Assembly (NCBI GenBank): GCA_964019425.1
Contig: OZ025785.1
Coordinates: 620,001-684,000, forward strand
From: Flectonema sp. DT1601
Lineage: Eukaryota
DNA length: 64,000 nt
Reading direction: 5' to 3'
Part shown: positions 1 to 64,000 of the stretch, piece by piece
Numbering within the stretch: position 1 is the first letter of the stretch
Layout of the letters: every line of letters starts with the position of its first letter
Position numbers and translations under genes: made by a program
The notes under the pieces: model-generated
What the model saw: only the letters and a program-made list of their open reading frames with translations
Told to the model about the DNA's origin: nothing
Databases searched by the model: none

Positions 1-1
1 G

Positions 2-247
2 AGATACGAGCCTGTCATCAAGGAAGCAACGTCACTAATGCCTTATCATGAGGTTAGAGGCTTCACTGGTAGTACGCATTTTGCTTTTTGGTCGCATATT
101 TTTGTAATTCTTCCGGGAGATGATTTCGTTGAAGCTCCGTCTGGTGTTGAGCTGCTTCGGGAGACTTCCAGAAGACGGTATTTCGATATTACATTAGATG
201 GTGAATTTCCCTCATTCGTAGACAGAATTGAAAATTCAACACCTTAG
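2..247 (+). CDS. Probable 3' end of an unidentified gene running in from the window edge
   Basis: Frame open from the window start to TAG at 245-247; coding-like composition; no recognisable motif. Confidence 0.4.
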   Translation, partial: RYEPVIKEATSLMPYHEVRGFTGSTHFAFWSHIFVILPGDDFVEAPSGVELLRETSRRRYFDITLDGEFPSFVDRIENSTP

Positions 248-328
248 ACATTCCTGTGGAGCACTCTTATGTGAAAAATGGTCTTAACTTTTTTTTTTAT
301 TTTTTTTTTATACAGATATTTTAAAACA

Positions 329-800
329 ATGAAGGTATTTTGCACTGTTGTTCTTGCAATGTTGTATGGGTCGTCAGCCCAACAAGATGGTCAGGATTCA
401 GAATACGGGATGTCATTCACTAAAGAAGAAATGGCGTTCATAATGAAAGAGATTGACGATGGTGACGTATGTTTTTTTTGAGTTGGTATTGTTGACAAAA
501 AATATAAAAAAAAAATAAAATAAAAAATAACAAAAACCACAGAGTCTGTTGTCTGCCAGTGAAATTGTTACGTGGATGAAAGATGACATTGCGAAAAAGA
601 TACATATGATGGATGACGATGAGAAAAAGGAATTATCGAACATTGGAGATGAGGAGTTTCTTCTCTCAGCAAACGAAATGATTGCCGAGGGAGACAAGAA
701 CTCCGACAACCATTTATCTGAAGAAGAATTTTGGACAATTATGACCACGGGTGATGAAGGAGACATGGACCCTGACATCGAACTCGGAGATGAGAACTAA
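329..800 (+). CDS. Secreted-type EF-hand calcium-binding protein; exons 329-466 and 543-800
   Basis: ATG 329 followed by a hydrophobic leader (MKVFCTVVLAMLYGSSA). A GTATGT...CCACAG intron (467-542) joins two ORFs in frame, giving DDGD/SLLSASEI. Second EF loop DKNSDNHLSEEEF. Confidence 0.8.
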
Positions 801-1526
801 ACATTTAACTCACGACAGCAATTCATGTCTACGCATGCAATCGCTGCTTTTTTTTTGTTTTGTTCCCCTCAAAAGTCCTTTTGATTATTTTTCAACGCTC
901 GTAGTTTTTTGTCTGTTTTGATAACAAGAGATTATTCAAAAAAAACAAAAAAAAAAATTTTTTTTTTGGGGGGGGAAGGTGTCACGTGGAGGAAAAAAAA
1001 AAAGAGAGAAAATTTCAAAAAAAAAAAAAAAAAAAACCACCCCAAGCCATACAAGGGGATGATGTTGCGATTTAACCGTACGTAAAGATGTACTGCTTTT
1101 TTTTTTTTTTTTTTTTTTTTGTTCTTTTTTTGGATATTTAGTTATTCCGTATAAAGAAATAAAAAAATATTTGAAAGCCACTCGTATGTTGTTTTTACAC
1201 CCCCCCATTTTTTAAGTAAACATGTATGGTGAATTGCGTTATTATTATTGTATTAATTTTAACCCAGAGGCAAATTATTAATGATATTTACACAGGGGGG
1301 GGGAATACGACCAGACAACTTAATGATAGGACTGATGAGGAGAATCATGAAGTTTTGAACGGATCTCGTACTCTTACCACTCACCTGGTTTCAGGGACTT
1401 TTCCCCTCTTTTTCACAACAGTTTTTGTGAAAAAAGTCTGGAAAATGATACCGTGTAATGTAACAGGTTTTTTCTGATAATTATTTCTTTTTAACTTAAC
1501 AGGAATTGTACCATCAAATCAATGTG

Positions 1527-4049
1527 ATGAGTTCACCTCTCAACAGTACTGGATATGGAAAGAAGAAGACCTTATCATCTCTGGCAACACCAATAGGAAG
1601 TCGGAGATTACGAACTGAATTAGATCAATTTGGGGATTCAACTGACATCTCTGAAGATATTGAAATAACTCACAAGAGTTTTGTGAGGAAGACTGGAAAT
1701 GACAGCATGCTGTTAAATAAACTTTCAGGAGGACGTTCCGACAGTCCTCACCTGAAGTCTAAAAATTCATTCATGTGTCCAATTGGTAACAGAGATGACA
1801 CAATAAGATCCCTTTCAAGATCGAATTTAAAATCATTTGCCAATAAAAAAGAAGAAGACCGAAAGACACGTGCAGAAGAATCAGCCCGAAAACACAAAGA
1901 CGCAAGAGATAGAGCAGAAGCACACAGAAATGAACAAATTGAAATGTTGGAAACACAAGCAAAACTTCAACAAGATAAACGTGACAAGGTTGGGAATGAA
2001 CGAGTTGAGAAAAAAAAAGAAGTTCCTCTACTTCGAACTGGGTTATGGCTTCAAGCAATGTGCGCGATCACACCCCTAAATGGATTAGTCAGAGCATACC
2101 GTGAAAACAATGCAACTGCTACCCTGAGAATACTACTGCTACCGACAATATTAGTTTGGTTAAATAAAAGACGTTGTAGTAAGAGATTAGCAGCTCTACT
2201 GAGCAATAGAAGTAACGACTTAGAACGGCCAACACCCGATACCTTAAAAAAACTTGAATTTTTCGATGGATGGCAACGACACATGCTCGAGACGGTATCA
2301 CGAGAGCTGATCCCCCAATGCTACTCTGCTGGTGACTATATCTGTCGTGAGGGTGATGCTGGGGATCGAATGTTTATTTTTGGAAGTGGTGCCGTTGATA
2401 TTTACGTTCGAAGCGCGACAGTTCCAACCAAGTCAAGATCCATTGATAATTCAATAAAATTAGCAACTATTTCACCCGACAACGATCGTTCATATTTCGG
2501 AGAATTCACAGTCCTATGCAACGAACCACGTTCAGCTACATGCTATTGTCCGGAAGATTGTAACCTGTGGACATTAGATAGACAAACAGTTTCAAAAATC
2601 GTATCATTATTGCGACCTCGGGTTTTACAAAAATTAATTCAACGAACAGATGTCAGACGAGCTCTTAACATGGAAAAATTGTATCCTCTGCAACCGAGTC
2701 AACTTCGAAATGGAAATAAAATTTTTAAATCTTGGGAGACGACACAATTAAAATCATTATGCAAACACTTCACTCCATTAGTACTAAGAGCAGGAAGGAC
2801 AATAATACAACAAGGTGATCAAGGTGATGCTTTGTATTTTGTATTAACTGGATCGTTGACTGTCACGAAAAAACAAGTCATTGATGACAATGACAGTAAT
2901 ACTTCCTCAGATGGATTCTCTAGTGATGAATCACAGGGTAGTACGTCGTCGTTTTCTAGCTTCCGATCTCAAAATCGTTTGGCAAGTCCGACATCGCCGT
3001 CTCGTAACATAAGTTCATTTAATAATAAGAAAAAGAATAATACTCCTGTGAGGATTAAATCACAAAATGAAAGAAAATGTTCATCGAATTCTGGTGGTTT
3101 GATTAGATGTGAAAGTGCGGAAACAGTCGTAACGTCAGAATCATCTGATATCGATGGTGATCCTGATTCCAAAATCGTGGCAATACTCGAAGCTGGAGAC
3201 GTATTTGGACAAGTTAGCATCATATTTTCTGAACCACGCTGTGCCACTGTAACCTGTCGGAGTAATTGCGAACTTTGGAAATTAGAACGACATTCTGTAA
3301 TGGACTTTCTCATGGCTGATCCGCAACTGTTCATCGAATGTAAAGAAATAACAAACACCGCCAGAGCTCAGTGGCTTCCCTCTTGCTCTGTTAGCTATTT
3401 GAACTCACCTTTGTTAGCTTCTGTGAATTTACCAAAGTCTTTTTATAAACAACTTGTTGCGTGGTTGACACCATTGGTGGTAGACATGACTTCAATTGTT
3501 ATTCAGAGTGGTTCTGATAATGTTCGGATGATTTGTCTTACTCGGGGAACTATTGTTGATCCGAAAACTCAAAATAAAATAACAGCACCAGCGGTGATAG
3601 GTCTACCTGAAGTCTTAACAGGTCAACCCTATTGGGCTGTAACGTACAAAGCAGTTACGATGTGTGAGATGTGGTGTGCTACACCTCAGGTCTTACTTAG
3701 TCAAATTAAGCAGTCTGGATATCTACATGTCGTTGACAACGAAGCATTCCATGATAAACTACTTGCTACTTGTTTCTTGATGCATAAACCGTATACTCCG
3801 TTGGAGGTTAATATTCCTGAGCGGGATCCTTGTTCTCCTTGCTCTCCTTGTTCTCCTGTAAAAAGTTTTTCAAGTCACAATTCCAGACTATCAATGTCAT
3901 CATCGTCGAGGGTAATTCCGAGTCGGATTAGAAGTCCAACATCACCACTTCGAATGCAACAACGGACGTTATCAATCTCCTCAAACAGCAGCAGATCATC
4001 AAAACGAGGAAGTTATCGAGTCGTTAGAAGAGTTGTTCCAACTACTTGA
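1527..4049 (+). CDS. Multi-cyclic-nucleotide-binding (cNMP) domain protein
   Basis: Two clear cNMP domains (ICREGDAGDRMF...YFGEF...PRSAT; IIQQGDQGDALYF...VFGQ...PRCATV) and a degenerate third. First ATG at 1527. Confidence 0.85.
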   Translation: MSSPLNSTGYGKKKTLSSLATPIGSRRLRTELDQFGDSTDISEDIEITHKSFVRKTGNDSMLLNKLSGGRSDSPHLKSKNSFMCPIGNRDDTIRSLSRSNLKSFANKKEEDRKTRAEESARKHKDARDRAEAHRNEQIEMLETQAKLQQDKRDKVGNERVEKKKEVPLLRTGLWLQAMCAITPLNGLVRAYRENNATATLRILLLPTILVWLNKRRCSKRLAALLSNRSNDLERPTPDTLKKLEFFDGWQRHMLETVSRELIPQCYSAGDYICREGDAGDRMFIFGSGAVDIYVRSATVPTKSRSIDNSIKLATISPDNDRSYFGEFTVLCNEPRSATCYCPEDCNLWTLDRQTVSKIVSLLRPRVLQKLIQRTDVRRALNMEKLYPLQPSQLRNGNKIFKSWETTQLKSLCKHFTPLVLRAGRTIIQQGDQGDALYFVLTGSLTVTKKQVIDDNDSNTSSDGFSSDESQGSTSSFSSFRSQNRLASPTSPSRNISSFNNKKKNNTPVRIKSQNERKCSSNSGGLIRCESAETVVTSESSDIDGDPDSKIVAILEAGDVFGQVSIIFSEPRCATVTCRSNCELWKLERHSVMDFLMADPQLFIECKEITNTARAQWLPSCSVSYLNSPLLASVNLPKSFYKQLVAWLTPLVVDMTSIVIQSGSDNVRMICLTRGTIVDPKTQNKITAPAVIGLPEVLTGQPYWAVTYKAVTMCEMWCATPQVLLSQIKQSGYLHVVDNEAFHDKLLATCFLMHKPYTPLEVNIPERDPCSPCSPCSPVKSFSSHNSRLSMSSSSRVIPSRIRSPTSPLRMQQRTLSISSNSSRSSKRGSYRVVRRVVPTT

Positions 4050-4838
4050 GATGATCTCTTTTATTTACACTTTTAGTTAGACTTCGGTCTTTTACAAGAT
4101 CGGTTTTATTTTTTCCGCTCTTTTTTTTTTTTTTTCGTCCCCGCATTTGCACTATTTTTTTCTCTCTTTTTTTTCATGTAACATGTTAGGCAACACACGT
4201 AAACCTCCTTTAGCTTTTATCAGTTTACGTTTGGTTCACAGGGGGGGGATTTTTTTCTTTGATACAAACGAACAGAAAAAAAAAACATATCAACAAGTGT
4301 TTCATTACTATTGTCTGGTTTATAAAGCCAATTTTTTTTTTTTTTTTTTTCCTTTTTGGTTATTTTTCGTCAGCATTGATAAAGTTGATATGTGTCTTTA
4401 TTAATACTGACTATGGGTGGATCGCTTGAGCAATCATCCATTTTCGGGACCGGTTCATTCAGCAGGTGAGTTGTTACACACATAATCAGATGAGGGCTTC
4501 CATGGCCACCGTCCTGATGAGCGACAACTCTCGTCGGCAGTCCAGATTTTCGATAAAGTCAAAAAAATCATTTTTATTATTATGAATAAGTCATCATCAG
4601 CATGCAGACTCAGCACATTACTCCGATTTCCAGCTGGTGTTTCCACCTCGCTGTTGGTTTTGTGTGTGGAGGTCAACTACTTCTATTTTTCCCCTTTCTT
4701 TTTCTGTTTAGCTCCCGTTGCTGGTATTTTTTTTCCGCTTCGAAAAGAAATTTATTTTCTCTCTAGTGACTTGTGAGTGTTAAACTATTTATTTTTAATA
4801 TCAGGTTATCGCCCCTTCCCCTTTAAAACGTAAATGAT

Positions 4839-5891
4839 ATGCCACATGATTCTAAACCGAAAGATCGAATAGAATATGACAACGGAATGTGTCTTCCAAT
4901 AAAATATAAAATGAAATCTCAAATTCCAAAAGGTGTCATCGCTACTGATGAGTTGACGGGAACAGATATAATGATAACGAGGTTTGAGAATATTCTTGAA
5001 GACAAACAAGCGTTAGAGTCGTGTGTCACTGGCATGATGTTACTTCAGCATTTTAGTGAAGCAAAAGGCATTGAAGATCTTGTTGATATCTTTACTAATC
5101 AAGATGGTCAAAGGCTCGATGTTTACTTCTCAACAACCCTAATGAAAACAAATCTCCATAATATTATAAAGTCACCTCAAGAGCTTTCTGTTGATCATTT
5201 TATTTATTTAACGTACCTGTTGGTAAGAACACTAAAGTACGCACACAGTGCTGGTGGATTCCCTGGTTCAGTTGAACCCCAAACTGTTTGGGTCAATCAG
5301 AACTGTGATATTCTTCTGACAACTTGTTCCATAGCATCGGTTGGTCGGAACTATAAATCCCCAGAAATAGTTTTTAGAAATTCAAAAACTGTTGGAAAAA
5401 TATCATCGGCTGTAGACATGTGGAGTGTAGGTTTGATTCTGGGCGAGCTACTACTGAGAGCTCCGCTTTTCACTCAAAAAAGTGATTCAAAACGTGTCAT
5501 TGAATTCGCAGAGCTTCTCGGAGCACCAACGGAAGATGATTTATTAGCACTTGGGTTTTCACAACAGCCGCATTATCTACAGGCGGCTTTAGAGCTCTTT
5601 GATGGGTTAAGTCTCGACCATTCTTTGAATGAAAAGTTTCCTACAGCTCCTCCGATGGCTGTCGATTTATTATCAAAAGTGTTGTTGTTTAATCCTCTTA
5701 AAAGATTAACTCCGACTGAAGCTCTTCAGCATCCGTTCTTTGAGACACTTCATTTTGAAGAGGATGAACCTATCTGTGAGAGATTCTCTTGGTGTTTATC
5801 AAAATCAGCAACTGTTTTAGAAATAAAGGAATTGTTGTGGGAGCAGATTAGAAAAATTAGAATGAAATCAGCTGCCAGCTGTTTAGTTTGA
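4839..5891 (+). CDS. MAPK-like (CMGC) probable pseudokinase
   Basis: MAPK-like C-lobe (YKSPEI, VDMWSVGLILGELL, DLLSKVLLFNPLKRLTPTEALQHPFF, LHFEEDEP). Gly loop, VAIK lysine, HRD and DFG are not present. Confidence 0.8.
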   Translation: MPHDSKPKDRIEYDNGMCLPIKYKMKSQIPKGVIATDELTGTDIMITRFENILEDKQALESCVTGMMLLQHFSEAKGIEDLVDIFTNQDGQRLDVYFSTTLMKTNLHNIIKSPQELSVDHFIYLTYLLVRTLKYAHSAGGFPGSVEPQTVWVNQNCDILLTTCSIASVGRNYKSPEIVFRNSKTVGKISSAVDMWSVGLILGELLLRAPLFTQKSDSKRVIEFAELLGAPTEDDLLALGFSQQPHYLQAALELFDGLSLDHSLNEKFPTAPPMAVDLLSKVLLFNPLKRLTPTEALQHPFFETLHFEEDEPICERFSWCLSKSATVLEIKELLWEQIRKIRMKSAASCLV

Positions 5892-6327
5892 CGGACACTA
5901 CAGAAAGCATTCGTGTCCTTTATTTCAACTGAAAAAAGACGGAAAACTTCGTCTTACTGCTGACTCATTACGGGGGTCTCTTTATCTCATGTTTTTCTTT
6001 TGTTGTTTCTTTTTTCTTTCTAAAAAAGAAGAAAAATTGTGCGTAAGCCGAGTTTCTTTTTTTCAATTACTGTGCTACTCGGTGTTTGCACTCGTTTGTC
6101 TCGTTACTAATTCAGGTTTTGAGCTGCCGTATGCAGCGCCTGCTTGAAAGTTTTTTGGGCAACTTACGCTTCACTACCATCACTACAATTTGAGGTTTTT
6201 TTTTTTTTTTTTTTAAAAAAAAGTATAAAAAGGGGAATATTCCTTCTCCCTTTTTTTTTTTTTTAAAAAAAATTCTTTTTATAATAAAAGTTTGTCTGCG
6301 TGTCTTCTCGTTTCATGAGTGTGACAG

Positions 6328-6582
6328 AAAGTGATCCTCTCAGGGATTGGGTTCGACATAATGTCGTAGTATTTGGGGACTCACAGATAGTTAACCGTTC
6401 CGCCCTGTTGTGTCTATCCATCCGGTACTCGTTTGTATGTCAGACTCGCTAACTAAACTATCTAGTATTATTTTGTGAAACTACGTATTCCACAACTGTT
6501 TTATGGAACAGCAGAACAATTGTGTTTTTTTTTCCCCCTTCTTTTTTTTTTTTTTTTACAATAAAAACTCATATTCCTACTC
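6328..6582 (+). repeat. Dispersed repeat related to the 5' flank of the Penelope-like element
   Basis: 6328-6420 is nearly identical to 49156-49250 (gtgatcct..agggat..ggttcgacataatgtcgtagtatttggggactca). 6475-6582 matches 35428-35522. Confidence 0.75.
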
Positions 6583-7436
6583 TGATGATAGCCTTTTCAA
6601 AGACTCGATTCTGTTTTTTTTTTCTTTTTTTAATATCTACAGGGCCTGTCCTATTTTTTTCCCCTGCTTACAAACATTCAAATCCACCCCCCTTGCTGAT
6701 CACTTCTCTACTCTCAATAAAATAGTTGACGTTTGGTGAAACAGAAAAAGGGACGTGTCTCACTTATTGCCTCATAACATCCGACTGTAAGATCTGTTAG
6801 CAATTTATATGTCTGGGCAATAAATCGATTGCCGTATACACCATAGACGATTAAAAAAAAAATAATAAACTACTATTTTTTTTTGTTGTTGTTACTGCTT
6901 GAAAAGTCATGGATGATCTGTTTTTCTTTCTCTCTTTTCCTGCTTGTGTTTTTGGAGGTCAAAAAAAAAAAAAAAAAAAAAAAAAAACATTAAGTTCGAG
7001 AGACAAGTATTTGAAATTTGTTTATCTATTCCAGTTAAATTGAACGAGTACCGTCTCTTCGTGTTTTTATTAGAGCCTTTTGTGTTCAATTTCTTTTTTT
7101 TTTTTTTTTTTTTGTGACAAAAAAAAATTCATAATTATGGAACCTTATGAAAAAGAAAGGAAAAGACCTCTAATCCGAATACAACGGTGTCTGGAAACCG
7201 CCAAACTCTGTGCAAAAAAAAAAAAAAAAAAAAAAAAAGGTGCATTTTGTGACTATTAAAAATACGTTTTGCATTTGTTTTACCTCAATTTTCTTTCACT
7301 TGAATTAAAAAAAAAAAATTGTGCCACAGCAATTCAAAGAAATTGCTGGCATTTCATTGTTTTCTTAACCCATTTTTTTTTACTGTGACACGCACGCTCC
7401 TTGTCGTTGTTTTTTTTTTTTTTTTTTCTTTTTTTT

Positions 7437-7543
7437 GTATTTAACAAAGTATTGTAAGAACGAAAAAAGAATGTTAGGCAGCACACGTAAACCTCCTTTA
7501 GCTTTTTATCAGTTTAAGTCGGTTCACGGGGGTTTCGTGTCAC
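7437..7543. repeat. Short dispersed repeat, possibly a retroposed 3' end in antisense orientation
   Basis: gtatttaacaaagtattgtaagaacgaaaaaagaatgttaggcagcacacgtaaacctcctttagc. Copies at 55668-55746, 4181-4250 (partial) and 43087-43116 (partial), each preceded by a T-rich run. Confidence 0.75.
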
Positions 7544-8519
7544 AAACAATTTTTTGACTTCGTCTTACCTTTCTATTCGGTAGCATAAAAACTACACTTT
7601 AATTTTTTGTAAATATGTTATTGTTGTGTTGGTTTTTGAATAGTGGGGTGTTAAGTGTTTTATTGTTGTATTTTTTTTTTTTTTTTTTTTTGAAAAAAAA
7701 TATACCTTTCATGGTGTGAATAATTCATTGTGCAAGTCTTAATACCCGAAAATTGAGAAGAGATTTTCTGTGTCGGCGGCAGTTCGCTGCTATAACAGGT
7801 GGCCAGTACTTATTTCCCCTGCTCTTTTCTCTCTTTTTCAGCAGACATTTTTTGATCTGAGCTGTTGTGAACAATTACAACGGTTTTCTTTCCTCCTTGT
7901 TTCTACTTCTTTATTTTTAATCTACCGTTCGGGAAGGTTTGTTCACCATAACCTCCGACACCTTCATCTTTATGTCTTTTTTCTAATTTATTATCTTTAA
8001 AAAAAAAGTAGGGAAAAAAAACAAAAAAATCGAAAAAAAAAAAAAAATTAATTTTGGGGATCTGGAAGATTTTCGTAACGTGCTAATTATAGTTATGGTG
8101 CTTCGAAAGAGACCAACTTAATGTGGTCACCGAATCCCCATGTTCGACAGCACGATCAAAATTGTTGGATCCTTTATATTTAAACACACGCAGTAGCAAA
8201 GTTACTCTTCCACTTCCTTCACCACGCGCCCTTGATTTTTTATCTCAGGCAGACGTGTGATTGAAATGAGGAGGAATTTTTTTTTTATAATTTTTATTTT
8301 TTTTGTGTTCCTTTCGAAAATGCTATTGCTGCCGAAGGCTTTCAATAAGAAATCCCTTGGAGAAGTAATGCACATCAATCCCTTTTTTTTTCTTTCTTTT
8401 TTTTTTCTTCCTTTCCTTCTCTCTCGAGAGCTGCTAGAATACTACACCACTACACTATAATATTAAATCACTCACCCATAGAGAGGGCTGGTGTTTAAGA
8501 TTAAAAGTCAGAGGAACCT

Positions 8520-8880
8520 TTTATCCTCAGCATCGTTAATCTTTTACTTTTTTTTACCCTTTTTGACAAGTTTGTGATTATTTTTTATTTTATTATTTTT
8601 TTTTTTTTTTTTTTGTATGCAGTTCTCTGCTTCTGTTAATCTGTACGATGCGCTCCTTAGTTCGCTGTATCAGCGATGCTCAGTAGGCAATATTGTAGAC
8701 TTCCTTATCTATCTATCTAGTTAGCAGAACAATGTGTTTTTGTAACTTTTCTTGTTTTTTTTTTTTAATATAATAAACTCAAATTCTATCTAATTAGATG
8801 CTTTAGTAAATTCTTATTCTTATTCTCTATTTTTTTTTATTCTCACTTTTTCTATACTAAAATTAATAATACTATCTAGT
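8520..8880 (+). repeat. Dispersed repeat related to Penelope-like element termini
   Basis: Core gtt(c/t)gctgtatcag(c/a)gatgc(t/a)cagta also at ~26020-26075 and ~29900-29965. Tail ttattctcactttttcta..ctaaa..taat matches 53040-53080. Confidence 0.65.
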
Positions 8881-9755
8881 TGGTCAGTTGACTGAAGTGG
8901 CTGAGGCCTTCTTCGTTTTTTTTTTTTTTGCACCGACGAAGTCAGAGAAAAAACTATTTCTATTTACCTGTGCCGCCAGTAAAACTAGCTGTGATCAATT
9001 ATCTTTTAAAGCATAAATAACGGTATTGTATGTAGCACTCTCACCGTCTAGCTGGATTATGTTTTATCAAATAAAAAAAAAAAAGCAAAAAAAATTATGT
9101 GTGAGGCTAGTTTCTCTGTGAGTCAAATACATAGTTCTTTTTACCTTTTTTTTTTTTTTTTTTTTTCTTCTTCTCCCCAATTTATTTATTTACTTGATTT
9201 TTTTTTTGAAGTGTGTGTAAAAGAAAATACTAATTTTGTTAATCTGTAACGAGCTGCAGGGTATGCACCCCCCGAAATCCCTATATTCGACGGACAGTAA
9301 GTATGGGATTTTTATCAACCCCAACTGTTAGTTTCTTTTCATTGCGACCCAGATTTAGCTGGTTTCAAATTGCTTTATTTAATCATAGTATCAAGTTACC
9401 CCCTCTCATTTCGACATTACATTTATCCTAATGTAATGTCCTCTACGTGTTATACAGCTTTAGTCAACTGTACCATAATTCTGGTGCAATACAGATATTT
9501 ATATTTCTTCATAAATATGTTCAAAACGTTTCAAAACCCCCTGTTGTCAAAGATTGTCGAAGGAATTGTTGTTCCTTTGAGCGTTAAGAATGCAATATCA
9601 AATCTATCTTCTTATTGACATTCTGTGATGGGAACTAATGACTATGATGGTGGTAGATGAACTCTCATGCGTTAGTTCCTTAAGTAGAGGGAAAAAAAAA
9701 AAAAAAAAGGGAAAACCCCTAATTCCACAAAAATAGTTTGCGAAATCGCCAACTC

Positions 9756-20709: not shown

Positions 20710-22661
20710 TATGTTACAATAACAGATCGATTCGTGTTTTCCCTTTTAAAAAAAAAAAAAAAAAAAAGTCAGTTTATTTTTTTATTTTCCTCCTGCTATA
20801 GTTGGTATTGTTGCTTTAAAAAAAAAAAAAATAATTAAACGAAATTGCGATCAAAAAAAAGTACGTGGACGTTGTTTTTTTATGTGGGTCATTATGATTA
20901 TGATAGTCTCCCGACCCATTTCCCCCCTCCAAAAAAAAAAAAAAACTTTTCTTTTTTCTTTTTTTGTTCAGTAATTACAATTATTTCGTCTTCTTTCCTT
21001 ACAGCCTTAAATATCTCATCTGCGTTTGGTGCAAAATTTGCGTAAAAAGCAAAAAAAAAAAAACTTTTTCATTTATATTTTTTTTTATTTCCCCCTTCAA
21101 AAATATCCTTTCCTAAAGCAAATCCGTCTCCATTTGCTTTTTATATATAGCTGCAGGAGAATGATAAGATCGCGTAGTTGGTCATTCACAAAGCAGAACT
21201 TTTGCAAGCTCGTGTTTTATAAAACCGACAACATTCACAGACGAGTGAATATTCCCCTTTTTTTTTAAAGTTTTTTTTTTTTTTTTTTAGTTTTGTTTTT
21301 TTCATTCTAATGAGAAAAAAAAATTTTTCTTTTACTGCTTTCTTTTTCTTTCCTACAAGTACCCCACCCCTTCTCGGAGAAAGATAGGGGCAGGGGGAGT
21401 AAATTAGCAAAAAAAAAAAAAAAAAAAAAAAACAGATAAATATAGGGTCTGGCAATTACGTGCAGTACTCTCTTCTCAGACTCAATCAAGAGAAAAAAAA
21501 AAAAAAAACAAAAAAAAAATTCTTTTATGTAAGGGTTTTTATCACTAAATACAGGTGCACCTCGTAACCTTTTTTTCTTCTTTTTTTTCTTCTTTTTATC
21601 TATTTTACCGACAAAAAAAAAAAAAAAAAATGAAGCTTTTTCTTTTTTTTTTTTTCCCCCGCTCAATTTATTTTATTTGTTTTCGTTCTTATTTTTTTTT
21701 GAGGTTGGGGGTGGGGGTTGCACAACGAAACCTTTTCATTGGGAGTAAAATTTTTTTCCACCACCGTTTTAGCGCGTATGGGATTTCTTTTTTATAATAC
21801 CCCGACAGTTGGACCCTTTTTTTTTTTTTACTTTTTTTTTTTAACATGGCTATCAGGTAAATCCTACTTTTAGTTTTAGCCGGTTTTCAAGTTTGTATTT
21901 AATAGCGGACATGTCTCTTCTCGTCAGCTTCGCTGACTTTGATAAAACAATAAATAAATAAATAAACTAACTGAGAACTTGGGGTTATATTTCTCACAAA
22001 AGGTTTTTTTTTTTTATATATTATAAGCGAAACCTTTTTTTTTTTTTGAGATTGCAACCGTGTTTTGCTACTTCTGAAGGGAGTGGATCGGTTTTTTTTT
22101 TTATTTTTTTTATTCCCTTAAAAATCCCTCCCGCCGTATTGCTCAACGTTATGATGAGCTTAGTTGGAGAAGGAAAGCCATGTTGTTTTTTTTTTTTTTT
22201 TTTAAGGTTAGTTCTCTGTACACCACGTCACTTTTTTGTTGTGAATTTCTGAGGCTGTATTTTGCAATAGAAAAACAGTTACCTGAATAGTTATTTTGAT
22301 GTATTTTAAAATCCAGTGTGTTTGTGTGTCCTCAAAGAAAGAGCTTCGTGGGGGGGAGGGAGGGAGGGAAACAAACCGTTATTGAGTGAGAGACTTTTTT
22401 TCCCTTCTTTTTTTTTTTTTTTTTTCCAGCTACTACTAGTGTCGTGTCTTAACTGCTTCCTCTGTGCGAAGAAAAACTTAAACGAATTTGTGCGTAGTAC
22501 TTGCGCACGTAGTACTTGCACATCTTCCTGTTTGGTGTTCTTTCGCACCAGAGAAATGGGAAAGTTATGAACCCAACTTTCCTCATGTTGGTATTCCACT
22601 TGTGGGAGAGGAGAGGAGACTGATTCACCTTCTGCTCCTATTCTGCTGTTTTTTTTTTCTT

Positions 22662-22692
<31 letters not shown>

Positions 22693-23358
22693 CCTCCCCA
22701 CTTATGCATCTCAAACTGGATTTCTTAGTTGAAGTTACGTATGTTTTTTTTATCGGTTAAAAAGATGTTTTTCTTTGTGGGAAAAAAAAAAAAAAAAAAA
22801 AAAAAAATACTTTTTTTTCCTGTAAAAAAATTTTAGAGGGGGAGGTTACAGAAAACCCAGTATTAGCAAAGGTGATTACGATATTTAGTTTCTTTTTTTC
22901 TCGGATGGTCTTGTTGTCAGCATTAATCGGTAGGAATGTTTTTTTTTCTTAAGTGTTTGTGTTTGCGTTTACAATGCTTAAAAGCAAAAAAAAAAAAAAA
23001 AAAAAAAGGAAAGAAAACATTTTCTTCTGAAAAACAATGCGATGTACGTATCACTTAACCTGATCGGTGACTGTGGCTTCCATGAGGTTTTTTAATAATT
23101 ACCTGCTTGATGTTTGTTCACACCAACCAACTAGTTGGCTATTTCCGCTGAATTCCCTTTTCCTAATCTCCGAAAGCTTCGCTTCTCAAAATACTAGTTT
23201 TTTTTTTTCTCTTCCTGTTTTCCTTGAGAATTAGTCGAGCGTGAGCTTGGTCTGTTTTTCTCGTGGTAACAGATAATCTACTCTATTTTTTTTTTTTTTT
23301 TTTTGCGTTTTTCCTTTTCTCACCTTATTACCATTTTTTTTTTTTTTTTTTTTTTTTT

Positions 23359-23485
23359 GTACCGACAACGTAGTCGGAGGAGGAACTATTCAGATTGAAA
23401 GCCGTTATTTCTTTTGGTCATGATTTATGTCCCCGTGCGACAGGATTCTGTCTGCGTTCAGTGAAATATAAGGCTAATCTGAATG
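23359..23485. repeat. ~125-bp structured dispersed repeat; copies at 30881-31005 and partial at 8930-8961
   Basis: High similarity between copies; internal inverted repeats attcagatt/aatctgaat and ccgac/gtcgg; flanked by T runs. Confidence 0.8.
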
Positions 23486-25566
23486 TTTTTTTTTTAAAAT
23501 TCTGAATCGACGTGTGACGTGAGTACATATTTTCGAATCCAGCGAAGGGAAAAAAAAAAAAAAAAAGATTTTTTTTTTAATACTTCGTTTTTTTCTTCTT
23601 TTTTTGATAGTTTTTCTCAGGTCAGGTCAGTCTTGGGAGCCACATACTTCCGGGTAAAGAAACACCTCTTCCCACCAGTGAGAGAGCTTCGCGAATGTGA
23701 AGCAGTGTACTGATAACTTGTAAGCTTTACCTGGAGTTTAAACTTCCTTGGCTACAATATAGTTGAGTCTCGTGCCATTTTTTTTTTTTTTTTTTGTGCA
23801 CAAACAAAGAACCAAAAAATAACGAAAATGGAAAAAAAAAAAAAAAAGAAGAATTTTTTTTTTCCCCCCTTTTAGTTTTTTAAGCCAGGTTCAAGTCCCC
23901 TACTCATCCCTGCGCATCACCCTTAGTCACTGTATTTAAAACTAATGTTAAATTATCTTTATGTTTTAATGATACAACACATTTGTAATTTTTACAAAAT
24001 CGAACATACAACCCCCACTCATCCAAATGACTAAAAAAAGCTGTGGGCTATAATTGCAACACTATCGTCTCGTTATCAGTTTTGTTTTTTTTCTATGAAC
24101 GGTAATATGAAAAAGGTGATAAAAAAACCACAACTATTATTCTATTAGCTTTTTAGGTTAAACCGACACCCCCTTAGTCAAATGATGGTCCTTAGCCCAA
24201 GTTTACGTTTCTTGTTAGTGGGGGGGATCAATTCAGTTCTTGCTTTGTCTAGGTTTGGAGATAGCTGTATCACATATTCCAAACAGTTAACCTCTCTTAT
24301 CTTTTTTAGGTTTTAGCCCAGCTTCAAAAAAGTTTGCTTTTTATATTTTTATAACAAATGTGAAAGGTTAAAACTTCCGAACTCATGAATGACTAAAAAG
24401 GCTGGTCTAGGCTACAATTACAACACGATCGTATCGTATCGGTCTTTTTTTCCCCCACCGTTTTCCCCCTACACCCTTGTTTTGTTTTTTTTTTTTTTTT
24501 CCCCGTGAACTGTATTGAATAAGTGAAATGAATATATGCTGCGACCACAACTGAGGTAAAAAAGTCTGCAGTAGTGACTGCGGTATTTTTTTTTTTTCCG
24601 GTTGCGCACAAACAAAAACAAAGTGTGAGAATTATTTAGTGAGGTGCCGATTCTTTTTTTTTTTTTTTTTTTTTTTGGGAAAAACTATAATTCCACATGC
24701 AAGTTTCCGAAATGGACAGCCACAAGAATTTCGAAACATTATTGGATTTTGGCTGTGAAAACGTACCAGATTTGTGTGGGTTTTCCACTGAAAAATGCTG
24801 GTTTTTTTTCTTCTGCTGTCTATTTTGGAAAATTTTGTGTTGAAATCCGACAGTAACATTTGCGAGAAATTAAGATTTTCCCTTTTTTTTTTCTTTTTTT
24901 TTCTCCCTTCTTTTTCGTTTGATTCAACTTGAATTTTTTTTGATATTATGAAAAGGAAAAAAAAATAAATATACAACAACCCTAAAGTATAGTAAGGAAA
25001 TCAAACCTGATGGGTGAAGGGAAAAAAAAAAAAAAAAAAAGAAAAAACACTAGTGCTGGTACTTACGTTCTGATTGTTTCTTTTTTTTATTTTAAATTTT
25101 TTTTATATTATTGTAGTACCTCTTTTGTGATTGAAAGCTTGCATGAGATTATAAATAAAAGTGCGGCATACGTTGACTTCCTCGTCGTTATTTTCTGTTC
25201 CCTGCTTAGGCGTGAATTAATCGATTTTTTTTTTTTTTTTTTTTTTTTTTGTTCCCCTGAGCTCCTCCTCTGTTTTTTTGTTTGTTTTTTTTTGTTTTTT
25301 CTTTTTTTGGAGCTACCTTTTTCACCAGAATTTAATTACTTAGTACGTGAGCTGATTACATATGTTTTTTTATTTATTTATTTATTTTTTTATTTTACCG
25401 TTTTCACATTCGCAGTACACCATTCCCGCAATCCCCAATTCATTTGTTTGGTCAGTCTTTTTTCCCCGTCAGCTCTTCTTCTGTTTTCTTCTTCTTTTTT
25501 TTTCCTTCTCTGCCCGTTTTTTCTTTTTCTTTTCGTTGCAGTGCATAGCAAAAAAAAAACAATAAC

Positions 25567-25598
<32 letters not shown>

Positions 25599-28118
25599 AA
25601 TAAAAAAAGGAAACGAAAATATATAAAGAAAAGGGGTAGGTGTTCTTTACGAAAACAGGGTTGAAAAACCGTAATAAAAAAAAAAAAAAAGAAAAAAGAA
25701 AAAAACACCCTTTTCTGAAGACACGTTGAAAGAGTTTTTTTTTTTTTTCGTTTAACAGATACCACAATAGGAGTTATCAGCATATAATAATCGAATGTAT
25801 CCTTGTCATTTGGCTCCCTTGGACTTCGTTTAAATTTATACTATAATTAATTCTCAAACTCACTCTCTCTCTCTCTCTCTCTCTTTTTTTTCTCTTTTTT
25901 TTCTCCATTTAATTTTTATGAACATCAAAAAAAAAAAAAAAAAAAAAAGCTATCCTATACCAATCCTAAGATTGGGTCTACTGACGTTACTTTTGCATCG
26001 TATCCATCTCATGCCGATGGTCTTTGGTTTGCTGTATCAGAGATGCTCAGTACGCGCTGTGGACTTCCTTATCAACTTATCCACCTATTCATTTCTAAGC
26101 AACTTCTATTTTAACGAGTTGTCTTGATGCCACTTTTGGGGGTGTAACAACAAAAAAAAAAAAATGCGAGCCAAGCTAATTTATATTTCCCTCCCGCGGC
26201 ATGGGGGGGGGCCCCCTCTCGAATTCCCATATTCGACAGCATGTATGGGGATTTCATCGAAGCCTAATTGTTGGGGTCTTTTTTTTTTTTTTGACATAAA
26301 AAATAAATAAAATAACATGAAACCAACTAGGTTTCAAGTTGCTTTTATTTTTAAATTATAATCAAAGTAACTTACCTGCGGCCTTCTTATCTCGCAATCG
26401 TGCACTACGCTGCCGCTGATGGTTTTTTTTTTTTTTTCTTTGCTTTTGCGTTCAGTGTGTAGGGGTCTCTAACAAAAGTTTATTTAATTTACCCTCTCCC
26501 AAAATCTATTTTTTTTTAAAAATAAGTATTTAAACTATTTTTTTTTTTTTTTTTTTTTTTGACAAAAGTAATTAATAGGTGAAAAACTTACACTCTACCG
26601 TATTACATTGTGATCATTCTTATTTGAAAAACAGTTATATATATAAACTCGATTCCGTACTGAACTGAATGACAAAAAAAAAAAAAAAAAAAAAAAAAAG
26701 AACGGAAAAATGAGACATGTACGTAGATAAATTAAAAAAAGCATTGGCGAATTCAATATATCATCTGCGGAGGTGTTTACCTATACTGACATTCAACTGT
26801 TAGGTCAATAATAACAATTTATTTTTTAATTAACTTTGATACGGTCTACATTTCTTTTTTTTTTTTAATATTTTTTTTATATCACATCACTGCACTCAGG
26901 TTAAAACGTGAGCAACAACCCGTTTGTGCTGGAGTGCAAGTGGATCCTATCATTATTTCTTGCTTTTAGTCTTTAGTACGCCCTGCTTGAATTTTTTTTT
27001 TTTTTTTTTTAAAAATTGGGCGGAGGTTAAATAATCAACTGCCAGTGTAGTATGTTTTTTTTTTTTTTTTTTTTTTTTTTGAATTGGGGAAAAAAAAAAA
27101 AAAAACCGAGAGCAAAAGCAAAGCCCATGATATATTTTGCTTAAAAGTTTACGATCGTTTCTGAAGAAAATTCGTATTTCTATTTTATTAAAAAAACATT
27201 TTATCATGTTACAGCTCTCCCAAACTTTTCTTTTTATCTTGAATTTGGCACACTATTTTTGTAAACTCACCTTATAACCACAGTAGTGATGCTACGTACT
27301 AATTGCTGTAAAGAGGAAGGGGGGAGAGGGGGATTTTCCCCCCCTCTTCTTTTTGGAAGGTAAAAATCCCAAAACAACGCAAATAACAAAACGAAAGAAA
27401 AAAAATGATAATTAGAACAAAAACCCTCTTCATGAGGATGTGGATTTCTCCTTCGCACAAGGCGGCGCGGTGGTGACACTGTGCGCTTGCCAACTATAGT
27501 GGCAGAAAACAAACAACCAGGTCTCAGAGTAAACAAAAAAAAAAAAAAAAAAAAAAAAAAACAAAAGAAAATTGCGAAAAAAAAAAAAAAAAAAAACCCA
27601 TAATTTTATGTTGAGTATGAATAAGTTACGTTTTCTCATTTGTTTCCCACTCCTCTCTGATTATTTTCTGTAGAACGATTGGCTTGTTGAAGCCAATCAA
27701 CCTGCAGTGGGCAGCTACGTCTTTGGCAACAAAAAAAAAAAAAAAAGAAAATTACAAATAGGTCGTGTTCTTCATCCAGCCTTGGGATCCATCTACAGTT
27801 GGGTAGGACATCAGTTTTCCTCTCTGAGAATTTTAAAAAATCAATTTTTTTTTTTTTTGTAGCTGATTTTTCGTGCCCACTCCCACTCTTGCATATAGGT
27901 GGCATTCTCTCTTCTCCATACCCCCATACCCCTTTTCCCCTGTCCTCTCCCCCCACCGTCGTTTTATTTGTTCCGACGTTTTCTAATGTTTACCATTGTA
28001 GAGGCGAATTAAATATCATTTTTTAAAGTGTTTCACAGGTATCGTATGTGATGATGATAAAGAGCCTTCAGTGAAATAGTTGATATTTTTATATTTTCAT
28101 CAGGCACACCACACACAT

Positions 28119-29105
28119 ATGGGTGGTCAAGGGTCAAAGGAAAAGTTTTCAGACAAACGAAAATATGCTGTATTCATAGCAGATGAGAATAAGATGCTTA
28201 GGTGCGCACCAGAATCGGGGACTCCGTATGTGACGGGGTGTCAGGTCATCAAAGGTTCAATTGTAGTAGTGATGGACGGATGTGGTAATGATAAATACAG
28301 TTTAGTGAGGGTCCACCACATGATAGGATTCGTTAGGCAACGACATCTTGTTCCGATACCACGAGAAAATAGCGAAGCTGAGCAACGAAGGAAAAAAGCA
28401 CTCTTAGTATTTTGGATACTAAATAAAAAACAAGGTCTCTACGGAATGTCTTGTACTAATGTGATAAGCAGTATTTGTTGGGAGATGGTTCCCTGGTGGT
28501 TGTTGCCTGGGCTGGGTGAGACTCACAGAGAGCGATGTGCTACAAAGATGCTGAGCAAACGAACGAAAAGATCTAACTCTGCTTCCCTCTCCGCCAGTAG
28601 AAGAAAGGAACTGGCCAACTCACTAAATTGTTGGAAAAGTACATTTTCAAAACGGTACGGACGAGGTCCTCACAGTCTTGATGTATGGACAGACCCAACA
28701 GTAGCCGTTATGTACAACGAGTACGAACGAATCGGCAAAGAACCCGTCGATGGTCTCACATCTGAAGAACGCCATCGCCGCAAGGCACTATGCGTTGAAC
28801 TTCGTAAATGGATAATGGTTTTTAAATTTAAAAATAATAAATGTGCTCCTACAAAGAAACATGTTCTATCTGATCCCTTCGTCTCACCTATTTACCAAGA
28901 ATACTTACAACTGACTAGTAGAAAGCGAGCCTATGTAAACTACGGCAGAAGCTTTCCTCTGGACGACTCATCTGAAGCAAACACCTCTCCAGTTGCGGAT
29001 TCTCCTGACAACGATGATACTACAGTTGAAGAAGAGGTCCGTGCACGTGAGGGTGATCAGTCAGAAAACCCTCCACTTCCTCTGAAAGAGATAACCGTAA
29101 ATTAG
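28119..29105 (+). CDS. Hypothetical protein with an N-myristoylation motif, SH3-like segment and two short helical repeats
   Basis: MGGQGSK start. KGSIVVVM...YSLVRVHHMIGFV is SH3-like. Two repeats RRK..L..W...F....G/K..P....V..DP.V...Y.EY resemble the FAM13A/Sld2-N motif. Confidence 0.7.
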   Translation: MGGQGSKEKFSDKRKYAVFIADENKMLRCAPESGTPYVTGCQVIKGSIVVVMDGCGNDKYSLVRVHHMIGFVRQRHLVPIPRENSEAEQRRKKALLVFWILNKKQGLYGMSCTNVISSICWEMVPWWLLPGLGETHRERCATKMLSKRTKRSNSASLSASRRKELANSLNCWKSTFSKRYGRGPHSLDVWTDPTVAVMYNEYERIGKEPVDGLTSEERHRRKALCVELRKWIMVFKFKNNKCAPTKKHVLSDPFVSPIYQEYLQLTSRKRAYVNYGRSFPLDDSSEANTSPVADSPDNDDTTVEEEVRAREGDQSENPPLPLKEITVN

Positions 29106-29363
29106 CACTACCCACCTGGCATTGGTCGAGGTAAAGCTTCGCTGTTACATTGTTTTGGAATCGGCTCCCGTTTTCCTTTTTTTTTTTTTTTTTTTTTTTT
29201 TTTCCGGTTTTGAAGTTGTCTATTTTACGTTCTTTTTGTTATGTTTTTTCAGTCACAGGCAGTCTGTTCAACCCGACAGAGATGCTGGTTGTTTATTTTA
29301 TTTTTTTTGTTTGTTTGTTTGTTGTTTTTTTTGCCTAAGGGTATTAATATGGCTAACAACAAC

Positions 29364-29399
<36 letters not shown>

Positions 29400-30053
29400 T
29401 TTTTCCCCATTTTTTTTTTTTTTTTTTTAAATATCAGCAGAATCGTAGTGTCAGAAAGATAAGTGTAAGTAGGGCTTTCAATCACCTTTTTTTTTTGATA
29501 TGTTTGTTGTAGTTTTGGAATTCGTTTTGTTTTGTTGTGGTTCTTTACTTTTGCTGATCTTCGTTGTTGCAATATTAACAAATTTTGAAAAAAAAAAGAA
29601 AAAGAAAAAGAACCGAATTACACGATTGTTTTGTCATATTCGAAGTGGTCAAGCAGTGTGGGGGAAAAAAAGAAGAAAAAATAAGAAGATATTTTTTTTT
29701 TTTTTTTAGCTTGGCAATTTTTTTCGATCTTTTTTTTCTTTTTGTGTTGTATTTCTCACGCATGGGAGAATCCCTCGTTTCCATCGCAGAAGTTTTTCTG
29801 AAAACTGCAACTTTTTTTTTTTTTTTTTTGATTAAACAACACATACCACCACTATCCCATTATTCTTACTTTGGAAACTTTTAGTTTAGGTAGTTAACCC
29901 GATGCTCTTTAGTTTGCTGTATCAGCGATGCACAGTACGCAATGTATTGGACTTCCTTTTCTATCCATGTAGTCAGTTCAGGACAAAAACACAATACCGT
30001 TTTTTTTTTTTTTTTTTTTTTTTTTTTGTTTGTTTGTTTTGCCCCTTGTGACG

Positions 30054-30091
<38 letters not shown>

Positions 30092-31236
30092 AAGCAATAC
30101 ACTAGCTGTTATTCCTTTTTTTATAAAAAGGAATTACTTGGATCTCCAAAAAGTTCAAATTATTATAACGCTTTTAGACTTTGTTTGTTTGTGCACGAAA
30201 CCGTAAACCGACGTAAAACTGAGAATGCCTTTAAGGAGAATTTATGTACCACTAAAAAACTAAGGCTTATTAAAAAAATTATAAAAGAAAAAAAATAAAT
30301 AAAAAATATGGAGTTCTACTGTCTTTCGGTTTTTTTGTTTGTTTGTTTGTTTGTTTGTTTGTTGTTTTTTTTTTCTGTATGTCTGCTTTTTTTTGTGTAC
30401 CAAAAAAAAAGCCAAATCGCTTTAACCCGAACTTACTTATAGCAAGTACCACATAGAAGAAGGGAAATCCAAAAAAAAAAAAAAAAAAAAAAAAGCAATA
30501 GGCTTAACAGCGACAACTACCTTGTTGTATGGCCTGATTATTTTTGCTCCCTTGAAAAACCTCAAAAAAAAAAAAAAAATCAATTTATCCTCAATCTTGT
30601 CTAAATTAGTACTTTCGAGAGAGGAAGGACAGCGGAGGGGGGAAGCAAAGTATATATATTTTTAATTATTTTATCTCTCCTCTCCTCTCCTCTTTTTTTT
30701 TTGTTTGTTTTTCCCCCATCAGTGAGTCAACTAAGTGACTATAAAATAATTAGTCCCACCAGACTAGTGTTTTGTTGATTAAAACCGCTGGAGCTAATTG
30801 ATTACATCCAGAATAAGGGACAAGAAGCACATAGAACAGCAGAAACAATTTATTTATTTGCTTTTTTTTTTTTTTTTTTTGTACCGACGTAGTCGGAGAA
30901 GAAACTATTCAGATTGAAAATCGATATTTCTTATGGTCATGATTTATTTTCCCCGTGCGACAGGATTTTGTCTGCGTTCAACGAAATATAGGGTTAATCT
31001 GAATGGTTTTTTTTTTTTTTTTTTCCCACAAAGGTCAGAACACTAGCGCGACTACATAGCTGCTATTTAGTGGTATCAAAAAAGAAGAAGCTGAATAACA
31101 GTAAAGAGTTGAAACAGATTCGTCTCTTCTCTTTTTGTCATAAGGTTCGCCTAGAAATCAATTTTTTTTTTGATATCGACTTATATACGGCTTTTACTTT
31201 CCTCTTAGCTGAGAGAGATGACTATAAAGGTGTTGT

Positions 31237-31270
<34 letters not shown>

Positions 31271-31380
31271 ATATTTCACTTCTGCACCGATTTTGTAATC
31301 ACAAATGTTATTTATATATGTGGGTATTTGACGATGTGGAGACTGTTTCCTATTTCCACCTTTTCCCCCCTTTTAATTTT

Positions 31381-31553
31381 AAGCTGTAACGGGCTAAAGG
31401 GCAGGGGGGCGCTCAACCGTAGTACGTGACCCCCGAATCCCTATATTCGACAGCAAATGTGGGATTTTTTAGCGATACCAATCGTTGATTTTCTTATATT
31501 GCAACCAGGTTTGGCAGTTTCTTCATTTAATATTAGTATCAAGTTACCCCCCT
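31381..31553 (+). repeat. Solo copy of the Penelope-like element 3' structured motif
   Basis: Closely matches 52691-52896. Further copies or fragments at 8120-8152, 9243-9410, 26198-26376, 32242-32373 and 46794-46820. Confidence 0.85.
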
Positions 31554-33085
31554 TCACTCCTTTTGAAAAATGATCAATGCTTCCGGCTACTGTAGTAGTC
31601 TACCGTGTTTGTTGACTCCTTGGTTTGCTTTCTGAATGAACAGGAGTGAAAGAAAAAAAAAAATAAAAAAAAAAAAATAAAAAAAAATAAAATAAATGAT
31701 TTAATTCGTTGACGTGATTAAGTGCTCGTGATCTTGAAGCATGTTTTTCCCCTCAATTTATTTATTTTATTTGTATTTGTATTTTTTTTTTTTTTTTTCT
31801 GCATAAGCCTGGCTGTCGCTTGACGTCTCTATTGCGTAAAGAGTGAATCAGCTGTGTCTTTTGTTGGTTTTAGGGTTTTTTTTTTATTCTTTCTATTGTT
31901 GCCAGTTTTTTTTTCTTTTTTTTTTAGCTGTTGAAGACTGTGTGTGACAAACAACACCATGATCCTTGTTTCGAATATTGTTTCACAAAAACATTAATTT
32001 TTTTCTTCTTTTTCCCCCCTTGATGCTTTTTTCAAATAAGTGAATGCAACGCGCATATTAACCACTGCTATTAGTGGGGGGTAGGGTAAGTCATGAATAG
32101 TGCAAAGTTGCTCTCTTTTTTTTTCACTATTTCTTCCAACAAACACCTTTTTTTTTTACTTTGTGATTTTTTATTTATGTTTTTTTTTTTTTTTTCCCCT
32201 CCTCCATTTAGCTTGATAATACAGTATTGATTTATCCCCTTTGGGATTTTATCGATATCCAACTGTTAGTCTCTTTTCATTGTAACCAGGTCTGGCCAAA
32301 ATCTGATATTCGTTTTAGCCAGTTTCAAAGTTGCGTTATATTTTAATTGTAGGATCAAGATAACATCCCCCCCGTGCTTCATTTTGTTTCTGTTCTTGAT
32401 AATTAAAAGACCCCACCCCAGGTGTGTACTTCGTTAATTAGATTGATAAGTCCAACCTAGTGGTGGACACGTCGGGGTCCAACTGGTTAAGAATATTTTA
32501 ATTTTGGAATTTTTTGGTGATGATTTGTGCCTGCATTTTATGCTTGATAAAAGAAGGAGAAAAGAAAAAAAAAAAAAGAAAAACTCTCGGAACCTTGGCT
32601 TAAAGAAACAAAAGTGAGATGACTTCGTTGGTGAAAACTAATACTTTTATTGTCTCGTGTTCTTTTTTTGTTTCCATTCGATTATTTGTTCCTAAGTACT
32701 TATTAGAGAGATTTGTTTAATAACTGCGGGCAGTACGCGTTGAGAGCGTGCCCCTTTTTTTGAAACGAACATCTGCTCCTTTATTTTTCACACTCAGAGG
32801 GGTATTTCTGCTTTGTATCTGTTTTGGTAGTAATCATCTTTCCATTCCCCGAATCCCCCCCATCTGCCTCCTCATACGGTTCCCCTTCTCGATTTAATTT
32901 GATATCTTTTTATTTCATTCACCATATCTTGAACTGCTTCATCTTTAGTGTTGGTTTTTTTTTTCAAATTATTCAAATTTTTTTTCCCCCCCTCCTTATC
33001 CAGAGTCCACAGTTGTCAAAAAAAAAATGCTAACAGCGTGAAGTTCGAGTCCAAGTAAAGTCATTTTTTCTTTTTTTTTTGCAAA

Positions 33086-35269
33086 ATGATAATGACAGTT
33101 ATCTTGTCATTGGCATTGTCTGCATTTGAAGTTGTTAAGAAGAATAGCGGTACGGCAGATGGTTTGACATCAGCGATGAAGTGCAACTCAATCGATTTCT
33201 ATCGAGGAAAGATGCGAGTTGAATGTGTCGCAGCATCAATCTCTACGGAAGTTCAATGGAATATAAACACCGGCATCGACCCTCCTATCATTGAAGAAGG
33301 GTATTTGGGAACACCCTCTGGTTGGACAACACCATTCACCAATAACTTTACGTTCCATACTGGCCAGCTTAACATTGCTATTCATAGAAGGGATACTGGA
33401 GGTTATCTTGGCAATGCTCCGAACTTGTTGCCAACGAATGTTGTAGTAATTGATGTTGGAAATTCCTCGTTGTTTGGTTATGTTGTGGCGTTGTCGACTG
33501 AAAACACACTCGTCAGTAGCAAGTTTATTGGTCAATTTAATAAAGATGTGAAATTATTTACGTTTTCTGATTGGGAGATTCTTGACAACAGAGAAAATGG
33601 ACCAACTGCACTGTGTGCCAATACTAACAGTGGACTTGTTGTGTATTCGAGTGGAGCATGGGTTGTTGTGTACGATTTTATTAACAAAAAGTCGATTGCA
33701 AGATTTCGTTATATCGATTCAGTGGATTCGGTCGCAAGCGGTTTCAAATTAGATATTTTGATATCATCGTTCAGTCTGTACATTATTACAACTCCTCCTT
33801 TATTAATAAAGGCATACAACATATCAAAAATCGGAGATCTATTTTCAATCACAGAATGGTCTCAAAGCAAACCAATATTCCTTGGTCACACGGTCAGCTA
33901 TTTATATTCTGAAAACACTCTACTGATTAGCAGTAATACAAAAGGGTTATATGAATATCGTCCAGGGACTGGTTTGTTTGTCAAAACAGTTGATTTTTGT
34001 GAAGAGAGTCAAGGAGCAGGTCCGATATTTCAAATTGACAGAAGGATTTCACAGTTGAGTAATAAAGAAGAGTCGCGTTTGTTATTCGTTGTTTGTTATT
34101 TGATATCGTCTACTAGTTTGATTAATTCTAAGTTTATCTTGAATCAAATTGAAGTTACAGAAGTTGTTGGTAATCACAAGACAATAACACCGAATCCAAC
34201 GATCACTAACAACAATGAAATCGACAAATGGATTCTCCCAATCTCAATCTTGGGATTATCGTTCATAATCTTGACAGCAGTGTTATTATTATATTGCTGT
34301 TGTAGAATTAAAAAGAGGAATTGTGATTCATTTGATGATAACTTAATCAGTGAAGAGATGTGTGAAGCACGTCATCAATCAGACAGTAGGTTTGAATGGG
34401 AAGCATTAACAGATATTAAAACAGACAATCAAGGGATCATAACTGCTACTAGAAATGTGACTGAAGTGGTCGCTATTCAGCTCATCAGAACAGTTGATGA
34501 GGTCAGTGATGATCAAAAAATTAATTTTAATGAAGAAATATCTGTCCTGGCATCACTAAGACAAAAAGATATTCTCATGATGTATGGTTGGTTGAACAAT
34601 AATGAAAGAATATACACGATGACGGAATACTGTATGGAAGGTACGCTGAACTGTTTCTGTTACAGTCAAAGGCTGAGTCGAGAAACTGCTGCGAGATCGC
34701 TGATTGCGGTGGTCAGAGCCATCGCATTCTTACATGATAGGAACATAGCTCACATGGACATCAGAGGTCAGAATGTCCAGGTGACTGAATACTTAGAAAT
34801 GAAATTATGTTTAATCCCGGGAGTGACAAGTCCCTTGGGAAAGAGTGTTGATTTGCCTATTCAAAATACACCTTGGCGTTCACCTGAGACAATGTTGCAA
34901 CCTTGCATAGCAACTGATGGTCATGACGTATTTAGTTTTGGTTGTTTGGTGTTTGAAATTCTAACTGGGAATTCACCTCCTCCATCTCCTGACTGTTCGT
35001 TTTTAATATCACCTTTAATGTGTAGAAGGGAAGCAGGTCTTTGGGAAATTATATCAAAATGCTGCTGTCACAATCCTGAAGAACGACTAACCACTCAACG
35101 GATAACAAATATTTTGATAGAGAGTGACGTTGATGGATATACGGGAAATGAGAAACCAACACCTGTTAAAGTTGAACTGATCAACAATATTATAAACTCA
35201 TCAGCTGGTAATCTACTGCAATATGATATTTATCAACACCCTTCTTCAGGTACTCCACTTGCTGAGTAG
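33086..35269 (+). CDS. Single-pass receptor-like protein with a degenerate kinase domain
   Basis: Signal peptide, beta-rich ectodomain and TM helix (WILPISILGLSFIILTAVLLLYCCC). Kinase-like VAIQ, HMDIRGQNV, WRSPE, DVFSFGCL; no DFG or Gly loop. Confidence 0.85.
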   Translation: MIMTVILSLALSAFEVVKKNSGTADGLTSAMKCNSIDFYRGKMRVECVAASISTEVQWNINTGIDPPIIEEGYLGTPSGWTTPFTNNFTFHTGQLNIAIHRRDTGGYLGNAPNLLPTNVVVIDVGNSSLFGYVVALSTENTLVSSKFIGQFNKDVKLFTFSDWEILDNRENGPTALCANTNSGLVVYSSGAWVVVYDFINKKSIARFRYIDSVDSVASGFKLDILISSFSLYIITTPPLLIKAYNISKIGDLFSITEWSQSKPIFLGHTVSYLYSENTLLISSNTKGLYEYRPGTGLFVKTVDFCEESQGAGPIFQIDRRISQLSNKEESRLLFVVCYLISSTSLINSKFILNQIEVTEVVGNHKTITPNPTITNNNEIDKWILPISILGLSFIILTAVLLLYCCCRIKKRNCDSFDDNLISEEMCEARHQSDSRFEWEALTDIKTDNQGIITATRNVTEVVAIQLIRTVDEVSDDQKINFNEEISVLASLRQKDILMMYGWLNNNERIYTMTEYCMEGTLNCFCYSQRLSRETAARSLIAVVRAIAFLHDRNIAHMDIRGQNVQVTEYLEMKLCLIPGVTSPLGKSVDLPIQNTPWRSPETMLQPCIATDGHDVFSFGCLVFEILTGNSPPPSPDCSFLISPLMCRREAGLWEIISKCCCHNPEERLTTQRITNILIESDVDGYTGNEKPTPVKVELINNIINSSAGNLLQYDIYQHPSSGTPLAE

Positions 35270-35392
35270 GAAATTCGGTTCTCGTTAAAGGTTTTGATGT
35301 GTTGTCTTTATTAAAATGAAGAACAAGTTTTTGTTGAATCCTGGATAATATTTCTCAGGATTCCGATTCCTCCAAAAAAAAAAAAAGAAAAT

Positions 35393-35553
35393 ATGAGATT
35401 CCTTCTGTCTCTACCTACCTGCTATGTGTGGAAACTACGTATTCCACAAGTGTATTATGAAACAGTAGAACAATTGTGTTTTTATTACTTTTCTTTTTTT
35501 ATAATAAGCTCATATTCTACTCGCTATCTGTGGAAACAACAGTCAAGGGAACG
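35393..35553 (+). pseudogene. Tiny LSU rRNA fragment split by an 87-bp repeat insertion
   Basis: atgagattccttctgtctctacctac and ctatctgtggaaacaacagtcaagggaacg match consecutive parts of the LSU fragment at ~15255-15308 (minus strand). Confidence 0.65.
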
Positions 35554-35675
35554 TGTTGTATTATTCGAAGGTCTTTTTTCTTTTCTTAATTATCGTTGGG
35601 AAAAAGTTCTCGAATTGAAGTTACGTATCCTTTGACTTAATTCTTCATCACCAGAAACTCATCCAGTTAAAAATA

Positions 35676-37880
35676 ATGGCAACTATCGATTCCCTGTCCT
35701 CTGTTTTGAGGAGCCATCAGAGGTTCATGGCGAAGCTGCTGGTGGAAATGGTGAGTCGGAAAGAGGAATCGGGGGCGCTGATGGACAGTTTTTCAGAAGT
35801 TCTCAGATCGTCGGAGGAGATCATGGATGGAATGACGGATGCTGAGGCTGCGACTGAATTGACGACGTACAAGGAAGTACACCGGGTGGCGAGGGAGAAG
35901 GAGTCGGCGAAGTTGGTGGAAGGAAGCTCGCGATTACTGGGGAGCCTTTCCTTGCATCCTGACATGAAGTGTGACGATATCGGGTTTGTTAAAGCTGATC
36001 TCAAGGGGGACGGGAAGTTGGAGTTGGTCGAAGATGACCTGAGGAATGTATTCTCGTCCACCTGCTTCCCTCGGCTGCTGAACGAGGATGAGTATTTCAA
36101 CACACTTCAAATTGGTTACTTGGGCATGGGTGAAACAGAGGAGGGTGTCCCAGCCCAACTCAGGAAGGAACTTTTCCTGCTGCTGGACTGGCCGAGACTC
36201 TCCCACTCGTCGAAGGAAGAAGTAAAATCCCAATTTGACAACACCTCATGGGGTGCTGAGATCCTCCGTGAGCTGGAAGATTCGAATAACAGGGGTACTG
36301 TGAAAAGAACATACAAATGGCCTCGGTATGAACGTGTTGTGACTGCGGAGGAGTTGAGAACTTCACATCTTCGTACTCGAATTGACATTTTGTTCGCAGA
36401 AAATCGCAACATGTTGTGTGTCCTCGATGCCTCAGAATATATTGACGATGAAGGCACCCTTTCTAATGATTGTGTTAAGAAGCTTCCGTCTTCCATCCGT
36501 CGGTTGTTATTCACCAACTGCAGCCGTTGCACCAAATTTCAGCAGCATTTCCTGTTTGGCAGTTGTAACTCGCTGACGTCAATCGATTTCACATCTTTTC
36601 ACAACGTGACGGCCATCCCCAACAAGTTCTTGAACAACTTGAAGTCTCTGACTCACGTAGATCTGTCATCCTTTAGTGAAGTTACTAACATTGGCAATGA
36701 CTTTATATATGACTGCAGGTCCCTCAAATCCATCGATGTTTCCGGTTTGAAGAAACTGACTACAATAGGAGATGGATTCTTGAATTATTCAAAGTCCCTG
36801 ACTCACGTGGATTTATCTTCCTTTAGTGAAGTTACTAACATTGGCCATTACTTTATTAGTGACTGTGAGTCCCTCACCTCCATCGATGTTTCCGGTCTGA
36901 AGAAGCTGACTACAATAGGAAATAAATTCTTGAATAACTTGCGGTCTCTGACTCACGTGGATTTATCTTCCTTTAGTGAAGTTACTAACATTGGCCATTA
37001 CTTTATTAGTTACTGTGAGTCCCTCACCTCCATCGATGTTTCCGGTCTGAAGAAGCTGACTATGATAGGAAGTGAATTCTTATATGGTTCGAGGGTTCTG
37101 GCTAGCATGGATTTATCATCCTTGAGTAAAGTTACGAGTATTGGCTATAACAAACAAACTTCAAGTACTCGAATTGACGTTTTATTCACACAAAATCCCG
37201 ACATTTTGTGTGTCCTCGATGCCTCAAAATATATTTATAAAGGTACCTATTCTGGTGATTGTGTTAAGATGCTTCCGTCTTGCATCCGTCGGTTGTCATT
37301 CACCAACTGCAGCCGTTGCACTGCATTTGAGCAAGAGTTCCTGTCAGGCAGTTGTGACTCGCTGACGTCAATCGATTTCACTTCTTTTCACAATGTGACG
37401 GCCATCCCCAACAAGTTCTTGAACAACTTGAAGTCTCTGACTCACGTAGATCTGTCATCCTTTAGTGAAGTTACTAACATTGGCAATGACTTTATATATG
37501 ACTGCAGGTCCCTCAAATCCATCGATGTTTCCGGTCTGAAGAAGCTGACTACAATAGGAAATAAATTCTTGAACAACTTGAAGTCTCTGACTCACGTGGA
37601 TTTATCATCCTTGAGTGAAGTTACGAGCATTGGCGATGACTTTATTAGTTACTGTGAATCCCTCACCTCCATCGATGTTTCCGGTCTGAAGAAGCTGACT
37701 AAAATAGGATATAGATTCTTGCAGTATTCTACGTCTCTGACTAGAGTAGATTTATCTTCTTTTGGTGAAGTTACGAGCATTGGGAAGCCAGAAAAACTGG
37801 CTTTGAATAATGTCAGAGGATTAGGTGAGTGCAGTGTAGTTGTTAAAATGAAATTTAAGAAGTTATACATGTTGAGATGA
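35676..37880 (+). CDS. Leucine-rich repeat protein (25-aa BspA/LRR_5-like repeats, two cap+LRR modules)
   Basis: Intact 734-aa ORF with alternating LTHVDLSSFSEVTNIGxxFIxxC and LTSIDVSGLKKLTTIGxxFLxx units. Confidence 0.9.
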   Translation: MATIDSLSSVLRSHQRFMAKLLVEMVSRKEESGALMDSFSEVLRSSEEIMDGMTDAEAATELTTYKEVHRVAREKESAKLVEGSSRLLGSLSLHPDMKCDDIGFVKADLKGDGKLELVEDDLRNVFSSTCFPRLLNEDEYFNTLQIGYLGMGETEEGVPAQLRKELFLLLDWPRLSHSSKEEVKSQFDNTSWGAEILRELEDSNNRGTVKRTYKWPRYERVVTAEELRTSHLRTRIDILFAENRNMLCVLDASEYIDDEGTLSNDCVKKLPSSIRRLLFTNCSRCTKFQQHFLFGSCNSLTSIDFTSFHNVTAIPNKFLNNLKSLTHVDLSSFSEVTNIGNDFIYDCRSLKSIDVSGLKKLTTIGDGFLNYSKSLTHVDLSSFSEVTNIGHYFISDCESLTSIDVSGLKKLTTIGNKFLNNLRSLTHVDLSSFSEVTNIGHYFISYCESLTSIDVSGLKKLTMIGSEFLYGSRVLASMDLSSLSKVTSIGYNKQTSSTRIDVLFTQNPDILCVLDASKYIYKGTYSGDCVKMLPSCIRRLSFTNCSRCTAFEQEFLSGSCDSLTSIDFTSFHNVTAIPNKFLNNLKSLTHVDLSSFSEVTNIGNDFIYDCRSLKSIDVSGLKKLTTIGNKFLNNLKSLTHVDLSSLSEVTSIGDDFISYCESLTSIDVSGLKKLTKIGYRFLQYSTSLTRVDLSSFGEVTSIGKPEKLALNNVRGLGECSVVVKMKFKKLYMLR

Positions 37881-38301
37881 CCACCTTCAGCCATTGGTAA
37901 GTAATTAGCTCCCGTCACTGTACTCACTTGGGAAAGTAATTATTCGAATTGAAAACACCATATTCGGAACTCCTGCCGATACATTGATGACTTCCTTAAC
38001 TGGAGTTGCAACCCTCCTTCTGAAGAATCTGATACATTTTATCCGAAGTGGGACGCAGAATTTGTGGACTTCGCATCTCCACCCCGACGTGTCCCCTGAA
38101 TTCACATATTCAACAGCACGTATTGGGTTTTATTAACCGATTGTTATGCAACTTAACGACGAATGGTATTTTAAGTGTGTTTGCTTTTTGGTCATTGGTT
38201 GTCTTTTCGTACGTCTCGTTAAGTGTTTCAGCTATTTGTGTTTCGGAACTGTTTTGATGAAAATAATTTGATTCTCTCATTTATGCTTTTCAGGTTTCCA
38301 A

Positions 38302-39240
38302 ATGGAGGAATCACAAAACAACATATGCACCGGTAGCAACGCCCAAGATAAATATTGGAAACAAGTATTCCATCCTCTTTTTAAAAGTGAGGGGGATTCT
38401 TCAATAATTTCCGAAAAGTAAAAGAACTGATATCTGAATTCTATCCGGAAGTGAAGAGGGGTCCAGTGGGTGAAACTCTTCTTCATAGATTGATATTAGG
38501 TCATCCTGATAAGGGGAAAGAGAATAAGTTAAGAAAGGTATTGGATTTACTACTCAAACTAGATGACCCAGTGTTATTAATGGAAATAGTATGTCACGCC
38601 TACAACAGGAGGGATCTGAAAGTTGCGCAAGTAAAATCAGGAAGAGAGTAGTTTTTGATGGAGAAACAGGATTACACCTTGCTATTGCTTTTGGTGACAT
38701 GGAATTGGTTGAAAACCTACTGTCGCTGGGGGCAGACTTGTGCTCTAGAGCATACGGTTCTTCCTTTGCTCCTGGAGTATCCAGAACGTACTTTGGTGAA
38801 TATCCCTTGTCCTTGGCAGCTGCGATGGGTTCTGTGGAAGTCGCTGAAATAATGCTGCGTCACTACTCTAAACAAACAACTGCTGTTTTAGACGATCAAC
38901 AAGATATCATTTCGATAGTTACTTTTCACAATGTGACGGCCATTTCCCGTCAAGGTCCTGAACTTGTAGTCTCTGACTCACGTTGATTTGACTTCCTTTA
39001 GTGAAGTTGTGAGTATTGACAAAATTCTTTTTATAATTGACTGTGAATCCCTGACCTCTATCGATGTTTCCAGACTTGAGAAGGTGACTACAATAGGAAG
39101 AGGTTTCGTTGGGTATTGAATCCTTTAGTGAAGTTACGATCATTGACGATTACTTGTTACTGTGAGTCCCTCACCTCCGTCGATGTTTCCCGTTTGGAGA
39201 GGCTGAGTGAAATAGGATTTGGATTCTTAAGTGATACGAA
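38302..39240 (+). pseudogene. TRPV-like ankyrin fragment fused to degenerate LRR pieces (copy 1)
   Basis: GPVGETLLH, GETGLHLAI, GADLCSRAYGSSF, YFGEYPLSLAA. Frameshifted, with a 31-bp deletion relative to copy 2. Confidence 0.7.
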
Positions 39241-39265
39241 ACTAACTAACAAAAGTGTCAATCGG

Positions 39266-40800
39266 ATTTAATAAAGATGTGAAATTATTTACGTTTTCTG
39301 ATTGGGAGATTCTTGACAACAGAGAAAATGGACTGCACTGTGTGCCAATACTAACAGCGGACTTGTTGTGTATTCGAGTGGAGCATGGGTTGTTGTGTAC
39401 GATTTTATTAACAAAAAGTCGATTGCAAGATTTCGTTATATCGATTCAGTGTCAGACGGTTGTGACTCGCTGACGTCAATCAATTTCACTTCTTTTCACA
39501 ACGTGACGGCCATCCCCAACAAGTTCTTGAATAACTTGAAGTCTCTGACTCACGTGGATTTATCCTCCTTTAGTAAAGTTACTAACATTGATGATGACTT
39601 TATTAGAAACTGTGAGTCCCTCACCTCCATCGATGTTTCCGGTCTGAAGAAGCTGACTACAATAGGAGGTAGATTCTTAAATAATTCAAAATCCCTGACT
39701 AGAGTGGACTTGCGTTGCCTTAGTAAGGTTACGAGCATTGGCGATTACTTTATTAGTAACTGTGAGTCCCTCACCTCCATCGGTGTTTTCGGTTTTAAGA
39801 AGCTGGCTGCAATAGGAAGCGGGTTCTTAGGTAGTACAAAGTCTCTGACTAGTGTGGATTTATCATCCTTGAGTGAAGTTACGAGCATTGGCTATAACAA
39901 ACATGTTGTGACTGCGGGTGACCTGAAGGCTTCACGTACTCGAATTGACGTTTTGTTCACACAAAATCCCGACATGTTGTGTGTCTTCGATGCCTCGGAA
40001 TATATTGACGATGAAGGCACCCTTTCTAATGATTGTGTCAAGAAGCTTCCGTCTTGCATCCGTCGGTTGTCATTCACTAACTGCAGCCGTTGTATTAAAT
40101 TTCAGGAGAATTTCCTGTCAGACGGTTGTGACTCGCTGACGTCAATCAATTTCACTTCTTTTCACAACGTGACGGCCATCCCCAACAACTTCTTGAAAAG
40201 GTTGAAGTCTCTGACTCACGTGGATTTATCATCCTTTAGTAAAGTTACGAGCATTGGCGATGACTTTATTAGTTACTGTGAGTCCCTCAAATCCATCGAT
40301 GTTTCCGGTTTGAAGAAGCTGTCTAAAATAGGAAATGGATTCTTAAGTAAATCAGAAGCCCTGACTAGAGTAGATTATCTTCTTTTGGTGAAGTTACGAG
40401 CATTGGCAAGAGCTTTATTTGTTACTGTGAGTCCCTCACCTCCATCGATGTTTCCGGTTTGAAGAAACTGTCTGAAATAGGAAATTTATTCTTAAGTAAT
40501 GCAAAGTCCCTGACTAGAGTGGATTTATCTTCCTTTAGTGAAGTTACTAACATTGGCGATCGCTTTATGCTTGACTGTGAGTCCCTCACCTCCATCGATG
40601 TTTCCGGTTTGAAGAAAGTGACTAAATTAGGAGATAGATTCTTGGGGCTAGAAAAATATGGAAATTCGCAGAAGCCAATGAAACTGATTATGAACAATGT
40701 CAGAGGATTAGATAAGTGCAGTGAAGTTGTTAAAAAGGAATTGCAGAGGTTAAAATATGAGTTTTCCAGTAGAAGAAGATTCAGGAGCACCAGCTTTTGA
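39266..40800 (+). pseudogene. Chimeric LRR pseudogene headed by a captured piece of the upstream receptor-kinase gene
   Basis: 39266-39451 copies 33535-33724 (4-bp deletion) and runs in frame into LRR repeats. Frameshift near 40375; repeats continue to TGA at 40800. Confidence 0.8.
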
Positions 40801-41136
40801 TAGGTGACCCTAGTGAATCATTTTCGATGGAATTGTTTTGGGGATATTAATTTGGCTGAAAACATGGGATAGTCATGGGCAACCTGGCTAAGACTGTTCC
40901 AGTGCAGAAAAAAAAAAAAAAAAAAGAACTTTTTCTCAGAAAAAGCTGGTAGTTTTTGCAGCACGATCCTACATAAAATTTGTCGTTTTTTGGCACTTCT
41001 GGCTCCACCCTTGTACTCATAAGATACATTTTTCCCCTTTGTCGAAAAAAAAAAAAACGCGAAAGGCCCCGTACGTGGCCTTCAGGGCTTCTAGGGTTAA
41101 TATAAAAAAGTGCACTGAATTAAAATATAAAAAAGA

Positions 41137-42176
41137 ACATATTCAACAGCACGTATTGGGTTTTATTGACCGATTGTTATGCAACTGAACGACGAATGGT
41201 ATTTTAAGTGTGTTTGCTTTTTGGTCATTGGTTGTCTTTTCGTACGTCTCGTTAAGTGTTTCAGCTATTTGTGTTTCGGAACTGTTTTGATGAAAATAAT
41301 TTGATTCTCTCATTTATGCTTTTCAGGTTTCCAAATGGAGGAATCACAAAACAACATATGCACCGGTAGCAACGCCCAAGATAAATATTGGAAACAAGTA
41401 TTCCATCCTCTTTTTAAAAGTGAGGGGGATTCTTCAATAATTTCCGAATAGTAAAAAAACTGATATCTGAATTCTATCCGGAAGTGAAGAGGGGTCCAGT
41501 GGGTGAAACTCTTCTTCATAGATTGATATTAGGTCATCCTGATAAGGGGAAAGAGAATAAGTTAAGAAAGGTATTGGATTTACTACTCAAACTAGATGAC
41601 CCAGTGTTATTAATGGAAATAGTATGTCACGCCTACAACAGGAGGGATCTGAAAGTTGCGCAAGTAAAATCAGGAAGAGAGAGATCAACCAAATCACTTC
41701 GATATAAAGAATTAGTTTTTGATGGAGAAACAGGATTACACCTTGCTATTGCTTTTGGTGACATGGAATTGGTTGAAAACCTACTGTCGCTGGGGGCAGA
41801 CTTGTGCTCTAGAGCATACGGTTCTTCCTTTGCTCCTGGAGTATCCAGAACGTACTTTGGTGAATATCCCTTGTCCTTGGCAGCTGCGATGGGTTCTATG
41901 GAAGTCGCTGAAATAGTGCTGCGTCACTACTCTAAACAAACAACTGCTGTTTTAACAAGATATCATTTCGATAGTTACTTTTCACAATGTGACGGCCATT
42001 TCCCGTCAAGGTCCTGAACTTGTAGTCTCTGACTCACGTTGATTTGACTTCCTTTAGTGAAGTTATGACTATTGACAAAATTCTTTTTGTAATTGACTGT
42101 GAATCCCTGACCTCTATCGATGTTTCCAGACTTGAGAAGGTGACTACAATAGGAAGAGGTTTCGTTGGGTATTGAA
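41137..42176 (+). pseudogene. Duplicate of 38104-39120 (TRPV-like ankyrin fragment plus LRR remnant, copy 2)
   Basis: Near-identical sequence; ORF 41484-42017 carries the ankyrin motifs. Confidence 0.8.
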
Positions 42177-43672
42177 AGCTGACCATAAGAGATGCCAAGG
42201 TTAACTTTAGGAACTTGATATTTAGGAAGTTAGGTTTATTTTGAAGTAAACGTGAATATGAGAATACTCTTGAAATCGAACCTAACAATCAAAATTCCAT
42301 TCAGGTAATTTGCCACCGATAAAACTTATGTCTGCGGGTATCGAATCCTTAAAAGTCTATCGTATTGCTATTGTATTGCAGATCGATAATATAACCACCG
42401 TTTTCTTATCTTTACTACAGTTAATTTGAGTTTTATTTTATTATACTGATGGATATTTGTACTCCTTTATCAGTTCTCACTCTCCTGTACTCATGTACAA
42501 CTCAATCGAACCCTGTCTGAAAGTGGATAAGAATATTTGTGAAATCATATTTTTAACGTGACAATCATTATAAATTTTTAACACTTGTGTTCCCTTGTCA
42601 CTGTTGATATTTCTGACAACTGCATCGTCGGCACCCACTTCGATCAACTAGTAGCAGCTCTCTCTCATATGAAATCTGTTCAACATTTTATTTGTGATGG
42701 AAACAGGACATCTACTTCAGGTTTTCATTCTCGATTCTCGAAATCAGAACCACTAACAGTTCCACAGTTGAAATGCACTGGATACTAAAATGCAGACTCA
42801 TCCAACTTTTGATGAAATAATGAGAGTGTTAGTTAACATTGCATCTCATTCAAGACATGTAATTGCTGCATGCTATAACACACTGGTCATGTCGCAGCCG
42901 ACTACATCTACAGGTGGGGAAGACGATCCAAATAAACTCCAGCAGTGGAATACAGCCGCACACCAAACATTCGAAAGACTTTCAGTCAGCGAAAGTCCAT
43001 CTTCCATTGATCCATGATTATGCTTTTTTTTTACACGCGATCATTTTGCTATATTTTTTTTTATTTTTTTTATTTTTTTTTTTTTGCATTTAACAAGTAT
43101 TGTAAGAACGAAAAAGACATTGATTTGACTTCCTTTAGTGAAGTTGTGACTATTGACACAATTCTTTTTGTAATTGACTGTGAATCCCTGACCTCTATCG
43201 ATGTTTCCAGACTTGAGAAGGTGACTACAATAGGAAGAGGTTTCGTTGGGTATTGAAAGCTGACCATAAGAGATGCCAAGGTTAACTTTAGGAACTTGAT
43301 ATTTAGGGAGTTAGGTTTATTTTGAAGTAAACGTGAATATGAGAATACTCTTGAAATCGAACCTAACAATCAAAATTCCATTCAGGTAATTTGCCACCGA
43401 TAAAACTTATGTCTGCGGTATCGAATCCTTAAAAGTCTATCGCATTGCTATTGTATTGCAGATCGATAATATAACCACCGTTTTCTTATCTTTATTAAAG
43501 TTAATTTGAGTTTTATTTTATTATACTGATGGATATTTGTACTCCTTTATCAGTTCTCACTCTCCTGTACTCATGTACAACTCAATCGAACCCTGTCTGA
43601 AAGTGGATAAGAATATTTGTGAAATCATATTTTTAACGTGACAATCATTATAAATTCTTAACACTTGTGTTC
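42039..43672 (+). repeat. Direct duplication 42039-42591 / 43120-43672 enclosing an unrelated gene fragment
   Basis: Near-identical ~550-bp copies. The intervening 42585-43017 has an RNI-type LRR-like remnant (LVTVDISDNCI...VQHFICDGN). Confidence 0.8.
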
Positions 43673-44783
43673 TACTTTTTTGAGTTTCCTTTTCGTGTTT
43701 CACATTCAGATCGCGAGATCTCTGAGTGGAACTCTCAGAAGAGCTACCGTCAGGACAATTCCTGCCATCGTGATTTGGACCCCCACGTGTCCAAGTCCAA
43801 CAATGTTCGTTTGGTTTTCTTTTTCTTAATTATTATTTCACTTGTTTGGGTGACTGGCAATTTTGGGCAGATAATCCTTACACCCACACGGTATATCGTT
43901 TTTTAGCATTTCAGGCCTTTCTGCCTATTTTTTATCCCAGCATCCTTTAGAAATTGCTTTAACTTCTCTATCCTTTTTCTTCTTAATTTTACAGGTACTC
44001 AGCAGCCAAATTCAGCAGAGAAATCAGTTATATTATTTACCCAGCAGATTTCGATCACCCAGATTCAAGGTCAGCAATAATTTTGCATAAAGTAAAGACA
44101 GTGATGACTCACTTTATTGTTGCTCTATTCTCATTCCAATTTAACAGCCATTGTTTTGAGACATTCTTAAAAGACAAAAAGCAAATCGAAGACTTCCATT
44201 CGATCACTTTGATGAGATCTACCGAACCACATAATTTAGTTTCCATGTGATCACAATAAAACCTCAGACAACTAATGTGAGCGTTGCTATGACATCTGAG
44301 AATAAAAGGAACCATTGAAGGTCTGCGAAGAGAAAATCAAACGCAAGATGGTTGACGACAACTCGTTAGATGGAAACGACACAAATAAAAACCCAATTTC
44401 AGTAGTTATAAGTTTAAACTGAACGAAAAGCAAATACACATTGCTAGCTATCTTGGCGAATTCCGATGGATTGTTACGTACCTTAGAATAATAACAAATT
44501 CAAAATAGAATAATATCTCCAGAACTTACTGATGAAGGACTAAAAGAGACGAGTAGTACAAGATTAAAAACCTAAAACTACATCCTGGATGTTTTCCCTT
44601 GCTTTCATCGCTGAAGAGGGGAATGGTCGGGAGAAATATTAAATCAGAGTTCACGCTGATATTCTTCAGGTGTTTCCAGACAAGTGGGAAGTTGACTCAC
44701 AGAAGTTTCCTTCATTCTTGAATTGAAGTTACGTATCCTTTGAATTAATTCTTCATCACCAGAAACTCATCCAGTTGAAAATA

Positions 44784-46466
44784 ATGACAACTATCGATTC
44801 CCTGTCCTCTGTTTTGAGGAGCCATCAGAGGTTCATGGCGAAGCTGCTGGTGGAAGTGGTGAGTCGGAAGGAGGAGTCGGGGGCGCTGATGGACAGTTTT
44901 TCAGAAGTTCTCAGATCGTCGGAGGAGATCATGGATGGAATGACGGATGCTGAGGCTGCGACTGAATTGACGACGTATAAGGAAGTACACCGGGTGGCGA
45001 GGGAGAAGGAGTCGGCGAAGTTGGTGGAAGGAAGCTCGCGATTACTGGGGAGCCTTTCCTTGCATCCTGACATGAAGTGTGCCGATATCGGGTTCGTTAA
45101 AGCTGATCTCAAGGGGGACGGGAAGATGGAGTTGGTCGAAGATGACCTGAGGAATGTATTCTCGTCCACCTGCTTCCCTCGGTTGCTGAACGAGGATGAG
45201 TATTTCAACACACTTCAAATTGGTTACTTGGGCATGGGTGAAACAGAAGAGGGTGTCCCAGCCCAACTCAGGAAGGAACTCTTCCTGCTGCTGGACTGGC
45301 CGAGACTCTCCCACTCGTCGAAGGAAGAAGTCAGATCCCAATTTGACAACACCTCATGGGGTGCTGAGATCCTCCGTGAGCTGGAAGATTCGAACAACTG
45401 GGGTACTGTGAAAAGAACATACAAATGGCCGTCTGAACGTGTTGTGACTGCGGAGGACCTGAAGACTCCACTTACTCGAATTGACGTTTTGTTCACACAA
45501 AATCCCGACATGTTGTGTGTCCTCGATGCGTCGGAATATATTGACTATGAAGGCACCCTTTCTAATGATTGTGTCAAGAAGCTTCCGTCCTGCATCCGTC
45601 GGTTGTCATTCACCAACTGCAGCCGTTGTATTAAATTTCAGGAGAATTTCCTGTCAGACGGTTGTGACTCGCTGACGTCAATCAATTTCAGTGCTTTTAA
45701 CAACGTGACGGCCATCCCCAGCAAATTCTTGAATAACTTGAAGTCTCTGACTCACGTGGATTTATCTTCCTTGAGTGAAGTTACGAGCATTGCCGATGAC
45801 TTTGTTAGTAACTGTGAATCCCTCACCTCCATCGATGTTTCCGGTTTTAAGAAGCTGACTAGAATAGGTTTTGTATTCTTGAATAATTCAAAGTCCCTGA
45901 CTCACGTGGATTTATCATCCTTTGGTGAAGTTACGAGTATTGGCGATGACTTTATTAGTAACTGTGAGTCCCTCACCTCCATCGATGTTTCCGGTTTGTC
46001 CAAGCTGACTACAATAAGAGATAGTTTCTTGTTAAATGCAAAGTCTCTGACTCACGTGGATTTATCATCCTTGAGTGAAGTTGCCATTATTGGTTGTGAC
46101 TTTATTAGTGACTGTGAGTCTCTCACGTCTATCGATGTTTCCGGTTTGAAGAAGCTGACTGTGATAGGAAGTGGATTTTTGAATAAAGCAAAATCTCTGA
46201 CTAGCATGGATTTATCTTCCTTGAGTGAAGTAACGAACATAGGCGATGACTTTATTAGTAACTGTGAGTCCCTCACCTCCATCGATGTTTCCAGTTTGAA
46301 GAACCTGACTTCAAAAGGAAGTGGATTCCTTCAAAATTCAAAGTCCCTGAGTAGCGCGGATTTATCTTCCTTGAATGAAGTTACGAGCATTAGCGATGGC
46401 CCTCCGTTGAGATACCTTGTAGATAGGTACTTAAGCTCCTTTGATGTGTCCCATATGATTAAATAA
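44784..46466 (+). CDS. LRR protein paralog (one cap+LRR module)
   Basis: N-terminal ~215 aa almost identical to the 35676 gene; intact frame; different LRR string. Confidence 0.9.
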   Translation: MTTIDSLSSVLRSHQRFMAKLLVEVVSRKEESGALMDSFSEVLRSSEEIMDGMTDAEAATELTTYKEVHRVAREKESAKLVEGSSRLLGSLSLHPDMKCADIGFVKADLKGDGKMELVEDDLRNVFSSTCFPRLLNEDEYFNTLQIGYLGMGETEEGVPAQLRKELFLLLDWPRLSHSSKEEVRSQFDNTSWGAEILRELEDSNNWGTVKRTYKWPSERVVTAEDLKTPLTRIDVLFTQNPDMLCVLDASEYIDYEGTLSNDCVKKLPSCIRRLSFTNCSRCIKFQENFLSDGCDSLTSINFSAFNNVTAIPSKFLNNLKSLTHVDLSSLSEVTSIADDFVSNCESLTSIDVSGFKKLTRIGFVFLNNSKSLTHVDLSSFGEVTSIGDDFISNCESLTSIDVSGLSKLTTIRDSFLLNAKSLTHVDLSSLSEVAIIGCDFISDCESLTSIDVSGLKKLTVIGSGFLNKAKSLTSMDLSSLSEVTNIGDDFISNCESLTSIDVSSLKNLTSKGSGFLQNSKSLSSADLSSLNEVTSISDGPPLRYLVDRYLSSFDVSHMIK

Positions 46467-47156
46467 AGCAAGGTCACTGACTAGCTTTCTTGTCTTCCTT
46501 TAATGAAGTTACGAGCATGTTGGAGGAATGCAGTGATGTCGTTAGAAAGAAATTACGGTAGTTTTCGGTTTTGCTTTTTTTTTTTTTTTAAATAGAAATT
46601 AGTGTTATTTTAAAATATAAGAAATAACACCAACTACAACTATTAGTAGGTTATTAGATTTCTTTCACTTTATATTTGTTGGTGATGAGAATTGAAAAGT
46701 ACGAAGTTAAGAAAGTATCCTAAGTGAATTTGTCTTTAAGTCAACCATCGGACTTTAAACTGAGATAATGAGCCGTTACCTTCAATCATTAGAGGTGGCC
46801 TTAAAGCCCCATATTCGACATGTTAAACAGGTTTGAATTAACCTGTTTACCATGTAGTGTTAACCAGTTTCAAAAATACTTATGATGAGCCTCAACCAAA
46901 TGTGTTTTTTGTTGGCTATCCCTACGACGAAGTAATCTGTGATGGTTTTACAGTGTGGATAATTATAACTTAACTTTGTGATCTCAGTTCTTTTTTGATC
47001 TTTCACCCTTCGAAGGAAGCTAAATTAATTGAACGTGTCGTATTATTTGAAGGTCTTTTTCTTTTTTTAATTATCGTTGGGAAAAAGTTCTCGAATTAAA
47101 GTTACGTATCCTTTGACTTAATTCTTCATCACCAGAAACTCATCCAGTTAAAAATA

Positions 47157-48700
47157 ATGGCAACTGTCGATTCCCTGTCCTCTGTTTTGAGGAGCCATCA
47201 GAGGTTCATGGCGAAGCTGCTGGTGGAAGTGGTGAGTCGGAAGGAGGAGTCAGGGGCGCTGATGGACAGCTTTTCAGAAGTTCTCAGATCGTCGGAGGAG
47301 ATCATGGTTGGAATGACGGATGCTGAGGCTGCGACTGAATTGACGACGTACAAGGAAGTACACCGAGTGGCGAGGGAGAAGGAGTCGGCGAAGTTGGTGG
47401 AAGGAAGCTCGCGATTACTGGGGAGCCTTTCCTTGCATCCTGACATGAAGTGTGCCGATACCGAGTTTGTTAAAGCTGATCTCAAGGGGGACGGGAAGAT
47501 GGAGTTGGTCGAAGATGACCTGAGGAATGTATTCTCGTCCACCTGCTTCCCTCGGTTGCTGAACGAGGATGAGTATTTCAACACACTTCAAATTGGTTAC
47601 TTGGGCATGGGTGAAACAGAGGAGGGTGTCCCAGCCCAACTCAGGAAGGAACTCTTCCTGCTGCTGGACTGGCCGAGACTCTCCCACTCGTCGAAACAAT
47701 CAGTTTAGCGTCTCGATCAGGACGGAAAATAGAAATTAATCGACATCGTCGATCGATAAAAAAAACAATGATAACGTTGTTTATTCTTTTTTTTATTTTT
47801 TTTTAAAGAAGTAAAATCCCAATTTGACAACACCTCATGGGGTGCCGAGATCCTCCGTGAGCTGGAAGATTCGAACAACTGGGGTCCTGTGAAAAGAACA
47901 TACAAATGGCCTCGGTATGAACGTGTTGTGACTGCGGAGGAGTTGAGAACTTCACATCTTCGTACTCGAATTGGCATTTTGTTCACAGAAAGTCCCGACA
48001 TGTTTTGTGTCCTCGATGCCTCAGAATATATTGACGATGAAGGAACCCTTTCTAATGATTGTGTTGAGATGCTTCCGTCTTGCATCCGTCGGTTGTCATT
48101 CACCAACTGCAGCCGTTGTACTTCATTAAAGATGCAGTTCCTTTTAGACAGCAACTCCATCGATGTATCCGATTTGAATAAGCTGACTACAATAGGAATT
48201 GGATTCTTAAGTAATTCAACATACCTGACTAACGTGGACTTGTCTTTAGTGAAGTAACGAGCATTGACGATGACTTTATTAGTAACTGTGAGTCCCTCAC
48301 CTCCGTCGATGTTTCAGGGTTTAAGAAACTGACTACAATAGGACATAAATTCTTATATAATTCAAAATCTCTGACTCAGGTGGATTTGTCTTCCTTGAGT
48401 GAAGTTACGGGCATTGGCAATCATTTTGTTAGAAACTGTGAGTCCCTCACCTCCATCGATGTATCTGGTTGGTCTAGGGTGACCCCAATAGGAAATAGAT
48501 TCTTGAGTTATTCAAAGTCCCTGACTAGCGTGGATTTGTCTTCCCTGAGTGAAGTTACGAGTGTTGGTGATGGCTTTATAATTAAGTGTGACTCCGTCAC
48601 CTCCATCGATGTTTCTGAAATCCAGAATTTTGAAAAAACTTTGGCGGAATTAGGTATCCATTTCTTTTTCTGCCAATTCTGTTCCAAATGTCCTTCTTGA
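47157..48700 (+). pseudogene. Disrupted third LRR paralog
   Basis: Same N-terminus, a ~108-bp insertion at ~47697-47804 carrying a stop, and later deletions and frameshifts. Confidence 0.85.
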
Positions 48701-49381
48701 TCCCCCTCCTCACTCGAGATCAGGATCCATACGTTGATGATCGGGTTGTTAAGTAAAAAGAGTTCGCAATAGCAAATTCTCGAATTGGAAAAAAAAAAAT
48801 CATATTCAGTGAACAGCGAAAAAAAAAGAAAAAAATCTTTTACTGAACAGCGAAAATGAAATTATTGGACCCTCCCCCCAATAGTCACTGTATCATGATT
48901 TTCTTTTTATTATTGAGTTCTGATACAATACAGAGATTTATGAACCTAATCAAACAGTCTTCCCCCCAGTAGCGAAAACCTCTTCGTATTATTATTACTT
49001 ATTTTGCTTTAAAAATTTCTACCTCTTTTTTTTTTTTAATCATTATCATTATCAACATCTTTTCCTCTCCCCAAACTTTGTTATTTTGAACCGGTCAAGG
49101 CGGAAGTTGAGGTATTCAGTTCTCTCGAACATTAGTTTTCCTCGCTGAAGCTAAAAAAGTGATCCTCAGGGATAAGGTTCGACATAATGTCGTAGTATTT
49201 GGGGACTCAGGTGGTTAACTTACCGTTCCACCCTTTCGTTGTCTATCTAACCACAAACTCATATTCTAACTAACTCGATGTGTTTTAATAATTTTTTTTT
49301 ATTTTCTTTTTTAAATATTTTTAATAATAGTAATAAACTCATATCCTAACTCAAGAATCAAGATGTTAGGAACCTGCAGAA

Positions 49382-52300
49382 ATGAAAACTCTTTTTTTTT
49401 TTTTCCCCCCCTTTTTTTTTTCCCCCCAATGTCCTTGTTATCAATACAAAGAAGATAATTGTAATACCAAACATGTTGCAGGACATTGTTCTTCCTTGAA
49501 ATGTAGTGATCAACTAAAAGAGGTACTAAAGTTAGGAATGCTTTACCGTATTCACTGTTCACAACATGAGATGACACAAGAACTTCATGAAGCAACTGAT
49601 AGATTTACCGAAAAAGTAACGAGATTCATGATTGGTACAACTAAAAGCGACAGAGAAGCAAACGCCGAAGTCTTAAATAGATGGCTGAAGGAAGAATTCA
49701 CTTCACAAATACAATTAAAACCCTTACCCAACGATGCAACTTTAGCAAAGTGTATGAAAGAATTAAAGGACCTAAAAAAACATGTCGTATTCCTCCCAGT
49801 GGATAAAGCAAGACATGATTGCGCAGTAATGTGCAAAGCTTATTATTGTGAGCTATTGAAAAATGAAATGGAAAGTTACGAACAAGTAGAAAATGTATTA
49901 ACAGACGGGTTAATGAAAACAAATAAGGAACTCAAATTTCCAAAAATCACTGGCGCAGTGCTGTACTTATATGGGATTTTTAAACTGCATAAGATCCCAG
50001 ACATCCGCCTTAGATGGATTGCAGGTACTTCTGTCAACTGTGAAACTTTGATTGAGGAAACGAAAGAACCTGACAAAGAGACTGACGAATCAAAGAAGGT
50101 GACCAATACAAGAGAGAGAGTTTTTCGATCCAATGTAATGACACACGCTCAACAAGAACTTACTGGAATTATTAAGTTAATACTGCTCACACTAAAATCA
50201 AAGGACCATATGGAATATGTAAAGACTGGTGTTAGAAAATATTTTATTGTTGACTCAGTAGATGAGGTAATACAACGGATTAAATCCAACTACCCTGAAT
50301 TTTTAAAATACGCTGAACCCAAAACTTATGACTTCACCACCATGTACAGCAACCTGAAGCATAAGGTACTTAAACGAAATTGCAAAGAAGCAGTAGATGA
50401 AGCTTTTAGATTTTCCGGTAAGAAACATATTGCACGAAATAGCAGAGCACGTGGAAAGTCCAAGACTTTCTTTTTCACAGACGGAGTTGATGCAAACACA
50501 AAGGAATACACTTCCGAAATGATTGGTAAACTAATTGACATGTGTATCGACTATTCTTTAATCCAACCGATTGGTAGTCATCAATGCTACCGTCAAACGA
50601 AAGGGATACCCATGGGTGGTAATGCCTCCCCGCTTCTAGCTAACTTGTATTGTTATGCAGTTGAGAAGAAATTTATAGAACAGTCAACTCTGGAAATTGC
50701 GAAGTCACATACTTTAACAGTAAGATATATTGATGATTTTTTATGCTGGGGGACAAAACCACCGCCGCAAAAGATGTACGGGATGGACTACAAAGATACC
50801 TCCCTAGATAGTAATGATGTGGTGTTTCTTGGTGCACGGATACGGGTCGAGGAAGACATTGCAAGGGAAGAAGTGAAAGTGAAAAAGAAATTTATTCGTC
50901 TCTCCGTTCATCGGAAAGAGTGGAACTTCAAACCTTTACAGTACGTGCATGCAGACTCCACGATGCCTGATTCCATACCCAAAGGTATAGTTAAAGGAGC
51001 GATGTATAGAGCCAGCATGATTTGTAACAACCTCTCTGACCTACTAATAGAGTTTGAATGGATAATTTATCGGATGATTACTAGAAAATTTAAAAAGCAT
51101 CACATATCAACCGGCTACAAGGAATTTTGTGACGAATTCTATGAAGAATATCCTTTTGTCAATAAAAGATGCATCAATCTTTTCTACCGGATCCTTGAAG
51201 GCTTGAAGAAAGATTATTACTACCCGACTAGTGAAAGAAACTATATAACGTACCCGCCCATCGAAAAAGATGAAATTGAAACCGACAGAACAGCTGTCCT
51301 AGTTCAAAAATTGTCATCCCCTACCAATTCGGATGCCAAGGTGAATCTGGGACATTTGGACGAGTTGGTTTCTTATTTTACGTTTCGGGATATGAAAACT
51401 CTACTAGAAACTATGGACTGGGACTTAACAATACCCTCGGTAAACACAGCAGGTAATTGTTTCTTTGAATCTATGGCACTAATAATTTGTCAAAATGGAG
51501 TCATAAACGCTGAATGGGTACGTAGAGTTATACATCGTAGACTGACTTTAAAGAAGGAGCAATACCAAAGTTTTGTAGACACAGATTATGAAAAATTCAC
51601 AGAAGATGTACTTGACAGTAATACATATACAGATCATGTGTATATTCAAGCTTTCTTAGATGAAATGGGTTGTTCTTTAATACTAATCACTATTAATAGC
51701 GTGCAGGAAAAAAGTTTACGATGGATTTCCCCAGCCAGTACACAAGATACATATTTTTGGGGTACGATCGGTGTAATGGCGTACCATACTACTTCTGAGC
51801 ACTATATGCCAATTTTACCGAGAAGTCACGGAAAACAATGCACCATATTTACTATGTCGCAATGGAATTATGAGGCTTTTATGAATTTAATAGTACCTGA
51901 ATTAGCGAAAATGTGTCCTAATTTTGTCGACGCTGATCCTCTTCTATCGAAAGCGGGTGCCACTATGAACCTTTTAACCTTCGACAACGTTAATTATGAT
52001 GTTTACGAACTGTTACATTACTGGTACTTCGATGAGATCAAAATGAAAGCAGCCACAACAATGTCAAGTTGCTCAGATTTAACCTCAGAAACCGTATCTG
52101 TGACCTCTTCCGATTCATCTTCCTCAACTACTTCCTCAAGTTCTAATACGATTGATGAAGAGCTAGTTGTGGATGTACTTATTAATTTATTAGAAGATTC
52201 AGATATTCTAATCTTTAAAGAAGAGCTCCACTTATGTCCAGCAAGACACAACCTGAAATTTGCGAAGGTAAGTAGTAATATGTACTGTAATATCTGTGAT

Positions 52301-52510
52301 CGCAACATGCCACAAACCACTTATAATCTTGCATTCCAATGTAGACAAAAAGACTGTGATTATGATGTTTGTTTGAGTTGTTTGGGATTATTCATCTGTA
52401 CTGCGTGTGGTGCCACGGAATCTCAGGCCGGAAGACAATTTAATTTACGAGGCTTAAGATCACACCAAACTCATTGTACAGTCTTTCGAGAGCAAAGCGA
52501 ACGTAGTTAA
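49382..52510 (+). CDS. Penelope-like reverse transcriptase fused to an OTU-like cysteine protease and C-terminal zinc fingers; no GIY-YIG visible
   Basis: CPC...HVAGH linker, PVDKA...VMCKAYY, KLHK...RWIAG, YDFTTMY, GIPMGGNASPLLANLY, RYIDD, FLG. Then AGNCFFESMA...SEHY, then CPARH...CNIC...C..DCDYDVCLSC and CTAC...H...C. Confidence 0.9.
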   Translation: MKTLFFFFPPFFFSPQCPCYQYKEDNCNTKHVAGHCSSLKCSDQLKEVLKLGMLYRIHCSQHEMTQELHEATDRFTEKVTRFMIGTTKSDREANAEVLNRWLKEEFTSQIQLKPLPNDATLAKCMKELKDLKKHVVFLPVDKARHDCAVMCKAYYCELLKNEMESYEQVENVLTDGLMKTNKELKFPKITGAVLYLYGIFKLHKIPDIRLRWIAGTSVNCETLIEETKEPDKETDESKKVTNTRERVFRSNVMTHAQQELTGIIKLILLTLKSKDHMEYVKTGVRKYFIVDSVDEVIQRIKSNYPEFLKYAEPKTYDFTTMYSNLKHKVLKRNCKEAVDEAFRFSGKKHIARNSRARGKSKTFFFTDGVDANTKEYTSEMIGKLIDMCIDYSLIQPIGSHQCYRQTKGIPMGGNASPLLANLYCYAVEKKFIEQSTLEIAKSHTLTVRYIDDFLCWGTKPPPQKMYGMDYKDTSLDSNDVVFLGARIRVEEDIAREEVKVKKKFIRLSVHRKEWNFKPLQYVHADSTMPDSIPKGIVKGAMYRASMICNNLSDLLIEFEWIIYRMITRKFKKHHISTGYKEFCDEFYEEYPFVNKRCINLFYRILEGLKKDYYYPTSERNYITYPPIEKDEIETDRTAVLVQKLSSPTNSDAKVNLGHLDELVSYFTFRDMKTLLETMDWDLTIPSVNTAGNCFFESMALIICQNGVINAEWVRRVIHRRLTLKKEQYQSFVDTDYEKFTEDVLDSNTYTDHVYIQAFLDEMGCSLILITINSVQEKSLRWISPASTQDTYFWGTIGVMAYHTTSEHYMPILPRSHGKQCTIFTMSQWNYEAFMNLIVPELAKMCPNFVDADPLLSKAGATMNLLTFDNVNYDVYELLHYWYFDEIKMKAATTMSSCSDLTSETVSVTSSDSSSSTTSSSSNTIDEELVVDVLINLLEDSDILIFKEELHLCPARHNLKFAKVSSNMYCNICDRNMPQTTYNLAFQCRQKDCDYDVCLSCLGLFICTACGATESQAGRQFNLRGLRSHQTHCTVFREQSERS

Positions 52511-52690
52511 TTATCACTCGCAGCAAAGTATTGCGAGATGTGCTCCACTGGTAGTGTGCTACGAACCAGAAATAATTTATATTTTATTTTTATTCTTTAT
52601 TTCTTTTATTATTTTTGCAAAAATAGTTTTCTTTTTTTTAATTTTCCTTTAATATTTATTTACCTTTGAAGTGTGAAGGAATACTATTTT

Positions 52691-52896
52691 AAGCTGTAAC
52701 GGGCTACAGGGCATGGGGTGCTCAACCTGTAGTACGTGGCCCCCGAATCCCCATATTCGACAGCACATATGGGATTTTCTATCGATACCAACTGTTGATT
52801 TCTTATATTGCAACCAGGTTTGGCCGAACCCTATTTTCGTTTTTGCCAGTTTCAAGTTGCTTTCCATTTAATATTAGTATCAAGTTACCCCCCTCA
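52691..52896 (+). ncRNA. Candidate structured RNA in the 3' flank of the Penelope-like element
   Basis: Nested stems gctgt/acagc, gggctac/gtggccc, gggca/tgctc and cgaat/attcg, with complementary segments atgggg/ccccat; multicopy. Confidence 0.5.
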
Positions 52897-53458
52897 TTTT
52901 TTCTAAACTAATTAATAACACTAACTCAAGTATCCGATTCCTCCTTTCTTAGTGAATTCCTAGTATAAGATTAAGGCTCCTGAAACTACATATTCTATTA
53001 CCCTATGAATACTTTTCTTTTACTAATCTCTACTTTTCTTATTCTCACTTTTTTCTAAACTAAATTTAATGATACTAGCTAACTCAAGAATCTTTCTTCG
53101 CTGAAGAGGGCTGGGTAAGGGGAATTTTTGCATTCGATTGAATTTTGCCGCCCTCTCCCCTTCTTTTTTGACTGATAACCATTAATACTAACTCAAGAAT
53201 CCCATTCCTCAAAAAAAAAAAATAATAATTTACACTTTTTTTTTTTTCAAAATAATTGATTTAAAAGAAATTTCGAGTACTCTTATTATGATATCAAACA
53301 GAACAACAACAAGAACATGAATTGTTGTGAATACTGGTGAGTTTCTTTATTGTGTACTACCAGTCAACATATGGCTACTGATTCAGCAATAAATGTAATT
53401 AAAAAGAATTTCACATTATTAAAAAAAAAAAATTAAAAAAAAAATAAGGAAAAAAAAA

Positions 53459-55648
53459 ATGAATCAAGTAGTCATTTTAGTAGTGCTGTTATCGATCTGT
53501 TGTGTTGTGTTGGGATTCAAACCGTCACCAAATTTAAATGACTTACTGATATTTAGAAATGGAACTCAAGTGAAAAGTGTGGATGACTGGACAACTCGAA
53601 GAGAAGAATTAAAATATCTTTTGCAACAACACATTTTAGGGACGCTACCTCATGAGATCCCTGCGTTGTTATCGACAAAGACAGTTAATAGTTCGTTATC
53701 AGAAGGAGGCGTGAGATCAACATTTATTTTACTTAATTTTAGTCGTAATGTCTCTACTTATATTGAATTATTATACTCTGAAAACGACGTTATTAATAAT
53801 AAAAAACTACCGATATTTCTAACACAATGGAATCACCGATTGTGGTCAGCACTCGCTGTCACCAGAGGATACATCGGAGTGACTTACATGGGTGCAGACA
53901 TAGCAGATTCTGCACCCGATTTTCAAAATGCATATCCCAATTGTACGATGAAGCTGATTCTAGCAAGAGCATTTGTTTTAAGTAGGGTAATAGACTACGT
54001 TGTTACCCTCTCTTATGTTAATTCAAGTCAAATATCTGTGTCTGGACACTCTCGCAATGGCAAGCAATCAATCATTGCGGCGGCATTTGATGAGAGAATA
54101 ATGTCGGTTGTTGGATCGAGTCCTGGAGCACCAGTCGCATCTCCATTTCATTTTACGTCGTCAAACTATTATGGAGAAGGTCCTAGAACTGGTAATGTTG
54201 CTGGGTTATGGTGGTTGGAAAGTATTTTACAGTATGATGAGCATCCTGAGAACCTTCCAATTGATGGACATGCGATTGTTGCGTTGATAGCTCCGAGACA
54301 CGTCATAATCTCAACAGGTAGAACTGATTTTGAATCTGACATGGTATTCGCAGGTGAAATGAACGTTAAAAGCGTCACTAAAGTCTACAGCAAATTTTAC
54401 AACAAAGCAAGCCATCTGAGATTAATGACACGGGATGGTGATCATCACGGATATGATGATTTCCACACATACTTTGATTGGATTGATTATTCTTTTAATA
54501 GAAGAGAGAGATCACTTTCTAATAACAATCTCTGTGCTGGTTGTTTTATGATCCATCCAGAAGACTTATCAACATACACTACTGCTGCTGGTTTTTCATG
54601 GGGTCGGTGGAATCACTCTTATGGAGAACTTACTACTACTAAACCAGATATATCTTCCCCACTCATATCAAGAGTAAATTGGCTACTACAATTACCAACA
54701 TCACCTTTTTCATTTTCTGGTGGAAACATCGGAGAAGAACACAAAGCATCAAACTATATTCCCGGAATGCTTAGGCATAGCACAGCTTTTTCTAATATAA
54801 ACAGCTTTATTGTTTCTTTTGGAGAAGATTTGGATGCAACGTTGTATTGGCCTAAGAATGTGACGAATACTCGGCAACCTATTTTGATATGGTTGCATCC
54901 ATACAGCTATAATACTGGATACTCGCCTTCTTATAGACAAAGTAATGTCGCTCAGGAAATGGCTGCTGATGGTCATGTTGTGATGACATTTGATCAAATT
55001 GGTTTTGGTTTAAGAAATTTTAGAGGTGGAAATGTCTTTTATGATCGATACGGAGGAAGATCAAGTTTGTTTGGACGAATGACACAAGAAGTGAGTATGG
55101 CGGTTGACTTCTTGGTGTGTAGGTCGAAATCACCTCCCGATGAGAAGTGTGGTCAGCAATTTCAATTTGAAAACACAGAATTCAACAACCTCCCCTTAAT
55201 CGATCCGACTCGTATATCCGTAGCAGGATTCTCACTCGGTGGTAACGTTGCTATTCACTCAGCTGTTTTAGATAGCAGGATATCAGCAGTTGCGACATTC
55301 TCATCATGGACACCAATGCGAACTGACACTTCAGATCTCCCGACTGGTGGCCTCTCTCGTCTTTATGACCTTCATGGTCTGATACCAAGACTTGGATATT
55401 TTCAATATTCTGAACAGTCTGTTCCTTATGATTACATCGATTTGATTAACAGCATATCTCCTCGTCCTCTTCTTGTTCATGCCCCGTTACATGATCGTGA
55501 TGCGTCATTCTCTCATGTTTTAAAAACTATTAATTCTGTGAAACCTTCGTATCCGAAATTGACTTTCAGCTCACCTGATCGAAACGGGACAATGGAAGCC
55601 GAAGAAGTCGCTATTTTAAAAAAATGGTATTCAGCAATGATGATGTAG
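53459..55648 (+). CDS. Secreted tandem alpha/beta-hydrolase (CE15 glucuronoyl-esterase-like domain plus a second hydrolase domain)
   Basis: Signal peptide; W..RREEL; SGHSRNGK...AAAFDERI; ALIAPR. Second domain DQIGFG, AGFSLGG, SISPRPLLV. Confidence 0.85.
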   Translation: MNQVVILVVLLSICCVVLGFKPSPNLNDLLIFRNGTQVKSVDDWTTRREELKYLLQQHILGTLPHEIPALLSTKTVNSSLSEGGVRSTFILLNFSRNVSTYIELLYSENDVINNKKLPIFLTQWNHRLWSALAVTRGYIGVTYMGADIADSAPDFQNAYPNCTMKLILARAFVLSRVIDYVVTLSYVNSSQISVSGHSRNGKQSIIAAAFDERIMSVVGSSPGAPVASPFHFTSSNYYGEGPRTGNVAGLWWLESILQYDEHPENLPIDGHAIVALIAPRHVIISTGRTDFESDMVFAGEMNVKSVTKVYSKFYNKASHLRLMTRDGDHHGYDDFHTYFDWIDYSFNRRERSLSNNNLCAGCFMIHPEDLSTYTTAAGFSWGRWNHSYGELTTTKPDISSPLISRVNWLLQLPTSPFSFSGGNIGEEHKASNYIPGMLRHSTAFSNINSFIVSFGEDLDATLYWPKNVTNTRQPILIWLHPYSYNTGYSPSYRQSNVAQEMAADGHVVMTFDQIGFGLRNFRGGNVFYDRYGGRSSLFGRMTQEVSMAVDFLVCRSKSPPDEKCGQQFQFENTEFNNLPLIDPTRISVAGFSLGGNVAIHSAVLDSRISAVATFSSWTPMRTDTSDLPTGGLSRLYDLHGLIPRLGYFQYSEQSVPYDYIDLINSISPRPLLVHAPLHDRDASFSHVLKTINSVKPSYPKLTFSSPDRNGTMEAEEVAILKKWYSAMMM

Positions 55649-55952
55649 ATTACCTTTTTTTTTTTTTGTATTTAACAAAGTATTGTAAGAACGAAAAAAG
55701 AATGTTAGGTAGCACACGTAAACCTCCTTTAGCTTTTTATCGGTTTCTTGACACAAAACAATTATTTTATTTCTAAAATCTTTTCTCTCTCTAACACAAA
55801 TTCTTTTCACCGAAGATTTGAAGTTGCACGCGTACGACAGGAAAAAAAAAAAAAAAAAAGAATTATCTACCTTACCCTCTCTATGTTAACCAACATCATG
55901 AATGAGACTCTCACTTCACTTTATATTTCATTACAGAGATTAAATTCACAAT

Positions 55953-57698
55953 ATGAAAACACACCTTATCCTGTTGCTGTTACTTGTAGGTTCTGCTGTA
56001 GGGCTTCACTTGAATATTTGTGGGATAAAATGCACCAATAGAAATCACAAATGTTTTCCTTCTGATGCGGAAATCAGATTGTTTGGGGAAACACTGAATG
56101 GCGATGTGTTTATATTGCAAGATCCGGAATACTTGAATTTAACGATTATGAATAATCTTTTATTCAGAGAGATCCCTGCGTTTGTCGTCACTCCGAACAT
56201 TGACGATGACATAGTGAAGGTAATCAGATTTGCGAAAGAAAAGAATATGAGGCTGTCAGTAAGAGGTGGTGGTCATGCCTACGATGGTCAAAATGTCCAA
56301 CAAGATTCAATTTTGATAAATATGAAAAATTATCTAAAAATTGACATTCACAAGGAAGATTCCAAGCACCCATATGTCAACCTCGGAACTGGTTTGATTT
56401 TTGAAGAAATCTACGAAGAAGTTTACAAACACAATCTGGTGTTCAATGGTGGCAGCTGTCCAACTGTTGGTGTCGCTGGTTGGACACAAGGAGGAGGAAC
56501 AACAGCTGAGAATCGAATGCTTGGATTGGGAGTTGATTCTGTCTTATCAATGCGTGTTGCCCTGATGAATACGAAAATTGTTACCATCACTGCTGAGAGT
56601 GAGGAGTATAAAGATTTGTTTTGGGCTCTTCTGGGAGGTGGAGGAGGGACATACGCCATTATATTGGAATACAAGATGAAACTTCACATTCCTCCACCAA
56701 CATTTACATCTCTATCACTTGACTTCGTATGGAGTACGTCACTGATGAGTGATTGTGGGAGATCAGCGATGGATTTTTGGATGAGTATTCAGGATGATAT
56801 CCCAAGTGAATGGGGTGTTTATGTTGTTCTATCATCACTGCCGAGCAATCACGGAAATGATACTGACGTTCCCCTTAGATTATCATCATGGCAAAATAGA
56901 AATCACAGAAGTGTTTCAAAAATCCAACGTCAGTTTCTTTCCAGCAGAGGTGTTTCACTTGAACATGATCACAGTGGTTTATTGACCTTTCATGGATTGT
57001 ATTGGGGTGATATTGAAGAGGCTAGGAAGTCAATTCAACCACTACTCGATTTTAAACCTCAATGTCAACTTCGTGTGATCGATTTCTCAGATCAATTCAT
57101 GCCTCCATTAGAAGTCAAACCTACCTTTGAAAGCTATCAATCCGAAATTACATGCAGTAGAGGTGGTGGTCTTGGATGTCGAGACAGAATTTCTAACAAA
57201 CCGTTATTTGTGACTCCGGAGATGGTTAATGATGAACTTTATGATCTTCTTGACACTGTTGCGAATTTCAAAACCGATGACCCATCAGAAGGAGTTGGTT
57301 TCATGTGGACTGCTCTCGGAGGAGCAGCATCAAAACCAAACCCAGACAATAGCATCAGTTCTGGTTTCAGAAATGCATTTGGAAATGGTGCCTTCAACGG
57401 CTACTGGTCTGACAGATCACGCGATGATTATTTTACTGGATTTTCAAGAACTTTCGGAAGACACATGTACGAGATAGCTGACAAAGCAGCAGCAAAAAGC
57501 AACGATGTTGCATACATGTACGTTAACTACCCTGACACAGATGGTATTCACAGTTGGCATAATCGGTACTTTGGAGAAGCTTATGAACGTCTTGCTGAAA
57601 TCAAATTGAAATACGATTCTTCTAACATGCTTTTAAAATTTCAAGGAGTAGGATGGCCTGTGCTTGATGAAAATGCCGAAACTTGTCAGAACAAGTAA
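55953..57698 (+). CDS. Secreted FAD-linked oxidase, berberine-bridge-enzyme-like
   Basis: Signal peptide; RGGGHAY; GSCPTVGVAGWTQGGG (His and Cys for bicovalent FAD); DLFWALLGGGGG; YVNY...RLAEIKLKYD. Confidence 0.9.
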   Translation: MKTHLILLLLLVGSAVGLHLNICGIKCTNRNHKCFPSDAEIRLFGETLNGDVFILQDPEYLNLTIMNNLLFREIPAFVVTPNIDDDIVKVIRFAKEKNMRLSVRGGGHAYDGQNVQQDSILINMKNYLKIDIHKEDSKHPYVNLGTGLIFEEIYEEVYKHNLVFNGGSCPTVGVAGWTQGGGTTAENRMLGLGVDSVLSMRVALMNTKIVTITAESEEYKDLFWALLGGGGGTYAIILEYKMKLHIPPPTFTSLSLDFVWSTSLMSDCGRSAMDFWMSIQDDIPSEWGVYVVLSSLPSNHGNDTDVPLRLSSWQNRNHRSVSKIQRQFLSSRGVSLEHDHSGLLTFHGLYWGDIEEARKSIQPLLDFKPQCQLRVIDFSDQFMPPLEVKPTFESYQSEITCSRGGGLGCRDRISNKPLFVTPEMVNDELYDLLDTVANFKTDDPSEGVGFMWTALGGAASKPNPDNSISSGFRNAFGNGAFNGYWSDRSRDDYFTGFSRTFGRHMYEIADKAAAKSNDVAYMYVNYPDTDGIHSWHNRYFGEAYERLAEIKLKYDSSNMLLKFQGVGWPVLDENAETCQNK

Positions 57699-58596
57699 TC
57701 CATTTTTTATTTTTTTTTTTTAAAACTTCTTTGTGTTACAGATTAGGCTAGGAAAGTACATTCCGCCGCCTGAAATACAAAGTTAGTTATACATAGCGTG
57801 AAGAAGCATCGGATTCTTGTAATGAGAGGATGATGGCTTTTTCCGAAATAAACGTGAATTTTTTTTTTAATTTTTTTTTTTTGTTGGGGAACGACGTTCC
57901 TGAATTCACAAAAAAAACTTTTCGTATAAAACGAATTTTGGTAAAAATCTGCCAAGTTCGATTCCGAGACTTTGTGTTTTTTTTGATACAGTGTTTCCCT
58001 TTTTTTAAAAAAAAAAATATAAAAAAAAAATAAATAACAATAAATAAAAGTGTTCATTATCATAACAAATTCTTTCTTAACAAAAAAAAAAAAAAAAACT
58101 TGAATGAATTGTACTTAAATCCAGGTTATTTTGTCTTGTAGAAGTTGAACTTTTTTTTGCTCCTTTGGACAATTCTGGATTTCTCTCCAATTTCACTTCA
58201 TTCATTTTTTCCCCCCTTTTTTTTTTTTTTTCCCCCCATTCCCCATAACAACTACATGTCGGTGACTAATCGCTTGTTACATGTAATCGCTCGATCGTTT
58301 TTTTTTTTGTTTTTTTTTGAAAAAAAAAAAAAAGAAATCTCTTTTTTTTTTTTCTTAAAAAAATTTTTTTTGACGTGGGGACGTAATCACGATTCAATAA
58401 GTGACTGCGTGTGGAAGATTGAAGGGATTTTAGATGAATTTTATTTTTTTTTTTGTTTTGTTTTTTTTTAAATAAAACAGAGTGATGTAACAAACATGTT
58501 TGACTGACCACCACCGCTCTCCTCTTTTGTTTTATGTTCTGCTATGTAAAAAAGTATTCACACATTTCAAAAAAAAAAAAGGTATAATAAAAAAAA

Positions 58597-59338
58597 ATGA
58601 GTGCTGTCGAAGTATCAGCGCCTGCCGCACCTGCAGCAAAACCTGACAATTTCTTAGAACAAGTAGTGGGTAAGGATGTTGTTGTGAAACTTACTGCAGG
58701 TATTTTATTATTTCTGTTTTCTTTTTGTTTTCTCATGAAATCATTCTAAAATAACAATTCAAACACAACACAGGAAGTGAATACACTGGTAAGCTAACCT
58801 GTATGGACGGACACTTAAACGTCGTATTACAGGATGCTAAAGAATCTGTTCACGGACATCACCGAGGTGACTACGGAGATGCTTTCTTGAGGGGAAATAA
58901 TGGTATGTATAGGTGAGAAGAAAGGGGGGTCCGGGGGGGGGAGAGTAGGGAATTAACGAATCTATTTGTTGTCTTCGGTGAACGTCATGTCGTGTTTTTT
59001 CATTTATTTCTTCTCTGATTCAATGTTGTGATCTATTCTTGCTTTGATGTTACGGCAGGTAATTCGAATACGGCAAACATCGACGGTAGTGAACGGCAGA
59101 GTGAAGGAATAGAGCTGCTTTATCTCTTTTGCCGATCCCGTCAATGCTTCGTTGAAACCTCTGACGGGATTCTTAATTTAAAGTCAATATTTTTATTGAT
59201 AGACTGGTGACTTTTAGTCGGCCTCGATCATTCTTTCTTAGTCTGGTTAGACAGAAAGTGCTTTCTCAAAAAAATAAAAAAAAACAAAACAACAAAAAAT
59301 AAACAGTATTATATATAGCCATGGACGACAGTAAATAA
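58597..59338 (+). CDS. LSM6: Sm-like protein LSm6 (SmF less likely); exons 58597-58699, 58774-58902, 59307-59338
   Basis: Spliced product PDNFLEQVVGKDVVVKLTAG-SEYTGKLTCMDGHLNVVL...YGDAFLRGNN-VLYI with two GT-AG introns. Absent from the ORF track. Confidence 0.85.
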
Positions 59339-59664
59339 TATAACTTCGAACGAAGAGTAAAAAAATGGAACTAACATCAGACTTCACTTATAAATCATCG
59401 TCATTTATACCCCCCGACTGAGGGGGAAATAAGTCTAACGATTGCCATTTAAGGTAATTGCCTTGAGTAGAACAGTAGTTATTATCAGTATGTCCCATTG
59501 GGTAACGCTGATCTGAAAAAATGCTCCTTTTTTTAAAAGAAGCCGGTTGCTTAGGATTATTGGTTTTTGTCAAGTTAGATTGCTTTTACGATATTCCTTT
59601 GTACAGAACCTCCACACAAAAACAACGTAGAGCATTACAAAAAGAGGTGCGGAAGGGGGGCAGT

Positions 59665-62571
59665 ATGACGTTCTTCAGTAGAAGTATGAGTAAGTTGATG
59701 AACCGCAGAAAGAAGATTGCCGACCCTGTCCTAACGCAGTTTACTGATAGAGTATTTTTACTTCAACTTCCAGAGGCTTCTGTCACTGCAGAATCGGTCA
59801 TAAAAAAAGTCTTAGAGGGTAGTGGAGACATGGCCAAGGTGATGCTTTTTAACGCCACTCCAATGGCGTTCGGAGATTGCATTCAGAGAATTGATTTTCC
59901 ACAAGATCAGTTGGTAGAAGATTTTCATTTTTTACTATCTCTGTGTGTTCAAATTCACGGATGGCTTAAGTGCTCTGAAGACAACGTTTCTGTAATAGTC
60001 ACTCAAATAGGAGACCGAGATCCAGCGGCGTTACTTGCAGCCTGCTACATGATGTTTAGTTACCCTGTGCAATACTACCACGGCAAGACTACATTGTATG
60101 CTTTGCAAGAAGCAGGTATTGAGACTGATCTTCCATCTGTTGAACGATACGCTACTTGGTTCGGGTTTCTCTTAACTATGCAAGACCTTCCTTCTAGTGA
60201 TCGTCTTCGTCTTAAGAGAATTAGAGTTTTGGGAGCTGGAAATTTGCGTCAGTATGTCGATTTTAACTTACTCGTGACAAATCCTAAAAGCACTCCGTTA
60301 TTTCATGCTCATGAGGCTTCGATTTTTAAGAATGACGGAACGATTGATGTGATTCTCGAACCTTCTTGTACTATACTTGGAGATTTCGAAGTCGCTTTTA
60401 TTGCATACATCACCAACACTGATTGTCCAAGAAAATCTCACATTTTTCGTTTTTCATTCTCAACGTTGTTCCTTCCTCAACAAAGTCAAATAAAAGTTAA
60501 TAAAAAACATCTTGATCACGCTTCTAGTGATGTAAATCTTCCTTCTAATTTTTCATTGGTTTTGGATTGGGAAGCTGTCGATGAAAAAGACATTGCCGAG
60601 GAGCAAAAACAAGAAGATCACGTGCTTCTCTCAGACATAACACATTTCATCACCCGAGCACCGAGGGTTTACAGCAACTATTCTCACACTGATGAGGCTA
60701 TTCAAGATTATGAAATGTGTAGTAGCGAACAGGGAAGACAGACTGACGACAACGACATTACAGATCCATACGCTTATGTAGCTGAAAGAAATATTGGAAA
60801 TGTATTCTTAAAACAATTGATAATGGAATTTAAAGAGTCTATTGGTGAAGTCGTAGATGAACATTATCAAGAAGCGGAAAAGCAGTTAGAAGATGAAGTG
60901 TCCGCTGAGACAATGTCTCATGGTAGCTTTGATTCGATGCCACAACAGAGGATATTACAGACGTCTTCTATTGATGAATTGAATCACTTTATGCACACAC
61001 CTACAACACCACTTGGTGGGTCAGGGAGAGCTTCGTTCCCTTCACCTCCATCAGCGGTTGTGGTGCAGCCTCCACCTCCACCTATTGCTCCCAAGCCGCC
61101 TGGTGCTCCTCCTCCTCCGCCTCATCCGCTTGCAAAGGGAGTTCCGCCACCACCACCAAATCCCAGGGGTGTGGCTCCTCCTCCACCTGGTGGGATTCCA
61201 CCACCACCTCCAGGTGGTGGTCGTCCTCCACCACCCCCTCCTCCGGGGGGGATACCTCCTCCTCCTCCACCTCCGGGTTCTCCTGGAATCGGTGGGGCTC
61301 GGATGAAAAGCTTGTATTGGAAAAAGATGCAACACCACCTCGCCGCTACCAGCGTTTGGAAAACCATCGCTGAGCGAAGTATGAACCAAGAAAGTGTGAT
61401 TGACATTTCAGAACTCGGTGAAATGTTTGAGAAAAAAGCAGCAAAACCAGCTGCCAAGAAAGAAGTAGCTCCACGGATAAAAACTTCAACAGCAATCACA
61501 TCTCAACGAGCTCAGAATATCGGAATCGTTTTAACTTTTTTAAAATTAAAACCGAAACAAATAATTGAAGGACTGATGTCATGTGATGATGAAATCCTAA
61601 CCAGAGATTCCCTCGAGGCATTACAATCTATCTTACCGAGTGATGACGAACTTAAAGGATTAAAAAGAGAAAAGGGAACAGAAGTAGAATGGGGTCCTGC
61701 TGCTCAATATTTCTATTTAGTAAGTACAGACGTACCTGATTTAGAAGATCGATTATCTATGTGGTTGTTTACACATGATTTTAAGGTACAGATCGTTGAC
61801 GTTGTTTCTGAACTAAAAGAGATGGAATCGGCGTTTGACATACTTCTCGATGAATCAACGTGTTTTACTGAAGTACTTTCCATTGTTTTGGCTCTTGGAA
61901 ACACGTTAAATAAAGGAACGTCTCATGGTGCTGCGATGGGTTTTTCAGTTTCTGATTTGGGTCAACTTGCATCTGTTAAAGCAAATGATGGAAAATCTAA
62001 TTTAATGGAATTTTTAGTGAGGACAGTTGCGACTAAATGTCCGAAGTTAATATCGTTTGTTGAGGAGTTGGATCCAGTTTCGAAGGCTAGGAATCTTTCT
62101 TTTCCAACAATGCAGCAAAGCGTCAGACAAATAACAACGAAATTCGATTCAATCTTAAAGAAACTTTCAAACTCATCAGCTGGTGACGACTGTACGATGA
62201 CAGCAAAATTACGAAAATTCGTCTCCGAGTCACAAACTTCTGTTAACGAATGCTCATCATTACGTTCTCAAATTCAAGAAAAGGCTCGCAAATTATCATC
62301 ACATTTCGGTGAGGTATGTAAAAAAAAATTTTCTTTTGGTAAGGGGAGAAAAAAAGAAATCATAAAAAAATTACAAATATTCACACAGGGACCGTCATTC
62401 GACGAAGCAGTCTTCTTCACACATGTTTGTACCTTTAGAAATAGTTTTGAAACCACGCTGGAGGAATACAAAAAGAAACAAGAGATGAAAAAACGTCAAC
62501 AAAAAAAAGCTGAGGCGGCTGAAAAAGAGAATAAAAATACTCACGTCGATCCCAGTGGCAGTGAGAGCTGA
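59665..62571 (+). CDS. Formin with PTEN/C2-like N-terminus, FH1 and FH2; probable intron 62314-62388
   Basis: Poly-Pro FH1; MKSLYWKK, RAQNIGI, LALGNTLN.GT..G.A.GF; N-terminal phosphatase-like/C2 region (LPSVERY, ILGDF, IFRFSFST). Confidence 0.9.
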   Translation: MTFFSRSMSKLMNRRKKIADPVLTQFTDRVFLLQLPEASVTAESVIKKVLEGSGDMAKVMLFNATPMAFGDCIQRIDFPQDQLVEDFHFLLSLCVQIHGWLKCSEDNVSVIVTQIGDRDPAALLAACYMMFSYPVQYYHGKTTLYALQEAGIETDLPSVERYATWFGFLLTMQDLPSSDRLRLKRIRVLGAGNLRQYVDFNLLVTNPKSTPLFHAHEASIFKNDGTIDVILEPSCTILGDFEVAFIAYITNTDCPRKSHIFRFSFSTLFLPQQSQIKVNKKHLDHASSDVNLPSNFSLVLDWEAVDEKDIAEEQKQEDHVLLSDITHFITRAPRVYSNYSHTDEAIQDYEMCSSEQGRQTDDNDITDPYAYVAERNIGNVFLKQLIMEFKESIGEVVDEHYQEAEKQLEDEVSAETMSHGSFDSMPQQRILQTSSIDELNHFMHTPTTPLGGSGRASFPSPPSAVVVQPPPPPIAPKPPGAPPPPPHPLAKGVPPPPPNPRGVAPPPPGGIPPPPPGGGRPPPPPPPGGIPPPPPPPGSPGIGGARMKSLYWKKMQHHLAATSVWKTIAERSMNQESVIDISELGEMFEKKAAKPAAKKEVAPRIKTSTAITSQRAQNIGIVLTFLKLKPKQIIEGLMSCDDEILTRDSLEALQSILPSDDELKGLKREKGTEVEWGPAAQYFYLVSTDVPDLEDRLSMWLFTHDFKVQIVDVVSELKEMESAFDILLDESTCFTEVLSIVLALGNTLNKGTSHGAAMGFSVSDLGQLASVKANDGKSNLMEFLVRTVATKCPKLISFVEELDPVSKARNLSFPTMQQSVRQITTKFDSILKKLSNSSAGDDCTMTAKLRKFVSESQTSVNECSSLRSQIQEKARKLSSHFGEVCKKKFSFGKGRKKEIIKKLQIFTQGPSFDEAVFFTHVCTFRNSFETTLEEYKKKQEMKKRQQKKAEAAEKENKNTHVDPSGSES

Positions 62572-63472
62572 AGCAGTTTTTTCTTACTGTGTGTAGTAGT
62601 CGGTTGTTGTAAAAATAAATAAATAATAATAATAACAAAAGGAAGGGGAGGACACGTGTACTAGCACTGTTTTATAGTTTTCTTTTTAAGGAACCCCCTT
62701 GCCTTTTTTTTTTTTGTTTATATTTTGTTGTTGTTGTGTTCTTGCTTATCAGTTTTCGTCTTTGTTTGGGTTTTTTTTTTTCTTCTTTTTTTTTCGTAGC
62801 ACACGACTCAAATGAATAACTAACTGTCTCTCAAAGTCGAGACTCTTTCGGCTAAATGATAAAATAATTAACCACTCGTCCCTTTCCTGAGAAGGGCAAA
62901 CACGCTATGAGTAGGACTCTCTTACCCTCTTCGTTGAAGAGGGCTTGGTAAGGAGAATGGTCCGAAAAAGAAAGTTTTTTTTTTTTTAAAATTTTAGCCT
63001 CAAACCCAACCATTATTTGTTTGTTGTCCTACGAATTTTCTTTTTTTTTTGATTGAGACTCTTCTTGTCCGATATTATTTTTGTAAAAAAAAAAAAAAAA
63101 AGCGACCCTTTTTAAAAAAACAAAGATCGCATTTAAATTTGTTCGGTATGTTTTTTATTTTTTGTTAAGACTAAATAAGTGAAAAATAAGTACTAATTTC
63201 TGTAGGTACAGTTTTTCAATCACTCACAACTGTTAATCATCGTATATATTTTGAATTTAAAAAAAAAAAAAAAATTAATAAAATAAAATAAGAAAAAGAG
63301 AGAAGAGAGAAGAAAGCAATAATACTGCTTGCCTTGTGCACTTCCTCTAACCTGACATATTCCGGTAACGTGTTTTTTTTTTTTTTTTTTTTTTTAAAAG
63401 GAAGCAAAAAAAAAAAAACATACTTATTTATCATAACAGAGGAATATATAAAAAAATAAAAATAACACAAAA

Positions 63473-64000
63473 ATGGATTTCGATGATAATTCTTCAGAGA
63501 GTTCTGAGTCAGGAGAGGGGTGGACACGTCATGTAGACGAGTCTAGTGGAAGAGTCTACTGGTATCACTCCGGTGATATGAGATCACAATGGACATGTCC
63601 ACCTGAATTAGAAACAAAAGATCAAAAAGAACGGACAGTCGAAAGAACAGCAACAAACACTCCTGAAGAAGAACAAGATGATGAGATAGAAGAAACCCAA
63701 CGAATAGAAGTTACGGAAATGGAACCTTTAAGAGCTCAAGGTATTATGTTAAATGGGACATATGCTGTTCAACCGACATTTGCTGTTGCATCGTTGAGGC
63801 AACAGGAAATTCCGGAAGCAGATAAAATTAGAAAAAAACACATTGATCAAATGGTAAAACAATACCATGCAATGGGACAGTTGGTTAAACAGCTTCAAGT
63901 CAATCAGGAAAAACAAGAACAAGAGTGGATTCAACAACAACACATTCAAGGAATATTAAGACAACAACAAGTTCAAAAACAACTCGAAGTGTTTTCAAAT
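63473..64000 (+). CDS. WW-domain protein, truncated by the window end
   Basis: GWTRHVDESSGRVYWYHSGDMRSQWTCP; frame open to 64000. Confidence 0.85.
   Translation, partial: MDFDDNSSESSESGEGWTRHVDESSGRVYWYHSGDMRSQWTCPPELETKDQKERTVERTATNTPEEEQDDEIEETQRIEVTEMEPLRAQGIMLNGTYAVQPTFAVASLRQQEIPEADKIRKKHIDQMVKQYHAMGQLVKQLQVNQEKQEQEWIQQQHIQGILRQQQVQKQLEVFSN

Follow-up and report, generated by a model that had tools for sequence, protein, structure and literature searches.

The stretch of DNA analysed here, called the window below, covers 64,000 nucleotides of Flectonema sp. DT1601 (positions 620,001 to 684,000 of contig OZ025785.1). It holds an open frame that runs from stop to stop over 49370-52510 (1046 aa) and encodes a reverse transcriptase (RT) of Penelope type, a predicted cysteine protease domain of the OTU class and a C-terminal region with Cys/His clusters (52235-52477; Table 1). 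A preliminary description of the locus, made from the sequence alone, had reported an uninterrupted frame of 1042 codons: the frame is real, its length from the ATG at 49382 agrees with the open-frame coordinates, and every motif that was named lies where it had been placed. One correction concerns where the element begins: the first 15 codons past this ATG, MKTLFFFFPPFFFSP, are flanking T/C tract outside it, and homology to full-length copies sets in at 49427, with the Gln codon that corresponds to Q402 of the database protein P0049. In Pfam, the RT matches RVT_1 (E 1.3e-5), the excised protease domain matches OTU (E 2.9e-4) and the C-terminus of the frame matches C1_2 (E 1.8e-4), all below the curated cut-offs; C1_2 reached 5.6e-5 in a further Pfam search. 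Also present in the window are genes that are long and lack introns, an array of LRR genes and a non-LTR element of the APE-RT type.

Table 1. Features of the element copy, its flanks and related fragments (window positions)
Feature	Position	Strand	Basis or remark
5′-truncated Chlamys-type Penelope-like element copy, ORF remnant and 3′ UTR	49427..52887	+	matches residues 402-1428 of full-length copies
Left flank, T13-C7-T10-C6	49392..49427	+	sequence; the final C is also the first base of the first element codon
CxC motif (CPC...H..GH; CPC 49430) and linker, Naiad/Chlamys-typical	49430..49800	+	motif as defined in PMC8557442
Penelope-type RT and thumb (DKA 49802, YDFTTMY 50327, GIPMGG 50603, YIDD 50726)	49802..51223	+	Pfam RVT_1; homologues; motifs from translation; end set by our own RT profile
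OTU-fold predicted cysteine protease domain (GNCFF 51452, Cys 51458; EHY 51797, His 51800)	51380..51850	+	Pfam, PDB profile, Atlas, model; motifs from translation
Ser/Thr-rich linker (limits approximate)	52055..52150	+	translation
Eight-ligand zinc module, C1/CL-like (C-x3-H, CxxC, C-x4-C, CxxC)	52235..52381	+	PDB, Pfam
Terminal C2HC zinc finger	52397..52477	+	similar fingers in clade relatives
Probable 3′ UTR	52511..52887	+	3′ end point common to dispersed fragments
Right flank, C6	52888..52893	+	sequence; fits an insertion into (C)n
Older short 3′-end fragment	31376..31553	+	blastn
Further 3′-end fragments	9135-9411, 26220-26365, 32242-32362, 8123-8153, 38087-38131		blastn

Family, target sites and lineage of the element

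A search for RT homologues returned 47 proteins, the best of which is 99% identical to the window copy and represents a cluster with 29 members; the family counts given below are drawn from the 15 listed members of this cluster. Full-length copies are represented by P0049 (on three contigs) and P0056, both 1428 aa, and by P0059 (1370 aa), and are 99.5% alike. Their domain order is GIY-YIG, CxC linker, RT, OTU and two zinc modules, with a KR-rich block also near the N-terminus. The window frame corresponds to the C-terminal 1027 residues of these proteins and differs from them at 5-8 positions. The preliminary description had left undecided whether the window copy is 5′-truncated or belongs to an element without an endonuclease, and had proposed looking for a GIY-YIG domain upstream in other copies. 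Such a domain is found at the N-terminus of P0049, P0056 and P0059 (Pfam E 0.002-0.005, with 0.0023 for the 1428-aa copies), so that the truncation stands and the endonuclease-less element is rejected. Aligned with these proteins, the window copy amounts to the 3′ three-quarters of a Penelope-like element (PLE) of Chlamys type, and as it has neither endonuclease nor 5′ end it was likely dead on arrival. The same tail architecture recurs across many contigs at 98-99.6% identity: judged by this likeness, the family is young, recently active and multi-copy, and the window copy is one truncated member of it. The nearest named RT relatives are proteins of Diplonema papillatum, at 38-40% identity, and the host is probably a diplonemid-like protist.

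The junctions carry a consistent signature. The window copy has C6 on each side, and other truncated database copies (P0059, P0060, P0072) start with flank-derived runs of Pro or Phe/Pro at differing truncation points; C-run junctions and Pro-run starts fit the preference for (C)n targets that Chlamys is reported to have. The 3′-end fragments within the window are 64-90% identical by blastn and vary in their 5′ starts. Four of them terminate at the point equivalent to 52887, and two of these four (at 9.4 and 31.5 kb) end in TATCAAGTTA followed by a C-run, like the window copy; the 3′ end of the element at 52887 is placed by this shared end point of older fragments. The simplest reading is that the fragments are pieces of the 3′ UTR of this PLE. 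A ribozyme was not found by Rfam, patterns of the hammerhead core occurred at chance frequency (13 against 8.2 +/- 3.1), and the 3′ UTR folded no better than its shuffles (fold z -1.5). No upstream copy of the 3′ end (pseudo-LTR) was found at the window locus, to which this search was confined.

Assignment to Chlamys relies on motifs. The endonuclease, GVIYGLLCERGHIRYVG, has one Cys and neither CCHH nor an upstream CX2-5CxxC finger, unlike the Naiad-type proteins in the comparison; the family thus lacks the combination in the endonuclease by which Naiad is recognised and is Chlamys-type by the criteria described in PMC8557442. CxC and DKx lie ahead of the RT (CPC and DKA), and RT motifs A and B lie 91 aa apart, where 15 Naiad-type proteins (a set that contains no canonical PLE) have 81-88 aa between them, a spacing consistent with the insertion in the fingers that Chlamys has between these motifs. 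In an RT tree of the collected proteins, the RT groups with those that lack CCHH, apart from the Naiad-type ones. The element is placed as Chlamys-type by motifs as published, which bears out the original assignment to Naiad/Chlamys-type PLEs from the CxC, DKA and RT motifs. Chlamys elements as characterised in PMC8557442 share with it an N-terminal GIY-YIG without CCHH, the KR-rich block, CxC, DKx, 5′ truncation and C-rich targets ((C)n or (CA)n there, (C)n here); the long region that they have between motifs A and B is consistent with the distance measured here, and in that account, as here, a hammerhead was not found.

The OTU domain and its catalytic residues

Several lines of evidence agree with the OTU fold that had been proposed from motifs. 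The window domain and its counterpart in a sister family were combined in one profile, which at an E limit of 10 matched 27 sequences of the PDB, with OTUD5 as the best (E 4.7e-5), Otu1, OTUD1 and nairovirus OTUs also among the matches, and OTU-bearing proteins in all of the top rows. The ESM Atlas returned OTU clusters at 0.93. An AlphaFold model built from a four-sequence alignment (pLDDT 69.5) matched OTU structures in Foldseek at E of about 2e-6 and TM 0.6-0.7, and superposed on OTUD3 with Z 15.2 and an rmsd of 3.1 Å over 132 residues. Because two of the four aligned sequences are OTUs of a more canonical kind, the model leans toward the OTU fold and is not a fully independent witness; a single-sequence model (pLDDT 31) was uninformative. 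Compared with OTUD1, OTUD3, OTUD5, yeast Otu1 and Otu2 and the nairovirus vOTU, the modelled domain has the minimal OTU fold, with Z scores of 12-15 and rmsd values of 3-4 Å over about 130 residues, at 9-18% identity. A donor lineage was not found: a word-based search with the OTU profile, weak evidence on this point, matched only the two element families.

Conservation across copies addresses whether the domain belongs to the element. Eleven of the 15 listed members of the window family reach the catalytic Cys, and all 11 continue into the same OTU; eight keep the Cys, and the other three are decayed copies without it. In the sister family, which has the same domain order, seven of 12 members span the Cys and all seven keep it. 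The two families are 55% identical in the RT and 25% in the OTU, yet GNCFFE and SEH[YF]xPIL are common to both, and the Cys and His are invariant in the four-sequence alignment. By profile and model the domain has the OTU fold, and by its presence across copies it is a heritable, family-wide feature.

The catalytic site is less complete. The OTU consensus has the Asp of DGNC and an Asp or Asn two residues after the His. Here the residue at His+2 is Met or Phe and that at Cys-3 is Ala or Phe, so that only a Cys-His dyad is evident; a third catalytic residue is absent from the usual sites, and a differently placed acid is possible. The canonical catalytic residues are present in the OTUs of two relatives, P0247 and P0177.

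C-terminal proteases and zinc modules in related elements

The tail of the element can be set against those of its relatives. An unfiltered RT search with an E limit of 0.001 gave 1391 representatives, of which the best 150 were listed, and the sample for an RT tree came to 262 proteins, reduced to 191 with enough RT coverage and to 149 once near-duplicates were removed. The window family falls in a clade of 66 (FastTree support 100) in which 49 members have tails of at least 120 aa, against 4 of the 83 other proteins. By our own profiles the clade contains 10 Josephin, 8 USP, 4 OTU and 2 Ulp1 tails; in the remaining 42 no protease was detected, some of these being incomplete ORFs, and the protease is accordingly dispensable in the clade.

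Since these profiles were seeded on some of the same tails, independent support comes from Pfam. It confirmed USP in P0007 (3.6e-16), P0010, P0012-14 (2.5e-21 for P0013), P0122, P0123 and P0128; Josephin in P0016-18 (1.2e-10 for P0016), P0140, P0153, P0207 and P0261 (3.6e-10); Ulp1 in P0136 (7.6e-8); and OTU in P0003, P0247 (3.5e-9) and, weakly, P0177. The tail of P0200 gave a weak Ulp1 match (E 0.014), and Pfam confirmed no protease in the tails of P0131, P0015/P0085, P0133, P0198 or P0243. The labels of P0085, P0129, P0133 and P0134 come from our own profiles and that of P0131 from motifs.

On an IQ-TREE of 32 hand-chosen proteins, the window OTU pair sits in a starred 15-member clade that otherwise comprises USP, Josephin-like and unlabelled proteins, and the protease label changes at least seven times. 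A single clade for the four OTU carriers was rejected (AU p 8.5e-5, on these 32 proteins and in a test run after the first tree had been seen). The OTU carriers thus fall in two separate lineages of the PLE RT tree, and three proteins on the Naiad side also bear USP. The records suggest that both OTU families and one Josephin-like family occur in one assembly. Taken together, the trees and profiles suggest that PLE relatives have repeatedly recruited families of ubiquitin and SUMO proteases at one C-terminal position.

The two zinc modules differ in their distribution. Fingers similar to the terminal C2HC finger end P0122, P0123 (five copies), P0124, P0144 and P0241, a distribution that marks this finger as native to the clade. 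The eight-ligand module, among the collected proteins, is confined to the two OTU families, and a word-based search with its profile found matches only there. Its sole PDB match is 6TLY (E 0.0028 alone, 3.8e-5 with the next finger). This structure belongs to the central domain of the kinetochore kinases KKT2/KKT3, which is a CL domain followed by a zinc finger (6TLY; PMC8178753), and the CL domain has been described as a ZZ domain in permuted form, with an Asp through which it binds the free N-terminus of H3 (bioRxiv 10.64898/2026.08.13.744621). In the element the eight zinc ligands come in the same order and a C2HC finger lies behind them, and the Asp codon at 52364 (the second Asp of CDYDVC) aligns with D626 of B. 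saltans KKT2, an equivalence mapped by hand from KKT2 residue numbers onto the alignment.

There are multiple reasons for caution. First, the similarity is weak (E 0.003 for the CL part), and the sister family has Asn at the Asp position. Second, since the finger belongs to the element clade as a whole, its tandem arrangement with a CL-like module may be coincidence. Third, a profile of both families ranked PKC C1 (E 0.003) over 6TLY (E 0.008); the ligand order, with C-x3-H first, is closer to CL than to C1, but the profile does not separate the two. The ESM Atlas scored 0.80 or less on the module, and one of its clusters, with a RING and zf-KKT2_KKT3 on 35% of members, hints that the zf-KKT2_KKT3 domain is not confined to kinetochore kinases. 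A KKT2-like CL domain in this element is a lead only; if it were one, the newly described histone reader would extend beyond kinetochores.

Possible functions and precedents

The reading we favour, with a probability of roughly 0.6, is that the locus is a truncated, likely dead copy of a recently active Chlamys-type PLE that tethers a probably ubiquitin-removing OTU to its transposition machinery. PLEs are mobilised by endonuclease nicking and 3′-primed reverse transcription (PMC11167929). By analogy with known PLE biology, and in keeping with the pattern of truncation, the endonuclease would nick at (C)n tracts and the RT would copy the RNA from its 3′ end, often halting early. The zinc modules may bind chromatin or nucleic acid. 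The OTU is predicted most likely to cleave ubiquitin, and cleavage of ubiquitin or a ubiquitin-like tag would be the selected function, because in relatives this position is occupied by USP, Josephin or Ulp1 folds: these and OTU are distinct families whose common property is a ubiquitin-like substrate, and they point to that substrate class. Its likeliest role would be to shield the element's own protein from degradation or to clear ubiquitin from around the target site. Weighing against this reading are the third catalytic residue missing from its usual sites, an OTU much less conserved than the RT, and the many clade members in which no protease was detected. Repeated replacement of folds at one position is good comparative evidence that ubiquitin/SUMO signalling restricts these retroelements, and the young, intact family makes this idea testable with a single Cys mutant.

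The strongest of the alternatives, still well short of even odds, is that the protease slot acts in trans on host silencing or DNA-repair factors as a form of counter-defence. Ulp1-type tails imply SUMO substrates, DNA-repair effects have been proposed for the proteases of Ginger transposons (PMC2836005), and a fused zinc module of chromatin type would place the protease on chromatin; the proposal nevertheless overlaps the favoured one and differs from it only in substrate. It is unlikely that the OTU is instead an enzyme of little or no activity whose role is to bind ubiquitin or to act as a scaffold, as the loss of the third catalytic residue and the DGNC Asp and the sub-threshold Pfam match might suggest: the Cys, the His and the residues next to them do not vary between two families whose OTUs differ at 75% of positions, and A20-type OTUs likewise are not known to have a polar residue at His+2.

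A more ambitious version of the favoured reading, which we consider doubtful, describes a protist PLE clade with an exchangeable anti-ubiquitin slot (OTU, USP, Josephin, Ulp1) in which the OTU would be coupled to a KKT2-type CL domain reading the free H3 N-terminus. Were it true, a deubiquitinase-armed integration complex would be steered to particular chromatin, and a domain described as exclusive to the kinetochores of kinetoplastids would be linked with mobile elements.

The preliminary description had proposed a ubiquitin or a polyprotein protease, and the comparison favours the former. An enzyme that cuts the element's own protein, like some viral papain-like proteases, would suit one long ORF with linkers, and viral deubiquitinases often process polyproteins (PMC9741609). 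However, the sites they cut are typically di-glycines according to the same source and the only GG of P0049 sits in RT motif B, which disfavours such processing, and the four mutually replacing folds have ubiquitin-like substrates in common; we consider this role improbable. Some Diplonema gene models do join such RTs to host genes of other kinds (kinesin, UNC93, STIP1), and the locus might likewise be an artefact of assembly or gene calling, or a single event that fused a host OTU gene to a truncated retroelement. This is refuted by the single uninterrupted frame, the tail repeated on many contigs, the sister family with the same order, and the 3′ UTR and C-tract junction downstream.

Transposon-encoded deubiquitinases and the swapping of their classes are already known. 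Ginger1 elements carry a C-terminal OTU or Ulp1 as alternatives, sometimes with a PHD finger (PMC2836005); they share this alternation with the PLEs but are DDE DNA transposons with two protease families rather than four. Helitrons and Helentrons encode OTU and/or VTD domains, of which VTD domains have been characterised as deubiquitinases and OTU domains are untested; the classes displace one another, and protection from proteasomal degradation has been proposed (PMC9741609). Interchangeable deubiquitinase classes are thus common to both systems, theirs being rolling-circle DNA transposons.

The closest precedent is within Chlamys: Chlamys-1/-4_cBra of Chara braunii have a C-terminal Josephin-like motif and a Cys/His motif (Craig et al. 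2021, PMC8557442). The window family shares the C-terminal Cys/His motif, has OTU where these have the Josephin-like motif, carries the C1/CL-like zinc module in addition and has diplonemids as its nearest named relatives. The architecture, at first unrecognised among PLEs, is therefore less unprecedented than it had seemed. No report of OTU or USP in PLEs was found in the literature searched, a search that left Repbase, Dfam and subscription journals outside its scope; the main text of PMC8557442 does not contain "OTU" or "ubiquitin", and one of its supplementary files does not contain OTU, ubiquitin, Ulp1 or Diplonema. An OTU or a USP in a PLE is thus apparently new in this literature, the Josephin tail being already known. 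The preliminary description, which had the OTU right as a feature of the family, did not extend to the larger pattern of four protease families at one position. The relatives also have a consequence for annotation: copies of the USP version in Diplonema papillatum are annotated as host ubiquitin carboxyl-terminal hydrolase genes, so that PLE-borne USPs there carry the names of host genes.

Differences between the window copy and its relatives

Four changes in the window copy of the Penelope-like element are absent from P0049, P0056 and P0059, the longer copies of its family, and among them is a Pro-to-Leu replacement in the conserved PYLYG motif (window 49802-49970), where residue 198 is Leu in the window copy and Pro in the other copies.

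Protease domains and other tails in related elements

In Diplonema papillatum, the database proteins P0007, P0010, P0093 and P0120 represent multi-copy RT-USP elements. Their annotation treats them as a host gene, 'Ubiquitin carboxyl-terminal hydrolase 26', or fuses them into gene models for kinesin, UNC93 or STIP1. A C-terminal USP domain is also carried by P0030, P0032/P0104 and P0237, Naiad-type elements (with a CCHH endonuclease) that lie outside the tailed clade, and here the USP was apparently acquired separately. Other tails have different compositions: that of P0177 combines an OTU with a following DnaJ domain (Pfam E 4e-15), while those of P0133/P0276 and P0198 were read by eye as a Cys...His papain-like domain, followed in P0133 and P0198 by a RING-like finger. 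Pfam gives no support for this papain-like plus RING-like reading of the P0133 and P0198 tails.

Surroundings of the insertion

Some copies in the array of BspA-like genes are broken, and a 48-nt inverted fragment of the APE-RT element, which we take to be Ingi/L1Tc-like, lies at 48673-48720. The flanks of the Penelope-like element contain short dispersed repeats: 49156-49252 resembles 6328-6423, and 53095-53125 resembles sequence at 62928 and 44602. The motif CTAACTC[AG]A occurs five times around the insertion (49270-53200) and nowhere else in the window.

Other retroelement and host genes in the window
Feature	Position	Strand
APE-RT non-LTR retrotransposon, long open ORF (1204 aa)	10461-14075	+
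BspA-like LRR genes, tandem array, 150-nt units	35600-48700	+
Downstream host genes: glucuronyl-esterase-like double hydrolase; FAD-linked berberine-bridge-like oxidase	53423-57698	+

Follow-up and report, generated by a model that had tools for sequence, protein, structure and literature searches.

A dispersed repeat in the 3' flank of a Chlamys-type Penelope-like element from an inferred diplonemid: a probable element terminus with a persistent predicted hairpin

Introduction

The reverse transcriptases (RTs) of Penelope-like elements (PLEs) are the closest relatives of telomerase. How these enzymes choose their RNA and prime its copying is at issue, most of all for the Naiad/Chlamys elements, which have no hammerhead ribozyme. 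The locus described here raises this question directly. Within a 64-kb stretch of DNA, analyzed over its full length and hereafter called the window, a multicopy structured RNA with a possible kissing loop had been predicted in the 3' flank of a PLE, and had been proposed to act as a ribozyme or as a site recognized by the RT. Is this sequence a catalyst, a signal for the RT, or simply the end of the element? Should the origin of the repeat be the only part to stand, the sequence amounts to an ordinary retroelement end. On the other hand, a 33-nt hairpin that is kept across subfamilies, next to a young element with intact full-length open reading frames (ORFs), offers a concrete substrate for studying RNA choice and priming.

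Genomic setting

Every long ORF of the window lies on the plus strand, without interruption. Among named sequences, those most closely related to the RT come from Diplonema papillatum and D. ambulator. We infer that the host is a diplonemid with polycistronic gene arrays, which are known in D. papillatum (PMC10161547).

Several other features of the window were observed. A 5.9-kb block (9709-15643), flanked by a 57-bp inverted repeat (9709-9765 and 15587-15643, 91% identity), contains an APE-RT LINE ORF (10095-14075), a tRNA-like stretch and degenerate LSU rRNA fragments (15007-15414, minus strand); about 3600 LSU rRNA pieces have been described in D. papillatum (PMC10161547). By eye, two stretches (14565-14640 and 15557-15590) appeared tRNA-like, with T-loop-like sequence, and ARAGORN reported zero tRNAs. 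Tandem-duplicated BspA-type LRR genes and ankyrin fragments, several of them broken, are clustered at 35619-48700, and genes resembling glucuronyl-esterase and FAD/berberine-bridge enzymes (53459-57698) fit diplonemid carbohydrate metabolism. Short intergenic repeat families with 78-97% identity were also present (6328/49156, 8652/26014/29904, 4183/7437/55668, 23359/30881, 15940/17713 and 53095/62928). Finally, a 14-nt motif with six matches in the window (0.7 expected) occurs on both flanks of the PLE and the repeat (49346, 52921, 53079 and 53188), which looks like an older patchwork region split by the insertion.

The neighboring Penelope-like element

The ORF upstream of the predicted motif (49370-52510, plus strand) is a 5'-truncated Chlamys-type PLE, in which the CxC motif, RT, thumb, OTU-like region and Cys-rich C-terminus span 49427..52510. 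It corresponds to residues 396-1428 of the 1428-aa protein P0019 (98.7% identity), whose cluster has 29 members, and it differs from three full-length copies at 5-8 of 1026 amino acids. In P0019, a GIY-YIG endonuclease domain (101-196; E 0.0023, which is weaker than the Pfam cut-off) lies N-terminal to the RT (750-841), and a CxC motif at 403 and a DK motif at 525 (PVDKA; DKT or DKS in relatives) precede the RT. Inspection of residues 95-205 against the Naiad-like P0016 showed that the second Cys and the second His are missing, and thus that there is no CCHH motif. An N-terminal GIY-YIG without CCHH, followed by CxC, the DK motif and the RT, is the layout reported for Chlamys elements (Craig et al., 2021; PMC8557442). 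The window copy has been truncated at the CxC motif and has lost the N-terminal GIY-YIG part, and its 5' junction directly follows a T/C tract ending in C5. Chlamys elements are frequently 5'-truncated and target (C)n/(CA)n tracts, and this one copy shows both a 5' truncation and a C-rich junction. No hammerhead core (CUGANGA...GAAA) was found on either strand of 52511-53458 or of repeat copies B, C, D and F (described below), and a lone CUGANGA at 53101 is outside the repeat. Inspection of the PLE and the repeat copies in the window revealed no evident pLTR or target-site duplication. These sequence features support the assignment of the element as a Naiad/Chlamys-type PLE without a canonical hammerhead and with the layout of Chlamys, in agreement with the original prediction.

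Downstream of the stop codon, the segment 52511..52659 (plus strand) comprises the proximal 3' untranslated region (UTR) and an AT/T-rich tract; among the solo copies of the repeat, only copy C has its last few bases. A pyrimidine-rich tract ending in AG (52575-52670) lies within the inferred 3' UTR, and one might speculate that a tandem copy further downstream could use it as a spliced-leader acceptor.

Deubiquitinase-type domains of three kinds follow the RT thumb in related PLE ORFs: OTU (P0039), UCH (P0006, P0011 and P0013) and Josephin (P0012 and P0014). The window ORF (51470-52500) aligns to the OTU region of P0039 (E 9e-9), with no Pfam OTU match of its own. The relevant section of PMC8557442 describes a Josephin-like case only, and OTU has zero occurrences in the text and one supplementary file of that study. 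These three domain types may possibly outrank the repeat motif in interest.

Copies of the repeat

The predicted motif proved to be the 5' third of a dispersed repeat of approximately 240 bp, of which nine copies, all on the plus strand, are present in the window. The original prediction had listed six copies besides the PLE-flanking one. All six are real and on the plus strand, and two unlisted ones (38087 and 41138) were added; however, the copy at 46794 is weak and that at 32242 lacks nearly all of the structured part. The shared orientation carries little weight because all ORFs in the window are on the same strand. A 21-nt pattern of the persistent arm matched five times in the window (0.01 expected). 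The evidence from repeat copies comes from this 64-kb window.

Copy A (52660..52893), which begins approximately 150 nt past the PLE stop codon and ends in a C6 run, is master-like and is inferred to be the 3' terminus of the PLE. Copy B (31376..31553; 90% identity to A) has an internal deletion and appears to be a decayed daughter of an A-like master. In copy C (9181..9411; ~70% to A), a 20-nt deletion has taken the 3' strand of helix P2, and the long hairpin and the 3' end are kept. Copy D (26198..26370) has no P1/P2 scaffold and a degenerate 3' end, and its long hairpin is perfect, with 12 bp. Copy H (32240..32373; 80% to A) retains only the 3' two thirds and ends in C7, whereas copy E (8074..8153) consists of a diverged 5' part and the arm only. 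Copy F (38087..38131; 82% to A) starts about 10 nt past a decayed RT fragment, F2 (41138..41164) lies within a segmental duplicate of the F region (41137-42176 versus 38104-39120, 95%), and G (46794..46820) is a weak match (BLAST E 0.13) whose upstream flank resembles that of F (0/200 shuffles). Thus, G is probably the F insertion duplicated along with LRR genes, and F, F2 and G probably represent one event. With 41138 a duplicate of 38087 and 46794 sharing its upstream flank, the nine copies probably reflect about seven independent insertions.

The 3' end is common to A, B, C and H and is followed by 5-7 C, with a degenerate version in D; in contrast, the 5' ends are staggered. Using copy edges drawn by eye on sequence already viewed, we found a run of at least four C within 12 nt upstream of four of the seven 5' edges (the PLE, B, C and H; the run of H may be element sequence), compared with a background of 3.7%. 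No solo copy in the window extends into 52511-52640 or into the ORF of the A family.

An outgroup vote assigned each of the 12 substitutions that separate A from B to B (p = 0.0005); the outgroups were aligned to A, which favors A. In an earlier count the ratio was 17:5, with eight substitutions unresolved, and the MAFFT alignment used for it was misaligned in part. A also has the fewest private changes (3.7% versus 7-23% in the others). That all 12 changes fall in B indicates that A is master-like, as would be expected had A arrived with a young element.

Beyond these copies, a covariance model of the repeat yielded no new window copies beyond 41135, and exact-pattern scans gave zero matches in metagenome contigs and zero in prokaryote genomes. 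A relative of the RT was not found in viral contigs either. The repeat was absent from 39 distant Naiad/Chlamys loci, which were searched with a repeat HMM, by local alignment and with the covariance model; in one run, 33 of them offered a usable 3' flank. ARAGORN, a terminator scan and Rfam returned nothing over the motif.

The originally predicted fold

The helices of the original prediction can all be drawn in A: P1 (52693-97/52760-64), P2 (52701-07/52736-42), an inner hairpin (52709-23) and an arm (52744-59), together with the complementarity of ATGGGG (52713-18) to CCCCAT (52749-54) proposed as a loop-loop pair and an alternative pairing of 52745-56 with 52767-77. The nested fold with its loop-loop pair (52693..52764, plus strand) is thus formable, but its structure was not above chance. 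For the 72-mer, the folding z-score was -0.69, with 43 of 200 shuffles folding as well, and the minus strand behaved alike (-0.81). The minimum free energy (MFE) structure of 52693-52764 contains P1, P2 and the arm, and the predicted fold reached -22.5 kcal/mol versus -26.8 for the MFE structure. Mean pair probabilities in the predicted fold were 0.20 for P1, 0.41 for P2, 0.18 for the inner hairpin and 0.19 for the arm, and that of P1 ranged from 0.02 to 0.20 across contexts. A perfect 6-bp complement occurred in 40% of 500 shuffles, and at least three, as observed, in 5.4% (0.6 expected).

Comparison among copies gave a similar picture. The scaffold is whole in A alone, and B is the sole other copy with all of its parts; C, D, F, G and H lack at least one strand of P2 or of the inner hairpin, and H is almost without the structured part. 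In B, 3 of the 22 nested pairs are broken (2.9 expected at random), as is one of the six loop-loop pairs (0.8 expected); since B is decayed, its broken pairs are neutral with regard to the fold in the master. The loop-loop complementarity is present in A and D only. In B, C, E, F and G its pairs have been disrupted or deleted, and no double change was seen among the six other copies examined, a set with too few intact masters for a firm reading. For the arm, the covariation test revealed one double change, in F, which consists of two CpG-type transitions and was matched by 140 of 500 shuffles. The persistence of the arm is partly due to ascertainment because copies D to G were found through it. 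Copy E suggested by eye a compensation in a shifted register and a GAAA-capped insert, and its predicted fold (z -1.34) did not reproduce that of A.

Ribozyme families were also searched. The Rfam covariance models (4227 families, including twister, pistol, hatchet and hairpin) gave zero matches over any copy at E <= 5. The HDV-like ribozyme is a nested double pseudoknot of P1, P1.1, P2, P3 and P4, with CNRA in J4/2. An HDV-like reading of A was rejected on topology. Its 7-bp helix, CGAA and 6-bp cross pair do occur in HDV order, but the G that P1.1 would need after this helix is missing, and so are P4 and a 3-bp P3 closing a loop of 7-8 nt. An HDV-like descriptor, run with no positive control, gave zero matches; strict descriptors overlook trypanosomatid ribozymes (PMC4035085, from which the helix names are taken). 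With no significant covariation and no Rfam, hammerhead or HDV match, neither the kissing loop nor the ribozyme gained support.

A persistent long hairpin

The alternative pairing forms a long hairpin (52745..52777, plus strand) with 11 pairs, one bulge and a 10-nt loop, which is the most persistent segment of the repeat. It is predicted in A, B, C and D, being the MFE structure in these four of the seven copies folded, as well as the RNAalifold consensus. Its z-scores ranged from -2.1 to -3.6 on windows picked around the hairpin, and it has lost none of its 11 pairs in B compared with 1.5 expected (p = 0.18). The ensemble probability was 0.56-0.59 in two contexts and 0.04 in a third (52510-52900). 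The mutually exclusive fold of the original prediction is therefore the better kept of the two, but its covariation, on an alignment that contains misaligned rows, was not significant: the paired fraction was reached by 22 and the two double changes by 47 of 500 shuffles. That the hairpin is a signal for the RT of the element is a tentative suggestion that we would hold at somewhat below even chance. If RT recognition exists, the hairpin may be the best candidate binding site.

Origin of the repeat

A second PLE-derived coding segment of the window lies beside copy F. The decayed RT palm fragment at 37953..38077 (plus strand; E 1.8e-5) runs from motif C onward with one deletion and one frameshift, matches P0158 at 15 of 19 amino acids and belongs to a second PLE family: only 31 of 57 nucleotides are identical to the window PLE, whereas the arm region of F is 82% identical to A. 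Both PLE-derived coding segments of the window thus precede a repeat copy. The chance of F adjoining the RT fragment is approximately 0.05, because a deletion between them must be assumed, which would have removed the entire thumb-to-UTR stretch.

We conclude that the repeat is probably the 3'-terminal untranslated end of Chlamys-type PLEs. The broader reading, in which it is the PLE 3' terminus, the solo copies are short, 5'-truncated and decayed, and the hairpin is an RT signal and not a catalyst, also appears reasonably likely as a whole. The mechanism would follow Chlamys biology and the anatomy of the copies. The element RNA would extend to approximately 52893, the GIY-YIG endonuclease would nick a C-rich tract, and reverse transcription would begin near the 3' end of the repeat and usually halt within 130-240 nt, with the RT perhaps gripping the RNA, for binding or positioning, through the long hairpin, which lies about 115 nt before this end. 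Insertions of 130-240 bp left behind would then decay into solo copies. De novo Chlamys insertions in Chlamydomonas have a median length of 128 bp by 5' truncation, at (C)n targets (bioRxiv 10.1101/2022.05.23.493040), and non-autonomous Chlamys elements have 3' ends in common with their autonomous counterparts (PMC8557442). The predicted derivation of solo copies from the PLE 3' flank thus probably stands; they resemble ordinary short 5'-truncated insertions and not a proven non-autonomous family.

Two other origins have to be weighed. The repeat might be an independent SINE/SIDER-like retroposon, with the PLE inserted in a C/T tract before a resident copy and ending near 52573. A-type PLE sequence is indeed lacking from eight of the nine copies, T-rich tracts also precede the solo copies B, C and H, and the 5' C-tract of the PLE rejoined to 52573 resembles by eye the upstream flank of C; many small repeat families occupy the intergenic DNA here, and dispersed repeats abound in diplonemid genomes (PMC10161547). 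However, an old resident copy would not be expected to be master-like with every A/B change in B, the repeat follows both coding segments, and it has no tRNA or Rfam head, so that this origin seems unlikely. Rather improbable is the proposal that the repeat is a decayed coding piece (the RT palm end and thumb) with incidental hairpins. It would explain why F continues straight from the RT fragment near the expected thumb position, translations show scattered thumb-motif look-alikes in the right order, and, with a close-relative profile, A outscored 59 of 60 shuffles. Nevertheless, frameshift-aware profiles left all copies within the window-tile null, the closer profile gave inconsistent registers with most copies at shuffle level, and a codon-aligned DNA profile detected the F fragment and zero repeat copies.

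A catalytic role needs separate consideration. A master that folds into a three-way junction with a loop-loop helix, self-cleaves and replaces the PLE hammerhead would agree with the formation of all helices in A, the only master-like copy, and with the presence of P1, P2 and the arm in its MFE structure. The three perfect complements are a borderline excess (p ~0.05), D retains both loop partners, the breaks in B are post-insertion decay and no refutation, and the position matches the hammerhead site of other PLEs (PMC8557442). Against this stand the chance-level folding, the low P1 probability, the shuffle-level covariation of the arm with its CpG-type double change, the loss of the loop-loop pairs in five copies and the zero matches to known ribozymes; moreover, Naiads and most Chlamys elements proliferate without a hammerhead (PMC8557442). 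We consider such a ribozyme very improbable. An RNA switch in diplonemid Chlamys-type PLEs, with a kissing-loop junction cleaving the polycistronic transcript and the long hairpin handing the 3' end to the RT, would combine both folds, and we would give this model the least credence of all.

Comparison with known systems

With the Chlamys clade (Craig et al., 2021; PMC8557442), the window PLE family shares the N-terminal GIY-YIG without CCHH, CxC, DK and RT, as well as 5' truncation, C-rich junctions, the lack of a canonical hammerhead and a C-terminal protease-like extension (Josephin-like in Chara). It differs in its inferred diplonemid host, a group absent from the text and one supplementary file of PMC8557442, and in its OTU-like C-terminal domain, and a pLTR was not seen in the window copy. 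A 3' RNA motif is not described in the available part of that study. The literature searched, which was mostly non-subscription and included the available parts of PMC12278014 and bioRxiv 10.64898/2026.07.22.740005, contained no report of a Chlamys-type PLE in diplonemids, and the words Penelope, GIY-YIG, Naiad and Chlamys are absent from the supplements of the D. papillatum paper. The window PLE thus seems to widen the known range of Chlamys-type PLEs to include diplonemids.

Hammerhead ribozymes of PLE pLTRs and non-LTR retrozymes (bioRxiv 10.64898/2026.07.22.740005) resemble the repeat in their link to a PLE 3' end and in their dispersed short copies, whereas the repeat has no CUGANGA...GAAA core, Rfam match or tandem arrays. 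The trypanosomatid SIDER/Pr77 HDV-like elements (PMC4035085) are also short, degenerate intergenic repeats of euglenozoans, co-oriented with polycistronic genes. However, their origin is ingi/L1Tc and their ribozyme sits at the 5' end, whereas the window repeat is linked to a PLE 3' end and offers no place for P1.1, P3 and P4. The short or non-autonomous Chlamys insertions (Chlamys-9/N4_cRei and MRC1) are similar in being short (median 128 bp), in carrying the 3' end of an autonomous family and in their (C)n target; in contrast with them, the window copies are diverged and show no head-to-tail arrays or pLTRs. By analogy, the repeat most likely works like the 3' end common to autonomous and short Chlamys insertions, and not like a hammerhead or HDV-like ribozyme.
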